DNA of 64,000 bases, from NCBI GenBank assembly GCA_016794505.1, contig JAEUJZ010000076.1, forward strand, positions 128,001 to 192,000, given 5' to 3'. Both the position numbers and the translations under genes were made by a program. Below are positions 1 through 64,000 of this stretch, piece by piece; position 1 is the first letter of the stretch; every line of letters starts with the position of its first letter. The notes beneath the pieces are model-generated. The model ran no database searches. It saw only the letters and a program-made list of their open reading frames with translations, and was not told the origin of the DNA. Source of the stretch: Myxococcales bacterium (lineage in GTDB: Bacteria; Myxococcota_A; Polyangia; Palsa-1104; JAEUJZ01).

Positions 1-53
1 CCCGTCCCTTGGGCGCTGTCTTTCTGGGCCCGCGGCGGTCTATCTTTCCCGGT

Positions 54-707
54 ATGCAGATCCTGTCCCCTGCGAGCTATCGCACGATGCCGTGGAAAAA
101 CGGCCTGGGCATCACGCACGAGATCGCGGCGCAGCGCAGCGACGAAGACCTGGCCAGCGGACGCTTTACCTGGCGCCTGAGCGTGGCCGAGGTCACCGCG
201 TCGGCGCCGTTTTCGTCCTTCCCTGGCTGCGACCGCATCATCGTCCTTTTGTCCGGCGACGGCATGCTTCTCGACAGTGGCGTGTACGGCCAGCATCGCC
301 TGGACCAGCCGCTTGTGCCCTACCCTTTTTCGGGCGATTGGTCGACGGACTGCCGGCTGCTGGGCGGTCCCTGCCGCGACTTCAACGTCATGGTCGATCG
401 CAGACGGGTACAGGCGACGGTACAGGTCGTGAAGCTGTCTTCCCAGCCCCAGGCCTTAGCCGTTGCTGACTCGCCGCTTCTGCTGTTTGTCGCCGACGGA
501 GATCTTCACGTCGACACGGACGCTGGCCGCAGCGCCTACGTACCTGTGCAGCACACCCTTTTCATCCACACGGATGAATCCATACCCGCGACGACGAAGC
601 TGACGCTGACGGCTGCAGGCGATAGCGCCGCCGCACTTCTGATCGCGCTTCACCCACGCGATGCGGATCCGTCCACGCAGGCACGTGCCGCCGCGGATCG
701 TGGCTAG
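54..707 (+). CDS. HutD/Ves family protein
   Basis: N-terminal 'MPWKNGLGITHEIA' and 'FSSFPGCDRIIVLLSGDGML' resemble HutD/Ves. The ORF opens at 9, but the internal Met at 54 gives a typical HutD N-terminus. High GC3. Confidence 0.55.
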   Translation: MQILSPASYRTMPWKNGLGITHEIAAQRSDEDLASGRFTWRLSVAEVTASAPFSSFPGCDRIIVLLSGDGMLLDSGVYGQHRLDQPLVPYPFSGDWSTDCRLLGGPCRDFNVMVDRRRVQATVQVVKLSSQPQALAVADSPLLLFVADGDLHVDTDAGRSAYVPVQHTLFIHTDESIPATTKLTLTAAGDSAAALLIALHPRDADPSTQARAAADRG

Positions 708-1120
708 CCGCGAGCGTTGTGACAGACAGCCTCGATGTTGTTGCCGTCGGGGTCCAAGATGAACGCGCCATAGTAGCCAGGGTGATACTGAGGCCGCGGC
801 CCCGGCGCGCCATAGTCCTGGCCACCTGCCGCCAGGGCCGCTTCGTAAAACGCTTGGATCTGCTCGGGACCTTCGGCCTTGAACGCCACGTGAATGGGGC
901 TCTTGGCGGGAGCGTGGCGATGATCCCAGAACGACATGCTGTTCTCGCCGATCCAGAACTGCGGCTGCTCGCGGCCATAGCCGGCGACCTTGTTCGGTCC
1001 AGGGTACTCGCCAGGGATGAAGGTCATCATGCGGCGATAGCCAATGGCCCCCAGCACTTTGTCGTAAAAAGCCAGGCTGCGATCGAAGTCAGCGACGGTA
1101 ATTCCGATGTGGTCGAGCAT
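704..1120 (-). CDS. VOC family protein (glyoxalase/bleomycin-resistance fold)
   Basis: 138 aa starting 'MLDHIGITVADFDRSLAFY', with 'FILDPDGNNIE' near the C-terminus, typical of the glyoxalase I/VOC superfamily. Convergent 4-bp overlap with the HutD-like gene. Confidence 0.7.
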   Translation of the reverse strand: MLDHIGITVADFDRSLAFYDKVLGAIGYRRMMTFIPGEYPGPNKVAGYGREQPQFWIGENSMSFWDHRHAPAKSPIHVAFKAEGPEQIQAFYEAALAAGGQDYGAPGPRPQYHPGYYGAFILDPDGNNIEAVCHNARG

Positions 1121-1343
1121 AGTGCGACGTTACCACACACGGCGGCGGCAAGCGCAAGCGAAACCTCGGGTCGGCCTCTCCCGAGTGCCGGCAAAGATTC
1201 CGCTTGCTTTGCTGAAAACACCGTGACTACGCTGCGGCCCGTCGTGCTGGCTGCCTGGATTCGTCCAAGGTGGTTGGCGAAACGAAGCCTCTCGGAATGT
1301 CCTAGAGAGGACCTTGACGAACTGTTCGAAGGAGCAAACGAAA

Positions 1344-1565
1344 ATGAAGAAGGCAATTCTGAAGGTTGGCGTGGTGGGACTGCTGCTGGCGAGCTTGGCT
1401 GGGGCCGGCGCGGGCTGTGCGTACGGCGCGATGGCGATCGCGCAGGACGGCACGGTGTTCGTGGCTCGCAATGACAGCTTCCTCTTCGGCGCCCTCCGCA
1501 AGATGTTCGCCTGTAAGCCGAACGCTGCTGAGATGACCTGCCAGGAAGTCAAGGGCGCGCCGTAG
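1344..1565 (+). CDS. small secreted/lipoprotein-like hypothetical protein
   Basis: Signal peptide 'MKKAILKVGVVGLLLASLAGAGAGC' preceded by GGAG-type RBS; ORF as tracked begins at 1314 but internal Met at 1344 fits better. Confidence 0.4.
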   Translation: MKKAILKVGVVGLLLASLAGAGAGCAYGAMAIAQDGTVFVARNDSFLFGALRKMFACKPNAAEMTCQEVKGAP

Positions 1566-1607
1566 TCGCCCTGGGTCGAGTCAACGTACGCCGTCTTTCT
1601 TCAGGCC

Positions 1608-2069
1608 ATGCGGCAGCGCAACGCACTTCGCCTTGTCGGTGTCTTGTGTTTGGCAGCCGTGGCCTGTCGTGAAGGCAGCCAGCCTCGACCTGCAGCCCAA
1701 AGCGACAGCGAGACCTTCGCCAGCGCTGTGGGCTTTCAGGTCGGTGCTGGGTCCAGCGGCATCGTGATCTCTGGTCAGTTCGCCACCGTTCCAGGGGGAC
1801 AGGAAGAGCGCTTGATTCCAACCCTGCCCAATGCGACGCAGGTCTGGCTTTCCACCTGCGCCGGACAGCTTAGCGAGCGCGCCGCCAGCGTTGACATCTG
1901 GCTGACTCTGCTTCCCGGCGGCAAGGTCAAAGAGGCGCGGGCGATGAACGGTGCGACGCCGCTTTCCCGCTGCTTGGTCGACGAGATCTCGCGTCAGACC
2001 TTGTCGGGCTTGTCGCTCTCGTCCGAGACCCGCATCGCGCTGCGGCTTGCGCTTAGCAAGACGGCGTGA
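1608..2069 (+). CDS. hypothetical lipoprotein
   Basis: Lipoprotein-type signal 'LVGVLCLAAVAC'. Its stop overlaps the downstream GTG start (GTGA), suggesting translational coupling. Confidence 0.5.
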   Translation: MRQRNALRLVGVLCLAAVACREGSQPRPAAQSDSETFASAVGFQVGAGSSGIVISGQFATVPGGQEERLIPTLPNATQVWLSTCAGQLSERAASVDIWLTLLPGGKVKEARAMNGATPLSRCLVDEISRQTLSGLSLSSETRIALRLALSKTA

Positions 2070-3727
2070 GCACACACCTGCTGCGGGCGGCGATCCGCGA
2101 TCGCTTGGCCGACGAACGACTGCTGGTGTCCGGCCGAAGCGATGGGGCGCTGCGCTTGCCCCTCATCTATCCCAGCCCGTATCACGTCGGCATGTCATCG
2201 CTGGGTTTTCAGACGGTGTACCGCCTGCTGAATCAGCCAGACACCGCGGGCTGGCCCGTGCCGCGACCGCTTCTGCGGGCCGAGCGCGCCTTTCTGCCCG
2301 ACGATGTCGCAGCCTGGCGACGCAGCCGCTTGCCGCTTCTGACGTATGAATCGCAGGCGCCAGTCGGTGATGCGCCGCTGCTGCTGTTTTCCATCGCCTA
2401 CGAGCTTGAGATCACCGGCCTGTTTACTTGCCTAGATCTAGCCGGCCTGCCGATCCTGCGCAGCCAGCGCGGCCCTGGGCAGCCGCTCGTCATCTGCGGC
2501 GGACCGCTGACCTTTTCCAACCCGCTGCCGCTCGGCCCCTTCGTCGACGTGGTGGTGATGGGCGAGGCCGAAGAGACGCTGCCAGCGCTTCTGTCAGCGA
2601 TCTGGGATGCCGGTCTGAACCCAAGTCCAGGCCGCGGAAACGCGGACGCGCTGTCGAGCGGAAGCGGACGCGAGGCCCTGCTTTCTGCGCTGGCCACGCT
2701 GCCAGGCGTATGGGTGCCGTCGGTGCATGGCGAGGTACTGCCCAAGGTCGGCCAGTGTGACGATGCGCTGCTGCCCGCGACGTCCGCCATTTTGACGCCG
2801 CATACCGAGCTGCGATCGATGTTCTTGATCGAGCCCGAGCGCGGCTGCTCGCGCGGCTGCACATACTGCGTCATGCGGCGCAGCACCAACGGCGGCATGC
2901 GCTTGGTCTCGCCCGAGCGGGTAAAGAGCCTGCTTCCCGACGACATCACGCGCGTCGGCTTGGTTGGCGCGGCGGTGACCGATCACCCGCGCTTGCCGCA
3001 GATCCTGCACCACATCGTCGTCGAACGCGGCCTGGAAGTGGGCATCAGCTCGCTGCGCGCCGACCGCTTGACGTCCGAGATCGTCGGACTTCTGCGACAG
3101 GGTGGCTACCGCACGCTGACCGTGGCCAGCGACGGCGCCTCTGAGCGCATGCGCGAGCTCGTCGAGCGCAGGACGCGCGAGCGCCATCTTTTGCGCGCCG
3201 CCGAGCTAGCCAAGCAGCACGATCTGCGCACGCTCAAGGTCTACATGATGGTGGGTTTGCCCGGCGAGACCGATGCTGACATCGACGAGCTCGTGCGCTT
3301 CGCAGGCGAGCTTGCGCAGCACTGCCGGCTCGCCTTTGGGGTCGCGCCCTTCGTTGCCAAGCGCAACACGCCGCTCGACGGAGCGCCGTTTGCCGGCATC
3401 GCGGACGTCGAAGCGCGCCTAGATCGCCTGCGTCGCGGGCTGCGCGGCATCGCGGATGTGCGCCCGACGTCGGCGCGCTGGGCCTGGGTCGAGTACCTCT
3501 TGGCCCAAGGCGACAGCGACGCCGGACTGCGAGCCTGGGTCGCACACCAAAATGGCGGCGGCTTTGCCGCCTGGCGGCGGGCCTTTTCCGGCTATGCGAC
3601 GCGGCTTGAGCGCCTGGCAGCGGCCGCAGCACCCGCCGATTCATCCCACGACGCAGGGACCGCGCCTGCGGACTCGGCGAACCGCGGCCAGACGCGACGA
3701 TCTTTGCCCGTGCTGGCAGAAGCCTAG
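2066..3727 (+). CDS. B12-binding-domain radical SAM protein
   Basis: 'CSRGCTYC' is a CxxxCxxC radical-SAM cluster motif. The N-terminal region looks like a B12-binding-like domain. GTG start overlapping the upstream stop. Confidence 0.85.
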   Translation: MSTHLLRAAIRDRLADERLLVSGRSDGALRLPLIYPSPYHVGMSSLGFQTVYRLLNQPDTAGWPVPRPLLRAERAFLPDDVAAWRRSRLPLLTYESQAPVGDAPLLLFSIAYELEITGLFTCLDLAGLPILRSQRGPGQPLVICGGPLTFSNPLPLGPFVDVVVMGEAEETLPALLSAIWDAGLNPSPGRGNADALSSGSGREALLSALATLPGVWVPSVHGEVLPKVGQCDDALLPATSAILTPHTELRSMFLIEPERGCSRGCTYCVMRRSTNGGMRLVSPERVKSLLPDDITRVGLVGAAVTDHPRLPQILHHIVVERGLEVGISSLRADRLTSEIVGLLRQGGYRTLTVASDGASERMRELVERRTRERHLLRAAELAKQHDLRTLKVYMMVGLPGETDADIDELVRFAGELAQHCRLAFGVAPFVAKRNTPLDGAPFAGIADVEARLDRLRRGLRGIADVRPTSARWAWVEYLLAQGDSDAGLRAWVAHQNGGGFAAWRRAFSGYATRLERLAAAAAPADSSHDAGTAPADSANRGQTRRSLPVLAEA

Positions 3728-3734
3728 GCAGCCG

Positions 3735-4454
3735 ATGCCGCGCCTGCCGATCGCGCTTCTGGGTCGCGAGCTGCGCTTTCCTGCCGTCGAGCAAGCGCAC
3801 GAAAGCGGCCTGCTTGCGGTCGGTGGCGATCTATCCGTCGAGCGCCTGCTATTGGCCTATGGCAGCGGCATCTTTCCCTGGCCGGAAAAGAACACGCCGA
3901 TCCTGTGGTGGGCTCCGCCCGAGCGCGCCATCATCGAGCCGCAGCACCTGCACGTCGGACGCAGCCTGCGCAAGCTTGTGCGCCGCGGCGAGTTCACGGT
4001 GCGCGCCGATCACGACTTTCCCGCCGTCATCCGCGCCTGCGCCCGCATTCCCCGTCGCGGTCAGCGCGGCACCTGGATCTTGCCGGCCATGATCGACGCC
4101 TACATCCGCTTGCATGAAGCCGGCTATGCCCACTCGATCGAGGCCTATCGCGACGGCGTCTTGTGCGGCGGGCTGTACGGCGTGTCGCTGGGCGGCTGCT
4201 TCTTTGGCGAGTCGATGTTTTCGCAGGTCGACAACGCATCCAAGGTCGCCTTCGTCGTGCTGGCCGAGCAGCTTTCGGCCTGGGGCTTCGACGTGATCGA
4301 CGCACAGGTGCAGAACGATCACCTAGAGCGCTTCGGCGTCTATACCATCGAGCGCGCCGCGTTTATGATCCGTCTGCGCAAGAGCCTCTTGTTGCCGACG
4401 CGCAAAGGCAGGTGGCAGCTGGACCTGCCCATGGCGCGCGACGACAAACCCTAG
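3735..4454 (+). CDS. aat: leucyl/phenylalanyl-tRNA--protein transferase
   Basis: 'GGDLSVERLLLAYGSGIFPW', 'ILWWAP', 'GESMFS..NASKVA' are collinear with E. coli Aat. ATG at 3735 lies 8 bp after the rSAM stop; the tracked ORF from 3456 is an upstream extension. Confidence 0.85.
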   Translation: MPRLPIALLGRELRFPAVEQAHESGLLAVGGDLSVERLLLAYGSGIFPWPEKNTPILWWAPPERAIIEPQHLHVGRSLRKLVRRGEFTVRADHDFPAVIRACARIPRRGQRGTWILPAMIDAYIRLHEAGYAHSIEAYRDGVLCGGLYGVSLGGCFFGESMFSQVDNASKVAFVVLAEQLSAWGFDVIDAQVQNDHLERFGVYTIERAAFMIRLRKSLLLPTRKGRWQLDLPMARDDKP

Positions 4455-4514
4455 CCGGGCCTGCGTACCGCCAAAAACCCAAGCGGCCGATCGGGGGCCG
4501 AAAGTGAGTGCAGC

Positions 4515-5564
4515 ATGAACGAACGTCAGACCCTAGATGCCGTCAAGGATTACTACGGGCGTGTGCTCCAGAGCTCAGGCGATCTGCAGACCAGCGCCTG
4601 CTGCACGGCCGACAGCATGCCCGTGTACCTGCGGCCCATCGAAGCGCAGCTTCACGACGAGGTGCGCGATCGCTTTTACGGCTGCGGCTCGCCGATTCCG
4701 CTGTGCTTGCAGGGCGCGACCGTGCTCGATCTGGGCTGCGGCTCGGGCCGCGATACGTTTATTTTGTCCAAGCTGGTCGGCGAGCACGGCCAGGTCATCG
4801 GCGTCGACATGACCGACGAGCAGCTTGCCGTCGCCAGCCGCCATCGTGACTACCACGCGCAGAAGTTTGGCTACGCCCAGTCGAACGTGCGCTTGGTGCA
4901 GGCCTATATCGAAGACCTGCGCAGCGCCGGCATTGCCGATGCATCGGTTGACGTCGTGATCTCGAACTGCGTCATCAACCTGTCGCCGGACAAGGGCCGC
5001 GTCTTTTCCGAGATCTTCCGCGTGCTCAAGCCCGGTGGCGAGCTGTACTTCTCAGACGTGTTTTCCGGGCGCCGTGTGCCCAAGCACCTTGCCGTCGATC
5101 CGCTGGTCTTGGGCGAGTGCCTGGGCGGCGCGCTGTACATCGAAGACTTTCGCCGCCTGCTGCGCTCTGTCGGCTGCCTCGATTATCGCGTCGTAAACAG
5201 CCGCCGCATCGAGCTGGGCAACCCCGACATCGAGCAGCGCGCCGGCATGATCGACTTCTATTCAAAGACGATCCGCGCGTTCAAGCTCGACCTGGAAGAC
5301 CTCTGCGAAGACTACGGGCAAGTCGCGTACTACCAGGGCACGCTGGCGGAAAGTCCGCACCAGTTTCTGCTCGACGATCACCACCTGTTTAAGACCGGGC
5401 AGCCGATGCTGGTCTGCGGCAACACCGCGGCCATGGTCGGCGACACGCGCTATGCCCGCCACTTCAAGATCCTCGGCGATCGCTCGACCCACTTTGGACC
5501 GTTCGATTGCGCGCCCAGCCCCGGCGGCGCCATCGCCACACCGGCCAGCGGCGCCTGCTGCTAA
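4515..5564 (+). CDS. arsM: arsenite S-adenosylmethionine methyltransferase-like (ArsM/AS3MT family)
   Basis: N-terminal 'VKDYYGRVLQSSGDLQTSACC' with conserved Cys residues. SAM-binding 'VLDLGCGSGRD'. 'ISNCVINL' motif and C-terminal Cys-rich tail typical of ArsM. Confidence 0.7.
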   Translation: MNERQTLDAVKDYYGRVLQSSGDLQTSACCTADSMPVYLRPIEAQLHDEVRDRFYGCGSPIPLCLQGATVLDLGCGSGRDTFILSKLVGEHGQVIGVDMTDEQLAVASRHRDYHAQKFGYAQSNVRLVQAYIEDLRSAGIADASVDVVISNCVINLSPDKGRVFSEIFRVLKPGGELYFSDVFSGRRVPKHLAVDPLVLGECLGGALYIEDFRRLLRSVGCLDYRVVNSRRIELGNPDIEQRAGMIDFYSKTIRAFKLDLEDLCEDYGQVAYYQGTLAESPHQFLLDDHHLFKTGQPMLVCGNTAAMVGDTRYARHFKILGDRSTHFGPFDCAPSPGGAIATPASGACC

Positions 5565-5743
5565 GAGGCTGTCCTCGTCACGGGCGATTACGCCACCAGT
5601 CACCTAGGTCGGTTTGACACGCACGCGCGGCGCAGGACGCGGACGCGCTGATTCCTCCGCCGGGACCAGTGCTTAGCGGTACCGCTCGACTCGTCCCCGC
5701 CTTTCTGAGTAGTGTTTGAGGCGAGTTTTACTGGGGGATTCGC

Positions 5744-8700
5744 GTGTTCGCAGAAGCTGTGCGTGCTGCATTGGTCTTGATGTTCTTTGGCGTCTCGGGT
5801 CAGTCGCTGACCGCGGCACCCAAAGCCACCACCGTCGCCGCGTCGGGCATCACCACATCGTCGGCGGTGCTCAACGGCATCGGCAACCCAAGCGGAGAAG
5901 CCACCACAGGACGCTTCCGCTATAGCTCGACCAACCCTGGGACGTGCAACGACACGTTCGGCACCCGCGTGCCCACGGCCGGCGGCACCGATCTGGGCAC
6001 AGGCAGCTCGCCCGTCCCCTACTCGATCACCACCACCGGCCTGACGCCAGGCGTCACGTATTACTTCTGCTCGATCGTCTCGAATGCGTCGGGCACGTCG
6101 TTTGGCGCCATCCTTTCGTTCACCATTCCGGCGCCGCCCGTGGTGGTGACCACTGGCTCGACGATGGTGACCAGCGGCTCGGCGACGCTGCAGGGCACGG
6201 CTGACCCGCTGACTTCACCGACGACGGGCTGGTTCCGCTACGGCACGACGAACCCCACGGCTTGCGACGACTCCTTCGGTACCCGCGCCCCCTGGAGCGG
6301 CGGATCGTCGCTGGGTTCAAGCGTCGGCGCGGTGGCGTACACGACGTCGATCAGCGGCCTTCTGCCCGCGACGACGTATTACTTCTGCGCCATCGCGCAA
6401 AACGGCTTGGGCACCGGCTTCGGTCGCATCGAGTCGTTCACCACTCCAGCCAATGCGCCCTCGGTCAGCACCAACAGCGCGAGCAGCCTGACGCGCACCA
6501 CGGGCGTGCTGAACGGCAGCGCCAACCCCGGTGGCTCGGCGACGACGGCGTGGTTCCGCTATGCCACGGCCAGCCCCGGCACCTGCAACGACACCTTTGG
6601 CACCCGCGCCCCAGCCAGCGGCGGATCGTCGCTGGGCGCGGGCACCAGCAGCGCCAACTTCTCGCAGTCGATCTCGGGCTTGTCGTCGGCCACGACCTAT
6701 TACTACTGCGCCATCGCCGTCAACGCCGTCGGCACAAGCTGGGGCAGCGTGCAGTCGTTCACCACGCCGTCTTCGCCCACGGTGCGCACCACGCCGGCCA
6801 GCAACATCAGCAACACCACGGCCACGCTCAATGGCGCCGGCAACCCGCAGCGCGCAAGCACCACCGGCTGGTTCCGCTATGCCATCAGCGACCCCGGCAC
6901 CTGCGACGACAAGTTCGGCTCGCGAGCCCCGGTCAGCGGCGCGATCAACCTGGGCGCTGACATCTACGACGTCGATTACCTCGTGAATATCTCGGGGCTC
7001 TCTCCTGCCACTACGTATTGGTACTGCGCCATCATTGCCAGCAGCGAAGGCACAGCGTTTGGCAAGGTCATGACCTTTACCACTGCTTCGGCGCCCGTGG
7101 CCGTCACCAACGCAGCCACCAACGTCACGTCGAGCGGCGCGGTAATCAACGGCGCAGGCAACCCCAACGGATCGAGCGCAAGCGGCTGGTTCCGCTACTA
7201 CACCGTCGATCCTGGGACCTGCAATGACTCGTTCGGCTGGCGCATCCCGTCGAGCGGCGGCACATCGCTGGGCGCGGGCAATACAGCGACGCCTTTTGCC
7301 CAGTCGCTAAGCGGCCTGTCGCCGTCGACGACCTATTACTACTGCGCCATGGTCAACAACAGCTATGGCACCAGCTTTGGCGCCGTGCAGAGCTTTACCA
7401 CCACGGCCATGCCTCCCACGGTCAGCACGGGCAGCGCCAGCAGCCTGACGCGGACGACCGGCGTGCTCAACGGCTACGCCAACCCCGGAGGCATCGCCAC
7501 CACCGCCTGGTTCCGCTACAGCAAAGTCAGCCCCGGCACGTGCAACGACAGCTTCGGCGACCGCGCCCCCGGTACTGGCGGCTCGTCGCTGGGCTCGGGC
7601 AGCAGCAGCGTCGCGTTCTCGCAGGCCATCTCGGGTCTTACGCCCGCGACGATGTATTACTTCTGCGCCTTCGCCAGCAACTCGATGGGCACGGTGGTTG
7701 GCTCGGTGCAGACGTTCATCACGCCGGCCTCGCCGACTGCCCGCACGACGCCGGCCAGCAACATCAGCAACTCTTCGGCGACGCTAAATGGCGCCGGCAA
7801 CCCGCAGCGCTCGGCGGCCAGCGGCTGGTTCCGCTACAGCGCCACCAACCCCATGACCTGCGACGACAAGTTCGGCTCGCGCGCCCCGGTTAGCGGCGCC
7901 ACCAACCTCGGAGCCGACATCTATGACGTCGACTACGTCACCAACATCACCGGCCTTTCGCCCGGCACGACCTATTACTTCTGCGCCATCGTCAGCAGCA
8001 CCGAAGGCATAGCCTTCGGCGCGATTCAGTCGTTTACCACCGCCGGGCCGGTCACCGTCAGCACCAGCGCGGCCACCAGCGTCACCGCATCGTCGGCGGT
8101 GTTAAACGGCACCGGCAACCCCAACGGCGCCACCGCCGCTGGCTGGTTCCGCTACAGCAACACCGACCCTGGCACCTGCAATGACTCGTTCGGCTGGCGC
8201 GCTCCGTACACGGGCAACGTCAACCTGGGAGCCACCGCCACCGTCGTCCCATTCACGCAGTCGGTGACCAGCCTGTCACCGGGCACGACCTATTACTTCT
8301 GCGCCATCGCCAACAACAGCTATGGCACCAGCTTTGGCGCCGTCATGTCGTTCACCACGCCGGCCACGGCCCCGTCGGTCAGTACCAGCGGTGCGACCAG
8401 CTTGACGCGCACGACAGCGGTCCTAAACGGCTACGCCAACCCCGGCGGCATCGCCACCACGGCGTGGTTCCGCTACAGCAAGCTCAGCCCTGGCACCTGC
8501 AACGACAGCTTCGGCGACCGCGCCCCCGGCACGGGCGGCTCGGCGCTCGGCTCGGGCAGCAGTGGCGTCAGCTTCTCGCAGGCGATCTCGGGTCTTTCGC
8601 CCGCGACGACGTATTACTTCTGCGCCATCGCCGCCAACACCATGGGCACGGTGCTGGGCTCGGTGCAGACGTTCATCACGCCGGGCTCACCGACCGCCCG

Positions 8701-11700
8701 CACCACAGCCGCTAACAACATCACCACCACGTCCGCGACGCTAAACGGCGCCGGCAACCCGCAGCGCGCGGCCACCACCGGCTGGTTCCGCTACGCCACC
8801 TCGGACCCCGGTACCTGCGACGACAAGTTCGGCTCGCGAGCCCCCGTGATGGGAGGCACCGCCCTCGGCGCCGACATCTATGACGTCGACTACGTCACCA
8901 ACATCAGCGGTCTATCGAGCGGGACGACGTATTACTACTGCGCCATCGTCAGCAGCAGCGAAGGCATGGCGTTTGGCACCATCCAGTCGTTCACGACCTC
9001 GGGCATTCCGACGGCAACTACGGTGGCGGCGAGCAGCGTGACCTCGTCGTCGGCTGTGCTCAACGGCACCGGCAACCCCAACGGCGCCGCTGCCATCGGC
9101 TGGTTCCGCTACAGCAACACCGATCCCGGCACCTGCAACGACAGCTTTGGCTGGCGTGCGCCGTACACGGGCAACAGCAACCTGGGATCCACCGCTGGCA
9201 GCGTGCCGTTTGCGCAGACGGTCAGCAGCCTGTCGCCGGGCACGACCTATTACTACTGCGCCATCGCCAGCAACAGCTATGGCGTGGGCTTCGGCGCGGT
9301 CATGACGTTCAGCACGCCCGCCACGGCTCCGACGGTCACCACCAGCGGAGCCAGCAACCTCACGCGCACGACCGGCGTACTAAACGGCTATGCCAACCCC
9401 GGCGGCGCCGCCACCACGGCGTACTTCCGCTATGACACGGCCAGCCCCGGCACCTGCAACGACAGCTTTGGCAAGCGCTCGCCGTCGACCGGTGGCTCGT
9501 CGCTGGGCTCGGGCGCCAGCAGCGTGTCGTTCTCGCAGTCCATCTCGGGCCTGACTGCCGCGACGATGTACTACTACTGCGCGATTGCCTCGAACACCAT
9601 CGGCAAGGCCTTCGGCACGGTGCAGTCGTTCATCACGCCCAGCGCACCGACGGCTCGCACCACGCCGGCCAGCAACATCGCCAACACCTCGGCGACGCTA
9701 AATGGCGCCGGCAACCCGCAGCGCGCCGCAGCATCCGGTTGGTTCCGTTACAGCACCACCAACCCCATGACCTGCGACGACAAGTTCGGCTCGCGCGCCC
9801 CGGTCAGCGGCGCCACCAACCTCGGAGCCGACATCTATGACGTCGACTACGTCACCAACATCACCGGCCTTTCGCCCGGCACGACCTATTACTTCTGCGC
9901 CATCGTCAGCAGCACCGAGGGCACGGCGTTTGGCACCATCCAGTCGTTCACCACGGCCTCGCCGCCTGTGGCGATCACCAAGCCGGCCACGTCGATCACC
10001 GCTTCCTCGGCGACCCTGAACGGAGAGGGAACGCCCAATGGCTCTGCCGCCACCGGCTGGTTCCGCTACGGCAACACCGACCCCGGCACCTGCAGCGATA
10101 GCTACGGCACCCGCCTGCCGTGGAGCGGCAGCACGTCGCTGGGCGCCGGGACCACCAGCGTGCCCTTTGCCGGCGCGCTGAGCAGCCTGACGCCTGGCGC
10201 GACCTATTACTTCTGCGCCATCGTCAGCAACGGCTATGGCACAAGCTTTGGCGCCGTGCAGTCGTTCAAGATGCCGGCGACCGGCCCCGCCGTCACCACC
10301 AGCGGAGCCAGCAGCCTGACGCGCACGACGGGCGTGCTCAACGGCTACGCCAACCCCGGCGGCGATGCCACCACCGCCTGGTTCCGCTACGGCACGGCCA
10401 GCCCTGGCACCTGCAACGACACCTTCGGTACGCGCGCTCCGACAACGGGTGGATCGTCGCTGGGCTCGGGCACCAGCACGGTGTCGTTCTCGCAGGCCAT
10501 CTCAGGCCTGTCGCCGGCCACGACCTATTACTACTGCGCCATCGCCGCCAACTCGGTCGGCACCTCGTGGGGCACCGTGCAGACGTTCATCACGCCGACG
10601 GCGCCGACGGCACTGACCACGCCAGCCAGCAACATCACCAACACCACGGCGACGCTCAATGGCTCGGGCAACCCGAACCGCGGCGCGACCCAGGGCTGGT
10701 TCCGCTATGCCACCAGCGACCCCGGCACCTGCGACGACAAGTTCGGCTCGCGAGCGCCGACCTCGGGCGGCGTCAGCCTGGGCAGCGACATCTATGACCA
10801 GCCCTATTCCGTAAATATCGCCGGTCTGTCGCCCGCCACCACGTATTATTACTGCGCCATCGTCAGCAGCACCGAAGGCACGGCGTTCGGCGCGGTGCTG
10901 ACCTTCACCACGTCGGCGCCCGCCACGGCGACCACGCTTTCCGCGAGCAGCGTCGCATCGACCACGGCGACGCTCAACGGCTCGGGCAACCCCAACGGCG
11001 CCGCAGCCACCGGCTGGTTCCGCTACAGCACCACCAGCCCCGGCACGTGCAACGACAGCTTTGGCACGCGCATGCCGTCCAGCGGAGGTACCTCGCTGGG
11101 CTCGGGCACGGGCAGCGTCGCCTTTGGTCAGGCCATCACCGGGCTGTCACCCGGCGTGACCTATTACTACTGCGCGTTCGCCTCGAACGCCGTGGGCATG
11201 GGCATGGGCGCGCTCTTGTCGTTCACCACGCCGGCCAGCTTGCCGACGGTCATCACCGAAGCGCCGTCGGGCATCGCCATCCAGCTAAACGGCACGGTCA
11301 ACCCCAACGGCGCCGCGACGGTTGGCTGGTTCCGCTTGGCCACCACCAGCCCCGGCACCTGCAACGACACCTTCGGGACGCGCGTGCCGACTACCGGCGG
11401 TACGTCGCTCGGCTCGGGAGCCAGCTACGTCTCGTACCAGCAGCCGGCGCCGAGCTTGGTGCCGGGCACGACCTACTACTACTGCGCGATTGCCTCGAAC
11501 GCAGTGGGCACGTCGTATGGCGTCGTGCGCTCGTTCACGGCGCCGATGCCGCCGACCGTCGCAACGCTGGCCGCGACGCCTGTGACGGCGACCACGGCGA
11601 CGCTTAACGGCTCGGGCAATCCCAACGGCAACTCGACGATTGCCTGGTTCCGCTACAGCACCAGCAGCCCGACGACCTGCAACGACGTGTTCGGCACGCG

Positions 11701-13066
11701 CACTCCGTCGAGCGGCGGCACGTCTCTTGGCGCTGGCACCAGCGATACGCCGTTCGCGCAGCCGATCTCTGGCTTGGCTCCCGCGACGACGTATTACTTC
11801 TGCGCCATCGCATCGAGCGCATACGGCACGGTGCTCGGCTCGGTGCTGTCGTTCACCACGCCGCCGTCTTCGTCGATCGTCAAGCCCACCGAGCCAAGCA
11901 CAGGCGCCACCACGTCGAGCCGCGTCCACACCATGGCCGCCACCGAGGTCACGGCCGACGGCGCGGTGCTCAACGGCTCTGCCAACCCCAGCGGCGAACC
12001 GAGCACCGGCTGGTTCCGCTTTGACACCACCGATCCCGGCACCTGCGACGACACGTTCGGCATGCGCACGCCGTCCCAAGGCGGCACCGATCTGGGCAAG
12101 GATCACAAGCCGGTGGCCTTCTCGCAGGGTCTAAGCGGCCTGAAGTCGGGCACGACCTACTACTTCTGCGCCGTCGCGTCGAGCGGCGAGAAGGCGCGCT
12201 TCGGCAGCGTCCTTTCGTTCACCACCCAGGAAGGCACCGCCGCCATCACCACGGCCCCGCCGACCGAGGTCAGCGAAGATGCCGCGGTGCTAAACGCGAC
12301 GGTGGCAGCCCGTGGCGAGACGCCATCCCGCGTGTGGTTCCGCTACAGCGAAAAGAACCCCGGCGCGTGCAGCGACACCTTCGGCATCGCCGCCGAAGCG
12401 AGCGCAGGACTCGGTGCAAGCGGGGAAGGCGCGACGGCGTACTCGGTTGCGGTGTCGGGCCTCAAGCGCGGCACGACCTACTTCGTCTGCGCCTTGGCCC
12501 AAAGCGCCGCCGGTACCCGCCTGGGCGAGGTCCTGTCCTTCGTCGCTGGCGAGAAACCGCCCACCGTGGTCACCGAGGACGCGACGCCCATCGAGGGCAC
12601 CCAGGCCACCGTCACCGGCACCGCCGACCGCAGCAGCGCCCCCAGCAAGGTCTGGTTCCGCTATGGCGAGTCGGATCCTGGTGTCTGCGACGACCGCTTC
12701 GGCAGCCACGTACAGGCCAGCAGTGATACCCCGGTCGACGTCGACAGCTCACGCGGCGTGTACTCCGCACGTCTCGCGGGTCTCAAGCCGAACACCACGT
12801 ATTACTACTGCATCGGCGGCAGCAACCAGGGTGGCGCCACGTTCGGCCAGGTCCGCTCGTTCCGAACCGGCGCGTCGCTTGCGGCCTCGGCTGCCTTGGC
12901 GGGCGATGTGACGGTCGACGCCGTGCGTGAAGCCCCTGAGCCCGTCGAGATGCGCGGCTGCAGCTATCTGCCGCATGCCAGCGAGCGCGGTGCCCAGGTG
13001 CCGCTTGTCGCCCTGCTCTCGCTGCTTGGTCTGCTTGCCTTCCGCCGCCGCCTGCGTCGCAGCTAG
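5744..13066 (+). CDS. giant secreted repeat protein with MYXO-CTERM-like C-terminal sorting signal
   Basis: 2440 aa with an N-terminal signal peptide. It contains 22 tandem ~105-aa units; each carries 'LNG.GNP.G...GWFRY..PGTC.D.FG.R.P.GG..LG' and 'TYYYCAI..N..GT.FG..QSFTTP' (FN3-like strands plus a Cys pair). The C-terminus 'GCSYLPH...VPLVALLSLLGLLAFRRRLRRS' is a Cys + hydrophobic helix + Arg cluster. Confidence 0.85.
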   Translation: MFAEAVRAALVLMFFGVSGQSLTAAPKATTVAASGITTSSAVLNGIGNPSGEATTGRFRYSSTNPGTCNDTFGTRVPTAGGTDLGTGSSPVPYSITTTGLTPGVTYYFCSIVSNASGTSFGAILSFTIPAPPVVVTTGSTMVTSGSATLQGTADPLTSPTTGWFRYGTTNPTACDDSFGTRAPWSGGSSLGSSVGAVAYTTSISGLLPATTYYFCAIAQNGLGTGFGRIESFTTPANAPSVSTNSASSLTRTTGVLNGSANPGGSATTAWFRYATASPGTCNDTFGTRAPASGGSSLGAGTSSANFSQSISGLSSATTYYYCAIAVNAVGTSWGSVQSFTTPSSPTVRTTPASNISNTTATLNGAGNPQRASTTGWFRYAISDPGTCDDKFGSRAPVSGAINLGADIYDVDYLVNISGLSPATTYWYCAIIASSEGTAFGKVMTFTTASAPVAVTNAATNVTSSGAVINGAGNPNGSSASGWFRYYTVDPGTCNDSFGWRIPSSGGTSLGAGNTATPFAQSLSGLSPSTTYYYCAMVNNSYGTSFGAVQSFTTTAMPPTVSTGSASSLTRTTGVLNGYANPGGIATTAWFRYSKVSPGTCNDSFGDRAPGTGGSSLGSGSSSVAFSQAISGLTPATMYYFCAFASNSMGTVVGSVQTFITPASPTARTTPASNISNSSATLNGAGNPQRSAASGWFRYSATNPMTCDDKFGSRAPVSGATNLGADIYDVDYVTNITGLSPGTTYYFCAIVSSTEGIAFGAIQSFTTAGPVTVSTSAATSVTASSAVLNGTGNPNGATAAGWFRYSNTDPGTCNDSFGWRAPYTGNVNLGATATVVPFTQSVTSLSPGTTYYFCAIANNSYGTSFGAVMSFTTPATAPSVSTSGATSLTRTTAVLNGYANPGGIATTAWFRYSKLSPGTCNDSFGDRAPGTGGSALGSGSSGVSFSQAISGLSPATTYYFCAIAANTMGTVLGSVQTFITPGSPTARTTAANNITTTSATLNGAGNPQRAATTGWFRYATSDPGTCDDKFGSRAPVMGGTALGADIYDVDYVTNISGLSSGTTYYYCAIVSSSEGMAFGTIQSFTTSGIPTATTVAASSVTSSSAVLNGTGNPNGAAAIGWFRYSNTDPGTCNDSFGWRAPYTGNSNLGSTAGSVPFAQTVSSLSPGTTYYYCAIASNSYGVGFGAVMTFSTPATAPTVTTSGASNLTRTTGVLNGYANPGGAATTAYFRYDTASPGTCNDSFGKRSPSTGGSSLGSGASSVSFSQSISGLTAATMYYYCAIASNTIGKAFGTVQSFITPSAPTARTTPASNIANTSATLNGAGNPQRAAASGWFRYSTTNPMTCDDKFGSRAPVSGATNLGADIYDVDYVTNITGLSPGTTYYFCAIVSSTEGTAFGTIQSFTTASPPVAITKPATSITASSATLNGEGTPNGSAATGWFRYGNTDPGTCSDSYGTRLPWSGSTSLGAGTTSVPFAGALSSLTPGATYYFCAIVSNGYGTSFGAVQSFKMPATGPAVTTSGASSLTRTTGVLNGYANPGGDATTAWFRYGTASPGTCNDTFGTRAPTTGGSSLGSGTSTVSFSQAISGLSPATTYYYCAIAANSVGTSWGTVQTFITPTAPTALTTPASNITNTTATLNGSGNPNRGATQGWFRYATSDPGTCDDKFGSRAPTSGGVSLGSDIYDQPYSVNIAGLSPATTYYYCAIVSSTEGTAFGAVLTFTTSAPATATTLSASSVASTTATLNGSGNPNGAAATGWFRYSTTSPGTCNDSFGTRMPSSGGTSLGSGTGSVAFGQAITGLSPGVTYYYCAFASNAVGMGMGALLSFTTPASLPTVITEAPSGIAIQLNGTVNPNGAATVGWFRLATTSPGTCNDTFGTRVPTTGGTSLGSGASYVSYQQPAPSLVPGTTYYYCAIASNAVGTSYGVVRSFTAPMPPTVATLAATPVTATTATLNGSGNPNGNSTIAWFRYSTSSPTTCNDVFGTRTPSSGGTSLGAGTSDTPFAQPISGLAPATTYYFCAIASSAYGTVLGSVLSFTTPPSSSIVKPTEPSTGATTSSRVHTMAATEVTADGAVLNGSANPSGEPSTGWFRFDTTDPGTCDDTFGMRTPSQGGTDLGKDHKPVAFSQGLSGLKSGTTYYFCAVASSGEKARFGSVLSFTTQEGTAAITTAPPTEVSEDAAVLNATVAARGETPSRVWFRYSEKNPGACSDTFGIAAEASAGLGASGEGATAYSVAVSGLKRGTTYFVCALAQSAAGTRLGEVLSFVAGEKPPTVVTEDATPIEGTQATVTGTADRSSAPSKVWFRYGESDPGVCDDRFGSHVQASSDTPVDVDSSRGVYSARLAGLKPNTTYYYCIGGSNQGGATFGQVRSFRTGASLAASAALAGDVTVDAVREAPEPVEMRGCSYLPHASERGAQVPLVALLSLLGLLAFRRRLRRS
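6170..11220 (+). repeat. ~957-bp higher-order tandem repeat (three-domain super-repeat, about 5 copies) inside the giant gene
   Basis: The 'SLTRTT..GYANPGG' anchor recurs at ~6485, 7442, 8398, 9356 and 10312 (spacing 956-958 bp). Domain types A-B-C alternate regularly. Confidence 0.8.
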
Positions 13067-13112
13067 CCTCGCCCTGCCCCGCCTCGCTTTTCGCCCCACC
13101 CCGCGTTGCAGC

Positions 13113-13140
13113 CTGGGCCCATCGGGCCGCGACGCCGTCT
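13113..13140. terminator. possible bidirectional hairpin terminator between convergent genes
   Basis: 'GGCCCatcGGGCC' stem-loop followed by 'tctttta', lying between the giant-gene stop (13066) and the GH-gene stop (13150). Confidence 0.3.
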
Positions 13141-13149
13141 TTTACACGC

Positions 13150-14163
13150 CTACACGCCGCGAATAAAGTGGCGCATGCGGGCGCGGTTTTCCGGCGAATA
13201 GTCGACGGCCGGCGGGTTCGCGCAGTGTTCTTCTTCGCGGTTGGCCGACCACAGGAACGTCGCCGGATAGCCTTTTTCAGCCAGCAGCCGCAGGCGGCTC
13301 TCGACGTCCTGCCGCGCGCCTAGCTCGGGCCAGGGACGGTGCGGCGCGGTGGCGATCTCACCGACGATGACCGGCCAGCGCGGGTCAAAGTCGTGGACCG
13401 GTATGTGGCCCGGCTCGGCATAGTAATGAAACTGGTGCAGCGTCAGCCCCATGCCCGGCGAGTCCCACTGCCGCAGCGACGCGTGATACGCGAAGCCCAC
13501 CGTCGACAAAAAGCCCGCTTCGTTGATCAGGCTGGCCCCCCGCGTGATGAACGCCCGCATCTCATCGCGCCGCACTGGTTTGCACGGATCGAGAGCGCTT
13601 AGCGGCTGCTCCGGCGCGCTCGTACACCACTCGGGCTCGTTGATGACTTCCCAGGCATAGATCACGTCGGGAAAGTCCGCCGAGCACTGCAGCAGCGGCA
13701 CCAGCGTCGTCTGCAGAAACGTCTCGCGCTTTTCGGGGTCACACAGAAGCTCGTGGCGGCCCGACTTGACGATGCCATCTGAGCCCGGCACGGCCACACC
13801 CGGAAACGCCAAGTGGAAGTCGACCAGCGACGGCAAAAGCTGAATGCCGGCGATGGCGCAGCGCTCTAGCAGAAAGCTGAAGTCTGCGATGAAGCCGCTC
13901 GGCAGCGACGGAACTTCGCCCATCGTCCAGCCCTTTTGTGCATCCAAGACCGGCTTCTTATCGTCGATGCCATAGGTCGTTCCATCCCCCAGCAGAAACC
14001 AGCGCACCGCGCAGAAGCCCAGCGCAGCAAACTCGGCAAGCTCGTGGTCGATGCGCTCGCGCCACGCGGCCGGCGCGCCCCACAGCGAACCCGAGTTCTT
14101 TTTCGGGGCCGACCCAAAGTCCCAGGCGTAGTTCTTCCATGCGTAGTTGATGCCGACCTTCAT
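13150..14163 (-). CDS. glycoside hydrolase, clan GH-A (GH5-like) TIM-barrel
   Basis: 'WEVINEPEW' is a candidate NEP acid/base motif and 'VIVGEIA' a candidate nucleophile Glu. N-terminus 'MKVGINYAWKNYAWDFG'. Confidence 0.55.
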   Translation of the reverse strand: MKVGINYAWKNYAWDFGSAPKKNSGSLWGAPAAWRERIDHELAEFAALGFCAVRWFLLGDGTTYGIDDKKPVLDAQKGWTMGEVPSLPSGFIADFSFLLERCAIAGIQLLPSLVDFHLAFPGVAVPGSDGIVKSGRHELLCDPEKRETFLQTTLVPLLQCSADFPDVIYAWEVINEPEWCTSAPEQPLSALDPCKPVRRDEMRAFITRGASLINEAGFLSTVGFAYHASLRQWDSPGMGLTLHQFHYYAEPGHIPVHDFDPRWPVIVGEIATAPHRPWPELGARQDVESRLRLLAEKGYPATFLWSANREEEHCANPPAVDYSPENRARMRHFIRGV

Positions 14164-14347
14164 GCCTGCTCCTGTGTCGCGGTGCGTTCAGACGGGCGGG
14201 ACGAGCGCGAGACATCCGTAGCTTATCGCGAATGATCCAGTTGTACGCAGCGCGCGGCAGCGACCTTGGCACGAGCGGCCATGTGGCACGCGCGATCCCC
14301 ACGCAGCACGCGTGATACCCACGTGGCAAGCGTGATACAAACAACTC

Positions 14348-15136
14348 ATGGGCTTGGGCGTTCGTCGTCGATTCGTGGCTGGAATCGGGTCCGATGCAAC
14401 TTGGGATCCAGGCAAGCGGCGACACCGCCGCGCCCGCATCGCAGCGCCGTCCGTGCTAGCGCTGGCACTGTTCGCCTCGGGCTGTGAAGGCCGGGGCGAA
14501 GGACAGATCAGCGGCACGCTGTTTCTGCGCGACTGTCCCGATCAAGATCCGACCTACGACTCGAAGCGCAGCAGCACCGTAGTGCCCAGCCCCTTGCCTG
14601 ACTTTGCCCTGAACCCGACGTACTTTTTCGTCGATGTGCAGTTCGCGCAGCGGCCCGGCTGGTATCCCGATCCGCGCGCCGTCGACTCGATGTTCATCCG
14701 CCTGCAGCGAAGCTCGCACAAGCCGGATCGCACCGATGTATTTCAGCTGTCCGTCCACGACATCGACGGCGTGCTGGCCGCGCAGCAGGCGGCGCTTTCG
14801 CGTGGCGAGCCGGGTGTGCCGATCATTCCGCCGAACGTCTCGACGATGAACGCGCCGCTTCCCGATGACCCCGCCGAGAGCGTACGCGCCGACATCGCGC
14901 TAAACGGCAGCTGCCAGTTTTCACGCGTCGAGCCGCTCATGCGCGGGCACATCCGCTTTTCGGCGCTGGGCCGCAACGTCGGTGAAGAGATCTCCGCGGA
15001 GCTGCGCGTGACCGTCGAAGATGGCCGCGCCGCTCGCGAGCAAGGCAGCCCGCCGCCGAGCCCCAATGTGGCCGGCGAGCTAGCCGGCTCGTTCCGCTTC
15101 TTCATCTCGCGCGGGCAGCGCGGCTATAGCTGGTAG
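14348..15136 (+). CDS. hypothetical lipoprotein
   Basis: 'VLALALFASGC' lipobox. True start uncertain (possibly a downstream GTG/TTG). GC3-rich frame. Confidence 0.45.
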   Translation: MGLGVRRRFVAGIGSDATWDPGKRRHRRARIAAPSVLALALFASGCEGRGEGQISGTLFLRDCPDQDPTYDSKRSSTVVPSPLPDFALNPTYFFVDVQFAQRPGWYPDPRAVDSMFIRLQRSSHKPDRTDVFQLSVHDIDGVLAAQQAALSRGEPGVPIIPPNVSTMNAPLPDDPAESVRADIALNGSCQFSRVEPLMRGHIRFSALGRNVGEEISAELRVTVEDGRAAREQGSPPPSPNVAGELAGSFRFFISRGQRGYSW

Positions 15137-15254
15137 GTCCGCGCCGCCGCTTGCCGCCTGCTCGCATGGTTTCGCCCCGGTCCCCTCGCACCGGGCGCAC
15201 TGTTCGATTGACCACCGCCCAGCCGCAGAATACAGTCGCCGAAGGAGTCTGACC

Positions 15255-15875
15255 TTGACCCGCTTCCTCGATCTCGTGGCGATCCTGATCGTCGCTGTCT
15301 TGGTGCTGCTGCCGCAGCCAGGCGTCACCGTGTTCCCCGCCGTTCAAGGCGACAAGACCGACCTCGATCGGCTGGCTGGTTTGGAAGACGCGCGCTATCG
15401 CGCCCCCGACGATGTCCAGGCCGCCGTCGAGCTAGCCCGCGCCTATCTGCGCGTCGAGCAGCCAGCCTGGGCCGTCGCGGCGCTAGAGCCATTTTTCGGC
15501 CGCGGTGAACACGCAGTGCATCAGGTGGCGGCGTATGCCTATGCCACGCTGCTTCTGCCGCAGGACGCGCTGAAACAGACCGAGCAAGGCCTGGCTGCCT
15601 GCGATGCCAAGCCGACGCACTGCCCCGACATGGCGCGCATCCGGCTGCAGTATCTGGGCGATCTGATGCGCCAGCCCGCGCAGGCCGGTGTCGATCCACA
15701 GACCGACCCGCTGCGCGCCCGCAAGCTGGTGCGCGAAGCCCTGCGCGCCACCAAGCCTGACCTGCGACCGACGGCGGTCCCCTCCCCCACCAAGACTCCA
15801 TCGACCGCCCCGGCTCCATCGACCGCCCCGGCTCCGGCGACCGCCCCGGCTCCGGCGGCGGCTGGATCGCGCTAA
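15255..15875 (+). CDS. membrane-anchored hypothetical protein with Pro/Ala/Thr-rich tail
   Basis: N-terminal TM helix 'LVAILIVAVLVLL'. C-terminal 'PSTAPAPSTAPAPATAPAPAAA' low-complexity linker. Confidence 0.45.
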   Translation: MTRFLDLVAILIVAVLVLLPQPGVTVFPAVQGDKTDLDRLAGLEDARYRAPDDVQAAVELARAYLRVEQPAWAVAALEPFFGRGEHAVHQVAAYAYATLLLPQDALKQTEQGLAACDAKPTHCPDMARIRLQYLGDLMRQPAQAGVDPQTDPLRARKLVREALRATKPDLRPTAVPSPTKTPSTAPAPSTAPAPATAPAPAAAGSR

Positions 15876-15898
15876 GTCAGCTCTTTCTGGCGTTCGCC

Positions 15899-16207
15899 AT
15901 GGCCCGGCATGTGTTCTCTCACCCCCTCGACAACGCCGGGGCGCGTGTTCTGATTGGGCAGGCGTTTACCCATTACGCCGAGCGGTATCCATCGGCAAAG
16001 CTGCAGCTTAAGTGGACGTCGGACACGCACGCCGAGCTCTGTGGTTTGGCGCGCGGCCTGAAGCTTCGGGCCCGCATCGAGCTTCAGGTCAGCCGCTGTG
16101 TCTTGGACGTCGATGTTCCTTTTGTGCTGCGTCCGTTTCAGGACGTGGCGCAGCGCGCGATCGAGCGCGAAGTGAAGCGCTGGCTTGAGCGCGCGGCAAC
16201 TAGCTAG
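15899..16207 (+). CDS. polyhydroxyalkanoic acid system family protein-like (PHA_gran_rgn)
   Basis: 102 aa. The pattern 'H.L..A.AR......YAERY.....L.W.....EL...ARG..L.A.IEL....' parallels the ~90-aa PHA-system proteins. Confidence 0.45.
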   Translation: MARHVFSHPLDNAGARVLIGQAFTHYAERYPSAKLQLKWTSDTHAELCGLARGLKLRARIELQVSRCVLDVDVPFVLRPFQDVAQRAIEREVKRWLERAATS

Positions 16208-16218
16208 CGAGGCCTCAC

Positions 16219-17490
16219 ATGAACAGCGCAGCGGATAGCTCGTTCCCTCGGGGAGCCGAGGTCGTGATCGTGGGCGCCGGCATCATGGGCTGCGGCCTAG
16301 CCTGGCGCCTGGGACAGCTTGGACGCCACGTCGTCGTCGTCGATCGCGCCGAGCCAGGCAGCGAGGCATCGACCGCAGCCGCCGGCATCTTGGCCGCTCA
16401 GATCGAAGCGCAGGGCAGCCCGGCTTTGCTCGATCTGGCCTTGGCCAGTCGGGCCCTGTATCCGCGCTGGGCGCAGGCGCTAGAGGACGAAGTCGACATG
16501 GACATCGGCCTGCGTCGCTGTGGCGTGCTGATGCTGGCGGCCAGCGAGCCGACCCTGCGCGACGCCGACCTGCAGGCGCAAGCGATCCTTTTTGCCGAGC
16601 AGCGCAGCCGTGGTCTGCCCGTCGAGGCTCTCTCGGCCGAGCAGCTCCGCAGCGTCGAGCCAGCACTTGCCACAGCGCCTGGGGCCCTGCTGTTTCCCGA
16701 GGACGGTCAGGTCGAGCCGCCTCGTCTGCTGACAGCCCTGCAGGCCGCGGCACGACGCCATGGTGTGCAGTTCGTATCTGCGGCGGTGCAGCGCATAGAG
16801 CTCGGCTCTACACACAGCGACCCACATCGCGTCTTTCTGCAGCGCAGCGACGGAGAACCGCCGTGGCTGCTCTCGGCCGAGCAGCTCGTGATTTCCGCCG
16901 GTAGCTGGTCGTCTCTGATCGCAGGCGTGCCCCTGCCGCCACCGAGCATCGAGCCCGTACGCGGCCAGATGGTAGAGCTTCTGGCCGCACCGTCGATCCT
17001 GCGCCATGTCTGCTTTGGCCATGTGCCCTCGCATATCGCGGCGCAGCGGGCGCAGCTTCCGTCTTCCGGCAGTCAGAAAGAGGCCGGGCATGGCTACTTG
17101 GTGCCGCGGGGCGATGGCCGCATCGTCATCGGCTCGACGACCGAGCGCGTCGGCTTTGTCAAGGAGGTCACCGTCGCTGGCCTGCTGGATCTTCTGACCC
17201 TGGCTGAGACCTTGGTGCCGGCTCTGGGTCACGCCGTCGTCCGCCGCACATGGTCCGGGCTGCGTCCCGGCAGTCGCGATGGCCTGCCGCTGATCGGCCC
17301 CGTGCCGCGTCCTTTCGAGGACCCCGACAGCGCCCGCGTGTTTGTCTGCAGCGGCCACTATCGCAACGGCATCTTGCTGGCACCGGCCTCGGTCGAAGCG
17401 CTGCTCACCCGCATCGTTCGCCGGCCACTTCCCGTCGAGCTAGCCGCGCTGCCCTGGGATGCCTTTTCCCCCCTGCGCGCGTCGGCCTGA
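16219..17490 (+). CDS. FAD-dependent oxidoreductase (DAO family, glycine-oxidase ThiO-like)
   Basis: Rossmann fold 'VVIVGAGIMGCGLAWRL'. The length (423 aa) and fold are as expected for the DAO (D-amino acid oxidase) family. Confidence 0.75.
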   Translation: MNSAADSSFPRGAEVVIVGAGIMGCGLAWRLGQLGRHVVVVDRAEPGSEASTAAAGILAAQIEAQGSPALLDLALASRALYPRWAQALEDEVDMDIGLRRCGVLMLAASEPTLRDADLQAQAILFAEQRSRGLPVEALSAEQLRSVEPALATAPGALLFPEDGQVEPPRLLTALQAAARRHGVQFVSAAVQRIELGSTHSDPHRVFLQRSDGEPPWLLSAEQLVISAGSWSSLIAGVPLPPPSIEPVRGQMVELLAAPSILRHVCFGHVPSHIAAQRAQLPSSGSQKEAGHGYLVPRGDGRIVIGSTTERVGFVKEVTVAGLLDLLTLAETLVPALGHAVVRRTWSGLRPGSRDGLPLIGPVPRPFEDPDSARVFVCSGHYRNGILLAPASVEALLTRIVRRPLPVELAALPWDAFSPLRASA

Positions 17491-17512
17491 TCGTCGTTTA
17501 TGCTAGTGGCTG

Positions 17513-18904
17513 ATGCGCGATGGAAGCACCGTAGCGACGGTTCACAGCGAGGCTCTGCCGGGATCGAGCGGAGCCGCCCGCGGCTGTCAGCTGGTCGTCG
17601 TCGAAGGCCCAGATAGCGGACGCGCGGCAAGCCTGCGCAGCGACGGCAGCGAGACCCTGGTCGGCGGTGCGTCGGACTGCGACTTGGTGCTGCGCGACGA
17701 GCGCGTCTCGCGTCGACACCTGGCCGTGCGCGAGCTAGCCGGGCGCTTCGTCGTTCGCGACCTGGGCAGCAAGAACGGCACGCTGTACGAAGGCTCGCTG
17801 ATCAGCGAGGTCAGCGTCGGTGCCGGAGCCACATTCAAGCTCGGGCGCAGCTTCGTTCGCATCCAGCCGCGACCGCAGGCGCTTGAGGTTGCGCCCAGTC
17901 AGTCGCGCCGCTTCGGCGACATGGTGGCCGAGAGCCTGAGCATGCGCGAGATCTTCGCGGTGCTAGAGCTTGCGGCCGGCTCGGACGTCACCGTGCTGCT
18001 TGAAGGCGAGACCGGCACCGGAAAAGAGCTCGCGGCCCGCGCCATCCACGAAAAGAGCGCCCGTCGCACCGGCCCCTTCGTCGCCATCGACTGCGGCGCC
18101 CTGCCCGAGACGCTGCTTGAAAGCGAGCTATTCGGCCACGTCAAAGGCGCGTTCACCGGGGCCGCGCAGAGCCGTGCCGGCGCCTTCGCCCGCGCCCACG
18201 GTGGCACCATTTTTCTCGACGAGCTGGGCACGGTTCCGCTAGCGATGCAGGCCCGCCTGCTGCGCGTGCTGGAAGAGCGCACGGTGCGGCCGGTGGGCGC
18301 CGATCTAGAAAAGCGCGTCGACGTGCGTGTGCTGGCCGCCTCGCCCAACGATCTGAACACGCGCGTGGCCGAGGGCGCCTTTCGCGCCGACCTGTTCTAT
18401 CGCCTGTCCGTCGTGCGCGTGGTGCTGCCGCCGCTGCGCGCTCGTCGCGAAGACATCCCGACGCTGGTGACCGAGCTTCTGCGACGACGAGGCCTGGCCG
18501 CGGGGCGGGTCTTTGGCCCGAACCTGGATCGGCTGATGGCGCACTCGTTCCCCGGCAACCTGCGCGAGCTTCGCAACATCATCGACCGCGCCTTGGCCTT
18601 GTCACCGGGAGCCGCCGCCTTCGCCGATCTGCGACTGCAGATCACGCCTCAGCCCATGGAAGAAGGCGTCGCGGTACGCAGCGATCTGCCCTATGCCGAA
18701 GCCAAAGCGGCGCTCTTGCACAGCTTCGAGCTGCGCTATCTGCGCGACCTGCACCAGCGGCATCAAGGCAACATCTCGGCCGCGGCGCGGGCCTCGGGCT
18801 TGGATCGCAAGCACCTGCGCTTGCTGCTGCGCAAGCACGGCCTGGTCGCCGCGCAGGACACCCCAGCCAGCACGCCCAGCGACGAAGACGAGCGCGAAGA
18901 ATAG
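17513..18904 (+). CDS. sigma-54-dependent transcriptional activator with N-terminal FHA domain
   Basis: FHA signature '[25 protein letters not shown]'. AAA+ sigma-54 interaction motifs '[18 protein letters not shown]', 'GAFTGA', 'ESELFGH'. C-terminal Fis-type HTH. Confidence 0.85.
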
Positions 18905-18916
18905 CGGGGTGACGCG

Positions 18917-19762
18917 TCACAGAACGCGCACGACGATGGCCGAGATGTTGTCGCGACTGCCCGCGTCGAACGCGGCTTGGATCAGCGCCTCGGTGGCGTT
19001 CTGCACCGCCTTGGGTTGCTCGCTGCGCGCCTGCAAAAGCCAATCGGCCAGCGCGGAATCGGGCAGCGGATCGCTCAACCCATCCGAGCACAAAAGAAAG
19101 ACATCGCCCGGCTCGGCCTCGACGGTGCGCACGTCGGGCTCGGCGCGGTCAGCCAGTCCCAGGGCGCGCGTGATGACGTTGGCGAACGAGCACTCGCGCT
19201 TGCTGCGCAGGCTGTCGGCAAGGCCCGCGGCCCGCGCTTCTTCATACAGCGAGTGATCGCGCGTCAGCTGCGAAAGCTCGGTGCCGCGCAGGCGATAGAT
19301 GCGGCTGTCTCCGACGTGGGCCAGCGTGATGCTGCGACCGCTGACCGAAAGCGCCACCACCGTCGATCCCATGTCGCGCAGTGGACCCGTGCGACGGGCG
19401 ATGATGTTGCGGTTGGCCAAGCGAATCGCGGCAACCAAGAGGTTTTCTTCAAACGTCTTGTCGCGATCCAGGCGCCATGGAAACGTGGCATCGGCGTCGG
19501 CGCGCAGGCGCTCATAGACCTGCTGCATCGTCTCGATGACGATCTGGCTGGCCACCTCGCCGCCTTCGTATCCGCCCATGCCGTCGGCGACGACAAACAG
19601 GCCATGCGACGACAGGTGCAAGAGCCCATCTTCGTTGCTCTCGCGGCGGCCCACGCTGGTGGCGGCGAAGCTCTGCACGCGAATCGGTGCCGGACGCGAC
19701 GGAGTACGCACAGCGACGGCAGGGACCACAGGCAGCGGAGTGATAGGCGATACGGCGGACAT
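18917..19762 (-). CDS. PP2C-family Ser/Thr protein phosphatase
   Basis: 'RESNEDG', 'FVVADGMGG', 'LCSDGL' and 'GSRDNIS' are PP2C motifs. Strong RBS GGGAGG precedes the ATG at 19762. Confidence 0.85.
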   Translation of the reverse strand: MSAVSPITPLPVVPAVAVRTPSRPAPIRVQSFAATSVGRRESNEDGLLHLSSHGLFVVADGMGGYEGGEVASQIVIETMQQVYERLRADADATFPWRLDRDKTFEENLLVAAIRLANRNIIARRTGPLRDMGSTVVALSVSGRSITLAHVGDSRIYRLRGTELSQLTRDHSLYEEARAAGLADSLRSKRECSFANVITRALGLADRAEPDVRTVEAEPGDVFLLCSDGLSDPLPDSALADWLLQARSEQPKAVQNATEALIQAAFDAGSRDNISAIVVRVL

Positions 19763-19784
19763 CTCGACCTCCCTTTCGCCTCTC

Positions 19785-19806
19785 TGCTATCGCCAAAGAC
19801 GTGCCA
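19785..19806 (-). promoter_or_regulatory. putative sigma-54-type -24/-12 element upstream of the PP2C gene
   Basis: Minus-strand 'TGGCACgtcttTGGC' against the consensus TGGCAC-N5-TTGC: GG and GC at the correct spacing, one core mismatch, about 30 nt upstream of the start codon. Confidence 0.3.
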
Positions 19807-20038
19807 CGGCCTCTCCGTCGAGAACCGCGCGCCGCCTGGGGGATCATCCCCCCACCCCAGGCGCTTTGGCCCGCTTCAGCTGGGGGATGTTTCCCCGCCC
19901 ATCCCAGACTGCCCGGAGTATACGCGGTGCTTCAAAGACAAAATGATAAATATGTAATCAGGATCATCCACGTATGCTGTTCTGATTCTTTGACTTGTTG
20001 TTCTTGTCTTCAACCACATCTTGAAATCCTTCAACAGC

Positions 20039-20245
20039 TCAGGCTTCCACAAAAGGACTGGCTATTTTATTGATATTTTCCATAGGGAGACCGAGCTTCA
20101 GATTCGTATTGATAATGATCTTGTTGCGCTTTGCCCGAATGGCATCATTCACAATTTCCTCAATGGAGGCGAGCACAAAAGCCGAGCACTCCTCGTAGTC
20201 GAGACACTGCTTTGGTTGCTTCAATTCAAGTTTATCGTATTGCAT
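20039..20245 (-). CDS. orphan small ORF (68 aa) inside an AT-rich island
   Basis: The only protein-like ORF in the ~370-bp low-GC segment at 19920-20290. Charged, helical-looking sequence with no recognisable family. A competing 88-aa ORF lies on the + strand. Confidence 0.2.
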   Translation of the reverse strand: MQYDKLELKQPKQCLDYEECSAFVLASIEEIVNDAIRAKRNKIIINTNLKLGLPMENINKIASPFVEA

Positions 20246-20381
20246 TGCGCTGTCGCTCTATCCCTAAATTCCGCGAATCCTCATTGAGGCGCGTCGCATC
20301 GACACACGTTCGACCGACTGCGCCTGGTGTGGAAATACGTCGTGCCCCCCGCGCCGCTCCCCGCCCGGCGGGGGCGCTGAC

Positions 20382-21560
20382 CTAGGCCAAGACGTGCGGT
20401 ACGTGTAGCTCGCCGCGCGAGAGGAGCTGACGGCAGATGACCATGCGCTGCACTTCGTTGGTGCCCTCGCCGATCTCGCACAGCTTGGCGTCACGCATGT
20501 GGCGCTCGACGGGGTACTCGCGGGTATAGCCATAGCCGCCGTGGATCTGCACGGCGCGGTTGCACGCCCGCATCGCCGCCTGCGCCGCGTACAGCTTGGC
20601 CATCGACGCGGCCAGCGTGATGCGCTGGCCTTGGTCGTACATCCAAGCGGCGCGTCGAATCAAAAGGCGCGCCGCGTCAAGCTCGGTCGCGTTGTCGGCG
20701 AGCATGTTCTGGATCGCCTGGAACTCAGCCAGCGACTTGCCGAACTGCCTGCGCTCGCGGGCATAGCGACGGGCCGCTTCGTGCGCGCCATAGCCTAAGC
20801 CCAGCGCCATGGCCGCGATGGTGACGCGCCCCTTGTCGAGGATCTTCAGCGTGTCGATAAAGCCGTGATCGACCTGACCCAAGCGCTGGCTGTCGGCCAG
20901 TCGCACATCGTCGAGGATGAGCTCGGCGGTGTCCGAAGCATGCAGGCCCATCTTTTCCAGCACCTTGCCAGCGCGGAAACCAGGCGTGCCGCGCTCGACA
21001 ATAAAGGCGGTGATGCCGTGCTGCTTTTTTTCGGGTGTGCTGACCGCAAGCACGACATACGTGCCGCCCACCGAGCCCTGCGTGATGAAGGTCTTGGTGC
21101 CGCTTAGGCTCCAGCTTCCGTCGTCGAGGCGGGTGGCGCGGGTGCGAGCGCCAGCCGCATCGGATCCCGAGCCCGGCTCGGTCAGGCCCCAGGCGCCCAG
21201 CTTCTTGCCGCTGGCCAGATCGGGCAGGTACTTCATCTTTTGCTCTTCGGTGCCGGCGAGCAGGATATGGCCCGAGGCCAGGCCGTTGTGCGACGCGACG
21301 GTGATGGCGACGCTGCCGTCGACAGCGGCGAGCTCTTCGACGACCAAGGCGATAGCCTGCAGCGACATCTCGGCGCCGCCGTAGCGCTCGGGAATCGCCA
21401 TGCCCAAGAGCCCCAGCGCGCCCAGCTTGGGAATCAGCTCATGCGGAAAGCGCTCTTCTTCGTTCCACGCGTGGCAAAAGGGAGCCACTTCCGCCGCGGC
21501 GAATTCGCGCACGGTCTTTTGCAGGACGCGCAGATCTTCGGGCAGTTCAAAGTCAAGCAT
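20382..21560 (-). CDS. acyl-CoA dehydrogenase
   Basis: 'GAWGLTEPGSGSDA', 'YAAQAAMRACNRAVQIHGGYGYTREYPVER', 'GEGTNEVQR' are acyl-CoA dehydrogenase signatures. Start taken at MLDFELPED. Confidence 0.9.
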   Translation of the reverse strand: MLDFELPEDLRVLQKTVREFAAAEVAPFCHAWNEEERFPHELIPKLGALGLLGMAIPERYGGAEMSLQAIALVVEELAAVDGSVAITVASHNGLASGHILLAGTEEQKMKYLPDLASGKKLGAWGLTEPGSGSDAAGARTRATRLDDGSWSLSGTKTFITQGSVGGTYVVLAVSTPEKKQHGITAFIVERGTPGFRAGKVLEKMGLHASDTAELILDDVRLADSQRLGQVDHGFIDTLKILDKGRVTIAAMALGLGYGAHEAARRYARERRQFGKSLAEFQAIQNMLADNATELDAARLLIRRAAWMYDQGQRITLAASMAKLYAAQAAMRACNRAVQIHGGYGYTREYPVERHMRDAKLCEIGEGTNEVQRMVICRQLLSRGELHVPHVLA

Positions 21561-21641
21561 GATGGACCTTTGTCTATCTGGCCGCAGCGCACGTCGATGG
21601 CGACCCATGCCGTCGCTGCGCAGGCATGTGGGGAAGTCAGG

Positions 21642-22106
21642 CTAGGAAAGTCGGCTGGCCTCAGCATGGGGACGAACCACAGACTCGATGAAGTCGACGA
21701 TCTCGTGCGTCGAGGCTCCGGGCTTAAACAGCGCCCGCACGCCGCGCTCGCGCAGCTCTTTTTCGTCCTCTTCGGGAATGATGCCGCCGCCGAACACGAT
21801 CACGTCGCCCGCACCGCGCTTGCCTAGCTCGCCCATCACCGCCGGGAACAGCGTCATGTGCGCCCCCGACATGATCGAAAGGCCAACCGCGTCGACGGCC
21901 TCTTGCACCGCGGTGGCAGCGATCATCTCGGGCGTCTGATGCAGGCCGGTATAGATCACTTCGTACCCGGCATCCGACAGCGCGCGGGCAACGACTTTGG
22001 CGCCGCGATCGTGGCCATCCAGCCCCGGCTTGGCGATCAAGATGCGAAGCTTGGCCGCGCCCGCAGGCGCTCGGCTTTTGCCTCCCTGGTTCTCAGACAT
22101 GGTCAA
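21642..22106 (-). CDS. cobalamin (B12)-binding domain protein (methylmalonyl/isobutyryl-CoA mutase small-subunit-like)
   Basis: '[33 protein letters not shown]' contains the DxHxxG B12-binding motif. The ~150-aa size is typical of mutase small subunits. Confidence 0.8.
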
Positions 22107-23271
22107 CGAACTCCTTTAGCAGCGAGCGCGCGATGACGATGCGCTGGATCTCGCTCGTGCCTTCATAAATGCGCTGCACTCGGGCATCGCGCAGGTATCG
22201 CTCGACGGGAAACTCGTGGGTATAGCCATAGCCGCCGTGTACTTGCAGCGCCATGTCGCAGACGCGGCCTGCCATCTCGGACGCATACAGCTTGGCCATC
22301 GCCGCTTTGGCGGAATACGGCTGTCCTTCTTGCTTAAGGTAGGCAGCCCGCAGCGTCAGCAAACGCGCGGCATCAAGCTGCGTCGCGGCATCGGCCAGCA
22401 TGTTCTGGATGGCCTGAAAGTTGGCGAGCGCCTGACCGAACTGCTTGCGCTCTTTGGCATACGTCGTCGCTGCGGACAGCGCTGCCCGCGCTACACCGAC
22501 GGCCTGCGATGCAATGCCGATGCGGCCCCCGTCCAGCGCTGCCATCGCCAGCTTGAAGCCGTCGCCGACGCGACCGAGCAGCGCCGACGTCGGCACCACA
22601 CAGCCGTCGAACGTCAGCGGCACGGTCGTCGAGCCATGCAGGCCCAGCTTGTGCTCGGGTTTGCCAGCGGAAAGGCCAGGCGTATCGCCAGGAACAATAA
22701 ACGCGCTGATCCCAGAAGCCGCCTTGCCGCCCGCCCGCAGGCCTGCGCCTCCGTCGGTGCGCGCCCAGACAATCAGCACGCGGGCACGATCCCCCGATGT
22801 GATCCACAGCTTGCTGCCGTCGATGCGATAGCCGTCTTGGGTCTCTGTGGCGATGGTGCGCATACCCGCCGCATCGGATCCAGACTGAGGCTCGGACAGG
22901 GCGAAGGCTCCGCACACGGCCTCGCCCGAGCACAGCATCGGCACGTACGTTCGCTTCTGTTCATCGCTGCCGAAGGCCACGATGAGCTCAGCCACCATGT
23001 TGGTGACGGCCATGGCGACGGCGACCGAGGCATCGGCGGCTGCGATCTCGGTCAGCGACAGTGAATAGGCAACGGCCCCAGCCTGTGCCCCGCCGAGCTC
23101 GTCGGGTACGTTGACGCCCAAAAGTCCCAGCTGGCCAAGCTGACGAAGCTCTGATGCGGGAAACCAGCCCTGCAGATCGCGCTCGGCCGCTCGCGGTGCC
23201 AGCGTACCCATCGCGAACTCGCGTGCGGTCTTGACGATTAGTTGCTGTTCTTCGGTAGGCTCAAAGTTCAT
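22093..23271 (-). CDS. acyl-CoA dehydrogenase
   Basis: '[14 protein letters not shown]', '[23 protein letters not shown]', 'YEGTSEIQR'. Confidence 0.9.
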
Positions 23272-23996
23272 TTTTCGCTGCCGAACAAGTCGCCCATCGG
23301 GAAGCTCACCTTGACCATCTGGCCCAGGGGATCATCAAACGAAAGCGCGAGCACGCGGTCAGCGACGCACTTGGCCAGCTTGGCATCCTGCGGCTCGTCT
23401 GCAGCGAAGCCCGCCGAGGTCGCGCTGCCGCCCGGACCGACGTATAGCGTCATGCGCAGCGCCTTTACCGCCGCAGTGCCCGCCCGGCCTTTGCATGCGG
23501 CCAAGGCTGCTTTCTTCTTGGCGAGCACGCTCGCGATGCGCTCTTTTTGCCAGGTTCCCGTTGGTGTGCGCGCGGCAAAGTCGATCGGACAGGTCAGCTC
23601 GCCCTCGCCGCCTTTGGGCGTCGGAAACTGCGTCTTTTCGAGCGTCGCCACCACGCACTGCTCGATCTCGGTACTGCCGAGGCTGGAATCGACGATCGCC
23701 ACCCACTTGGGACGCCCGCTGGGCAGCACGCGCACCTTGAGCTCAAGGTGCCCTCCGACATAGTGCAGCCGCCCCGCCTGCTCGTCGTAACAGCGACGCA
23801 TGGCAGCATGGTTGGCTTGCAGCACACGCTGCACCGCGCCGTCTTCTAGCTCACCGACGATGCCCTCGACCTGCATGTCGGCTGCGGCAGGCGGCGGCGG
23901 CGCTTCGACCTTGGGTTTCTTCTTGCTAAAGGCCGGCTCGACGAGCCCTGCACACAGCAGCAGCCCGATCCAGCCAGCCGACTTTAGGTACTTCAT
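23268..23996 (-). CDS. AgmX/PglI C-terminal-domain secreted protein (two tandem domains)
   Basis: Signal peptide. Two copies of a TonB-C-like pattern: 'VQRVLQANHAAMRRCYDE...KVRVLPSGRP..VAIVDSSLG..IEQCVVATLEKTQFPTP' and 'AALAACKGRAG..MTLYVGPGGS..KLAKCVADRVLALSFDDP'. Confidence 0.55.
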   Translation of the reverse strand: MKYLKSAGWIGLLLCAGLVEPAFSKKKPKVEAPPPPAAADMQVEGIVGELEDGAVQRVLQANHAAMRRCYDEQAGRLHYVGGHLELKVRVLPSGRPKWVAIVDSSLGSTEIEQCVVATLEKTQFPTPKGGEGELTCPIDFAARTPTGTWQKERIASVLAKKKAALAACKGRAGTAAVKALRMTLYVGPGGSATSAGFAADEPQDAKLAKCVADRVLALSFDDPLGQMVKVSFPMGDLFGSEK

Positions 23997-24017
23997 CTGG
24001 GCGGTTTCCTCGCGACG

Positions 24018-24485
24018 CTACATGATGGGGCGCAGGAAGAAGTTGCACTGCACCGGAGTCAGCGTCTGTCCCGTCGGATACGACCAGCCCTTGACCGCCT
24101 CCAAGATGCAGGCTTCTAGCTCTCTACGTTCGCCGCTGTTTAGGACGCTGGCTTCTTGCGCCCGTCCCTCGGGGTTGACCAGCATCGAGATGCGGATCTC
24201 TGCCTCGAACTTCTTGCCGCCGTTGCGCTCGGACTCTTGCATCCAGCAGCGCGAAATATCGGGGCTGGTCTGCGCCTTGCGCGTGCAGACCTTGCGCACT
24301 TCCGCGGCCCGTTCCTCGGTGTTCTCGACGGTGGGCGTCTCATAAGCCGGCGCCTCGGGCTTGACATAGGGCCTGGGCGTCGGCTTGGCCACCTTGGGTG
24401 GCTCTGAACAGCCGCTGGCCAAACAGACCATCGCGAGCGCGATCGAAGCGGGCAATCGGCAGAGGAGATCGTAGGTCCTGCGCAT
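24018..24485 (-). CDS. hypothetical lipoprotein with AgmX/PglI-like C-terminal domain
   Basis: 'LAMVCLASGC' lipobox. C-terminal 'ISRCW...ISMLVNPEGRAQEASVLNSG..LEACILEAVKGWSYP' matches the same domain pattern. Confidence 0.5.
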   Translation of the reverse strand: MRRTYDLLCRLPASIALAMVCLASGCSEPPKVAKPTPRPYVKPEAPAYETPTVENTEERAAEVRKVCTRKAQTSPDISRCWMQESERNGGKKFEAEIRISMLVNPEGRAQEASVLNSGERRELEACILEAVKGWSYPTGQTLTPVQCNFFLRPIM

Positions 24486-24517
24486 GAGAGGCTCCTTCGC
24501 CCGTGGGCCGGGGGTTC

Positions 24518-25684
24518 TTACTCTTTCAGGATGGCACTTGCGATGACCAGGCGCTGAATCTCGCTGGTGCCTTCATAGATCTCAGTGATCTTCGCATCGC
24601 GGTAGTGGCGCTCGGCGGGAAAATCTTCGACAAAGCCATTGCCACCAAAGATCTGCACGCCTTCCTTGGCCGCGCGGTTGGCGACTTCCGACGCGAACAG
24701 CTTGGCCATGGCCGATTCCTTGCTGTGGCGCACGCCGCGATCTTTTTGCGTCGCCGCGCGCAGCGTCAGCAAGCGAGCCGCGTCGATCTCAGTGGCCATG
24801 TCCGCCAGCTTCCACTGGATCGACTGGTGGTTGGCGATGGGCTGACCAAACGTCTTGCGCTCAAGCGCATAGCGCCCGGCGTCTTCGTATGCGGCTCGGC
24901 CAATCCCCAGCGCTTGCGCCGCGATGCCGATGCGTCCTCCGTCGAGCGTGGCCATCGCAACCTTGAAGCCCTGGCCGACCTCGCCCAGAAGCAGGCTCTT
25001 GGGCAGAAAGACATCGTCGAGGAAGATCTGACACGACTGCGAGCCGCGAATGCCCAGCTTCTTGTCCGGCGGTCCAGTGCGCACGCCCGGCGTGTTCATC
25101 GGCAGGATGAACGACGTGATCGCTTTGTGTCCCGAGTCGCGGCCCGGCGGGTCCGCCATGCAGAACAGCACGCAGACATCCGCGACGGGGCCGTTGGTGA
25201 TCCAGTTCTTCACACCGTTTATGACAAAGCCGTCTTCGCCGCTGGGGCCTTTGGCCGGGCGAGCGATCGTCTTCTGTGCCGCGGCGTCGGATCCTGCCTC
25301 GGGTTCGCTGAGCGCAAAGCAGCCAAGCAAGCGGCCCTGGGCGAGCGGCGTCAACCACTTCTGCTTCTGTTCTTCGTTGCCAAACTTATAAATGGGGTCG
25401 CAGACGAGCGAGTTGTTGACGCTCAGGATCACGCCCGTCGAGGCGCAGGCGCGCGAGATCTCTTCCAGCACCAGCACGTACGAGACCGTGTCCAGACCGG
25501 CGCCACCGTACTGTTCGGGAATGGCGATGCCCATAAAGCCCAGCTCGCCCATGCGCGCGACGAGCTCGCGCGGGTGACGGTGGTTGTGATCGATCTCGGC
25601 GGCCTTCGGCAGCACTTCGTTCTTAGCGAACTCGGCGGCCACCTTCTGCGCCATCTGTTGCTCGTCTGTGAGTTGCAGATCCAT
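24518..25684 (-). CDS. acyl-CoA dehydrogenase
   Basis: 'GCFALSEPEAGSDA', 'QIFGGNGFVEDFPAERHYRDAKI', 'YEGTSEIQR'. Start at MDLQLTDEQQ (ATG at 25684); the longer tracked ORF is an upstream extension. Confidence 0.9.
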   Translation of the reverse strand: MDLQLTDEQQMAQKVAAEFAKNEVLPKAAEIDHNHRHPRELVARMGELGFMGIAIPEQYGGAGLDTVSYVLVLEEISRACASTGVILSVNNSLVCDPIYKFGNEEQKQKWLTPLAQGRLLGCFALSEPEAGSDAAAQKTIARPAKGPSGEDGFVINGVKNWITNGPVADVCVLFCMADPPGRDSGHKAITSFILPMNTPGVRTGPPDKKLGIRGSQSCQIFLDDVFLPKSLLLGEVGQGFKVAMATLDGGRIGIAAQALGIGRAAYEDAGRYALERKTFGQPIANHQSIQWKLADMATEIDAARLLTLRAATQKDRGVRHSKESAMAKLFASEVANRAAKEGVQIFGGNGFVEDFPAERHYRDAKITEIYEGTSEIQRLVIASAILKE

Positions 25685-25860
25685 TCGAGTGTTCCTCTTG
25701 CATGCGACCTTGCCACGAAGCGCCCGGCGCGAGCAAGAACGGCCTCGCCGAGACATTCCCAGCTGCACGCACGCAGAGCCAGCGCGGCTCTGTGCCCGAT
25801 GTCGCCTCTGCCGCGCCAAGACCATTGTCGTGTCCGCGGTGACAGGCTAGCGTCTGTCGC

Positions 25861-27051
25861 GTGCCAGCCCAGCGCTTCCTGCCTGCAGATGCGTCGACGG
25901 ATCCAGACGCGTCGCTGCTTTTTTCGCGCCTGCGCCGCACCCAGGTCGTGCGGCTGGTGCGTCGAGCACTGCCCGCGACGTGGTCAGGCCGGCAGCGCGT
26001 GCTTGTGGCCTGCTCGGGAGGGCCCGACTCAACCGCCTTGATGCTGTCGATCGCTGTGCTGCGCGAGTCGCAGAGCCTGGTGCCGCACGTCGTCTGCATC
26101 GATCATCAGCTGCGCAAGGCTGCCGCGCAGGAAGCGCAGCAGGTCGTCGCGGCCGCGCAGCGCCTGGGCCTATCGGCGCAGATCCTGCCAGTTGAAGTCG
26201 CAGCGGGACCGTCGCGACAAGCGCAGGCGCGCAGCGCTCGCTATCGGGCCCTGGTCTTGCTCGCCGAGCAGCTCGGTGCGCCGTGGATTCTTCTTGGTCA
26301 CACTCGCGACGATCAAGCCGAGACCATGCTGATGCGCTGGCTGGCAGGCGCCGGGCCGAAAGGGCTCGCCGGAATGTCCGAGGTTGCCCAGCCACCGTGC
26401 TCGTGGCCTTCTTTCGTGCGGCTTGTGCGACCGCTGCTTGCCGTGTCGCGGGCGCAGATCCAAGGATTCTTGCGCCAAGCGACCTCGGTCATTGCGCCCC
26501 TTCCCGTCGACGATCCCAGCAACGCGGATCCGCGCTATCTGCGCTCACGCCTGCGGAACGAGGCGCTGCCGGTCCTGCGACGTCTGGCTCCGCACCTCGA
26601 CGCGCACCTTTTGGATCTTTCGCAACAGCTGGCCCGCGATGCCGCACTGCTCGACGAGCTAGCGGCCCAGGCGCTGCAGGCTCTTTTGCGCTCAGCAGCC
26701 AGCGCCCCATCGCCGGCACCACCGCGTGACGATCGGCTGGCCCTGTCTGTCCGCGAGCTAGAAGCGCTGCCCAGCGCCCTGACCGCACGCATCTTTCGTC
26801 GCCTGCTGGGGTCGCAGCTGGGTGCTCGACACGTGACGGCGCTGCTGTCGCTTTGTGCCAGTACAGCCGGGCGCAAGTGGCTGGATCTTCCGGGCTGCGG
26901 ACGAGTCGAACGCTGCCGCGGCTGGCTGCTTTTGCCACACCTGCCGCCGGCCGCACGGACCACGCAAGCCAGCGCTGTGCCTGATCATCTGAGGGCCCAG
27001 ACACATGCCCAGGATCCCCCCGTGCTCGACGGATGGGAAGCCGATGCTTAG
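25861..27051 (+). CDS. tilS: tRNA(Ile)-lysidine synthetase
   Basis: PP-loop 'VLVACSGGPDSTALM'. Classic tilS-ftsH synteny. Exact start uncertain. Confidence 0.8.
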   Translation: MPAQRFLPADASTDPDASLLFSRLRRTQVVRLVRRALPATWSGRQRVLVACSGGPDSTALMLSIAVLRESQSLVPHVVCIDHQLRKAAAQEAQQVVAAAQRLGLSAQILPVEVAAGPSRQAQARSARYRALVLLAEQLGAPWILLGHTRDDQAETMLMRWLAGAGPKGLAGMSEVAQPPCSWPSFVRLVRPLLAVSRAQIQGFLRQATSVIAPLPVDDPSNADPRYLRSRLRNEALPVLRRLAPHLDAHLLDLSQQLARDAALLDELAAQALQALLRSAASAPSPAPPRDDRLALSVRELEALPSALTARIFRRLLGSQLGARHVTALLSLCASTAGRKWLDLPGCGRVERCRGWLLLPHLPPAARTTQASAVPDHLRAQTHAQDPPVLDGWEADA

Positions 27052-27216
27052 GTTGACTGGCAGTGTTCGTGTGCAATAATGGCAAGACTTCGCGCCGGGC
27101 CAGTGATACGGCGCAGTCGTGGGCAGTGAGTTCGGGTCGGCACACGGCGAGCTCAAAAAGAAGGTCCTCCCCGACGGTGAGCTGCGAAGTCTCTCCCTAT
27201 TAGTTTCAAGAGGTGT

Positions 27217-29157
<1,941 letters not shown>

Positions 29158-29180
29158 GCAGGCGCCGGAGTAACCGGCCA

Positions 29181-29222
29181 ACAACTTCAAAAATAGATAC
29201 TAAATATACTTTATTATATTTA
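29181..29222. repeat. perfect 18-bp AT-rich inverted repeat (hairpin) downstream of ftsH
   Basis: 'AAATAGATACTAAATATA' (29181-29198) pairs with 'TATATTTAGTATCTATTT' (29205-29222) across a 6-nt loop, followed by a T-rich tract. It sits in a ~130-bp AT-rich island. Confidence 0.8.
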
Positions 29223-29414
29223 GTATCTATTTCTTAATATTTTACTGATAATTTATCTCTATTTCAGTCCTCATCACCCGTTACGCCAATAAGCTCCTAA
29301 CCGCACATCGCAAGGTCGCTGTCGCTGTTCGACACGACCAAGACCGCGTGCAGCCGGGACCTTCGGTCTAAGGATGTTGCGTGCGCAGCCGAGGGACGTG
29401 AAGCCGGGGCGCGC

Positions 29415-29927
29415 TCAGCGCTTGGGAATCGTGCAGTCGAAGCCGCTGCCCTGCAGCGTACACACGCGCGTGCGAAGGGAATAGCTGCGGACGACATCGC
29501 TGTAGTCGCACATCAGGTACGTCGCGCTCGCGACCCGTGCGGTGATGAGATCGTGTTTCACGGGCGTCTGCGTCCAGCTGGAAGGCTGCGGCAAGGTGAT
29601 CTGGGTCATAAATGGACCGGCCGGACACTCGATCGGCCCGGTGTTGCAGTCGAAGCCGCCCCGGCGGGCCTTGCATGTGGTGCCCTGGGGAAGCTTGTGA
29701 TTGACGCCAGTCCCGACCTTTATTTCGTAGGTGCAGACAAGGTAGAGCTCTGCCCCAACCACTTGGTACTCCGCCGATTTCGGACGCACGATCTCGGGCG
29801 TCCACCACCAGTTCGGCGCCTGCTTGGTCGACTCGTATCTCACGCCGCTCGGACACTCGATCTTGTCCGCGAGCGCGAACCCCGAGACCAGCAGGATTCC
29901 GGCGAGCGCGCAGAACAGACTTCTCAT
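29415..29927 (-). CDS. small secreted cysteine-rich protein (170 aa, 12 Cys)
   Basis: Signal peptide 'MRSLFCALAGILLVSGFALA'. GGAGGGAG RBS upstream of ATG at 29927. Multiple 'GFDC' and 'IECP' Cys motifs. The tracked ORF is extended upstream. Confidence 0.55.
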   Translation of the reverse strand: MRSLFCALAGILLVSGFALADKIECPSGVRYESTKQAPNWWWTPEIVRPKSAEYQVVGAELYLVCTYEIKVGTGVNHKLPQGTTCKARRGGFDCNTGPIECPAGPFMTQITLPQPSSWTQTPVKHDLITARVASATYLMCDYSDVVRSYSLRTRVCTLQGSGFDCTIPKR

Positions 29928-30158
29928 GGGCTCCCTCCATGGGTTTTCTCTCGGGATCGGACATCTCCACCGATCCACAGACGATGGATCGGTATGCAGC
30001 GCGAGCCCCGAGTCCCCCCGCGCAAGCTCATGATGGGCTTTTGGCGGTTCCCGCCCGTCAACGGCGGCCACGTCGACACAACTACGTCGTCGCGCGTTGA
30101 CAGGGAAAGGGCTCTCCCGGTAAGACCGTTTGAATGAACCATCGGCGAGGTCCGCACC

Positions 30159-31556
30159 ATGAGCGCTGAGCTGCTGTCTGAGTTTCCTTTTGCCATGACG
30201 TCGACAGAGCCCATCGCAGCAAAGGCGGGCAAGAAGCGCGGCAAAGGCAGCGCCACCGACGGGCTGATGCTGCGCATGTATAAGCTGGGGAACGGGCTGC
30301 GCGTGCTCTTGCTGGCCGATCCCTCGGCTCCGGTCTTGGCTTATCAGACGTGGTTCCGCGTCGGATCGCGCCACGAACAGGAAGGCAAGACCGGCCTCGC
30401 CCACCTGTTTGAACACCTGATGTTCAACGAGACCGAGCACCTGCCAGCCGGCGAGTTCGACCGTCAGATCGAGCGCCAAGGCGGCAGCACCAACGCCGCC
30501 ACCTGGGTCGACTGGACGTACTACCAAGACGACCTGCCCAAGAGCGAGCTAGAGCTTGCCGTGCGCCTAGAAGCCGAGCGCATGCAGCACCTGGTCATCC
30601 AGCGCCATCAGGTCGAGTCTGAGCGCGGGGTCGTGATCAGCGAGCGCCGCCTGCGCGTCGACGACGATGTCGACGGCTTCATGTCAGAAGAGCTGTTTCG
30701 CCTAGCCTTCGACAAGGGACACCCGTACCACTGGCCGACCATCGGCTGGATGCGCGACATCAAGCGCCTGTCCTTGCGCGATGCCATGGCCTTTTATCGA
30801 ACGTTCTATGCGCCGAACAACGCGCTCTTGGTTGTCGTCGGTGACATCGATGAAAAGCAGACGCTTTCGCTGATTGAAAAACACTATGGGCCGATCCCGG
30901 CACAGGCGCTGCCCAAGGGGCACTATCAGCCGCTTGCCGACCGCAAGCCGCAAGCCGCCGAGCGTCGTGCGCTGTTTAAAAAGCCGGTGCAAAGCGACAA
31001 GCTGCTCATGGGCTATCAAGCGCCTGCGTTTTCGTCGGACGAGCATGTCTGGCTCGACTTTTTGAGCGAGCTTTTGATGGGCTCGCACTCGTCGCCGATC
31101 CATCGCGATCTGGTGGTCGAGCGCGAGATCGCCACATCGATCGGCGGCAGCGTCACCCCGTTCCGCGATCGCGGCCTGTGGGAGATCTCGGCCTCGCTCA
31201 AGCGCGGGCACACCGCGGAAGAGCTGCTATCCCTGTTCGATGCCCACGTCGAGCGCGTAAAAAAAGAAGGCGTGCGCAGCGACGATGTCGAACGAACGCG
31301 AGCCCGCCTTTTGACCGAGTTTTATACCGGCATGCGCACCGCCCATGGCAAGGCGGCGCAGCTTGGTGAATTCGACACGGTGGCAGGCGACTATCGCACG
31401 CTGTTCGATGTGCCGGCGCAGCTACGCGCGGTGACCGCTGATCAGCTGCAAGCGGTGGCCCGCACGTATCTGCTTCCTGAGCGGCGCACGCTGCTGATCG
31501 TACGGCCTGAGACCCCCGCCCGCCGCAAAGCGGCGCAACAAGTGGAGCGTGCCTAA
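30159..31556 (+). CDS. M16 family zinc peptidase (insulinase-like, catalytic subunit)
   Basis: Inverted zinc motif 'HLFEHLMFNETEH' (HxxEH...E). Confidence 0.85.
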   Translation: MSAELLSEFPFAMTSTEPIAAKAGKKRGKGSATDGLMLRMYKLGNGLRVLLLADPSAPVLAYQTWFRVGSRHEQEGKTGLAHLFEHLMFNETEHLPAGEFDRQIERQGGSTNAATWVDWTYYQDDLPKSELELAVRLEAERMQHLVIQRHQVESERGVVISERRLRVDDDVDGFMSEELFRLAFDKGHPYHWPTIGWMRDIKRLSLRDAMAFYRTFYAPNNALLVVVGDIDEKQTLSLIEKHYGPIPAQALPKGHYQPLADRKPQAAERRALFKKPVQSDKLLMGYQAPAFSSDEHVWLDFLSELLMGSHSSPIHRDLVVEREIATSIGGSVTPFRDRGLWEISASLKRGHTAEELLSLFDAHVERVKKEGVRSDDVERTRARLLTEFYTGMRTAHGKAAQLGEFDTVAGDYRTLFDVPAQLRAVTADQLQAVARTYLLPERRTLLIVRPETPARRKAAQQVERA

Positions 31557-32941
31557 TGGCGGCCACGTCGAAAAAAAAACAGCCCAGCTCGACGCAGGCG
31601 AAGCTGATCCTGGAACAGAACCACAGCCTGCCCTTGTGCCGGGTGCAAGTGACGCTGCGCACAGGTGCCGCCAGCGACGCCAAGCCCGGACCCGAGCTGG
31701 GCTTGGGCAAGCTGCCCGACGGCGCCATGGCCGGCCTGTGCAACTATGTGACCGAGCTTCAGCGACGCGGAGCCGGGGGCAAGACGCGGGCTCAGCTCGA
31801 AGATGCCATCGATGCCTTGGGCGCGTCGGTGCAGGTTCTGTGCTGGCATGACTCGGTGCTGTTCGAGGCGATGGCGCTCAAAGAACACATCGATGCGGCC
31901 TGCGCCATCCTTGCCGATGTCCTTGCGCGTCCCGACTTTTCCCAAAGCGAAAGCGACAAGCTGCGGCGCGAGCTAGACGCCAACCTAGACGATCTGCGCG
32001 ACGACGATGGATCGCTGGCCGGGCGCTTTTTTGCCCGCGCCCTGTACGGCAGTCACCCGTATGCTCTGCCCGTTGGCGGCACGCACGACAGCATCGCGCG
32101 CTATCGCGTCGATCTGGCGCGCACCTGGTTTTCCCATCATCTGGTCGCGGGAAACGTCGTCTATGGCGTCTCGGGCGCGCTGGGCGAAGACGAAGCGCAG
32201 GCTCTTTTGGCGCGCCACTTCACAGGCGCTGCCAAGGCCCTGCCCGCCGGCCCCGTCCGCGACGTGGATCTAAGCCCGCCCCCCGTGGCGAAAAAAGCCC
32301 GCCGCAGGCTGCGCGTCGTCGTTGTCGACAAGCCCAACCGCACGCAGTCGCAGATCTATATGGGTCAGCTGGCGCCACACTGGCGCGATGCTCACTATCT
32401 GCCGCTTCTGGTTTCCACGACGGCATTTGGCGGAACCTTTACCGCTCGCTTGATGGATGAAGTGCGCGTCAAGCGCGGCCTTTCGTATGGCGCGTCGGCG
32501 CGCTTGGGCCAAGGACGCGGGGTGCGCGGCCTGGTGGTCCACGTCATGCCGTCCGCCGAGCAGACCGGCGAGACGCTCGAGCTGATCCTGCGCCTGTATC
32601 GCGAGTGGGCCGAAGGTGGCCTGCGTCCCGAGGAGGTCGCGTTCAGCAAGGGCTATCTGCAAAAGAGCCACGCCTTTACCATCCAGACCGCCGACGATCG
32701 CTTGGCGCTGCGCACGCGCCTGCTGCTCTGCGATATGCCGCAGGGCTATGTCACCGACTTCCCCGAGCGCATCGCTGCCGTCGACGAAAAAGCCATTCGC
32801 CAGGCGATGGATGCCTGTCTGCACCCCGACGAGCTCGTCGTGACGCTGGTGGCCACGGCGAAAAATGTCCTGCCGCAGCTTGCCAAGATCGCCGCCCTTA
32901 AGAACGCCGAGATCGAGGTCCTGCCCTTCGATAGCTATTAG
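31556..32941 (+). CDS. M16 family peptidase (second, likely non-catalytic partner)
   Basis: M16 fold-like sequence with no HxxEH motif. Its start overlaps the upstream stop (TAATG). Confidence 0.75.
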   Translation: MAATSKKKQPSSTQAKLILEQNHSLPLCRVQVTLRTGAASDAKPGPELGLGKLPDGAMAGLCNYVTELQRRGAGGKTRAQLEDAIDALGASVQVLCWHDSVLFEAMALKEHIDAACAILADVLARPDFSQSESDKLRRELDANLDDLRDDDGSLAGRFFARALYGSHPYALPVGGTHDSIARYRVDLARTWFSHHLVAGNVVYGVSGALGEDEAQALLARHFTGAAKALPAGPVRDVDLSPPPVAKKARRRLRVVVVDKPNRTQSQIYMGQLAPHWRDAHYLPLLVSTTAFGGTFTARLMDEVRVKRGLSYGASARLGQGRGVRGLVVHVMPSAEQTGETLELILRLYREWAEGGLRPEEVAFSKGYLQKSHAFTIQTADDRLALRTRLLLCDMPQGYVTDFPERIAAVDEKAIRQAMDACLHPDELVVTLVATAKNVLPQLAKIAALKNAEIEVLPFDSY

Positions 32942-33044
32942 GCAGCGGCGACGGCAAGCCCAGTATAAATTAACATATATTGTTCGATATTTCTTTTATA
33001 TTCGTATTTATTAATTGACGCATTCATTTCTAATTATTCAACAT

Positions 33045-33069
33045 GCATTCACTGCCACGCAGTGAATCC
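33045..33069. repeat. 8-bp perfect inverted repeat in AT-rich island upstream of the Tat-signal oxidoreductase
   Basis: 'ATTCACTG-ccacg-CAGTGAAT' at 33047-33067. It is preceded by AT-rich sequence containing TTGACG (~33015). Confidence 0.6.
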
Positions 33070-33098
33070 TGCCGACATCTAAGCAGAGCTGCAGCTGG

Positions 33099-34784
33099 AT
33101 GGCACCGTCGGCTGCGGCCCTGCATTTGTCTCAGAAGCCCGCCAAGAGCTGGATAGGAGAGTCCATGATCCGTCGACGCGCGTTCTTGCAGTCTGCATCC
33201 CTCGGTGGCTTGGCCCTTGGATCGGGCTTGGCAAGCTCGCTGTGGTCACGCTCGGCGCAGGCCATCCCGCTGCCGCCGCGCCTGATCCTGCCGGAAAACC
33301 CCCGCGACCCGCTGCGCCTGCCGTCGGGAAAAAAGAAGTCCGTGCTGATCATCGGCGGCGGACTGGCTGGCCTGTCAGCCGCGCTTGAGCTGGCTGAGCG
33401 CGGCTATCAAGTGACGCTGCGCGAGGCTTCGTCCGTGCTAGGGGGGCGCTTAGCCACGCGCCGCATCAAGCTGCCAGTGGGCGAGTTTTCCGTCGAGCAC
33501 GGCCTGCACATGTGGTTTGACAACTATCACGTGTGCAAGGAAATCCACGCGCGCCTGGGCGTACACAAGTACTTCCGACCGTACAACCAAGTTCACTTCC
33601 AGTACCGCACGTACAAGCCGGAAGTCCTCGAATCGAACCCGCCGCGCTATCCCGAAAACATGCTCAAGCTCATCGAGCGCTCGCCGAACCTGAACCTGCT
33701 CGATGCCCTGGCCAACTTAAAGACGCTGGCCGACTCGATGTTTTATGACCACGCCACCAACACGGCGCGCTTCGATGGACAGACGCTGCGGGCTTGGGCC
33801 CGCTCGCGCGGGGTCAACAACAAGTTCTATGACGTCATCCTGCAGCCGGCCGCATCGGTGACGCTGAACGATCCTGAAAAGATCAGCGCCGCCGCGATGC
33901 TGGAGCTCATGCACCTGTACTTTGTCGGCCAGCCCAAGGCGATGAACCGCCAGATCACAACGGTCGATCACCACACGGCGGTGATTGGCCCGTGGGAAGC
34001 GCGGCTGCGCTATCTGGGCGTGCGCATCGAGCTATCGCGTCCGGTCAAGGGCCTGCGCATTCAGCTCGATCGCGCGCTCGGCGAAGTCGGCAGCAGCGAG
34101 ACCTTTGATGCCGTGGTGCTGGCCACCGATGTGAAAGGCACGCAGAGTGTGCTCGCGGGATCCGTGGCGCTCGACAGCCCAGCCGCTGAGTCGCTGGCCG
34201 ACCTCAAGGCCAAGGTGGGCGCGATGCGCGTGGCGCCGCCGTACAAGATCTTGCGCGTGTGGCTTGACAAGCAGCCGCGCGCCGAGGTGCCCGACGTGCT
34301 TGAGACGCCGCAGCACCGCCCGATCAACCTGCTCGCGCAGTACCACTTGCTGGAAGAAGAGTCGCGCGACTTCGCGCAGCGAACCGGCGGATCGGTGCTG
34401 GAGTTTCACCTGTACGCGAACCCGCTTCTGTCTGTGGTGCCCGACGATGCGCTGTGGCCGCTGGTCCGCGTCGTCGCGCTGGAGCTCATGCCCGAGCTAG
34501 CGAGCGCCAAGCTCTTGGCGCGCACCGTTGGTTCATACAGCAACTTCACATCGTTTGAGGTCGGCCAAGGCACGGCGCGCCCGACGAGCCGCTATGCCAG
34601 CGAAAACGGCGTCGAGAACCTCTCGCTGTGCGGCGACTGGGTCGGCACGCCGCAGTATCCAACGGCGCTGATGGAGCGCGCCGTGGTCACAGGTCGCGAG
34701 GCAGCCAACGCCATCCTGCTTTCGGACCATGTGCGGCAAGTGCCGTACTGGGTCACGGCCTCGCGAGGGCCAGGACTGATCTAG
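33099..34784 (+). CDS. Tat-signal FAD/NAD(P)-binding oxidoreductase (amine oxidase/phytoene desaturase-like)
   Basis: 'RRRAFLQSASLGGLALGSGLA' twin-arginine signal. 'VLIIGGGLAGLSAALELAERGYQVTLREAS' dinucleotide-binding motif. The true start may be the Met at 33165. Confidence 0.7.
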   Translation: MAPSAAALHLSQKPAKSWIGESMIRRRAFLQSASLGGLALGSGLASSLWSRSAQAIPLPPRLILPENPRDPLRLPSGKKKSVLIIGGGLAGLSAALELAERGYQVTLREASSVLGGRLATRRIKLPVGEFSVEHGLHMWFDNYHVCKEIHARLGVHKYFRPYNQVHFQYRTYKPEVLESNPPRYPENMLKLIERSPNLNLLDALANLKTLADSMFYDHATNTARFDGQTLRAWARSRGVNNKFYDVILQPAASVTLNDPEKISAAAMLELMHLYFVGQPKAMNRQITTVDHHTAVIGPWEARLRYLGVRIELSRPVKGLRIQLDRALGEVGSSETFDAVVLATDVKGTQSVLAGSVALDSPAAESLADLKAKVGAMRVAPPYKILRVWLDKQPRAEVPDVLETPQHRPINLLAQYHLLEEESRDFAQRTGGSVLEFHLYANPLLSVVPDDALWPLVRVVALELMPELASAKLLARTVGSYSNFTSFEVGQGTARPTSRYASENGVENLSLCGDWVGTPQYPTALMERAVVTGREAANAILLSDHVRQVPYWVTASRGPGLI

Positions 34785-34797
34785 GCAGGTCCGGCGA

Positions 34798-37098
34798 ATG
34801 CGGCGAAATCTCCGACGATGGATGCTGGGTCTTGCCCTGGGACTGTGCGCAGCGCTCGCGGCTTTTGTGCTGTGCGATGCGGTATGGCTACAGCCGACGC
34901 CCTATGGTGCGCTGACGCTGAGCGCCGATGTCCCAGCCCGCACGCAGCTTGGCGACTTTGAGCTTCTGGTGAGCGGTGGCAGCGACCGACCGCGCGTGGT
35001 GCTGCGACACGCAAGCGGACGCGAGGTTTTCGCGAGCCTGCCGGGGCGCGCCTTTGTCGTGGCAGCCCACAACGATGATGTTTTTTCTGAGTCGCGGGGC
35101 ATGGTTCGGGTCCGCAGCACGACCCGTCTGCGCTGCACGAAGCAGACGCTAAAGCGGCTGATCCGCGAAGAACATCGCGCCGTGCTCGAAGGCGAGCTGA
35201 GCTGTTCCAAGGGCACTCTGCCCTGGCGCATGCAGTTCGAAGCGGCACGCGAGCCGGGGGCCGAAAAGGCCGTGGCCTTTGCGCTGCGCCTGTTGCCAGC
35301 GACTGGCTCGGCTCTGTCCGACGTGCGCACGGTGGCGTTGGTTGCCGCCTCAAGCGCCGACGAAGGCCACTATGGCTTTGGCGAGCAGTTCACGTACTTT
35401 AACCAGAAAGGTCGACGCCTGCCGATTGTCGCATCGGAACAAGGCGTGGGGCGTGGCCTGCAGCCGATCACTCTCGGGGCCGACGTGACCGCAGGCGGCG
35501 CCGGAGGAAGCTGGCATACGTCCTATGCTGGCGTGCCGCACTTCGTGACCTCGGCGCTGCGTGGCCTGCTCTTGAGCACGCATGACTATGCCGTCTTTGA
35601 CATGCGTCGCGACGAAGCCACCGTGATCGAGCTGCGCGCATCGCCACAAGGCGAGCCGGCCATGCGCGGCTGGTTTCTGACTGGCGAAAGTCCGCTCGAT
35701 CTGATCACGACGACGACTGCGCTAACAGGACGCATGCGCCGACTGCCAGACTGGATCGGCAAAGGCGCCATCATCGGCCTGCAAGGCGGCACGCAGGTCG
35801 TGCGCGAAGCCGTGGCCCAGCTTCAGGCCGAGCGGATTCCGGTAAGTGCGCTGTGGCTGCAAGACTGGGTCGGGCAGCGCACCACCAGCTTTGGCAAGCA
35901 GCTTTGGTGGAACTGGACGCTCGATCAGAAGCGCTACCCCGAGTGGCAGAAGCTCGTCGCCGACCTGCGCGCTCAAGGCATCCACGTGATGACGTATGTG
36001 AACCCATTTCTGGTCGATGTCGAAGAGCGCAGGGCCGAGCAAGGCGCCGCGTACCGCAACCTGTTCGCCGAGGCGCGCGAGCGCGGCTATCTGGTGAAGC
36101 GGCAGGATGGCTCACCCTATCTACTCCTCAACACCAGCTTTTCGGCAGGGCTCTTGGATCTGACGAATCCTTCGGCATACGCGTGGATGAAACAGGTGCT
36201 GCGCAGCGAGGTGATCGCAGCCGGCGCACTCGGCTGGATGGCGGACTTTGGCGAAGCGTTCCCAGTTGATGCCGTCACGCACCAAGCGGTCGATGCAGTG
36301 GCCCACCACAACGCCTATCCCGAGCTGTGGGCGAAGCTGAACCGCGAGGCGATCGAAGAAGCGGGCCTGGGCGACGAGGCCACGTTCTTCAGTCGCTCGG
36401 GGTATACCCAGTCACCGCGGTACAGCACGCTGTTCTGGCTGGGCGATCAGCTGGTGACCTGGGATGCACACGACGGCATCAAGACCGCGGTCACTGGGCT
36501 GCTTAGCTCGGGCCTGTCCGGCTTTTCCTTCAACCACTCGGACATCGGTGGGTATACGACGATTAATAGTCCAATCGCCAACTATCACCGCAGCAAAGAG
36601 CTGCACATGCGCTGGGCCGAGCTGTCGGCGTTTACCGCGGTGTTTCGCACGCACCAAGGCAACCGACCGCACGAGAACTGGCAGTACAACAGCGATCGGC
36701 AGACGCTCTTGCACTTCGCGCGCATGGCCCGCCTGTACGCCTGCTTGGGCCCGTATCGGCAGGCGCTCATGCGCGAAGCCAGCGAAAAAGGCTGGCCACT
36801 GGTGCGGCATCCCTGGCTGCACTATCCAGACGAGCCAGCCTTTCGCGATCTCGATCACAGCCAGCTCCTTTTAGGATCCGATCTTCTGTTCGCGCCGGTT
36901 CTGGATGCCGGGCGCACGCAGGTCGATGTGGTTCTGCCCGATGCGACATGGATCGATGCCCGAAGCGGTCAGGCTCCGGGAAGAGGCCGCCATCGCATCG
37001 CGGCCCCGCTGGGCCAGCCCGCTGTCTTTGTCCGCGGCGATCGCCCGACAGCTCCCATGCTGCGCGCCTGCATCGCTGAAACAGACAACGCACTCTGA
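34798..37098 (+). CDS. glycoside hydrolase family 31 protein
   Basis: 766 aa. 'WLQDWVG', 'WMADFGEAFP' and 'FNHSDIGGY' resemble GH31 catalytic-region motifs. N-terminal hydrophobic signal. Confidence 0.75.
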   Translation: MRRNLRRWMLGLALGLCAALAAFVLCDAVWLQPTPYGALTLSADVPARTQLGDFELLVSGGSDRPRVVLRHASGREVFASLPGRAFVVAAHNDDVFSESRGMVRVRSTTRLRCTKQTLKRLIREEHRAVLEGELSCSKGTLPWRMQFEAAREPGAEKAVAFALRLLPATGSALSDVRTVALVAASSADEGHYGFGEQFTYFNQKGRRLPIVASEQGVGRGLQPITLGADVTAGGAGGSWHTSYAGVPHFVTSALRGLLLSTHDYAVFDMRRDEATVIELRASPQGEPAMRGWFLTGESPLDLITTTTALTGRMRRLPDWIGKGAIIGLQGGTQVVREAVAQLQAERIPVSALWLQDWVGQRTTSFGKQLWWNWTLDQKRYPEWQKLVADLRAQGIHVMTYVNPFLVDVEERRAEQGAAYRNLFAEARERGYLVKRQDGSPYLLLNTSFSAGLLDLTNPSAYAWMKQVLRSEVIAAGALGWMADFGEAFPVDAVTHQAVDAVAHHNAYPELWAKLNREAIEEAGLGDEATFFSRSGYTQSPRYSTLFWLGDQLVTWDAHDGIKTAVTGLLSSGLSGFSFNHSDIGGYTTINSPIANYHRSKELHMRWAELSAFTAVFRTHQGNRPHENWQYNSDRQTLLHFARMARLYACLGPYRQALMREASEKGWPLVRHPWLHYPDEPAFRDLDHSQLLLGSDLLFAPVLDAGRTQVDVVLPDATWIDARSGQAPGRGRHRIAAPLGQPAVFVRGDRPTAPMLRACIAETDNAL

Positions 37099-37153
37099 GC
37101 CAGCCGATTTGGCCGACGCGCTTCACCGCGCAGCCCGCGCTCGCAGTGCCGGG

Positions 37154-37531
37154 TCATGAGTCGCTGAAAAAAAGGACGCTGGGATCGGCCGCGTCCCTGG
37201 CCAGCACGCCCATCTGGCACAGCTCTGAGAGGACGGCCAGCGTGAAGTCGCCGACGTCGGATGGAGTGATCCAAGACATCCACTTCACGCTGTCAAGCGA
37301 TGTTCCCGACGGCAGGATGTCGAGCGCGAGGGCGATACGGTGCTGCAGCCGATCGATATCGATCGGCACACCGGGAGCTTCGCGCGGGATATCGACATAG
37401 CGATGGCGATACGCTTCCGGCTGCGCCCGAAAGACGCAGTGCCAAACGACAAACTCGGTCACCTCGACGGTGACGCACTCGGTTGCATCCTTGGGAACCG
37501 GCGATAACACGCGGCACGGCAGCTGCCACAT
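37154..37531 (-). CDS. hypothetical protein (uncertain)
   Basis: 125-aa ORF in the 500-bp gap between GH31 and the SDR gene. GC3 is only moderately elevated, and it overlaps the competing + ORF 37146-37400. Confidence 0.2.
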   Translation of the reverse strand: MWQLPCRVLSPVPKDATECVTVEVTEFVVWHCVFRAQPEAYRHRYVDIPREAPGVPIDIDRLQHRIALALDILPSGTSLDSVKWMSWITPSDVGDFTLAVLSELCQMGVLARDAADPSVLFFSDS

Positions 37532-37613
37532 GACACACAGCGCATCGCACAGAGCCGCGGCGCGAGCTCATCATTTCCGCGCCTGCCGCACGCGATCGGC
37601 TGTACAAAACGAC

Positions 37614-38462
37614 ATGGCTCAGGCTCGCAAAATGGATGCAGCGCCCAGCACGCCCGGCCCTGCGCTAGGCATTGCCTTGGTCACGGGCGCTTGTTCAGGC
37701 ATCGGCCGCGCACTCGCAGAACAGCTTGGAGCGCGCGGGCATGATCTGATCCTGGTCAGTCAGCGCCCCGCCGAGCTAGCGCAGACCGCTGCCGCGATCA
37801 CGGCCCGTCATGGCGTGTCTGCGCATGATGTGGTCTGCGATCTCGCCCGACCTCAGGCCGCCGAAGAGCTGTTCGCAGCCGTCCATGCGCGCGGTCTTTC
37901 CGTCGACATCTTGGTCAGCAATGCCGGGTTCTTTTTCTTTGGCGAAGCCGTCGATGCCGCACTGCCACAGGCCAACGCCATGCTGCAGCTTCACGTGGTG
38001 ACGCCGTCGCTTTTGTGTACGCTGTTTGGCCGCCCGATGCGGGCGCGCCGTCGTGGACACATTCTTTTGGTGTCGAGCATCTCGGCCTTCCGCGACGTTC
38101 CCAGCATCAGCTACTACGGCAGCAGCAAGAAGTACCTGCGCGGCTTCGCAGCCAGTCTGCGCAGCGAGCTTGGTGTCTATGGCGTAAACGTCACCTGCTT
38201 GACGCCAGGAGCCACCGCCACCGCGCTGTACGATCCGAACGTGGTGCCGGTGGATCTCGCGACGCGCTTGGGCGTAATGATGGACGCAAAAGAGGTCGCA
38301 GCCGCTGGACTGCAGGCGCTGTTCGAGCGGCGGGCCGAGTGCATCCCCGGTCGCATGAACCGCCTGCTGGCACATACCGCTGCGCTGCTGCCGCAGGCCG
38401 TGATCGATGCTGCGCGCCGTCATGCACCGTGGCTTCCGCCCATCAAACAGCCGCCGCGCTAG
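37614..38462 (+). CDS. SDR family oxidoreductase
   Basis: 'ALVTGACSGIGRALAEQL' (TGxxxGIG), 'NAG' and 'YYGSSKKYL' (YxxxK) are SDR motifs. Start taken at an internal Met of the tracked ORF. Confidence 0.8.
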   Translation: MAQARKMDAAPSTPGPALGIALVTGACSGIGRALAEQLGARGHDLILVSQRPAELAQTAAAITARHGVSAHDVVCDLARPQAAEELFAAVHARGLSVDILVSNAGFFFFGEAVDAALPQANAMLQLHVVTPSLLCTLFGRPMRARRRGHILLVSSISAFRDVPSISYYGSSKKYLRGFAASLRSELGVYGVNVTCLTPGATATALYDPNVVPVDLATRLGVMMDAKEVAAAGLQALFERRAECIPGRMNRLLAHTAALLPQAVIDAARRHAPWLPPIKQPPR

Positions 38463-38513
38463 TGGGCTATCGCTGCTCGCTCTGCGGCGCATTTTCCGTC
38501 GAGACAACACCGC

Positions 38514-40664
38514 TTGATGCTCTATTCTGCGACCCTCTTACTCTCTAGCTTTCTGCTGTTTTTGGTGCAGCCGATTGTGGGAAAGCAGATCGTGCCGTGG
38601 TTCGGTGGAACCGCGGCGGTGTGGTGTACCTGCCTGGTGTTCTTTCAGCTCGCGCTGCTCGCCGGGTATGCCTATTCCGATCGATCGAGCCGTCTGCGCG
38701 CCGCGACCCAAAGCAGCCTGCACATTGCGATCTTGCTGCTCAGCCTGGCGTCGCTGCCGATCGTGGTCGATGCCAGTTGGAAGCCTCGCGGCGACGAAGA
38801 TCCGCAGGTCCGCATCGTGTGTCTGTTGGCTGCGACCCTGGGCCTGCCGTACGTTCTGCTGTCGACCACAAGCCCGCTTCTGCAGTCATGGATCGCCCGC
38901 GAGCAAGTGGATGCAGCGACCGCGCAGCGCGTGTATCGCTTCTTTGCGCTGTCGAACATCGGATCCCTTTTGGGTCTGCTTTCGTATCCCTTTGTCATCG
39001 AGCCGCGAGTCGCCACGCGAACCCAGGCCATCGTCTGGAGTCTGGCGTACGCCCTGTACACGCTGCTTGCCATCGCCTGTGCCCTGCGTGCGCGACGCAG
39101 CGCAGCGACGACAGTGGCCGCCGCACGAATCGCCGCAAGAACGACATCAGAGCCTACTGCGACACCACAGGTCACCGCCCCGGATCCGCCGCCGCGCGCC
39201 GACGATTTGCTGCGCTGGTTCGTGCTTTCGTGCCTTGCTTCCGTGCTGCTTTTGTCGGTGTCGAATCACCTCACGCAGAACATCGCCTCGATCCCCTTTC
39301 TGTGGGTGCTGCCCCTTGCGCTGTATCTGCTGTCGTTTGTGCTGGTGTTTGAAGGGCGCGGCGGACGCGGCTATTACCTGCGCGCGGCGTGGATCGCACC
39401 GACGCTGATTCTGCTTGCGCTCATGTCCTGGGGCTTGGTTGAACGAAGCGGCCTGCTCAAGCTTTCGCTCGCCATTCCGCTGTACAGCCTGGGCCTGCTC
39501 GCAAGCTGCACGTTCTGTCACGGCGAGCTTGCCGCGACCAAGCCGGCCTCGCGCTACCTGACGCGTTTTTATCTGGTGATGTCGCTGGGCGGAGCCGCCG
39601 GAGGACTGCTCGTCAGCCTGGTCGCGCCCACGCTGTTCGTCGCCTATCTTGAGCTGCCGCTTGCGCTGCTTTTCTGCGCGCTGCTTGCGCTGTGGCTGAC
39701 CTGGCCACGCCGTCGCATCTCAGGCGATGCCACACGGCCGCCCATCCCATCGTCGCGCACCGCCCTCGCAAGACGCACCCGGCCCTGGCTGGCCCCGCTG
39801 CTGGCGCTGTCCACTGCGCTGATCTGCGGCCACTATCTGCGCGCGTTTGTGCGCGATGTGCAGAAGCGCAATGTCTTTGCGGCGCGCAACTTTTATGGCG
39901 TGCTGCGCGTCGTGCAGAACGCCCCGGACAGCGATCCGCAGGCCATTCGTCGCTTGCTGCACGGCGCCATCATCCACGGCGAACAGCACCTGGATCCCGC
40001 GCGGCGCAGCCACGTAATGAGCTATTTCGGCAAGACCTCGGGGCTGGGTCTGGCGCTGCGCAGGGCCCCAAGCGGTCCACGCCGCATCGGTGTGCTGGGC
40101 CTCGGTGTCGGCACCATCGCCGCGTACGGGCGCACGGGCGACACGTTTCGCATGTACGAGATCAACCCGCAGGTCTTGCAGGTCGCTTCTCGCTATTTCT
40201 TTTTCCTGTCTGAAAGCCAAGCCCAGATCGAGACCGTGCTCGGGGATGCGCGACTGGTCTTGGAACGCGAAGCGCCGCAGCAGTTCGATGTCTTGGCCGT
40301 CGATGCGTTTTCGGGCGACTCCATTCCCATTCACTTGCTGACGCAGGAAGCGCTGCGCCTGTATCTGCGGCACATCAAGCCCGACGGTGTGCTGGCCTTC
40401 AATGTCACCAATCGCTACGTCAACGTCGCCCCCGTGGTGCAAAAGCTCGCCAGCGATGCGGGCTATCCGGCATTTTTGATCAGCGATAACGCCGAAGACG
40501 ACCTCCACGACGAGCTGTTCCAAAGCGACTGGGTGATCGTCAGCAAGAACGCGGCGCTGCTCGCCGACGAAGAAGTGCTGCAGCGTCGCACGCCTATCCC
40601 AGAGATCCCCGGCCTGCGCAGCTTTACCGACGACTTCAGCCATTTATTTCAGATCTTGAAGTAA
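38514..40664 (+). CDS. fused MFS-type membrane domain/spermidine synthase-like protein
   Basis: ~11 N-terminal TM helices, then a C-terminal spermidine-synthase-like methyltransferase fold ('VLGLGVGTIAAY', 'VLAVDAFSGDSIP'). Confidence 0.75.
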   Translation: MMLYSATLLLSSFLLFLVQPIVGKQIVPWFGGTAAVWCTCLVFFQLALLAGYAYSDRSSRLRAATQSSLHIAILLLSLASLPIVVDASWKPRGDEDPQVRIVCLLAATLGLPYVLLSTTSPLLQSWIAREQVDAATAQRVYRFFALSNIGSLLGLLSYPFVIEPRVATRTQAIVWSLAYALYTLLAIACALRARRSAATTVAAARIAARTTSEPTATPQVTAPDPPPRADDLLRWFVLSCLASVLLLSVSNHLTQNIASIPFLWVLPLALYLLSFVLVFEGRGGRGYYLRAAWIAPTLILLALMSWGLVERSGLLKLSLAIPLYSLGLLASCTFCHGELAATKPASRYLTRFYLVMSLGGAAGGLLVSLVAPTLFVAYLELPLALLFCALLALWLTWPRRRISGDATRPPIPSSRTALARRTRPWLAPLLALSTALICGHYLRAFVRDVQKRNVFAARNFYGVLRVVQNAPDSDPQAIRRLLHGAIIHGEQHLDPARRSHVMSYFGKTSGLGLALRRAPSGPRRIGVLGLGVGTIAAYGRTGDTFRMYEINPQVLQVASRYFFFLSESQAQIETVLGDARLVLEREAPQQFDVLAVDAFSGDSIPIHLLTQEALRLYLRHIKPDGVLAFNVTNRYVNVAPVVQKLASDAGYPAFLISDNAEDDLHDELFQSDWVIVSKNAALLADEEVLQRRTPIPEIPGLRSFTDDFSHLFQILK

Positions 40665-40739
40665 TTGCTGAACCCCACTTCGCGCCGGCCTGGCTCGATC
40701 CGAATGCGCACGCAGCGCTCGCGGTATGATGACCTTGGT

Positions 40740-41957
40740 ATGTTCCTTTCTCGTCGCACAGGGTCGTGGCTGCTCGGCGCGCTTTTGCCCGCGCTGCTTT
40801 GTACAGGTGCGGCGAGGCAGGCTTGGGCCAAGACGCGCCGACCCGCAGAGTCGCGAGCCAGCGGGCGGCATGCATCCTCAATGCCCGCTGAGCTTGCCGA
40901 AAAGCGCTGCGATGACCTCGACCCCGCATCCTTGGTGCAGGCCATCGAGACCGAGCTACCCAAGCTGCGCCTGCCCGACGAGACAGCCCCTGGTGCGATG
41001 GCTGCTTCACAACGCGAGGGAGCCCGCATTCCCGTCTTGGGTCAGCAGACCTTGGCCGAGTACGCCCACACCACGCTAGAGCCACTATTGGCCTTGGCGC
41101 GTCGTGGGCGCAGCGCGCTGTGCCATGCCCTGCCGCAGCAGTTTCGCTTCGTGCGCCTCGCCGATGCGACGCAAGGGCACGTCACCGCGTATTACCACCC
41201 CGTGGTGCGCGGCAGTCGAACGCCAAGCGGCGCGTACAAGCACCCGCTGTATCGTCGCCCGCCCGAGCCGCTCAGCCAGCTTGCCACCGCCGACATCTTG
41301 GCCGGCAAGCTCGACGGGCAAGGGCTTGAGCTGATCTATGTCGACAGCCCATACACCGCGCTCAACATCCACATCGAGGGCTCTGCGACCATTCAGCTGA
41401 TCGAAGGCGGCGAGATCAACATCACGCCCGATGGCCACAACGGACATCCCTATATCAACCCCTTGAAGTTGGCGCGGACGGATCGCGTCGTTCCACCGCT
41501 GACACCTGCCGATCCGCCCCCTGCGCCAGGGCAGAGCCGGACGCAGAGCTTCTTCCTTGCGCATCCCGAGATCCTGCGCAGCTACTGGGCCAAGAACGCG
41601 CACTTTGTGTTCTTCAAAGAGACGCCTCTGCGCGGCAGTGGACGCTTCGGTCAGCTGGTCTCGGGGCGCTCGATCGCAGTCGACAGCAGCCTTGTGCCAC
41701 TGGGTGTCGCGCTGTGGCTGCGCAGCGAAGTGGCGACCGGCCTGCGCAGTCTCGACGGCAGCGAACAGACGCTGTTTACCCCCATCAGTCGCCTGACCTT
41801 GGCGCAAGACACGGGTGCTGCCATCCGGGGCCGCGGGCGCGTCGATCTGTTCGTCGGCAGCGGACCGTCTGCGCAGCTTGCCGCAGCCCGCACCAGCCGC
41901 CCCGGAGAGCTGTTTCTAATCCTGCGCAAGAAACCCTCGCGACCACGCCGCAGCTAG
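40740..41957 (+). CDS. mltA: murein transglycosylase A (MltA)-like protein
   Basis: MltA-like core with a C-terminal 3D domain ('LVPLGVALW', 'AQDTGAAIRGRGRVDLFVGSG'). Signal peptide from MFLSRRTGSW; the tracked ORF starts at 40665. Confidence 0.65.
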   Translation: MFLSRRTGSWLLGALLPALLCTGAARQAWAKTRRPAESRASGRHASSMPAELAEKRCDDLDPASLVQAIETELPKLRLPDETAPGAMAASQREGARIPVLGQQTLAEYAHTTLEPLLALARRGRSALCHALPQQFRFVRLADATQGHVTAYYHPVVRGSRTPSGAYKHPLYRRPPEPLSQLATADILAGKLDGQGLELIYVDSPYTALNIHIEGSATIQLIEGGEINITPDGHNGHPYINPLKLARTDRVVPPLTPADPPPAPGQSRTQSFFLAHPEILRSYWAKNAHFVFFKETPLRGSGRFGQLVSGRSIAVDSSLVPLGVALWLRSEVATGLRSLDGSEQTLFTPISRLTLAQDTGAAIRGRGRVDLFVGSGPSAQLAAARTSRPGELFLILRKKPSRPRRS

Positions 41958-42017
41958 CGATTTCCTCTGCGACTTGAAATACCTATGTTCGCGTCCTGGC
42001 AAACGACATAGAGTTTT

Positions 42018-42443
42018 TTGAACGTGAGTAGCAGCGAGACGTTCATCGACAACTATCGGCTGTGGGTGGAAGACGACGTGCTCTGCCTGCGCGCCAGCGG
42101 CCCCATGACGTCCGCGATTGTCGACTGGCTGGTGGTAACAGTGCCCGATCTCTTGTCGCGCCATGCGCACTACTACATCCTGGCCGATCTGATCGACGCG
42201 GGTGCGATCTCGCCTGAGCTGCGCCGCCGCATCGTCGAGTTCACCGCGGCCCATCCGCCGCGCGCCATCGCCTTTTTTCACGTCGGGCTTATCGCCAAGG
42301 GCGTCAATGCGCTGCTGCTTGGAGCGCTGAACTTGTTCAGCAAGCGCAAGCAGCTTTGGCTGCAGTGCAACACGGAAGGCGAAGCCCGCGCCTGGCTGAA
42401 TGAACAGCGCCCCGGTCGCCATCACAGCGCGGCCCATTCGTAG
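42018..42443 (+). CDS. hypothetical cytosolic protein (STAS-like?)
   Basis: 141 aa with high GC3, from a TTG/GTG start. Preferred over the overlapping Arg-rich antisense ORF 41916-42677. Confidence 0.45.
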   Translation: MNVSSSETFIDNYRLWVEDDVLCLRASGPMTSAIVDWLVVTVPDLLSRHAHYYILADLIDAGAISPELRRRIVEFTAAHPPRAIAFFHVGLIAKGVNALLLGALNLFSKRKQLWLQCNTEGEARAWLNEQRPGRHHSAAHS

Positions 42444-42651
42444 AGCGCTCGTCACGGCATCGGGTTTTCCGCCCAGGCCGGCAGCGCCGCGATCTGCGTC
42501 AAGATCGACGCCTCGCCAACAGCCACGTGCTGGGGTTGGCTGCGACAGCCAAGGCGATGTGCGCCGCATCGCCGAGCCGACAAAACGCACCGCCCCAGAG
42601 AATCCCTGCGGACTCTCTGGGGCGGCTTGTGTTCGGGCCGTATTGGGGGGC

Positions 42652-43680
42652 TTACGGCTGCGGACCCGCGAACACAATCTGCATCAGCTCGTACGACACC
42701 ACGTTGCCGACTCCGGTGTTCTTGATGATGATGTAGCGGTTCTTCTTGGTGGTCAGGTTCACACCCAGAAGCGCGAACTTGTCCCACGCAATCGTGATGT
42801 TGCCGCTACCGCTGATCGCTTCCGTGACCAGCGCATTGCCCGTGCGATAGAACGTGTCGATCTCGGCGAACGAGTTCATACCGCAGCAGTCCGGCGAATC
42901 CGAGAACAGCTTCCACTCTTGACCCACCTGCGGCATGACGGCCGGAAGCTGCAGGATGACGCTTCCCGATGAGCTCGACTGAACGATCTTGTTCGCATCG
43001 ACCTTCAGGCTCAGCGCGTCCCAGTTGATGCCGTAGTTGGGTGGCGGCACCGACGAGCCAACGGCCGTTGCCTTGACCGTCGCATACGTCGCGGGCGGCG
43101 CGTTCAGCTCACACAGCGACTTATCATCCGACCAAATGGTGTTGATGATGAAGTCCTGGAAGTACGTGTCCGTCTGCCCCGGCGTTGGCGGCGAGTCCAG
43201 GCCCGTCAGACGCGCGTTGGCATAGAAGGCAAACCCAGTGGCCGGCGCCGGCAGGTTCACCGAGGCGGCAGCCGGTGGATAGGCGCGGCCCAGGTTGAAC
43301 GGCGTCGCCAGCGGATAGTCCTTGAGCGCCGGGTTCGAGCCTTCCTGCACCGTGATGCTCTTGAGCAAGAGCGGGCAACCGGTGATGGTGTCGTTCAGCG
43401 CCATCTCGACGGCTGGTGGCACGGTGACTGGGGCGCCGAAGGTCAGGGCCCAGTTTTCGTTCTTGTGAACTTTGCAGTTCGCGCCATACGTGCCCTTGAT
43501 GCCTTTCGGCAAAAGCGGGACGCTCTGTCCAGCGGGGCCGCTAAGAGCCTTGATCGCACGATCAAAGCCATCTCCGATACCCGAGACGTTGCCGCCATTT
43601 CCGCAGCCGCTAAGCGCGAATCCGGCCAGTGCCAAAGCGCCAATCATGGGACGAACGAACGACATAGTTAGGTTTGACAT
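42652..43680 (-). CDS. lipoprotein with unassigned C-terminal 'CC...F[AP]GPQ' domain (paralog A)
   Basis: Signal 'MSNLTMSFVRPMIGALALAGFALSGC'. GGAGA RBS before ATG at 43680. The C-terminal ~110 aa is homologous to paralog B. Confidence 0.6.
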   Translation of the reverse strand: MSNLTMSFVRPMIGALALAGFALSGCGNGGNVSGIGDGFDRAIKALSGPAGQSVPLLPKGIKGTYGANCKVHKNENWALTFGAPVTVPPAVEMALNDTITGCPLLLKSITVQEGSNPALKDYPLATPFNLGRAYPPAAASVNLPAPATGFAFYANARLTGLDSPPTPGQTDTYFQDFIINTIWSDDKSLCELNAPPATYATVKATAVGSSVPPPNYGINWDALSLKVDANKIVQSSSSGSVILQLPAVMPQVGQEWKLFSDSPDCCGMNSFAEIDTFYRTGNALVTEAISGSGNITIAWDKFALLGVNLTTKKNRYIIIKNTGVGNVVSYELMQIVFAGPQP

Positions 43681-43973
43681 GATGCTTTCTCCAGTGTTTA
43701 GCTTCGGGAAACAAGAGGGCTCTGAAATGTGAGGCTTCCGCTTCCCCGTTTTCCACCCCAGAGCCCCCGCTTCCGACGTCTTGAGTCTTGAGCACGCGCT
43801 GTGCCAACTGCAAAACAAGCTCATTTTGATGGGTATGTACGGATGAAGCAGGCCCAAGCCACTTCCCGCCTGCGAAAGACTTGCCACCAAGCCTTCTATT
43901 TATGAATTAAATTCGCTCTCGGCTTTCAACTATGCGATTTATCTAAACTCACATTGCACACTCTTGTGATTTC

Positions 43974-44000
43974 ATGTGGGCAATCAATTTATGCCCACAT
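43974..44000. promoter_or_regulatory. 9-9-9 palindrome in the AT-rich spacer (operator- or hairpin-like)
   Basis: 'ATGTGGGCA-atcaattta-TGCCCACAT' lies ~300 bp upstream of the paralog A start, inside a ~240-bp AT-rich island. Confidence 0.4.
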
Positions 44001-44176
44001 CGTCTGCCCGTCGTACTGTATGTGCGTTTAGAGCAAGAAACACATCGCGAAAATTATTCGCTTTGTGCGATTTTTATCGTGGATGGGTAAAAGACGGATC
44101 CGCCGCACACGGCGAAATCAAGGCGAGGTATAAAGGCGAGGTGTGAAGGCGGGGTGCAATGGGCGGGGTAAGGTGC

Positions 44177-44734
44177 CTATTGTGGGCCGGGGAAGACGAA
44201 CTCAAACAGAGCATAGGCCGGCTGGCCCGAGTCTGCCTGACGCCGCACGATTAGCTGGCGCTTCGTCGGCAGCATCTTGCCCATCAAGCCAAAGGCACGC
44301 CACGGCAGCACCTGCTCTCCGCTGCTTGTGATGCGCCCCGTGCTGGCCGGAGTCGCCGTGTTGTACAGCGAGTGCAGCGTGCCATAGGTGTATTGCTGGC
44401 AGCATGCGTCGCTGACATCGAACGTCTTCCATTCTTCACCGGGCTGGCTGTCTTTAGTTGCCAATCGTAAGACGATATTTCCCGATGAAGAGTCCTGCAC
44501 CACCAGATTGGCGTCTACCAGCAGTCGCAGGTTGTCAAAGGACCACAGATAATTCGGTGAAGCATCGGCCGCCGCCGCTGTGGCCGAGACCGAAGGCGGC
44601 GTACCGCTGCGATCCGCCGATTCGCTCTGTGTCGTAGTGGGCGTCGAACCACAGCCCAACCACAGTCCCAAACCAACGAGCCACGCGGCGTGCATACATG
44701 GGCTCCCGCGATGAAACAGACGAATCGGACGCAT
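44177..44734 (-). CDS. lipoprotein with unassigned C-terminal 'CC...F[AP]GPQ' domain (paralog B)
   Basis: Signal 'MRPIRLFHRGSPCMHAAWLVGLGLWLGC'. C-terminus 'VQDSSSGNIVLRLA..GEEWKTFDVSDACCQQY...FVFPGPQ' aligns with paralog A 'VQSSSSGSVILQLP..GQEWKLFSDSPDCCGMN...IVFAGPQP'. Confidence 0.55.
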   Translation of the reverse strand: MRPIRLFHRGSPCMHAAWLVGLGLWLGCGSTPTTTQSESADRSGTPPSVSATAAAADASPNYLWSFDNLRLLVDANLVVQDSSSGNIVLRLATKDSQPGEEWKTFDVSDACCQQYTYGTLHSLYNTATPASTGRITSSGEQVLPWRAFGLMGKMLPTKRQLIVRRQADSGQPAYALFEFVFPGPQ

Positions 44735-45177
44735 GATGTCCCCCCTTTCCGCGGCTCCGCATCAGGCGGGCCGCGCCCTGCTCCTTCGCAAGCCCTGGGC
44801 CAGTCATGCGGCTCGCTTCTCGACGGAAAAATTTTCCTCGTCCGCGCTTTCTGCGATCCATGCGGGGCGGCGCAGCCCGCGATTTCTTGCATCCGGCTTG
44901 GCGCGGGCTAAGCAAGCCAGCACTCCTCGCAAAAAATTGCGGCGACCGCGTCGCTGCGAAGCAAGCAGCGCCCTGCGGATCGATCGCCGGCTCGCTGAGG
45001 TGGGCAAAGCCAGTCCGCAGCCCCTGCCGGGCCACACCGGTCTCTGGCAGATTTTTCGCGATTCGCACAGCGCCTAACGGCAAGCGAGGCTCTATGCGCT
45101 GATCACGTATCAGCTGCCCTTGTGCCCAAAAACAAACAAAGAAAAACAGCGGGCTCGCCGCTTCTTCGCCAACCTTT

Positions 45178-46329
45178 TTAATGGCTTAGCTTCTGTCGCG
45201 GCAGAGCCAGAAGCTCGGCAAGCTGCTCTTTCAAGATCGGCAGCGGCTGCGCATAGACGTCTTCGATCAGCGAGACCAGCGGCGGCGGTCCAATGGTCTC
45301 GACGGCGGCCAGCGCGGCCTGTAGCTCGGCCGTAATCTCGTCGCGATAGATCTGCTCGATGGCCGGGGTCAGCACGCCGCGCTTGGTCATGTACTTGCCG
45401 AAGCGGTTCAGCGGATCGCGCTTTTCCCAGATCGCGCTCTCGTCGAGATCGCCCTTGCGATAGACGCTGGGATCATCGGATGAAGAGTGCGCCGCGCGGC
45501 GATACGTGCAGGCTTCGATCAGCGTCGGGCCTTCCCCCGCGCGAGCCCGCGCCGCTGCCTGCAGCGTCACTGCTGCCAAGGCCAGCACATCGTTGCCATC
45601 GACGCGAATGCCCGGAAAGCCATAGGCCAAGGCCTTGTGCGCGATCGACTTGGCAGCCGTCTGCACGGTGGCTGGCGTCGAGATCGCCCAGCCGTTGTTG
45701 CGGCAGACGAAGATGCACGGCGCCTTCCACACTCCCGCGAAGTTCAGGCCGACGTGGAAGTCACCAGGCGAGGCCGTACCTTCGCCGAAGTACACGACCG
45801 AGACATCGTCTTTGCCCATGATCTGCGCCGCCCGCGCCGCGCCCACCGCCTGCGGGATCTGCGTGCCGACCGGCGATGAGATCGAGACGAAGTTGCCGGC
45901 GCGGAAGGTGTGGTGTACCGGCATCTGCCGACCCTTTACCGGATCTTCGGCGTTGCCAAAAAGCTGATTGGTGAAGTCGCGCAGCGTATAGCCGCGCCAG
46001 AACGCAATGCCGGGCTCGCGATACGACGGGAACACCCAGTCGCTCTGCCGCAGGGCATAGGCCACGCCCAGATGCGTCGCTTCTTCGCCGAGCGACTGCA
46101 TGTAAAAGCCCAGGCGCCCCGTGCGCTGCAGCTTCATAAAGCGGTCATCGACCAGGCGCACTTTCAGCATCTCGCGATAGATGCGCAGACCGTCGGCATC
46201 CGAGATCTTGGGGACCAGCGCCGGATCGACATCGGCGCGCACAGCGCCGTCGTCGTCGAGAATCGCGAAAGGAGGCGGAGCATCACCCGCTTCCAGGATG
46301 GTCAGGCCAGGGGCTGTCGCTTGATTCAT
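45178..46329 (-). CDS. 2-oxoacid dehydrogenase E1 component alpha subunit (BCKDH/PDH E1-alpha, TPP-dependent)
   Basis: TPP motif region 'VYFGEGTASPGDFHVGLNFAGVWKAPCIFVCRNNGWAIST'. 'YRRAAHSSSDDPSVYR' carries the phospho-site-like region. AAGGGAG RBS before ATG at 46329. Confidence 0.85.
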   Translation of the reverse strand: MNQATAPGLTILEAGDAPPPFAILDDDGAVRADVDPALVPKISDADGLRIYREMLKVRLVDDRFMKLQRTGRLGFYMQSLGEEATHLGVAYALRQSDWVFPSYREPGIAFWRGYTLRDFTNQLFGNAEDPVKGRQMPVHHTFRAGNFVSISSPVGTQIPQAVGAARAAQIMGKDDVSVVYFGEGTASPGDFHVGLNFAGVWKAPCIFVCRNNGWAISTPATVQTAAKSIAHKALAYGFPGIRVDGNDVLALAAVTLQAAARARAGEGPTLIEACTYRRAAHSSSDDPSVYRKGDLDESAIWEKRDPLNRFGKYMTKRGVLTPAIEQIYRDEITAELQAALAAVETIGPPPLVSLIEDVYAQPLPILKEQLAELLALPRQKLSH

Positions 46330-46567
46330 GGCGCTCCCTTGTATTCGCCCCCACCCGCCCGCGTCAATACGAACCTTGGCCCGGTACTGCGCGCCGGGCC
46401 ACGTAGCGCCGCCGCATTCGGTGCATCGCCTGCGGGCCATACCGCAGCCGTTGCGCGGCGATCCCGCGGGGGGAAAGTCCCCCCCAGCTGGAGCCTTGGC
46501 GGCATCGCGATCTCGACGCGATTGGGGGCTTGCAGGAACCGCGCGGGCTGCGCGTATGATGCGCGCC

Positions 46568-47629
46568 ATGAAGCGCTTATCTCCTCGCTTATGGCTGGCA
46601 TCGACCGTGGCTGCGACAGCGTTTTCGTTGGGACTGTCGCTCGTATCGTGCAGTCGCGGAGGCGCGATGGAAGACACATCCCGCCCGCGCGATCTCACCG
46701 TCCACTACTTCCCCGATGATGATGAAGACATGGCCAGCCCGACGCCGGTCGATCTGAGCTCGCCCAGCGACATGGCGACTGGGCCGCAGCCGGACTGGGA
46801 CAAGCTGACGGCGTACCTGGACGCGCTCTACGACGCAAACCAAAGCCTGCTGCGAGCACACCCTGCCACCAGCGACATCTGGACGGCCAGCGACAACATG
46901 GCGGCGGCCCGCGCATACGAGTACCTGCCCAAGCCGAACCTGATGAGACGCGACGCCATCCTGTCGACGCTCAAGAGCTACAAGATCTGCGGCTGCGATG
47001 CCGTGTCCGAGCACGACGCGACCACCAACCACCATCACGATCCCTTGGTGATCAAGGGCGCACAGATTCCGACGACGCCGCAGCGCGACTGCACACGCAC
47101 GCCGCGCAAGGTCAGCGGACCGGCATCGTTCTGCGACAGCGGCGGCAGCCGGTGCCCCAGCGCCACCATCGTGCATGAGGATCACGCGGCCTGGCTCGGC
47201 GACCCGTGCAACTTTGGCATCTGCAACGCGGGATCGATCAGTGGCTGGGACGAAAGCGGCCCTGGGCGTGGCCTGGCTCAGACCATGGCGATTCAGATCC
47301 TCAACCGACGAAATCGCGGCCTGTCAACGAACGAGCTTTGGCAGAACCTGGCGCTCAAGTGGGATGGACGCGGCCTGTTTGATGCGCGAGCCGATCAAGA
47401 TCGCCGCTACTCCGTGCAGGCGCTGGCCCTGTTCAAGATCGTGGCGCGCGTGCTCGGCAAGCCAGTGCCGAGCGGGCTCGACGAAAAGCTGATCGCAGCC
47501 CAAGGCGCGAACGGCGGCATTCGCACGCACTATGCGCTCGATGGCAGCTTCACCCTCGATCAGCAGGGCACGGCCGAGACCACGTCGTACGTCGTCTTGG
47601 CTTTCCGCAAGCCGGTCGCTGACTTCTAG
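46568..47629 (+). CDS. hypothetical lipoprotein
   Basis: 'MKRLSPRLWLASTVAATAFSLGLSLVSC' lipoprotein signal. The mature part is Asp/His-rich with several Cys. Function unknown. Confidence 0.5.
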   Translation: MKRLSPRLWLASTVAATAFSLGLSLVSCSRGGAMEDTSRPRDLTVHYFPDDDEDMASPTPVDLSSPSDMATGPQPDWDKLTAYLDALYDANQSLLRAHPATSDIWTASDNMAAARAYEYLPKPNLMRRDAILSTLKSYKICGCDAVSEHDATTNHHHDPLVIKGAQIPTTPQRDCTRTPRKVSGPASFCDSGGSRCPSATIVHEDHAAWLGDPCNFGICNAGSISGWDESGPGRGLAQTMAIQILNRRNRGLSTNELWQNLALKWDGRGLFDARADQDRRYSVQALALFKIVARVLGKPVPSGLDEKLIAAQGANGGIRTHYALDGSFTLDQQGTAETTSYVVLAFRKPVADF

Positions 47630-48813
47630 CTGCGGTGCCGCAATGCCGTGCCGCGCGCATCAACAAGGGCCCGCGTCACGTTCTGCAAGCCGGTCTTCAG
47701 ATCGTCGCTGCTCGGCCAGCCAAAGCCGATGCGCATGTACCTTCGTTCTTGCTCGAACCAGTGCCCAGGACCGACGTAGGTCTGATAGCGCTCGTTGAGG
47801 ATGCGATAGAACGCATCGACCGCAATGTCGTGCCGAAGCGGATCGCGCAGACGCGGGAAGCAGACCACGCCCCCCTGCGGCTCGACGCACTCGATCAGCT
47901 CAGCGGTCGTCGGCTCGGCCAGCCAAGCGTGCACGATCGAAAGGTGCTGCTGAATGTGCTGCTGAATGCGCGGCAGGTGCTGCGCCTTGTGCTGCAGATA
48001 ACGTAGCGCGATCGCTTCATCGACGACCGAGTTGGTGATGACGATCTGTTCTTTGGCGGCCAAGAAGCGTTCATGTAATGCCGCGTCGCGACACAGCAGC
48101 CAGCCGATGCGGATGCCTGGCAGGCCAAAGGTCTTGGACATCGACGACACGCTGATGGCCCGCGGGCTCAGCGTGGCAGCGACGGGCGGCAGCGCGGCAA
48201 ACGCCATCTCGCGATAGGTCTCGTCGACCAAAAGATACGCGCCGTGGCCTTCCAAAAGCGACAGCACGCGCCGCAGATCGGCCAAAGGCAGCAGCGTTCC
48301 CGTCGGGTTGTGCGGCGTGGTCAACGACACCAGGCGCGTGTTCGGCCGCAGCAGCTGCCGCAGACGCTCGACCGAAAGCTGCCAGCCGTCTTCAAAGCGC
48401 AGATCCAGATAGCTGATGTCGGCGCCCACGGCCCGTGGCGTCTCGATGTTGGTCGCGTAGTTGGGACGCACGACGATCAAGTGATCGCCGCGCTCCAGAA
48501 GCGTCGTCGAAACGATGAACAGCGCGAGCGCCGCGCCACTGGTCACAAGCACATCGTCCGCCGAAAGCGCCGTCGCAGCGCTCGGCTGTCCGGCCTGGCT
48601 CTGCTGCGCGATCAGCGCCCGCAGATCGGGATGGCCGCGGTGGTCGCTGTAACACAGCACAAGCTCGCGCAGCGCCTGATCCAAGCCCAAGCTGGGCCAC
48701 AGCTCATGCAGACGCGCATCAGTCAACGAGCTCTCGGTCAGGTTGTATCGAATGCGGTCATAGCCCAGCTGCTCGGGCGACTCGATCTCAATCGGCATGC
48801 GGACATAGTTCAT
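47626..48813 (-). CDS. PLP-dependent aminotransferase (class I/II)
   Basis: 'SVSSMSKTFGLPGIRIGWL' (PLP-lysine region) and 'LTTPHNPTG'. Start MNYVRMPIEIE at 48813. Confidence 0.8.
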   Translation of the reverse strand: MNYVRMPIEIESPEQLGYDRIRYNLTESSLTDARLHELWPSLGLDQALRELVLCYSDHRGHPDLRALIAQQSQAGQPSAATALSADDVLVTSGAALALFIVSTTLLERGDHLIVVRPNYATNIETPRAVGADISYLDLRFEDGWQLSVERLRQLLRPNTRLVSLTTPHNPTGTLLPLADLRRVLSLLEGHGAYLLVDETYREMAFAALPPVAATLSPRAISVSSMSKTFGLPGIRIGWLLCRDAALHERFLAAKEQIVITNSVVDEAIALRYLQHKAQHLPRIQQHIQQHLSIVHAWLAEPTTAELIECVEPQGGVVCFPRLRDPLRHDIAVDAFYRILNERYQTYVGPGHWFEQERRYMRIGFGWPSSDDLKTGLQNVTRALVDARGTALRHRS

Positions 48814-48913
48814 GGCCGCAAGGTATCGCCCTTTTCTGGTACCCGTCCATGACTGAACGGCGAGCTCACTTGCCCTACCCGCGCGGGGCCGCGCTGCTGA
48901 TACACTGCCCGGC

Positions 48914-49252
48914 ATGTCGCCTGAGATCGCCATCCCATTCATCGTTTTTGGGACGCCTGTCGCGCTGACCTTTATCCACAAGTATTTCAAGTTCCGCGAA
49001 AAGCAGCTCGAAGCCCAAGGTGCCCATCCCAAGCTTCTTGAAGCCGTGCGCGCTGAATACGAGGGCAAGCAGCGCGATCTGGAAGCGCGCATTGAAAACC
49101 TAGAGTCGATCCTCATCGAGAGCGATGGCGACCTAGAGCGCCGCATTGCCGAGAAAGCCAAGCGAGCACCGCTGCCCGGTGCCACGCCCAGCCGAGCCCT
49201 GCCCGAGAAAAGCTCGCTCGACGCTGGATCGCACCGCGCCCCCCAGGAATAA
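48914..49252 (+). CDS. small membrane protein, PspB-like (uncertain)
   Basis: N-terminal TM 'IAIPFIVFGTPVALTFI', then 'QRDLEARIENLESILIE', which is reminiscent of PspB 'RERIQALESIL'. Confidence 0.35.
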   Translation: MSPEIAIPFIVFGTPVALTFIHKYFKFREKQLEAQGAHPKLLEAVRAEYEGKQRDLEARIENLESILIESDGDLERRIAEKAKRAPLPGATPSRALPEKSSLDAGSHRAPQE

Positions 49253-49263
49253 CTCGGCCGCGC

Positions 49264-50688
49264 GTGGCAATGCGTTTTTCCTTTCTGCATCGACTGCAAC
49301 GCCTGCGCTGCGTGCGTCTTTTCGTGTGGGCGCTAGGCAGCGCGATCGTGCCGTCCAGCTTGACCCACGCGGCCCCTTGTTCGGGCTCGATCGCTGCGAC
49401 CACGGTCGCCCCGTGTGCGGTGCAGAACAGCCCCGAGCTATGGGCGGCGCGACTGCAGCTTCAGGCTCTGGCGGCACAGCGCCGAAGCGCCCGCCGCATC
49501 CTGCCCAGCCACCCGCAGCTAAGCGTATCGCTCGCCGAGCGTCGCCCGTTTGCCAGCAGCGCCGCCATGCCGGACCAGACCTCGGTGCTCAACTGGTATC
49601 TGACCTTGAGCCAAGAGATCGAGATCGCCGGGCAGCGCGGCCTGCGCGTGGCAGCGATCGATGGCGAAGTGGCGGCGCAGCTACGCCGCGTCGCGGTGAT
49701 CGAGCAAGAGACCGCGGCGGCTGCGCTGCGTGCCTTTGCCGAGGTGCTGGCTGCCCGCGAAGAGCGGACCCTGACCGAGCGCGCAGCCGAAGTGGCCGCG
49801 ACCTTGAGCCGCTACACCGCAGCCCGCGCCGCGCAAGAGCTAGTCCCCAGCATCGAAGCCGATCTGGCCCGCGCCGAAGCGGCTCGCTGGCACCTTCTGC
49901 GCAGCGAAGTCGAGCAGCGCACGCGCAACGCTGAAGTGCTCCTGCGCCTGTCGCTTTTGCCCCTCAGCGAATCGGCTGCGGCACTCGATCCCCTTGCCTT
50001 GACTGGCCGCTTGGAAGACATCCTGCCCAGCGACAATCCAAGCCTGTCTGATCCTGCTCGTGCGCTGCCCATCGACGATGTCGAAGCGCGCCTGAAACAA
50101 GCCTTGCGCCTGCGCGCGGAACTGGATGTCGCCCGCTATGAAGTGCAAAGCAAACAAGCGCAGATGGATCTCTTGCGGCGCAGCCGGATTCCCAACCTGG
50201 CCCTGTCGTTCACCGCGCAGAGCGATGGCTTTGGCGAGCGCGTGCTAGGCGGTGGACTGAGCCTGCCCCTGCCCTTGCCCGAGCCCATCGGCCCAAGCAA
50301 AAGCGGAGAGGTCGCTGCCGCAGCGATTGCCGTCGAGCAGGCCAAGACCGACAGCGAAAGACGTCGGCGTCAAATTGCTCTCGAAGTCCATGTGGCGCTG
50401 TCCGCCGTGCAGGCCGCGCAGCGTGCGCTTTCACAGGTACCCAGCGACTTGTTGGCGCGAGCGCAGACCGATCTGTGGGCCATTGCCGAAGCCATTCGCG
50501 GCGGTCGTGTGTCCTTGCGCGAAGCCTTGCTGTGGCAGCGCGGCCTGCTCGATCTTTTGCAGCTACACCTGCGGGCTCGTCGAGACTATGCCCTCGCCCG
50601 CATCGAATTGCTGCGCGCAAGTGGCTTGCCGCTTCTGCAGGATTCTTTGCCAAAGGGTCCCGCGCACACGCAAGAGGAACCGCGATGA
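49264..50688 (+). CDS. TolC-family outer-membrane efflux protein (OMF)
   Basis: ~470 aa, signal peptide, two repeated coiled-coil/beta-barrel halves typical of OMF/CzcC-like proteins. Confidence 0.7.
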   Translation: MAMRFSFLHRLQRLRCVRLFVWALGSAIVPSSLTHAAPCSGSIAATTVAPCAVQNSPELWAARLQLQALAAQRRSARRILPSHPQLSVSLAERRPFASSAAMPDQTSVLNWYLTLSQEIEIAGQRGLRVAAIDGEVAAQLRRVAVIEQETAAAALRAFAEVLAAREERTLTERAAEVAATLSRYTAARAAQELVPSIEADLARAEAARWHLLRSEVEQRTRNAEVLLRLSLLPLSESAAALDPLALTGRLEDILPSDNPSLSDPARALPIDDVEARLKQALRLRAELDVARYEVQSKQAQMDLLRRSRIPNLALSFTAQSDGFGERVLGGGLSLPLPLPEPIGPSKSGEVAAAAIAVEQAKTDSERRRRQIALEVHVALSAVQAAQRALSQVPSDLLARAQTDLWAIAEAIRGGRVSLREALLWQRGLLDLLQLHLRARRDYALARIELLRASGLPLLQDSLPKGPAHTQEEPR

Positions 50689-51971
50689 GCCTTGCCCTTG
50701 TTCCGTCTCGCGCTGGATGGCGACGCAGTCGGCTGTGGCTGCTGTGCTGCCTGACCTGCATTTCGATCCACTGCAAAAGCTGTCGTGATTCAAACGATGG
50801 CAGCACGCCCGCAGAGACGACACAGCACAAGGATGAGCCGGCCCCGCATGAGAGCCTGCCGACCCGCGTCACGCTGAGCGCCGACGTCGAAAAAGCCGCT
50901 GGCATCCGCACGCAGCCCGTCACCGCCCAGGCCTTGCCAGCGACCGTCGAGATCGTCGGCGAGGTAGCAGCCGATCCCGATCGGGCGGCGCGCGTGACGG
51001 CACGCATCAGCGGACGCGTCGCATCGGTCCATGTGCGCGAAGGCGACCGTGTTCGTAGTGGAACCTTGCTGGCTGTGATCGAGTCGCTCGATCTGCTGCG
51101 CACGCGCGCCACACTGGTTGCGGCCCAGGCCCGCGAAAAGTCGGCGAGCGAAAACGCGGCGCGTCTGTCGACGCTGGTGCCGAGTGGCTTGGCCGCGCGC
51201 CAAGAAGTGCTGGGCGCCACCGCTGAATCGCAGGCGCTGCAAGCCGAAGCCAGCGCCGCAGCGCAGACCCTGCACGCCCTGGGAGCCAGCGCCGAAGGAC
51301 GTGGCAGCCGGCTGGAGCTACGCGCCCCCATCGACGGAGTGATCATCAGCCGCAGCGCCACGCTAGGTCAGAGCGTTGATCCCGCGCACGTGCTGTTCGA
51401 TCTCGCCGATCTTGAGCGTGCGCACTTTGTCGGTCGTCTGTTCGAAAAGAACCTGTCGCGCGTCCAGGTCGGTGCCACCGCCGAGGTGCGCTTGAACGCC
51501 TATCCGCAGCAGGTCTTTGTCGGCCACGTCGAGTCGCTCGGCCGGCAGCTCGATCCCATGGCGCGCACGGTGGTCGCGCGCTTGCGCATCGAAGACAAAA
51601 AAGACGCCGGGCGGTTGCGCATCGGACTCTTTGGCGTCGCGCGGATCTCTCTGCCCGACGAAGCCGGCCCCGAGTCTGCCGGCCGTGAGCCTGCGACCGC
51701 GGCCCCCCGCGATGGCGGCAGCGAGCCAGCGCGTAGCGGCAAAAAGCTGGTCGTGCCGCTTTCGGCGCTGTCGCGGATCACCGACCGCGATGTCGTGTTT
51801 GTCCGGCAGCCCGACGGCCACTTTGAAGTACACCCCGTCACGTTGGGGCGCACGGCATCCGGTCTGGTTGAAATCCTAAGTGGCCTGCGCCTTGGCGAGC
51901 AGGTCGTGATCGACGGCGCCTTTACCTTGAAGTCCGCTCTTCTGCGCTCAACGCTCGCGGAAGACGAGTAA
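50685..51971 (+). CDS. efflux RND/HlyD-family periplasmic adaptor (membrane fusion protein)
   Basis: ATG at 50685 overlaps the TolC stop (ATGA). Lipoyl/beta-barrel MFP motifs 'VEIVGEVAADPDRAARVTARISGRV', 'LRAPIDGVII', 'GEQVVIDG'. Confidence 0.75.
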   Translation: MSLALVPSRAGWRRSRLWLLCCLTCISIHCKSCRDSNDGSTPAETTQHKDEPAPHESLPTRVTLSADVEKAAGIRTQPVTAQALPATVEIVGEVAADPDRAARVTARISGRVASVHVREGDRVRSGTLLAVIESLDLLRTRATLVAAQAREKSASENAARLSTLVPSGLAARQEVLGATAESQALQAEASAAAQTLHALGASAEGRGSRLELRAPIDGVIISRSATLGQSVDPAHVLFDLADLERAHFVGRLFEKNLSRVQVGATAEVRLNAYPQQVFVGHVESLGRQLDPMARTVVARLRIEDKKDAGRLRIGLFGVARISLPDEAGPESAGREPATAAPRDGGSEPARSGKKLVVPLSALSRITDRDVVFVRQPDGHFEVHPVTLGRTASGLVEILSGLRLGEQVVIDGAFTLKSALLRSTLAEDE

Positions 51972-52070
51972 CGCAGAGTAACCAGGCGTCTACGTCCCAG
52001 GTTTTCCGTCGAGCCATAGCCTGCGGCACGCGCCCGCATGCGTAGTTGCGGCCCGCAGTGTAGGTATCTG

Positions 52071-55000
52071 CTAAGAGCGCTCGCCTGCAGCCCGCAGGCC
52101 GTGGCGACTCGCCGGCAGTCGTTCGACTGCGAAGGTGTGCGCGGCGATGACGCGGATCAGCGCGGCTGCCGTCGAAAGCGAGGTCAAGCACGGCACGCCA
52201 CACTCGACCGCGGCCCGCCGAATCGACAGCCCATCGCGGCGAGCGCGGCTCTTGCGCGAGGGCGTATTGACGACCAAGTGAACGCGGTGGCTTTCGATCA
52301 GATCCAGGATGTCGCGCGCACTGTCCTGCAGCTTGCCGACCGCTGTCACCGTCAGGCCATGTCGCGACAGGAACTGCTCGGTACCCGACGTGGCGTACAG
52401 ACGGAAGCCCAGGCCCGCAAGCTGACGAACCAGATCCAGCGCCTGCGCTTTGTCTTCATCGGCCACGGTGATCAGCGCAGCCCCCAGAAGCGGGATCTGC
52501 ATGCCGGCTGCGGCCAGGCCTTTGTACAGCGCTTTTTCCAGCGTGCGATCTTTGCCCATGACCTCGCCGGTCGACTTCATCTCGGGACCCAAGACCGCGT
52601 CGACATCGCGCAGCTTGCCCAAGCAGAACACCGGCACCTTGACCGCCACCTGTTCGTCGCTGGCCGGGTGCAGCCCCGGCGTCAGCGCAAGCTGTGACAG
52701 CGACTCGCCCAAGGCCAAGCGCGTGGCGAACGCCGCAAGGGGCAGGCCGGTCACCTTGCTTAAGAACGGTACCGTGCGCGAGGCGCGCGGGTTCACTTCC
52801 AGCACATACGTGCGCCCTTCATACAGCACAAACTGCAGGTTGATCAGGCCGCGCACTCCCAGCGCACAAGCCAGCCGCCGCGTCGCATCGACCAGTGTCT
52901 TGACCTGCTCGGACGCAAGCGACTGCGGCGGGTACACGCCGATCGAGTCGCCGCTGTGAACGCCTGCTTGCTCGATGTGTTCGATGATGCCGGGGATGAA
53001 GATGTCGCGACCATCGCACAGCGCATCGACTTCGACCTCGGTCCCCATCAGATAGCGATCGAGAAGCACCGGCTGACCAGGGCAGGCGCGCAGCGCGTGG
53101 CTCAAGTGAGTCTGCAGCTCGGACTCTTCATAGACGATGCGCATGGCGCGCCCGCCCAGAACATACGAAGGCCGCATGAGAAGCGGATACCCCAGCCGCT
53201 GCGCCGACCGCACGCCTTCATCCAGCGACGACACCGTGGCACCGGCCGGGCGCGCAATATTGAGCTCGCTGAGCAGCGACTCGAACAAGAAGCGATCTTC
53301 AGCGCGGGCGATGTCCGCAATCGCTGTTCCCAAGACCGGCAGCCCACGATCGCGCAGTCGAAAGCCCAGGTTCAGCGCCGTCTGTCCACCGAACTGCAGC
53401 AAGATGCCGTGCGGCTCTTCGGCTTCAATGACGCGCAGCACCGACTCGCTGTCGAGCGGCTCGAAGTACAGGCGGTCCGCGCGCTGCGCATCGGTCGACA
53501 CAGTCTCGGGGTTGTTGTTGACGATCACCGCTTCATAGCCCAGCGCCCGCAGCGTATCGACGGCGTGTACACACGAGCAGTCAAACTCGATGCCCTGGCC
53601 GATGCGGATCGGGCCCGAGCCAATCACGATGACACGACCCCGCGACGCAGCCTGCCCTGCGCGGTGCCGCGCACGCGTCGCTTCATCTTCTGCCGCCTGG
53701 TCACCCTGTCGCGCTTCATACGTGCTGTAGAAATAGGGCGTCTCGCTGGGGAACTCAGCCGCGCAGGTATCGACTTTTTTGTAGATCGCCGTGGTGCCTT
53801 CGTGCTGCCGCTGCGCAAAGACATCCGCCTCGCTGCGCTGGCTGTGACGCGCGATGGCAGCGTCGGAAAATCCCTGCTGCTTGGCCCGCAAAAGCAGCGA
53901 CGAGGGAAGCGGCATGTCGCGCGGCGTTTGGTGCAGATCGATCTCAGTCTGGATGATGCGTGCGAGCTTGCGCAGGAACAGCCGATCGATGCCGGTCAAC
54001 GTGTGCAGCGCATCGATTTCGACATCGCGCCGCAGCGCTTCGGCAAGCAGAAACAGCCGCTCATCGGTGGCCGTGCGCAAGCGGTCGAGCAGGCTCAGCG
54101 TGCTCGCCTCGCGCAGGCTGGGCAGCTCGATGTGATCGACGCCCGACAGCTCCAGCGAGCGCACCGCCTTGAGCAACGACTCTTCAAAGCTGCGACCCAG
54201 CGCCATCACTTCGCCGGTCGACTTCATCTGCGTACCCAGCCGCCGATCCGCCTGTTCGAACTTGTCAAACGGCCAGCGCGGGATCTTGCAGACCACATAG
54301 TCGATCGTCGGTTCAAACAGAGCCGAGCTGGTCTGCGTAATCGGATTCCTCAGCTCGTGCAGCTGAAAGCCGACCGCGATCAGCGTGGCCAAGCGCGCGA
54401 TCGGATAGCCCGTTGCCTTCGAGGCCAGAGCACTCGATCGCGAGACACGGGGGTTCACTTCGATGACGTAGTAGCGATCACTGCTTGCATCCAGCGCCAA
54501 CTGGACGTTGCAGCCCCCTTCGATCCCCAGCGCCCGCACGATGTGCAGCGATGCACTGCGCAGCATCTGATGCTGACGATCCGTCAAGGTCAGGGTCGGT
54601 GCCACCACGATCGAGTCGCCGGTATGCACGCCCACCGGATCGACGTTTTCCATGCCGCAGACGATCACCGCGCTGCCGCTGCGATCGCGCAGCACTTCGT
54701 ATTCGATCTCTTTGTACCCCGCGATGCTGCGCTCGATCAGACACTGCCGAATCGGCGACTGCCGCAGCCCAGACAAGAGCACATTGGCCAGCTCTTCATC
54801 GTTGCTGGCGAAGCCGCCTCCCGATCCGCCGAGCGTAAACGCCGGTCGCACAACCAGTGGATACCCGACCTCGCGCGCAAAGCTCAGCGCTTGTTCCAGT
54901 GTCTGCACCGTCGTGCTTTCGGGCACAGGCTCGCCGATCTCGTGCATCAGCGTGCGAAACAGCTCGCGATCTTCGCCGCGGCGAATCGCTTCCAGCGGCG

Positions 55001-55352
55001 TTCCCACGAGCTCGACACCCTCTTCGCGCAAGACGCCGGTCTGGGAAAGCTGCAGCGCCAGATTCAGACCTGTCTGCCCACCGAGTGTGGCCAGGACGCC
55101 CTGCGGTCGCTCTTTGCGCAGCACGCGCGCCAGAAAATCAACCGACAGCGGCTCAATGTACACCGCGTCCGCGGACACAGTATCGGTCATGATCGTCGCT
55201 GGATTGCTGTTGCACAGCACGACTTCGATGCCGACTTCACGCAGGGCCTGGCAAGCCTGCGTACCGGAATAGTCGAACTCGGCCCCCTGTGCGATGACGA
55301 TGGGGCCCGAGCCGATGACCAAGACCTTGCGAAGTGCGGTATTTAGCGGCAC
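52071..55352 (-). CDS. carB: carbamoyl-phosphate synthase large subunit
   Basis: Two ATP-grasp halves and an MGS-like C-terminus; '[21 protein letters not shown]'. GTG start at 55352 (GGAG 7 nt upstream) overlaps the carA stop. Confidence 0.95.
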
Positions 55353-56452
55353 GGCTGCTCCATGGCGGCGCGTCGACCTGCCAGCGCACGCACGAACTCG
55401 TCGAACAAAAAGCGCGGATCCTGCGGCCCCGGACCCGCTTCCGGGTGAAACTGCACCGACCAAGCCGGCAAGCGCGTATGCCGCAGCCCTTCGATGCAGC
55501 CATCGTTCAGATCGCGAAAGGTGACGCGCAGCTCGCTGCCCACAAGCGACGACTCGGTCACGGCATAGCCGTGATTGTGGGCCGCGATCGCGGACTGACC
55601 GGTCTCGCTGTCGAACACCGATCGATTGCAGCCGCGGTGCCCGTGATGCAGCTTCTCGGTCGCTGCCCCATTGGCCAGCGCGAATAGCTGATGTCCCAGA
55701 CAGATGCCCAGAAGCGGTGCGTGTTCTTGCAGCGCGCGAATGGTCGGCAAGACCGCATCGACATCCGCGGCCAGTGCGCTGGGATCCCCTGGACCGTTCG
55801 ATAACACGATGCCGTCGGGCTGACTGGCCAAGATCTCTGACGCTGCCACGTCGTGTGGAAACACCGTGACGGCACAGCCGCGATCCAAGAGCGCACGCAC
55901 GATGCCGCGCTTGCAGCCATAGTCGATCAGCGCAACATGCGGGCCGGCATTGGGATGCTGCTGGCGCAGTGTGGTGCTGACCTGCGAAACGTGGTCGCGC
56001 GCAAGCGGCTGGGACAGCGCGGCCAGCAGCCGATCGTGCGCGACGTGATCGCCCGACAGCGCTGCGCGCAGCGTGCCGTGATTGCGCAGACGCTGGGTCA
56101 GGGCTCGCGTGTCGATGCCAGAAAGACCCGGCACGCGCTGCTGACGCAGATACTCCGGCAGACTTAGCTGGCTGCGATAGTGCGAGGGAATCTCTTCGAC
56201 CTCGCGCACCACCAAGCCTGAAAGATACGCGTGCGCGCTCTCGGCATCGTGGTGATTGATGCCGGTGTTTCCGATCAGCGGAAACGTCATCAGCACGATC
56301 TGGCGAAAGTACGAAGGATCGGTCAGCACCTCTTCATAGCCAGTCTGCCCAGTGCAAAACACCAGCTCAGCCAGCACCCACTCGTCCTCGCGCAGCGAGT
56401 GACCAAAGGCGGTGCCGACAAACACATCGCCGCTCTCAAGGGTCAGCTTCAT
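55343..56452 (-). CDS. carA: carbamoyl-phosphate synthase small subunit (glutamine amidotransferase)
   Basis: CarA N-domain plus class-I GATase 'GICLGHQL' and 'HNHGYAV'. Confidence 0.95.
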
Positions 56453-57796
56453 CTAGATTTCCTCGACGGGAAAGGTCGACAGTTCCGAGTACACGACGCG
56501 ACCCCCGGCCACCGTGCAGACCGGCCAGCCGCGGACCGACTGCGACATAAACGGGGTGTTGCGACTCTTGCTGCGTAGCTCGGCATCACAGATCGGACGC
56601 GTCGTGTGCAGATCGACCAGCGTCAGGTTCGCCTCGGATCCGACCTGCAGCGAAGGCGCTGGGATGCGCAAGAGGTGCGCCGGACCAGTCGACAAGAGCT
56701 GCACCAGACGCGCAAGCGACAGCAACCTCGGCTCAACCAAGCGCGTGTAAAGCAGCGGCAGAGCCGTCTCAAGCCCGATCACGCCAAACGGTGCCTGCAA
56801 AAGGCCGCGCGCTTTTTCGGTCGGCGTATGCGGTGCGTGATCGGTCGCGATGGCATCCACGGTTCCATCGATCAAGCCGGCCACCAGCGCGCTGCGATCG
56901 TCCTCGCTGCGCAGCGGTGGGTTCATCTTGTAGTTGCCGTCATCGCCGAGGATGTTGGCATCGCAGAGCAGCACGTGATGCGGAGTCACCTCGCAGGTCA
57001 CGGCTTGACCGCGCGCCTTGGCTTCACGCACCAAGCGCAGGCTCTGCGCGCAGCTCAAGTGGCAGACGTGATACCGCGCCGAAGTTCGCTCAGCGAGCAC
57101 GATATCGCGCGCCACATGAGCCGACTCTGACTCGGCTGGAATGCCGATCAGACAGCGATCGATCGCCGCGCACCCTTCATGGATCACGCCACCGTGCGAA
57201 AGCGACTCGTCTTCGCAGTGTGCGAACAGCGGCAAGCCCACCTCGCCGGCCCGCCGCAGCGCCGCCCGCATCACGCTGGCGCGCTGGATGCCGCGTCCAT
57301 CATCCGACAGCGCGACGGCCCCGGCTGCTTTGAGCGCGGCAAAGTCCGTCAGCTCTTCCCCTGCACTGCCCTGCGTCACCGCCGCGATGATGCCAACCCC
57401 GATGACGGCGTCTTCGGCGATCCGCTGGCGTAGCTCGCGCAGTGTCTCGGTGCTGTCCAGAACCGGCCGCGTGTTGGGCATGCACGCGACATAGGTAAAG
57501 CCGCCACGCGCCGCTGCCTGGGTGCCGGTTCGCAGCGTCTCTTTGTGGGTCTGACCTGGCTCGCGCAAGTGGACGTGCATGTCGACCAGACCAGGCAGAC
57601 ACAAAAGGCCGCCCGCTTCGACGATACGCGCTGTGGGCTGCGGCAGCGCGCCGCTTCCGGCTTCGGCAATTGCCGTGATGCGACCCGCACACAGCGTGAT
57701 GTCGACCGCTGCCAGCGCAGGTTGACTGGACGTGCCGCGCAGCATCGTTGCGCCGCGCAGCAGCGCCGTGGCCGGCGTAGCGTGAAACAGCGTCAC
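56453..57796 (-). CDS. pyrC: dihydroorotase
   Basis: 'VDMHVHLREPG' metal-binding motif. GTG start at 57796 overlaps the pyrB stop (GTGA); the longer ORF to 57817 is an alternative. Confidence 0.85.
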   Translation of the reverse strand: MTLFHATPATALLRGATMLRGTSSQPALAAVDITLCAGRITAIAEAGSGALPQPTARIVEAGGLLCLPGLVDMHVHLREPGQTHKETLRTGTQAAARGGFTYVACMPNTRPVLDSTETLRELRQRIAEDAVIGVGIIAAVTQGSAGEELTDFAALKAAGAVALSDDGRGIQRASVMRAALRRAGEVGLPLFAHCEDESLSHGGVIHEGCAAIDRCLIGIPAESESAHVARDIVLAERTSARYHVCHLSCAQSLRLVREAKARGQAVTCEVTPHHVLLCDANILGDDGNYKMNPPLRSEDDRSALVAGLIDGTVDAIATDHAPHTPTEKARGLLQAPFGVIGLETALPLLYTRLVEPRLLSLARLVQLLSTGPAHLLRIPAPSLQVGSEANLTLVDLHTTRPICDAELRSKSRNTPFMSQSVRGWPVCTVAGGRVVYSELSTFPVEEI

Positions 57797-58854
57797 GGCA
57801 GCACCCCCGCGATCCATTCCAGCGTGGCCATGCGGATGTACAGACCGTTGCGCACCTGCTGCAGGATCTGCGACCGTGGATGATCGACCAAGGTCCCTTC
57901 GATCTCGACATCGCGGTTCACGGGACCGGGATGCAGAATCAGGCAGCTCGGCTTGGCGCGCTCGAAGCGCTCTTGGGTCAAGCCATGGGCATGCAAAAAG
58001 GACGTCGCCTCAGCGGCACGCAGCACTGCAGCATCGGCCAGGCCCGCCCTCTCATGACGCTCGCGCTGCACGCGCAGGCACATGATCGCGTCGGCTTGCG
58101 GGATCGCGTCGGAAAACGCACAGACCTGTGCGCCTGCAAGCTGCGCAAGCTCTGCATCAGAGGGCAGAAGATCGGCAGGGCCCGACAACAACACACGCGC
58201 CCCAAAGCGGGCCAAGAGCCGCGCGTTCGAGCGCGCCACGCGACTGTGCAAGATATCGCCGTGGATGACGATGACGCGATCCTGCAAGCTGCCGAGCTGC
58301 TGCCAGAGCGTATAGGCATCCAACAGCGCCTGCGTCGGGTGCGCCTCGGTACCGTTGCCGGCGTTGAGCAGCGACAGACCAACCTGCGGACCCAGGTTGC
58401 TGAACACCGCGTTGTCGCGATGGCGAACCACGGCCATGGTCGCACCCATCGCCGCCAATGTCTGCAGCGTATCGACCAGTGACTCGGACTTTTCCAGGCT
58501 CGATCGGCTGACATCCAGCGGCAACGTCAACGCCCCCAAGCGCTGCGCCGCGAGCTCAAACGAAAGCCGCGTGCGCGTGCTCGCTTCAAAAAACAGCGTG
58601 GCGACGACATGGCCGCGCAGGGTGCCAAAGAGCTGCGTGCCGATGCCGCGCTGCTCGCGCTGCTGCAGCTCTTTGGCGCGCTGCCACATGCGCTGCACCA
58701 CGTCATCGTCCAAGTCGCCGACATCGATCAAGTGATGGCGCCGGGCTCGCACCTCAAGCGGTCCCATGTCGCCGTGTGTCCGGCGTGGCTCCATCGCCTG
58801 CGGCGCTGCATGCTGCGCTGTGGTCTCGGGTTCTTGTGGGGCAAGCAGGCTCAT
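57793..58854 (-). CDS. pyrB: aspartate carbamoyltransferase catalytic subunit
   Basis: 'STRTR' and 'HPTQ' motifs. ATG at 58854 overlaps the purK stop (ATGA). Confidence 0.9.
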   Translation of the reverse strand: MSLLAPQEPETTAQHAAPQAMEPRRTHGDMGPLEVRARRHHLIDVGDLDDDVVQRMWQRAKELQQREQRGIGTQLFGTLRGHVVATLFFEASTRTRLSFELAAQRLGALTLPLDVSRSSLEKSESLVDTLQTLAAMGATMAVVRHRDNAVFSNLGPQVGLSLLNAGNGTEAHPTQALLDAYTLWQQLGSLQDRVIVIHGDILHSRVARSNARLLARFGARVLLSGPADLLPSDAELAQLAGAQVCAFSDAIPQADAIMCLRVQRERHERAGLADAAVLRAAEATSFLHAHGLTQERFERAKPSCLILHPGPVNRDVEIEGTLVDHPRSQILQQVRNGLYIRMATLEWIAGVLP

Positions 58855-60050
58855 GTCGTTGGGGTCTCCTGCGTTTTGGCACGCTCGGCTCTCAGAAGCT
58901 GCAGCGCCGACAGCACACGACGAAGCGCCTGCTCCGAGGTCTCGCCAAGCGCGGACAAGTGGCCCATTTTTCGCCCTGGCCTGGGCACGCGCTTTTCGTA
59001 CAGGTGCAAGCGCAGCGTCGGCACGGTCAACGCAAGCGCCAGATCGAGCGGCGCGTTCCCCACATCCTCGGGCAGCCAGAGATCGCCAAACAGATTGACG
59101 ATGGCAGCCGGCCGCAAAAGCGAGACATCGGCCAGGGGCAGATCGCAGACTGCACGCACGTGCTGCTCGAACTGACTGCTGCTGCAGGCGCGCTCGGTGG
59201 CGTGAAAGGTATTGTGCGGTCGCGCGGCCAGCTCGTTTATGAACAGCTCGCCCTGTTGTGTCAGAAACAGCTCAACGGCCAGCAGTCCTTCCAGCTTCAG
59301 CGTCGCTGCCAGATCTCCAGCCAGCTGATCGATGCGCGCCGCAAGCGAAGGCGATACGACATCCTGCGGCGCCGGTAATACACTCCAGCGCAGAACGCGC
59401 TCGGCATGGTGATTGAGCGCGATGGGAAAGATGCGCTGCTCACCGCTGGGCCGACGCGCAATTAGAACCGACAGCTCGTGCGCCAAACGCAGCTTGCTCT
59501 CGACGATGCTGGGCCTCTCGCCCACCGCCTGCCACGCGGCCTCTGCTTCGTCTGCACCCTGCGCGATGTACTGCCCGCGGCCGTCATAGCCACCCCGCGC
59601 GCACTTCACAAAGCACGGCATGGCCAGCGTGGCCAAGGCCTGACGCAGTGTGTCCAGATCCGCAGCGGGCGCGAACGGAGCCACCGGAAATCCATGGCTC
59701 TGAAGCCACGACTTCTGCGCAGCGCGATCTTGGATCATGCGCAGGATCGACTCGCTTGGACGCAGCGGCGCAAAGGCTGACACCGCGTGCAACACGTCGG
59801 GGGACAGCCCTTCGACATCGATCGTCACAACGTCGCATCCACGCGCAAACCCCGCGGCGGCCCGCGCATCGTGCAGCTCGGCACTGATGCAGGAATCAAC
59901 CACGAAGCGTGCCGGGCACGCCGGATCAGGGTCTAGCACCTGCACGCGATAGCCATAGCTCCGTGCCGCCATCGCCGTCATGCGGCCGAGCTGACCGCCG
60001 CCCAGGATGCCGATCACCGATCCCGGTCGGATGGGCTTGCCGTCTTTCAT
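58851..60050 (-). CDS. purK: N5-carboxyaminoimidazole ribonucleotide synthase
   Basis: ATP-grasp fold, '[12 protein letters not shown]' N-terminus. Confidence 0.9.
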
Positions 60051-60637
60051 CGTCGCTCCTCGGGCTGTGGCGCGTGTAGCTGCATGTTGAGCACTTCATC
60101 GCGCCTGGCTTCGCGGTACGCGCGCAGGCGATCGCGCAGAGTCGCGTCGGAAAGCGCCAGGATCTCAGCGGCAAGAAGCGCGGCATTGCTCGCGCCGGCT
60201 TCGCCAAGGGCCAGGGTTCCGACCGGCACCCCGCGCGGCATCTGCACGATCGAAAGCAGCGCATCCATGCCCTGCAGCGGACCGATGGGAATCGGCACAC
60301 CCAACACCGGCAACAGCGTCAGCGCAGCGACCATGCCAGGCAAGTGTGCAGCGCCTCCGGCACCTGCGATCAGCACATGCAAGCCGCGCGCTTGCGCAGT
60401 CTGCGCATACTCAACCATGGCCTGCGGCGTCCGATGTGCCGAGACCACGCGCGCTTCGTACGAAATGCCCAGCGCTTGCAAGAGCTGCGCTGCGTGCTGC
60501 AGAACCGCCCAGTCGGTCTTGCTGCCCATGATGACGCCGACGCAAGGAGATCCTTCTTTAGGATCGCGCGGTGCTGCGATGGCTTCGCGATCTGCGATGT
60601 CTTCGTTTCTAGCGTGCATGTCGTTCCGCGTGCCCAT
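60047..60637 (-). CDS. purE: N5-carboxyaminoimidazole ribonucleotide mutase
   Basis: '[11 protein letters not shown]' and '[13 protein letters not shown]'. Stop overlaps the purK start (ATGA). The start could instead be the internal Met at 60619. Confidence 0.9.
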
Positions 60638-60639
60638 GG

Positions 60640-61923
60640 TTATGTGGCCTGGCAGTGCAGCCCGATGTCGCTGCGATGCTGCTGGTCTGCGAAGTGAACG
60701 GCGCGAGCCGCTTGATACGCGCGATGGCGGGCCAGCTTGGCGTCGTCGGCCTGCGCAACGACGGTCAGTACGCGACCGCCCGCGGTCACAAGATGGCTAC
60801 CGTGGCGTTGCGTGCCGCTGTGCAAGATGCGCGCTCCGCTTGCGGTGACGGCCGCTTCATCGACGGTGATGATGTCGCCGGTTCGCGGCGCTTGCGGATA
60901 CCCCGCGCTGGCCAAGACCACAGCGCAGCTAGATCGAGCAGCGATCTGCAGCGCTACCTGCCGCAGGGTGCCGCGCAGCATCGCTTGGCACAGGTGAAAA
61001 AAGTCACCGTCACGCAAGCGCGGCAAGATCGCCTGGGCCTCGGGATCGCCCCAGCGCACATTGAACTCAAGCAGCATGGGTCCGCGCGCCGTCAGCATGA
61101 TGCCCACGAACAAGAAGCCGACAAATGGCGTGCCGCGTGCGGCCAGTGCAGCCAGTGTGGGACGAACGATGCGGTCTTGCACAGCGCGCTCGATCGCCGA
61201 CGTCACGATCGGGCTCGGGCTGATGGCTCCCATGCCGCCCGTGTTGGGACCGCGGTCCCCATCCAGCAGGCGCTTGTGATCGCGCGCGTGCGAAAGCGGC
61301 ACAAAGTCGGTCCCGGCGCAGGCGTAAAACAGCGAGGCTTCTTCGCCATACAGACGCTCTTCCAGAAGCAGTGTCCTGCCTGCGGCGCCCAAGGAACCGG
61401 CCAGAAGCTCGCGGCCGATCGCAAGGCTGTCCTCGATCGTGTCGGGCAAAAAGACGCCCTTGCCGGCAGCCAAGCCATCGGCTTTGAGCACCGGCACACC
61501 CACCCAGCCAGCCAGCGCCGACCGCAGCGTGGCATCGCTGTCCACGACGACGAACTGCGGGCCCGGCACACCGAGCGGGGCCGTAAGCGTACGCGCAAAA
61601 ACCTTGGAGGCCTCAAGCTGCGCCGCCGCCTGCGTGGGGCCGATGCACGGAATGCCCACCGCAGACAGCGCATCCGCAATGCCGGCGCACAGCCACGATT
61701 CGCCACCCGGCAGCACCCAATCGACGGCGTGCTCACGCGCCGCCTGCACGACCGCCGCCACATCGCTGCCTGCCAAGGCGATGGGACGGGCTAGCTCTGC
61801 GATGCCAGGGTTGCCCGGCGCGCACAACAGATCCAGATTGGCCACGTGACGAGCCGTTGCTAGCGCAAGCGCCAGTGCGTGTTCGCGCCCGCCACTGCCC
61901 AAGATGAGAATGCGTGTACGCAT
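60640..61923 (-). CDS. purD: phosphoribosylamine--glycine ligase
   Basis: '[14 protein letters not shown]', '[11 protein letters not shown]' and 'GPNTGGMGA' are collinear with E. coli PurD. Confidence 0.9.
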
Positions 61924-61950
61924 CGATCGCTGTGTCCGTTTGAGCGGTTC

Positions 61951-63543
61951 TTAGTGGCGAAAGTGACGGCGGCCGGTGAAGACCATGGCGATGCCATGGC
62001 GGTCGCAGGCTGCGATTGACTCGGCATCTCGTAGCGAGCCACCCGGCTGCACGATGGCGATGATTCCAGCCGCTGCTGCTGCTTCGACGCAGTCGGCAAA
62101 TGGGAAGAAGGCATCCGATGCCAGAAAGGCGCCGCGGGTACGCTCGCCCGCTTTGCGAAGGGCGATCCGCGTAGCATCGATGCGGCTCGATTGACCGGCT
62201 CCTACACCGACGAGCGCGCCGTCTCGCGCGATGGCGATGGCGTTCGATCGCAAGAGGCCCGCCGCGTGCATGGCCAAGCGCAGCGAATCCAGCCAGCCGG
62301 GCTCAAGCCCGCGCTGCGTGACGGTCTTCCAGTCGCTGCCGTCCGTACTGCCGGGATCGCTCGCTTGCCACAGCAGACCGCCGCCGATGCGATGCAGCTG
62401 ACAGCTTGGCGAAGAGGATCCAGGGGCCGCGCGCAAGAGCCGCAGGTTGCTCTTGTCGCGCAGCGCAGAGCGGGCTTCGTTCGTGATGTCCGGCGCGATG
62501 ATGCACTCAACAAACAGCTTGGCATCGACCATGCGCTGCGCGGTCTCGCCGCACAGCGGCCGATTCAGGCCGATGACGCCACCAAACGCCGCCACTTCAT
62601 CGGTCGCAAGGGCACGCGAAAACGCATCGGCCAGCGAGCTAGCTTGCGCCAAGCCGCAGGGGTTGTTGTGCTTGATGATCGCGCAGGACGGCGGCTGCAG
62701 CGGCTCCACCGCGCGATACGCAGCGTCGAGATCTAAGTAGTTATTGTAGGAGAGCTCTTTGCCTGAAACCTGCGTCGCATACGCCACGCCCGACGTCGTA
62801 CCCTGCTCGCGAAACAGCCGCGCGGCTTGATGCGGATTTTCGCCATAGCGCAGCGCGCTGTGCGAGACAAAGCGCGGCAGCAGATCCGGCGCAGCCGCGC
62901 TGTTTTCTGCATTCGCTGCATTTTCCGCGTTCGCTGCGCCCGCGCTCGCAGCGCTTGGCAGCGCGAACCATGCTGCGATCTCGGCATCGTATTGAGCGGT
63001 CCACTGAAAGGCGCGCCCCGCAAGCTGCCTGCGCAGTGTCGATGGAATCCCGCCTTCGGCCACAGCCGATACCACTTGTGCATAGTCCGCGGGATCAACC
63101 AAGACGCAGACACCACCCTGATGATTTTTCGCCGCGGCGCGGATCAGCGTCGGCCCCCCGATGTCGATCATCTCGATGATCTCGGCAGGCGACTTGCCGG
63201 CGGCCACGGTCTGCACAAAGGGGTACAGGTTGCAGACGACCAGATCGATCGTTGGATATCCCTGTTCTGCAAGCTGGGCCATGTGAGCAGACGATCGACG
63301 ATCGGCAAGCAGTCCGGCCGCGATCTTTGGGTGCAGCGTTTTGACACGGCCATCTAAGATCTCAGGCGCACCTGTGTAGGCTTCAACCGCAGTCACAGGC
63401 AGGCCAGCGTCTTTTAGCGTGCGCGCTGTGCCGCCCGATGCCAAAAGCTCGCAGCCATGGCCGGCCAGCGCAGCAGCGAGCTCGACGATGCCGCGCTTGT
63501 CGAAGACAGAAAACAGCGCGCGGCGGATCGGGCTGCGCTCCAT
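61951..63543 (-). CDS. purH: bifunctional AICAR formyltransferase/IMP cyclohydrolase
   Basis: '[18 protein letters not shown]' (MGS-like), and the AICARFT domain. Start taken at [10 protein letters not shown]; the alternative ATG at 63585 overlaps the purN stop. Confidence 0.9.
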
Positions 63544-63581
63544 GTGGCCACGCGCGTCTCGTTCGGAATGGTTGCCAGGGC

Positions 63582-64000
63582 TCATGTCTCGTCTTTCCGA
63601 TAGGCAGTCGCAGGTGCATCCGTGGTTGCTGATGCCGACGATCTCGTCGACGCCTGGGTGTGCAAGGGCCCCCCACGTGCCATACGCTCAAGCAGCAGGC
63701 GCACGGCGCGGGGATAGATCGTGTGCTCGACTTCCGTGAGGATGCGCTGGGCCAAGCCCGCCTCGCCTTCATCGCCGCACACATCGATCGAGCCGGACAG
63801 AAGGACCGGCCCGGTATCGATGCCCGCGTCGACAAAGTGAACGCTGGCACCGGCCACGCGTACGCCGGCTCGCCACTGCGCAGCCACCGCAGCCAAGCCC
63901 GGAAAGTCCGGCAGCAGCGATGGATGAATGTTCAAGATGACACCCGGCCAGCGCGCGATGAAGTCCGCGCTCAGCAGGCGCATGTAGCCGGCCAAGAGAA
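63582..64000 (-). CDS. purN: phosphoribosylglycinamide formyltransferase (3' portion; gene continues beyond window)
   Basis: 'ILNIHPSLLPDFPGL' and 'SVHFVDAGIDTGPV' match the PurN C-terminal half. The N-terminus lies beyond position 64000. Confidence 0.8.
   Translation of the reverse strand, partial: LLAGYMRLLSADFIARWPGVILNIHPSLLPDFPGLAAVAAQWRAGVRVAGASVHFVDAGIDTGPVLLSGSIDVCGDEGEAGLAQRILTEVEHTIYPRAVRLLLERMARGGPLHTQASTRSSASATTDAPATAYRKDET

What the first reader, a model, noticed from the sequence alone, without database searches (positions are those of the whole stretch)
5744..13066. Giant 2440-aa surface protein of 22 FN3-like Cys-pair domains with a MYXO-CTERM-like sorting tail
Each ~105-aa unit ends 'TYYYCAI.SN..GT.FG..QSFTTP', like FN3 F/G strands, and has a conserved Trp in 'GWFRY'. 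Each unit also carries an invariant Cys pair ('PGTC(N/D)D' ... 'YYC'), which canonical FN3 lacks. The protein ends in Cys + hydrophobic helix + RRRLRR, resembling the Myxococcales MYXO-CTERM tripartite sorting signal. This is a candidate adhesin or S-layer-like protein that seems not to be well described as a family.
Basis: partly seen in the sequence, partly recalled or inferred. Interest (0 to 1): 0.8.

Follow-up and report, generated by a model that had tools for sequence, protein, structure and literature searches.

The report
Giant disulfide-stapled FN3 surface protein
This gene encodes a 2440-residue protein of an uncultured myxobacterium: a signal peptide, 22 fibronectin-III-like beads each carrying a cysteine pair, and a variant of the myxobacterial C-terminal sorting tag; it belongs to a large, already annotated but functionally unstudied family, so it is a solid but fairly ordinary find.

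Summary

The Cys pair is present in 2823 of 2842 units from 120 homologues. It goes with an inserted C-C' loop of about 8 residues that the far more common Cys-less relatives (WFEY...YYFR) lack, so a loop-to-F-strand disulfide is inferred.

The tail (GCSY, hydrophobic helix, RRRLRR) fails the MYXO-CTERM model (6.6 bits, cut-off 20). However, most homologues end at the same place in a classical GCGC MYXO-CTERM (29-37 bits). The nearest subfamily has an invariant GCS motif and scores 14-25 bits. The tail is best read as a single-Cys MYXO-CTERM variant.

The exact protein is already in NCBI as an "FN3 domain-containing protein" from a Myxococcales MAG. No synteny, no myxosortase and no secretion genes were found nearby. 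The likely role is a lipid-anchored rod of roughly 80 nm on the cell surface, acting as an adhesin or spacer; this is inferred, not shown. Novelty and interest are modest.

The parts
5733..5738 (+). Shine-Dalgarno-like GGGGGA, 5 nt upstream of the GTG start
   Evidence: Read directly from the sequence.
5744..13066 (+). Whole gene: 2440 codons plus stop; the mature protein is about 239 kDa with pI 5.8
   Evidence: Identical to NCBI protein P0002, 'MAG: fibronectin type III domain-containing protein [Myxococcales bacterium]'.
5744..5818 (+). Predicted Sec signal peptide (MFAEAVRAALVLMFFGVSGQSLTAA, cleavage around residue 24/25)
   Evidence: Judged by eye: a hydrophobic core followed by small residues. 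Homologues have the same layout (M..LR.A.FVLVF....AAAP). No signal-peptide predictor was available.
5819..6136 (+). Unit 1, the distal (N-terminal) FN3-like unit and a conserved 'tip' subtype
   Evidence: It best matches the first unit of 69% of 93 other full-length family members, at a mean 66% identity. Identity to unit 1 of P0005, P0055, P0070 and P0019 is 95, 82, 81 and 72%.
6137..6457 (+). Unit 2
   Evidence: positionally orthologous in relatives.
6458..11233 (+). Units 3-17: five tandem three-unit cassettes (types A, B, C; DNA period about 957 bp)
   Evidence: Identity matrix: A units share 71-84%, B units 69-93%, C units 61-80%. TRF reports period 318 over 6546-11863. Most of these units are closer to same-type units of the same protein than to their best match in more distant relatives, which indicates homogenisation or recent amplification. 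Period-3 recurrence of the A type is seen across the family.
11234..11869 (+). Units 18-19
   Evidence: One-to-one orthology in P0051 and P0055 (unit 19 at 81-87%); the shorter P0070 matches through its corresponding C-terminal units.
11861..11917 (+). 19-aa Pro/Ser/Thr linker (PPSSSIVKPTEPSTGATTS), the only long inter-unit linker
   Evidence: 122-aa spacing at this point; sequence.
11918..12877 (+). Units 20-22: charged, divergent, membrane-proximal units
   Evidence: D+E is 10-11 and K+R is 8-9 per unit, against 1-7 and 2-6 in units 1-19. These are the least conserved units across the family; units 21-22 average 45% best identity.
12878..12955 (+). 26-aa linker between the last unit and the sorting signature
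   Evidence: Variable in length and sequence among relatives.
12956..12964 (+). Signature motif G2405-C2406-S2407 (GCSY); Cys2406 is the presumed lipidation and cleavage-site Cys
   Evidence: GCS is invariant in 11 aligned subfamily tails. It corresponds in position to the GCGC of classical MYXO-CTERM homologues.
12998..13042 (+). Hydrophobic helix VPLVALLSLLGLLAF (residues 2419-2433)
   Evidence: Sequence. This stretch through the first two Arg is what aligned to TIGR03901.
13043..13060 (+). Arg-rich cytoplasmic cluster RRRLRR
   Evidence: Sequence. RRR is invariant in the subfamily.

Best explanation
The gene encodes a giant cell-surface protein of an uncultured Myxococcota bacterium, built from 22 tandem FN3-type domains.

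**The unit.** Each domain is a derived form of the very common bacterial 'LNG.xNPNG...WFEYG...YYFR' FN3-like repeat. An insertion of about 8 residues in the C-C' loop carries Cys1, and the Arg on the F strand is replaced by Cys2. The two Cys are inferred to form a disulfide that pins the loop onto the F strand and stiffens each bead.

**The route to the surface (by analogy with TraA of M. xanthus).** The protein is exported by Sec and held in the inner membrane by its C-terminal helix. [quoted passage not shown] There it stays attached by its C-terminus.

**The layout on the surface.** The 22 beads, at about 3.5 nm each (textbook FN3 size), would make a rod of about 80 nm. The charged units 20-22 sit at the base. 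Five homogenised three-unit cassettes act as an extensible spacer. A conserved unit 1 sits at the tip.

**Function.** The most likely role is adhesion or spacing towards surfaces, matrix polysaccharide or other cells.

**Shown versus inferred.** Shown here: the architecture, the fold, Cys-pair conservation, family membership and the nature of the tail. Inferred: the disulfide, processing, surface location and function.
For: - **Architecture and Cys pattern:**
- **FN3 fold:**
  - Pfam FN3-clan hits.
  - AF2 pLDDT 96.2 and pTM 0.85, with strands in FN3 order.
  - Foldseek top hits are RsgI4 sensor, CDO/BOC and Dscam FN3 domains.
- **Rod-like arrangement:** the three-unit model has pLDDT 94.9 and pTM 0.72, the inter-unit linkers are short, and all five models score alike.
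- **Cys pair across the family:** both present in 2823 units, both absent in 13, only Cys2 in 6.
- **Link between the Cys pair and the loop:**
  - Among the top 140 new representatives, 38 are all-Cys-pair proteins with about 14 residues in the loop segment.
  - 92 are Cys-less proteins with about 6.6 residues there.
  - In Cys-less units that lack the loop, the Cys2 position is Arg in 905 of 1039.
- **Cys positions in the model:** Cys43 lies in the confidently modelled C-C' loop and Cys84 lies mid F strand.
- **Tail:**
  - It is tripartite with a Cys.
  - 65 of 120 homologues end in CxC, 5 in CC and 22 in a single Cys.
  - Classical tails score 28.8-37.4 bits, subfamily tails 14.1-24.7 bits and ours 6.6 bits on TIGR03901.
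  - GCS and RRR are invariant in the subfamily.
- **Same tail type elsewhere:** two paralogues in one Polyangia genome both carry GGCSF tails (L006, L016). An unrelated VWA/Cys-repeat protein with an NCSY tail sits in a genome whose family member has a GCGC tail (L040).
- **Literature on the model:** the MYXO-CTERM model is known to miss lineage-specific forms, and true domains always have at least one Cys (10.1101/2023.06.07.544157, section 13).
- **Literature on the pathway:** MrtX cleavage, the Cys requirement and T2SS-dependent surface display are shown for TraA; lipidation is proposed (PMC11980579).
- **Organism:** a Myxococcales MAG, with neighbouring FHA-sigma54 activator and PP2C genes.
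- **Positional specialisation of units:**
Against: - The tail fails the curated MYXO-CTERM model by a wide margin (6.6 against 20 bits).
- Subfamily tails also give sub-threshold hits to JDVT-CTERM (15-23 bits, cut-off 27).
- Many subfamily tails have a Pro inside the hydrophobic segment, which Haft lists as atypical for MYXO-CTERM.
- No myxosortase/CPBP gene, T2SS gene or other tripartite-tail protein is in the 64-kb window, nor in the 27-kb loci L001-L004 around four subfamily relatives. The presence of the sorting machinery in this genome is therefore untested.
- The Cys-Cys distance could not be measured, because model coordinates are not returned.
- There is no expression, localisation or binding data for any family member, and there is no conserved gene neighbourhood from which to infer function.
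Confidence: 0.7

Rival explanations
1. The tail belongs to a distinct Cys-containing sorting signal class. It would be a 'GCS[YF]' single-Cys signal with a Leu/Pro-rich helix, handled by its own CPBP-type or other sorting enzyme rather than by the general myxosortase. The final destination could then differ from that of classical MYXO-CTERM proteins.
For: - Our tail scores 6.6 bits on TIGR03901, and most subfamily tails fall below the cut-off.
- Several subfamily tails score as well or better on JDVT-CTERM (22.9, 22.2 and 19.0 bits).
- The GCS motif is invariant, and an LLPL-type Pro in the helix is frequent.
- Both paralogues in genome STL-MYX5 carry the GGCSF form.
Against: - Scores form a continuum across the cut-off. 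Three subfamily tails pass at 21.1, 21.5 and 24.7 bits.
- The proteins are clear homologues of GCGC-tailed family members and end at the same position.
- Single-Cys MYXO-CTERM domains are accepted by the model's curator.
- JDVT-CTERM systems are reported never to occur in Myxococcota, and they have a DP motif that is absent here.
Confidence: 0.15
2. The C-terminal helix is a permanent anchor. The protein would stay in the inner membrane with its 22 domains in the periplasm, or be released into the matrix by unrelated proteolysis, so it is not a lipid-anchored surface protein.
For: - The tail fails the curated model.
- No sorting enzyme is nearby.
- Some MYXO-CTERM proteins are also partly shed.
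Against: - A rod of about 80 nm does not fit a periplasm. This rests on textbook FN3 size and typical Gram-negative periplasm width, not on a measurement here.
- An invariant GCS motif 12-15 residues before the helix has no reason to be conserved in a plain anchor.
- Homologues carry bona fide MYXO-CTERM tails.
Confidence: 0.1
3. The ORF is an assembly artefact, a collapsed or chimeric repeat array, or it belongs to a phosphatase (the Pfam names are PhoD_N and Pur_ac_phosph_N).
For: - The DNA is repetitive, with an exact repeat of 113 bp.
- A sister MAG assembly breaks inside the gene (L005, a contig of only 4.3 kb).
- The best Pfam names are phosphatase N-terminal domains.
Against: - Units are diverged, with at most 93% protein identity between any two.
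- The same 22-unit, 2440-aa architecture appears in independently assembled relatives, with one-to-one unit orthology.
- The reading frame is intact, with GC3 of 0.87 throughout.
- No catalytic domain of any kind was found. The Pfam models named are simply FN3-like N-terminal domains.
Confidence: 0.03

Closest known systems
MYXO-CTERM surface proteins of Myxococcota (TIGR03901; prototype TraA of Myxococcus xanthus, sorted by myxosortase MrtX and the T2SS)
   Same: - N-terminal signal peptide.
- Extreme C-terminal tripartite signal: a motif with a Cys, a hydrophobic helix and an Arg cluster.
- A Myxococcota host.
- Most homologues of this protein carry a tail that passes the model.
   Different: - This tail has a single Cys in a GCSY context instead of GCGC.
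- The spacer from the Cys to the Arg cluster is longer: 27 residues against 16-27 (mostly 17-25) in the CxC-type tails.
- It scores 6.6 bits against a cut-off of 20.
- The passenger is unrelated to TraA (PA14-like plus Cys-rich repeats). Its tip is conserved, not polymorphic.
SgmI (MXAN_2561) of M. xanthus: FN3 domains plus a C-terminal MYXO-CTERM tag, implicated in type-IV-pilus-dependent motility
   Same: FN3-type passenger with a MYXO-CTERM-type anchor. It is discussed as a cell-surface adhesion factor (10.64898/2026.08.28.747804).
   Different: - SgmI has two FN3 domains and is small; this protein has 22 Cys-pair units.
- The full protein did not hit the NCBIfam MXAN_2561_fam model.
- No downstream beta-barrel partner gene is present here.
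The widespread Cys-less bacterial FN3-like repeat 'ATLNGTVNPNG..T.WFEYGTT...TTYYFRVVA.N..GT..G...SFTT' (detected by Pfam PF16656/PF16655/PF00041)
   Same: - Same fold, same strand order and same conserved motifs (LNG, NPNG, WF.Y, TTYY, SFTT).
- The unit profile finds 45,917 representative proteins at E<=1e-3.
- These repeats also typically occur in long tandem arrays.
   Different: - Cys-less units are about 95 aa and lack about 8 residues of the C-C' loop.
- They have Glu in WFEY and Arg where Cys2 sits.
- The unit here has the loop insertion PGTC(N/D)D.FG.R.P and an invariant Cys pair.
JDVT-CTERM / MrtJ system (Cys-containing tripartite signal of beta- and gamma-proteobacteria)
   Same: - A single invariant Cys, a Leu-rich helix and an Arg cluster.
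- Subfamily tails give sub-threshold JDVT-CTERM hits of 15-23 bits.
- Both are thought to be processed by CPBP-family proteases.
   Different: - All scores are below the cut-off of 27.
- There is no DP motif before the helix and no adjacent MrtJ-like gene.
- JDVT-CTERM is reported absent from Myxococcota.
Giant repeat adhesins of Gram-negative bacteria (e.g. SiiE, RTX adhesins with tandem beta-sandwich extender domains)
   Same: Hundreds of kDa, made of dozens of tandem beta-sandwich domains that project a distal end far from the cell. Repeat number is variable among relatives: 19-41 units here.
   Different: - Those adhesins are T1SS substrates with Ca2+-stiffened Big/Ig-like repeats and distinct ligand-binding tip domains.
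- This protein has a Sec signal peptide and a C-terminal Cys sorting tag.
- Its stiffening is by disulfide (inferred) rather than Ca2+, and it has no non-FN3 tip domain.

Membership tests
Fibronectin type III fold (Pfam clan E-set/FN3: PF00041, PF16656, PF16655) | Sequence match to FN3-type profile HMMs above the curated cut-off | tested here: met
   PF16656 scores 195.9 bits (cut-off 30, 10 stretches), PF16655 92.4 bits and PF00041 76.7 bits (cut-off 25). The PDB profile search hits titin, Dscam and fibronectin FN3 domains.
Fibronectin type III fold (Pfam clan E-set/FN3: PF00041, PF16656, PF16655) | Seven-strand beta-sandwich with FN3 topology | tested here: met
Fibronectin type III fold (Pfam clan E-set/FN3: PF00041, PF16656, PF16655) | Absence of the intradomain disulfide (canonical FN3 has none) | tested here: not met
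   Every unit has two invariant Cys. A disulfide is inferred but not measured. This marks a variant subfamily, not a different fold.
MYXO-CTERM sorting domain (TIGR03901.2) | Score at or above the curated cut-off (20 bits) on TIGR03901.2 | tested here: not met
   The isolated tail scores 6.6 bits at E 9.9, and the whole protein gives no hit. Relatives score 14.1-24.7 bits in the subfamily and 28.8-37.4 bits for classical tails.
MYXO-CTERM sorting domain (TIGR03901.2) | Tripartite architecture at the extreme C-terminus: signature motif, hydrophobic helix, Arg-rich cluster | tested here: met
   GCSY, a 10-residue spacer, VPLVALLSLLGLLAF, then RRRLRR-S at the very end.
MYXO-CTERM sorting domain (TIGR03901.2) | Invariant Cys in the signature motif (often a second Cys, GCGC) | tested here: met
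   Cys2406 is invariant within GCS in 11 subfamily tails. There is no second Cys. Single-Cys forms are accepted by the curator.
MYXO-CTERM sorting domain (TIGR03901.2) | No charged or Pro residues in the TM helix (Haft, Fig. 1 legend) | tested here: inconclusive
   This tail has one Pro at the N-terminal edge (VPLVALL...). Many subfamily members have an internal LLPL.
MYXO-CTERM sorting domain (TIGR03901.2) | N-terminal signal peptide | tested here: inconclusive
   A signal-like N-terminus is present and conserved in layout among homologues. No predictor was available to score it.
MYXO-CTERM sorting domain (TIGR03901.2) | Host in Myxococcota that encodes a myxosortase (MrtX/MrtC/MrtP) and a T2SS | not testable with these tools
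   The host is a Myxococcales MAG according to NCBI's name for the identical protein.
MYXO-CTERM sorting domain (TIGR03901.2) | C-terminal cleavage and surface anchoring that depend on the Cys | not testable with these tools
   Experimental. Shown only for TraA and MXAN_4924 in M. xanthus.
JDVT-CTERM (NF033191) | Score at or above 27 bits; DP motif before a Leu-rich helix; adjacent MrtJ gene | tested here: not met
   No JDVT hit for this tail at E<=10. Subfamily tails scored up to 22.9 bits, and some gave no hit. There is no DP motif and no CPBP gene nearby.
PhoD-like / purple acid phosphatases | A metallophosphatase catalytic domain after the FN3-like N-terminal domain | tested here: not met
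   Only the FN3-like N-domain models hit; there is no catalytic domain in Pfam or NCBIfam.

The most novel reading that the evidence does not exclude
The GCS[YF] tails (single Cys, longer spacer, Leu/Pro-rich helix) of this roughly 2100-2470-aa subfamily could be a separate Cys-type sorting signal. It would sit between MYXO-CTERM and JDVT-CTERM, be used by an uncultured Polyangia lineage and have its own co-evolved CPBP sorting protease. In addition, the disulfide-stapled FN3 unit could define a mechanically reinforced surface-fibre family that has spread across phyla (Myxococcota, Acidobacteriota, Bacteroidota, Parcubacteria).
Probability: 0.15. Interest if true: 0.5.

Novelty: new variant of a known kind. 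Interest (0 to 1): 0.3.

Why it matters
MYXO-CTERM proteins make up much of the myxobacterial cell surface, yet few have been studied. This family supplies some of the largest predicted clients, at 2,000-4,400 aa. It seems to be represented mainly in uncultured lineages plus Chondromyces apiculatus.

If the model is right, these would be rods of 80-150 nm tethered by a C-terminal lipid. That bears on adhesion, gliding on surfaces, predator-prey contact and matrix organisation.

Two practical points follow.
- The current TIGR03901 model misses the single-Cys GCS[YF] form, so MYXO-CTERM inventories in Polyangia MAGs are undercounted.
- The Cys-pair FN3 unit has no dedicated Pfam or NCBIfam model, although it is easy to define: the two Cys are the only invariant columns in a 145-unit alignment and were both present in 2823 of 2842 homologue units.

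None of this overturns existing ideas. It extends a known sorting system and a known fold.

Tried and rejected
- **Sorting machinery in the window.** I annotated about 30 ORFs with Pfam. They are housekeeping genes only: HutD, radical SAM, Leu/Phe-tRNA transferase, methyltransferase, acyl-CoA dehydrogenases, FtsH, M16 peptidases, CarB and others. No CPBP, rhomboid or T2SS genes were found.
- **Other tripartite Cys tails.** I scanned the window and loci L001-L004 and found none besides the family members. The lineage-specific form of the signal could therefore not be established from independent proteins in the same genome. The wider scan of 76 loci gave only the L016 paralogue and the L040 VWA protein as side evidence.
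- **Conserved gene neighbourhood.** The loci of four relatives share no synteny with the window or with each other. A look-up of the window protein itself found nothing on record.
- **Phosphatase reading of the Pfam names.** Rejected, because there is no catalytic domain.
- **Ig V-set relationship.** This was suggested by weak nanobody hits (E about 0.01) and the WFRx...YYCA motif. I rejected it. Cys1 lies after the C strand, not on the B strand, and the structural neighbours are FN3 domains, not V-set domains.
- **Literature.** Searches for a described member of this family found nothing specific. A search on the top structural neighbour, RsgI4, gave no usable ligand information.
- **Cys-Cys distance.** It could not be measured, because structure prediction returns no coordinates.
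- **Promoter and terminator scan.** Nothing above chance.
Full report
**1. The observation**

ORF 5744-13066 on the + strand is real. It has a GTG start preceded by GGGGGA at a distance of 5 nt, encodes 2440 codons, and has a GC3 of 0.87, the highest of any ORF examined in the window.

The translation divides into 22 units of 104-107 aa, counting unit 19 without the linker that follows it. The WFRY-type motif recurs every 104-108 residues, apart from one 122-residue step caused by a 19-aa Pro/Ser/Thr linker after unit 19.

There are 45 Cys: two per unit, 40-41 residues apart, plus Cys2406 in the tail. The protein ends ...EMRGCSYLPHASERGAQVPLVALLSLLGLLAFRRRLRRS.

An assembly artefact is unlikely.
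- The longest exact DNA repeat in the gene is 113 bp.
- No two units exceed 93% protein identity.
- Independently assembled relatives have the same length and the same 22 units in one-to-one correspondence (P0005: 2440 aa, 86% identity; P0006: 2429 aa).
- A 97%-identical C-terminal fragment from another MAG carries a tail that differs at one residue (L005).

**2. What the unit is**

Pfam assigns the repeats to FN3-clan models: Pur_ac_phosph_N at 1.3e-58 in 10 stretches, PhoD_N at 2.6e-26 and fn3 at 1.7e-21. NCBIfam has no model for them.

I aligned the 22 window units with 123 diverse units from homologues. The two Cys were the only invariant columns.

Cys1 (unit residue 43) lies in the long, confidently modelled C-C' loop. 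Cys2 (residue 84) lies in the middle of the F strand.

**3. The Cys pair**

A unit HMM found 2864 units in the 120 listed homologues. Both Cys are present in 2823, both are absent in 13, and only Cys2 is present in 6. All the exceptions are in two proteins (P0096 and P0108), of which P0096 is named as Saprospiraceae.

A search of 1.84 billion representative proteins with the unit profile found 45,917 proteins at E<=1e-3 and 3,601 at E<=1e-30. Among the top 140 new representatives:
- 38 consist of Cys-pair units, with about 14 residues in the segment that holds Cys1.
- 92 consist of Cys-less units with only about 6.6 residues there.
- The Cys-less units that lack the loop read WFEY...YYFR, with Arg at the Cys2 position in 905 of 1039.

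So the unit is a derived form of a very common bacterial FN3-like repeat. A loop insertion of about 8 residues brings Cys1, and the F-strand Arg becomes Cys2.

I infer that the pair forms a disulfide that pins the inserted loop to the F strand. The grounds are the gain and loss of the two Cys together, their positions, and the extracytoplasmic destination. I could not measure the distance, because coordinates are not returned.

The unit profile also gave weak hits to nanobodies (E about 0.01). These reflect a WFRx...YYCA motif resemblance only. In V domains the partner Cys sits on strand B.

**4. Higher-order anatomy**

- **Central cassettes.** Units 3-17 form five three-unit cassettes. Identity within a type is 71-84% (A), 69-93% (B) and 61-80% (C), against about 50% between types. 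TRF sees the 318-bp period across 6546-11863.
- **Orthology pattern.** Against the close relative P0005, all 22 units are one-to-one orthologues. Against more distant subfamily members, only the end units (1, 2 and most of 17-22) keep their relative positions. Most central units are closer to same-type units of their own protein than to their best match in the other protein. That is the signature of homogenisation or amplification by recombination.
- **Family-wide period.** The period-3 recurrence of the A type is visible across large family members.
- **Tip unit.** Unit 1 best matches the first unit in 69% of 93 other full-length members.
- **Base units.** Units 20-22 are charged (D+E 10-11, K+R 8-9). 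Units 1-19 are strikingly poor in charge.
- **Composition.** The mature protein is 54% Thr+Ser+Gly+Ala.
- **Rigidity.** A three-unit AF2 model has pLDDT 94.9 and pTM 0.72, compatible with a fairly rigid rod.

**5. The tail**

TIGR03901 (MYXO-CTERM) scores the isolated tail at 6.6 bits against a cut-off of 20. The formal model test fails.

The protein is nevertheless a clear member of a family of at least 337 proteins whose members mostly end, at the same position, in a classical tag. Of the 120 listed, 65 have CxC (typically GGCGCRV...), 5 have CC and 22 have a single Cys. Five classical tails scored 28.8-37.4 bits.

The closest relatives are a subfamily of about 2100-2470 aa. Their tails share an invariant GCS and an invariant RRR. 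On TIGR03901 they range from no reported hit, through 10-19 bits, to three that pass the cut-off at 21.1, 21.5 and 24.7 bits. Several also give sub-threshold JDVT-CTERM hits of up to 22.9 bits against a cut-off of 27.

Two further observations bear on the tail.
- In one Polyangia genome (STL-MYX5), two paralogues both end in GGCSF (L006, L016).
- In a Polyangiaceae genome whose family member has a GCGC tail, an unrelated VWA/Cys-repeat protein ends in GGAFNCSY-helix-RRR and also fails the model (L040).

The model's author states that TIGR03901 cannot capture lineage-specific forms. He adds that true domains sit at the C-terminus, always have a Cys and often have two (10.1101/2023.06.07.544157).

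I therefore read the tail as a single-Cys MYXO-CTERM variant. I keep a 15% rival that it is a separate signal with its own enzyme.

**6. Mechanism**

For TraA of M. xanthus, three things have been shown (PMC11980579).
- The CPBP protease MrtX cleaves the tag.
- The cysteines are required.
- Surface display depends on the T2SS.

Lipidation of the Cys is proposed there, not shown.

By analogy, this protein would be Sec-exported, held by its C-terminal helix, modified at Cys2406, cleaved, and displayed on the outer membrane by its C-terminus. With 22 FN3 beads it would reach about 80 nm, using the textbook figure of about 3.5 nm per domain. The charged units would be at the base, the homogenised cassettes would act as a length-variable spacer (relatives have 19-41 units), and a conserved unit would sit at the tip.

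A conserved tip argues against a polymorphic TraA-like recognition role. It favours a common ligand or a structural role. All of this section is inference.

**7. Context**

The exact sequence is NCBI's 'MAG: fibronectin type III domain-containing protein [Myxococcales bacterium]' on a 219-kb contig.

The window is ordinary chromosome and holds no myxosortase or T2SS genes. The loci of four relatives share no synteny. The gene stands alone.

A scan of species-representative genomes found relatives almost only in Myxococcota MAGs, plus Chondromyces apiculatus. Near-identical Cys-pair units also occur in Chloracidobacterium, another Acidobacteria MAG and one Parcubacteria MAG.

**8. Verdict**

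The tail fails the curated model, and the function is untested.

The family is populous and already annotated generically, but I found no paper on it. It is a new variant of known kinds, in both the domain and the sorting tag. Interest is 0.3.

Noticed in passing
L001 16560-19613; L002 19631-23647; L004 1-5054: CHAT, nSTAND1 and WD40 (NLR-like) genes lie within about 5 kb of the family member in three of four relatives' loci, although there is otherwise no synteny. None lies next to the window gene. This may be chance, given how common such genes are in Myxococcota.
   Followed up: no
L001 5139-7085: A 648-aa Rhomboid-domain protein is encoded 3 kb upstream of the GGCSF-tailed relative P0070 in Polyangia bacterium STL-MYX5. 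It was not seen near the other relatives or in the window.
   Followed up: no
window 5819-12877 (unit profile A1): The unit profile gives weak hits (E about 0.01-0.1) to nanobody and antibody V domains, because 'WFRY ... TYYYCA' mimics the V-set 'WFRQ ... VYYCA' motifs. The Cys partner is placed differently (C-C' loop, not B strand) and the fold matches are FN3, so this looks convergent.
   Followed up: partly
L070 8-565; L033 10001-11191; L034 3888-4838; P0096: Near-identical Cys-pair units (WFRYS.TNPG.CND.FGTRAP...TTYYYCAIAQN) occur outside Myxococcota: in a Parcubacteria MAG, in Chloracidobacterium and in another Acidobacteria MAG. In a Saprospiraceae protein they alternate with Cys-less units. 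This suggests cross-phylum spread of the unit.
   Followed up: partly
L040 17429-18874: A VWA-like protein with Myxo_Cys_RPT repeats ends in GGAFNCSY, a helix and RRR. It is a single-Cys tail that also fails TIGR03901, in a genome whose FN3-array protein has a classical GCGC tail. It is another likely MYXO-CTERM protein that the current model misses.
   Followed up: partly
window 13150-14163 (-) and 14348-15136 (+): The two genes just downstream have no Pfam hit. The first contains a 'WEVINEPEW' motif that, from memory, resembles GH5-type glycosidases, and it has no signal peptide. The second has a lipobox-like 'LFASGC' near its N-terminus.
   Followed up: no
window 2066-3727 (+) and 3456-4454 (+): The radical-SAM ORF and the Leu/Phe-tRNA protein transferase ORF overlap by about 270 nt as listed. 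The transferase Pfam domain begins only at residue 129, so its true start is probably well downstream of 3456.
   Followed up: no
window 38514-40664 (+) and 42652-43890 (-): Two sizeable ORFs (716 aa and 412 aa) with coding-like GC3 have no Pfam hit at E<=1e-5.
   Followed up: no
window 20382-25825 (-): A cluster of three acyl-CoA dehydrogenase paralogues is interleaved with a stand-alone B12-binding-domain protein and two ORFs without Pfam hits.
   Followed up: no

What the first reader, a model, noticed from the sequence alone, without database searches (positions are those of the whole stretch)
6170..11220. 957-bp three-domain super-repeat (A-B-C) iterated about 5 times at the DNA level
The anchor motif 'SLTRTTGVLNGYANPGG' recurs with a 956-958 bp period (at ~6485, 7442, 8398, 9356 and 10312). 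Domain types A ('GDRAPGTGG'), B ('AGNPQR...DIYDVDY') and C ('GWRAPYTGN') alternate strictly. Such near-identical cassettes imply recent unequal-crossover expansion. They are a substrate for copy-number (length) variation of the surface protein, and also a likely site of assembly collapse or expansion.
Basis: seen in the sequence. Interest (0 to 1): 0.65.

Follow-up and report, generated by a model that had tools for sequence, protein, structure and literature searches.

The report
Old three-domain repeat in surface protein
The 957-bp repeat is real, but it is an old and stable three-domain building block of a giant myxobacterial surface protein made of 22 fibronectin-III-like domains, not a recent, near-identical, copy-number-unstable expansion.

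Summary
The periodicity is confirmed. One ORF (5744-13066, +, 2440 aa) encodes 22 tandem Fn3-like domains of about 106 aa. Domains d3-d17 form five blocks of exactly 957 nt (6458-11242), with no indels.

Same-type domains three positions apart are 77% identical in DNA, against 63% at other lags (0 of 100,000 domain-order shuffles reach this).

"Near-identical" and "recent" are not supported:
- The cassettes are 72-83% identical in DNA, with dS 0.46-0.68.
- The longest shared exact run is 113 nt.
- Six independently assembled orthologues (63-86% aa identity) have the same 1-2-(ABC)x5 architecture and the same 106/107/106 spacing.
- Only one more distant complete relative has four cassettes.

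Within-gene paralogues are nevertheless more alike than positional orthologues in distant lineages. One 163-nt tract (7842-8004 vs 9756-9918) differs at a single base. Together these point to slow concerted evolution by occasional gene conversion.

The protein has a signal peptide, two Cys per domain and a divergent MYXO-CTERM-like tail. It is most likely a rod anchored to the cell surface through the myxosortase route.

Three-domain periodicity occurs in 41 of 116 family members.

It is an ordinary new member of a known kind. Short-read contigs of relatives often break inside the array.

The parts
5744..13066 (+). Single ORF of 2440 aa (GTG start, stop codon included) encoding the whole repeat protein. 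About 239 kDa after removal of the signal peptide and tail; 15% Thr, 13% Ser, 12% Ala, 12% Gly; GC3 87%.
   Evidence: An identical protein (P0002) is named in NCBI 'MAG: fibronectin type III domain-containing protein [Myxococcales bacterium]'. A GGGGGA Shine-Dalgarno-like motif lies 6-11 nt upstream of the GTG. Orthologue P0005 starts at the same position.
5744..5818 (+). Probable Sec signal peptide (aa 1-25: one Arg, hydrophobic core ALVLMFFGV, then SLTA/AP).
   Evidence: Read from the sequence and conserved in orthologues. No predictor was run, so this is inference.
5819..6457 (+). Unique N-terminal Fn3-like domains d1 (5819-6136) and d2 (6137-6457). d1 is the most constrained domain of the protein (dN 0.02 at dS 0.70 vs P0005).
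6458..7414 (+). Cassette 1 (d3 = A, d4 = B, d5 = C).
7415..8371 (+). Cassette 2 (d6 = A, d7 = B, d8 = C).
8372..9328 (+). Cassette 3 (d9 = A, d10 = B, d11 = C). The AlphaFold2 model shows three consecutive beta-sandwich domains, pLDDT 93.5.
9329..10285 (+). Cassette 4 (d12 = A, d13 = B, d14 = C).
10286..11242 (+). Cassette 5 (d15 = A, d16 = B, d17 = divergent domain at the C position).
7842..8004 (+). Gene-conversion tract, copy in d7 (cassette 2). 163 nt with one mismatch to 9756-9918.
   Evidence: 64 columns in the tract vary among the five B domains, but d7 and d13 differ at only one. Permutation p <= 7e-5. Positional orthologues in P0005 are only 83-87% identical there.
9756..9918 (+). Gene-conversion tract, copy in d13 (cassette 4).
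11234..12877 (+). Five further Fn3-like domains outside the super-repeat: d18 (11234-11551), d19 plus a 16-aa Pro/Ser/Thr linker (11552-11917), d20 (11918-12241), d21 (12242-12559), d22 (12560-12877).
12950..13063 (+). C-terminal tripartite sorting-signal-like tail MRGCSYLPHASERGAQVPLVALLSLLGLLAFRRRLRRS. It has a lone Cys2406, a hydrophobic helix and an Arg cluster, and reads as a divergent MYXO-CTERM.
   Evidence: The HMM finds no hit on this tail. The homologous tails of P0070 and P0052 pass TIGR03901.2, and those of P0055 and P0051 fall 1 bit short.

Best explanation
The 957-bp periodicity is the DNA footprint of a three-domain (A-B-C) super-repeat inside one gene. The gene encodes a giant secreted protein built almost entirely of 22 fibronectin-III-like beta-sandwich domains. 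Each domain probably carries one disulfide. The array is preceded by a signal peptide and ends in a divergent MYXO-CTERM-type tail. By analogy with characterised MYXO-CTERM proteins, the protein is most likely exported by Sec, lipidated at the lone tail Cys and cleaved by myxosortase. It would then be displayed on the outer surface as a long rod or stalk (about 75-80 nm if extended), with the highly conserved d1 at the distal tip. The five cassettes arose by duplication of a three-domain block long before the divergence of the lineages sampled here. They are 72-83% identical, and their number and spacing are conserved in orthologues down to 63% identity. Same-type domains are kept at about 75% identity by slow concerted evolution, with occasional short gene conversions. 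Neighbouring domains stay at about 50% identity, which fits the known tendency of tandem-domain proteins to avoid similar neighbours. Shown here: the repeat anatomy, its age and conservation, the Fn3 fold, the Cys pattern, one conversion tract, and family-wide periodicity. Inferred: export route, surface anchoring, rod shape, adhesin or spacer role, and the disulfides.
For: Anatomy: 22 WFRY anchors spaced 106/107/106 aa, five 957-nt copies in register, and the lag-3 identity excess. Age: cassette identity 72-83% with dS 0.46-0.68. In P0005, 22 of 22 domains best-match their positional orthologue. Positional orthologues are 86-89% identical against 75-76% for paralogues in the close trio. Architecture and spacing are identical in P0005, P0006, P0051, P0052 and P0054, and identical through d19 in P0055, which has 21 domains. 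Concerted evolution: against the four distant orthologues, within-gene paralogues (74-78% for A and B types) exceed positional orthologues (67-75%), which barely exceed cross-position pairs. The d7/d13 tract has 1 mismatch in 163 nt. Fold: Pfam Pur_ac_phosph_N 1.3e-58, PhoD_N and fn3; AF2 pLDDT 93.5 with three all-beta domains; Foldseek top hits are triple FnIII fragments of contactin, fibronectin, Tie2 and titin, E about 1e-10. Cys: 45 in total, two per domain 41 residues apart in 21 domains and 40 in d21, plus one in the tail. Anchor: the tripartite tail; relatives' homologous tails score 22.7-35.3 bits against the TIGR03901.2 cut-off of 20; several homologues are named MYXO-CTERM proteins by NCBI or JGI. 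The sorting mechanism is taken from PMC11980579. Family: 41 of 116 homologues show the lag-3 excess. Constraint profile: dN is 0.02-0.03 in d1, d16, d17 and d19, against 0.17-0.22 in d5 and d14.
Against: The window's own tail gives no TIGR03901 hit even at E <= 10. No myxosortase gene was looked for, because only this 64-kb window is available. No function has been tested for any member of this family, and no separate adhesive 'head' domain is present. The excess of within-gene over between-gene similarity could also come from independent re-expansions or from lineage-specific parallel substitutions rather than gene conversion. dS values are compressed by the extreme codon bias (GC3 87%), so ages are only relative. 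Neighbouring-domain identity (about 50%) sits at, not below, the limit quoted for the misfolding-avoidance rule (PMC8201768). Gene neighbourhoods of orthologues are not conserved, so context gives no functional clue.
Confidence: 0.75

Rival explanations
1. One reading: a recent unequal-crossover expansion produced near-identical cassettes, making the gene a Periscope-type, variable-length surface protein.
For: The cassettes are in perfect 957-nt register without indels. One 113-nt exact run and a 163-nt near-exact run exist between cassettes 2 and 4, which could support homologous recombination. The family as a whole ranges from 13 to 37 domains among homologues with strong lag-3 periodicity, and one complete relative has 4 cassettes.
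Against: Cassette identity is 72-83% in DNA and 68-81% in protein, with dS 0.46-0.68. Adjacent domains are only about 50% identical, far below the >=80% criterion used for Periscope Proteins (PMC8201768). Five cassettes and identical spacing are found in six independent orthologues at 63-86% identity. Positional orthology is intact against P0005 and P0006.
Confidence: 0.05
2. Independent parallel expansions: each lineage re-amplified an ABC unit on its own, and the shared count of five is coincidence or is selected for total length.
For: Within-gene same-type domains are more alike than positional orthologues in distant lineages. Cassette number differs in L013 (4), and cassette length differs there too (106/108/106).
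Against: The same number, the same 106/107/106 spacing, and the same flanking unique domains (d1, d2, d17-d19) with clear one-to-one orthology occur in all lineages with five cassettes. Positional orthologues still slightly exceed cross-position pairs for the A and B types. A directly observed conversion tract provides a simpler mechanism.
Confidence: 0.12
3. Assembly artefact: the five-fold array in the window is a mis-assembly (collapse or over-expansion) of a metagenome-assembled genome.
For: The source is a MAG. Relatives' contigs frequently end inside the array or show odd 5' truncations.
Against: The ORF is uninterrupted over 7.3 kb. The cassettes differ at 17-28% of positions, so each is uniquely placeable by reads. 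Six assemblies from different ENA, JGI and NCBI samples give the same architecture.
Confidence: 0.03
4. The three-domain period is functionally selected, as a titin-like ruler or a periodic binding surface matched to a periodic partner or to self-assembly. On this view it is more than a relic of the duplication unit.
For: Type-specific residues are invariant across 25 cassettes from five genomes, for example CDDKFGSR and the acidic D-x-x-D loop in B, and N-P-G-G in A. Lag-3 periodicity recurs in 41 of 116 homologues. Cassette length has been preserved to the residue over long divergence.
Against: There are no data on partners. Fifty-six of 116 homologues show no periodicity. Conservation of types is also expected from purifying selection on any folded domain combined with concerted evolution.
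Confidence: 0.2

Closest known systems
MYXO-CTERM surface proteins of Myxococcota processed by myxosortase MrtX (e.g. TraA; TIGR03901; PMC11980579)
   Same: N-terminal signal peptide. C-terminal tripartite tail with a Cys-containing motif, a hydrophobic helix and an Arg cluster. Myxococcota origin. Homologues' tails pass the HMM and are annotated as MYXO-CTERM.
   Different: The window's tail has a single Cys in GCSY rather than the common GCGC, followed by a long 14-residue spacer, and it fails the HMM. The passenger is a pure Fn3 array with no PA14, Cys-rich or enzyme domain. Processing has not been tested.
Fibrillar adhesins / stalk proteins built of tandem Ig- or Fn3-like domains (PMC8286594)
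   Same: A long monomeric array of beta-sandwich 'stalk' domains with a C-terminal anchor. The conserved membrane-distal domain (d1) sits where adhesive domains usually are.
   Different: No recognisable separate adhesive domain, since every domain is of the same Fn3-like family. The organism is an environmental myxobacterium, not a host-associated pathogen.
Periscope Proteins (SasG, Sgo_0707, Rib-domain proteins; PMC8201768)
   Same: A surface protein made of tandem folded domains, with the repeat unit in perfect register at the DNA level.
   Different: Periscope repeats are >=80% identical, often nearly 100%, and vary in number between strains. Here neighbours are about 50% identical, cassettes are 68-81% identical, and the number is conserved among orthologues.
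Titin A-band FnIII/Ig super-repeats (recalled from general knowledge; the structural match to titin FnIII tandems is)
   Same: Domains similar at a fixed lag (a super-repeat) while neighbours are dissimilar. Fn3 fold.
   Different: All three positions are Fn3-like, with no Ig/Fn3 mix. The period is 3 rather than 7 or 11. No periodic partner is known. There is no homology beyond the fold (12-17% identity).
Pfam Pur_ac_phosph_N / PhoD_N (Fn3-like N-terminal domains of purple acid and PhoD phosphatases)
   Same: Best sequence-profile match of the individual domains (1.3e-58 summed over 10 stretches).
   Different: No phosphatase catalytic domain anywhere in the protein. Here the domain is used as a 22-fold structural repeat, with a conserved Cys pair.

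Membership tests
Fibronectin type III-like domain superfamily (Pfam PF16656 / PF16655 / PF00041) | Profile-HMM match above the curated cut-off | tested here: met
   PF16656 195.9 bits (cut-off 30), PF16655 92.4, PF00041 76.7.
Fibronectin type III-like domain superfamily (Pfam PF16656 / PF16655 / PF00041) | Seven-stranded beta-sandwich fold | tested here: met
   AF2 pLDDT 93.5, all-beta, three domains. Foldseek probability 1.00 to FnIII triple-domain crystal structures.
MYXO-CTERM sorting domain (TIGR03901) | HMM score at or above the 20-bit cut-off | tested here: not met
   No hit for the window tail at E <= 10. The homologous tails of relatives score 35.3, 32.9, 30.0, 25.0 and 22.7 (pass) and 19.0, 18.9 and 12.0 (fail). 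The model's authors state that lineage-specific forms are missed (10.1101/2023.06.07.544157).
MYXO-CTERM sorting domain (TIGR03901) | Located at the extreme C-terminus, with an invariant Cys in the signature motif | tested here: met
   Cys2406 is 34 residues from the end and is the only Cys outside the domain pairs.
MYXO-CTERM sorting domain (TIGR03901) | Hydrophobic transmembrane segment without charged residues, followed by an Arg-rich cluster | tested here: met
   LVALLSLLGLLAF followed by RRRLRRS. Read directly; no TM predictor was run.
MYXO-CTERM sorting domain (TIGR03901) | Host belongs to Myxococcota and encodes a myxosortase (MrtX/MrtC) | not testable with these tools
   Taxon: an identical protein is labelled Myxococcales bacterium MAG, and the relatives are Polyangia or Myxococcales. 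The myxosortase gene is not in the parts of this 64-kb window that were scanned, and the rest of the genome is not available.
Periscope Proteins (PMC8201768) | [quoted passage not shown] | tested here: not met
   Adjacent domains are about 50% identical in protein. The 319-aa cassettes are 68-81% identical, and only the pair 2/3 reaches 80.9%.
Periscope Proteins (PMC8201768) | Repeat-number variation among closely related strains | tested here: inconclusive
   No variation among orthologues at 85-86% and 63-68% identity. No strains more than 90% identical were available apart from the identical P0002.
Fibrillar adhesin-like proteins (PMC8286594) | Tandem stalk domains plus at least one known adhesive domain | tested here: not met
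   The stalk criterion is met (22 tandem domains with less than 35 aa separation). No adhesive-domain family is detected in Pfam.

The most novel reading that the evidence does not exclude
The conserved A-B-C triad would be a functional structural period of a phylum-wide family of giant MYXO-CTERM Fn3 rods. On this reading it acts as a bacterial, titin-like ruler or periodic binding surface. Selection plus gene conversion would maintain it, and the cassette number would set a defined reach from the myxobacterial surface.
Probability: 0.15. Interest if true: 0.5.

Novelty: new member of a known kind. Interest (0 to 1): 0.25.

Why it matters
The main value is as a correction. A strikingly regular DNA repeat in a surface-protein gene need not mean rapid length variation. 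Here the repeat is old, conserved in number and only slowly homogenised.

The gene is a clean natural example of a super-repeat in which similar domains are kept apart by dissimilar neighbours. It also documents one intragenic gene-conversion tract.

It points to a large, uncharacterised family of 1,300-4,200-aa Fn3-array proteins in Myxococcota. These carry MYXO-CTERM tails and are candidate cell-surface stalks or adhesins for social behaviour.

There is a practical lesson too: short-read MAG contigs often break in this array, so copy numbers taken from fragmentary assemblies should not be trusted.

Tried and rejected
- NCBIfam on the full protein and on the isolated tail, to obtain a direct MYXO-CTERM call, gave no hit. 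The only NCBIfam and weak Pfam extras (PME_inhib, NDNF, B3GALT2_N, Ig_J_second and others) are sub-threshold, low-complexity matches and were ignored.
- Rfam and tRNA scans of the window found nothing.
- Promoter and terminator scans of both gene ends found nothing useful. The one sigma-70-like match, at 13141-13169, lies downstream of the stop.
- Gene neighbourhoods were compared for functional clues. There is no conserved synteny among the window and L001-L004.
- P0082 (16 domains) and P0062 (20 domains) were first counted as 3- and 5-cassette variants. They were then rejected as evidence, because their ORFs begin mid-domain after unrelated DNA. P0063 and P0067 were likewise not counted, because their first WFRY anchor lies at residue 4 and their contigs are only about 8.4 kb, so they look cut at the N-terminus.
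- TRF could not report the 957-nt period because its longest period is 500. It gave only the 318-nt unit.
- The large representative-protein search and the metagenome scan were not used, because the first homologue search already gave 120 informative relatives.


Full report
**What is there**

The flagged interval lies inside one long ORF, 5744-13066 on the + strand (2440 aa, GTG start). The protein has 22 copies of a [W/Y/R]FR[Y/L/F] anchor, spaced 106, 107, 106, 106, 107, 106 ... aa. It is therefore a tandem array of 22 domains of about 106 aa (coordinates).

Pfam places the domains in the Fn3-like families: Pur_ac_phosph_N (1.3e-58), PhoD_N and fn3. An AlphaFold2 model of cassette 3, built on an alignment of 25 cassettes, has pLDDT 93.5 and shows three consecutive all-beta domains. 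Its best PDB matches are triple FnIII fragments of contactin, fibronectin, Tie2 and titin, at E about 1e-10 and 12-17% identity.

**Check of the observation**

The repeat finder returns families of exactly five copies spaced 957, 957, 957, 957 nt (D6-D11). TRF, which is limited to periods of 500 or less, sees the 318-nt unit over 6546-11863. The anchor motif is at 6485, 7442, 8399, 9356 (as NLTRTT) and 10313.

- For d3-d17, domain identity at lag 3 is 77% nt / 73% aa.
- At lags 6 and 9 it is 76% and 74% nt.
- At all other lags it is 62-64% nt / 50-52% aa.
- None of 100,000 shuffles of domain order reaches the lag-3 value (66.9 +/- 1.9).

Clustering gives A = d3, 6, 9, 12, 15; B = d4, 7, 10, 13, 16; C = d5, 8, 11, 14. 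The domain d17 sits at the fifth C position, but it is divergent and groups with the A type and d19. The block is 6458-11242, which is 5 x 957 nt without any indel.

GDRAPGTGG and GWRAPYTGN each occur twice, and DIYDVDY and AGNPQR four times.

**How similar, and how old**

The cassettes are not near-identical. Pairwise DNA identity is 72.4-82.8% and protein identity 68-81%. dS is 0.46-0.68, dN/dS 0.27-0.49, and the longest shared exact run is 113 nt.

The homologue search found an identical protein, which NCBI names [quoted passage not shown]. It also found orthologues from independent assemblies: P0005 (86% identity, 2440 aa), P0006 (85%), P0055 (68%), P0054 (65%), P0052 (64%) and P0051 (63%).

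- All six have the same architecture, 1-2-(ABC)x5-Y-Z, followed by two or three tail domains.
- Five of them have exactly the same spacing string as the window through d19. P0054 differs by one residue, at d14.
- Against P0005, all 22 domains of the window protein match their positional counterpart best.
- In the close trio, positional orthologues are 86-89% identical (A and B types), against 75-76% for paralogues.

The five cassettes therefore predate these lineages.

**Copy number**

One complete gene, on a 2-Mb contig, has four cassettes, there of 106/108/106 aa. It is L013 = P0070, from Polyangia MAG STL-MYX5, 62% identical.

Across the wider family, 41 of the 116 listed homologues that have at least nine domains show a lag-3 excess of 8 points or more. 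Their domain counts run from 13 to 37. Whole-cassette gain and loss thus happens, but on a long timescale.

Two apparent variants, P0082 and P0062, were discarded because their ORFs start mid-domain after unrelated DNA.

**Concerted evolution**

Against the four distant orthologues, within-gene same-type domains are more alike than positional orthologues. The figures are 74-78% against 67-75% for the A and B types, and 63-69% against 57-60% for C. Positional orthologues barely exceed cross-position pairs. With equal rates, this cannot arise from an old duplication alone. It needs homogenisation or turnover within lineages.

A direct example is present in the window. The tracts 7842-8004 (d7) and 9756-9918 (d13) differ at 1 of 163 nt, although 64 of those columns vary among the five B domains. 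The positional orthologues in P0005 are only 83-87% identical there. The permutation p-value is 7e-5 or lower.

I infer slow concerted evolution by occasional short gene conversion. Independent re-expansion is the main rival.

**The rest of the protein**

- Residues 1-25 look like a Sec signal peptide.
- The protein has exactly 45 Cys. There are two per domain, 41 residues apart in 21 domains and 40 in d21, plus a single Cys2406 in the tail. This suggests one disulfide per domain (inference).
- The tail, MRGCSYLPHASERGAQVPLVALLSLLGLLAFRRRLRRS, has the tripartite design described for MYXO-CTERM: a Cys motif, a TM helix and an Arg cluster (PMC11980579 and 10.1101/2023.06.07.544157).

The NCBIfam model does not hit this tail. 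It does hit the homologous tails of relatives above its 20-bit cut-off: P0012 35.3, P0001 32.9, P0019 30.0, P0070 25.0 and P0052 22.7. P0051 and P0055 miss by about 1 bit. I therefore read the tail as a divergent, lineage-specific MYXO-CTERM. Membership by HMM is formally not met.

**Selective constraint**

Constraint is uneven along the protein. Against P0005, dN is 0.02-0.03 in d1, d16, d17 and d19 at dS 0.3-0.7, but 0.17-0.22 in the C-type domains d5 and d14. The membrane-distal d1 is the best conserved domain in the distant orthologues as well.

**Mechanism proposed**

Most steps below are inferred from the characterised MYXO-CTERM pathway.

1. Sec export.
2. Lipidation at the tail Cys and cleavage by myxosortase.
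3. Transfer to the cell surface by the T2SS.
4. Display of a rod about 75-80 nm long made of 22 Fn3-like domains, with d1 at the tip.

The super-repeat places domains that are 73% identical three positions apart, while neighbours are about 50% identical. This is consistent with the idea that similar neighbours promote misfolding (PMC4660218, PMC8201768). Whether the triad has a function beyond this cannot be told from sequence.

**Context**

The gene sits among housekeeping genes: a radical-SAM protein, Leu/Phe-tRNA protein transferase and a methyltransferase upstream, and FtsH, CarAB, PyrC and PurH further on. Orthologues have unrelated neighbours. No RNA families or tRNAs are present.

**Assembly aspect**

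Four of the nine closest species-representative loci (L005, L006, L008, L010) are contigs that end inside the array. The window copy itself agrees with six independent assemblies.

**Verdict**

The interpretation as a recent, near-identical, variable-number expansion is mostly wrong. The object is a new member of a known kind, a tandem-Fn3 surface protein with a MYXO-CTERM-type anchor, and it carries an old, slowly homogenised three-domain super-repeat.

Noticed in passing
window 5819-6136 (d1); also d16, d17, d19 (10604-11917): Constraint is very uneven along the array. d1, d16, d17 and d19 have dN 0.02-0.03 against P0005 at dS 0.3-0.7, whereas the C-type domains d5 and d14 have dN 0.17-0.22. 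The membrane-distal d1 may be the functional tip.
   Followed up: partly
L005, L006, L008, L010 (locus starts); L007:1-420; L011:4800-6000: In related MAGs the contigs end inside the cassette array (four loci). In two others the ORF starts mid-domain directly after unrelated DNA. These are probable assembly breaks or chimeras, or genuinely 5'-truncated copies.
   Followed up: partly
L001, L002, L003, L004 versus window 1-20000: Orthologues at 63-86% identity sit in completely different gene neighbourhoods, so there is no conserved synteny or partner gene. L001 and L002 share only an unannotated gene of about 700 aa downstream.
   Followed up: partly
P0096, P0108, P0112, P0118, P0119, P0120; L018, L019, L042, L064: The same Fn3-like domain type (about 58-62% identity) occurs in tandem in proteins labelled Acidobacteria (Chloracidobacterium, Pyrinomonadaceae) and Saprospiraceae. 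These carry other C-terminal modules (DUF1566, carboxypeptidase-regulatory-like, FG-GAP) and no MYXO-CTERM. Possible explanations are domain spread beyond Myxococcota or mis-binning.
   Followed up: no
P0089 (1899 aa): This homologue has very high lag-3 and lag-6 identity (78%, against 41-43% at other lags), which suggests a much younger cassette expansion. It ends in a B12-binding-domain-like sequence (PF02310), which may be a gene-call fusion.
   Followed up: no
window 15796-15853 and 14286-14338: Two short tandem repeats: 18 nt x 3.2 copies (95% matches) and 20 nt x 2.7 copies. They lie downstream of the big gene, in or near ORFs without Pfam matches (14348-15136, 15255-15875).
   Followed up: no
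window 17513-19762: An FHA-domain sigma-54 activator (17513-18904, +) lies convergent with a PP2C-type phosphatase (18917-19762, -). This is a typical myxobacterial Ser/Thr-signalling pair.
   Followed up: no
window 20382-25825: Three paralogous acyl-CoA dehydrogenase genes lie on the minus strand within 5.5 kb.
   Followed up: no
window 6001-12000: There is a strong negative GC skew (-0.13 to -0.16) confined to the repeat gene. It reflects the Thr/Ser/Ala/Pro-rich coding strand with C-ending codons (GC3 87%), not a replication signal.
   Followed up: partly
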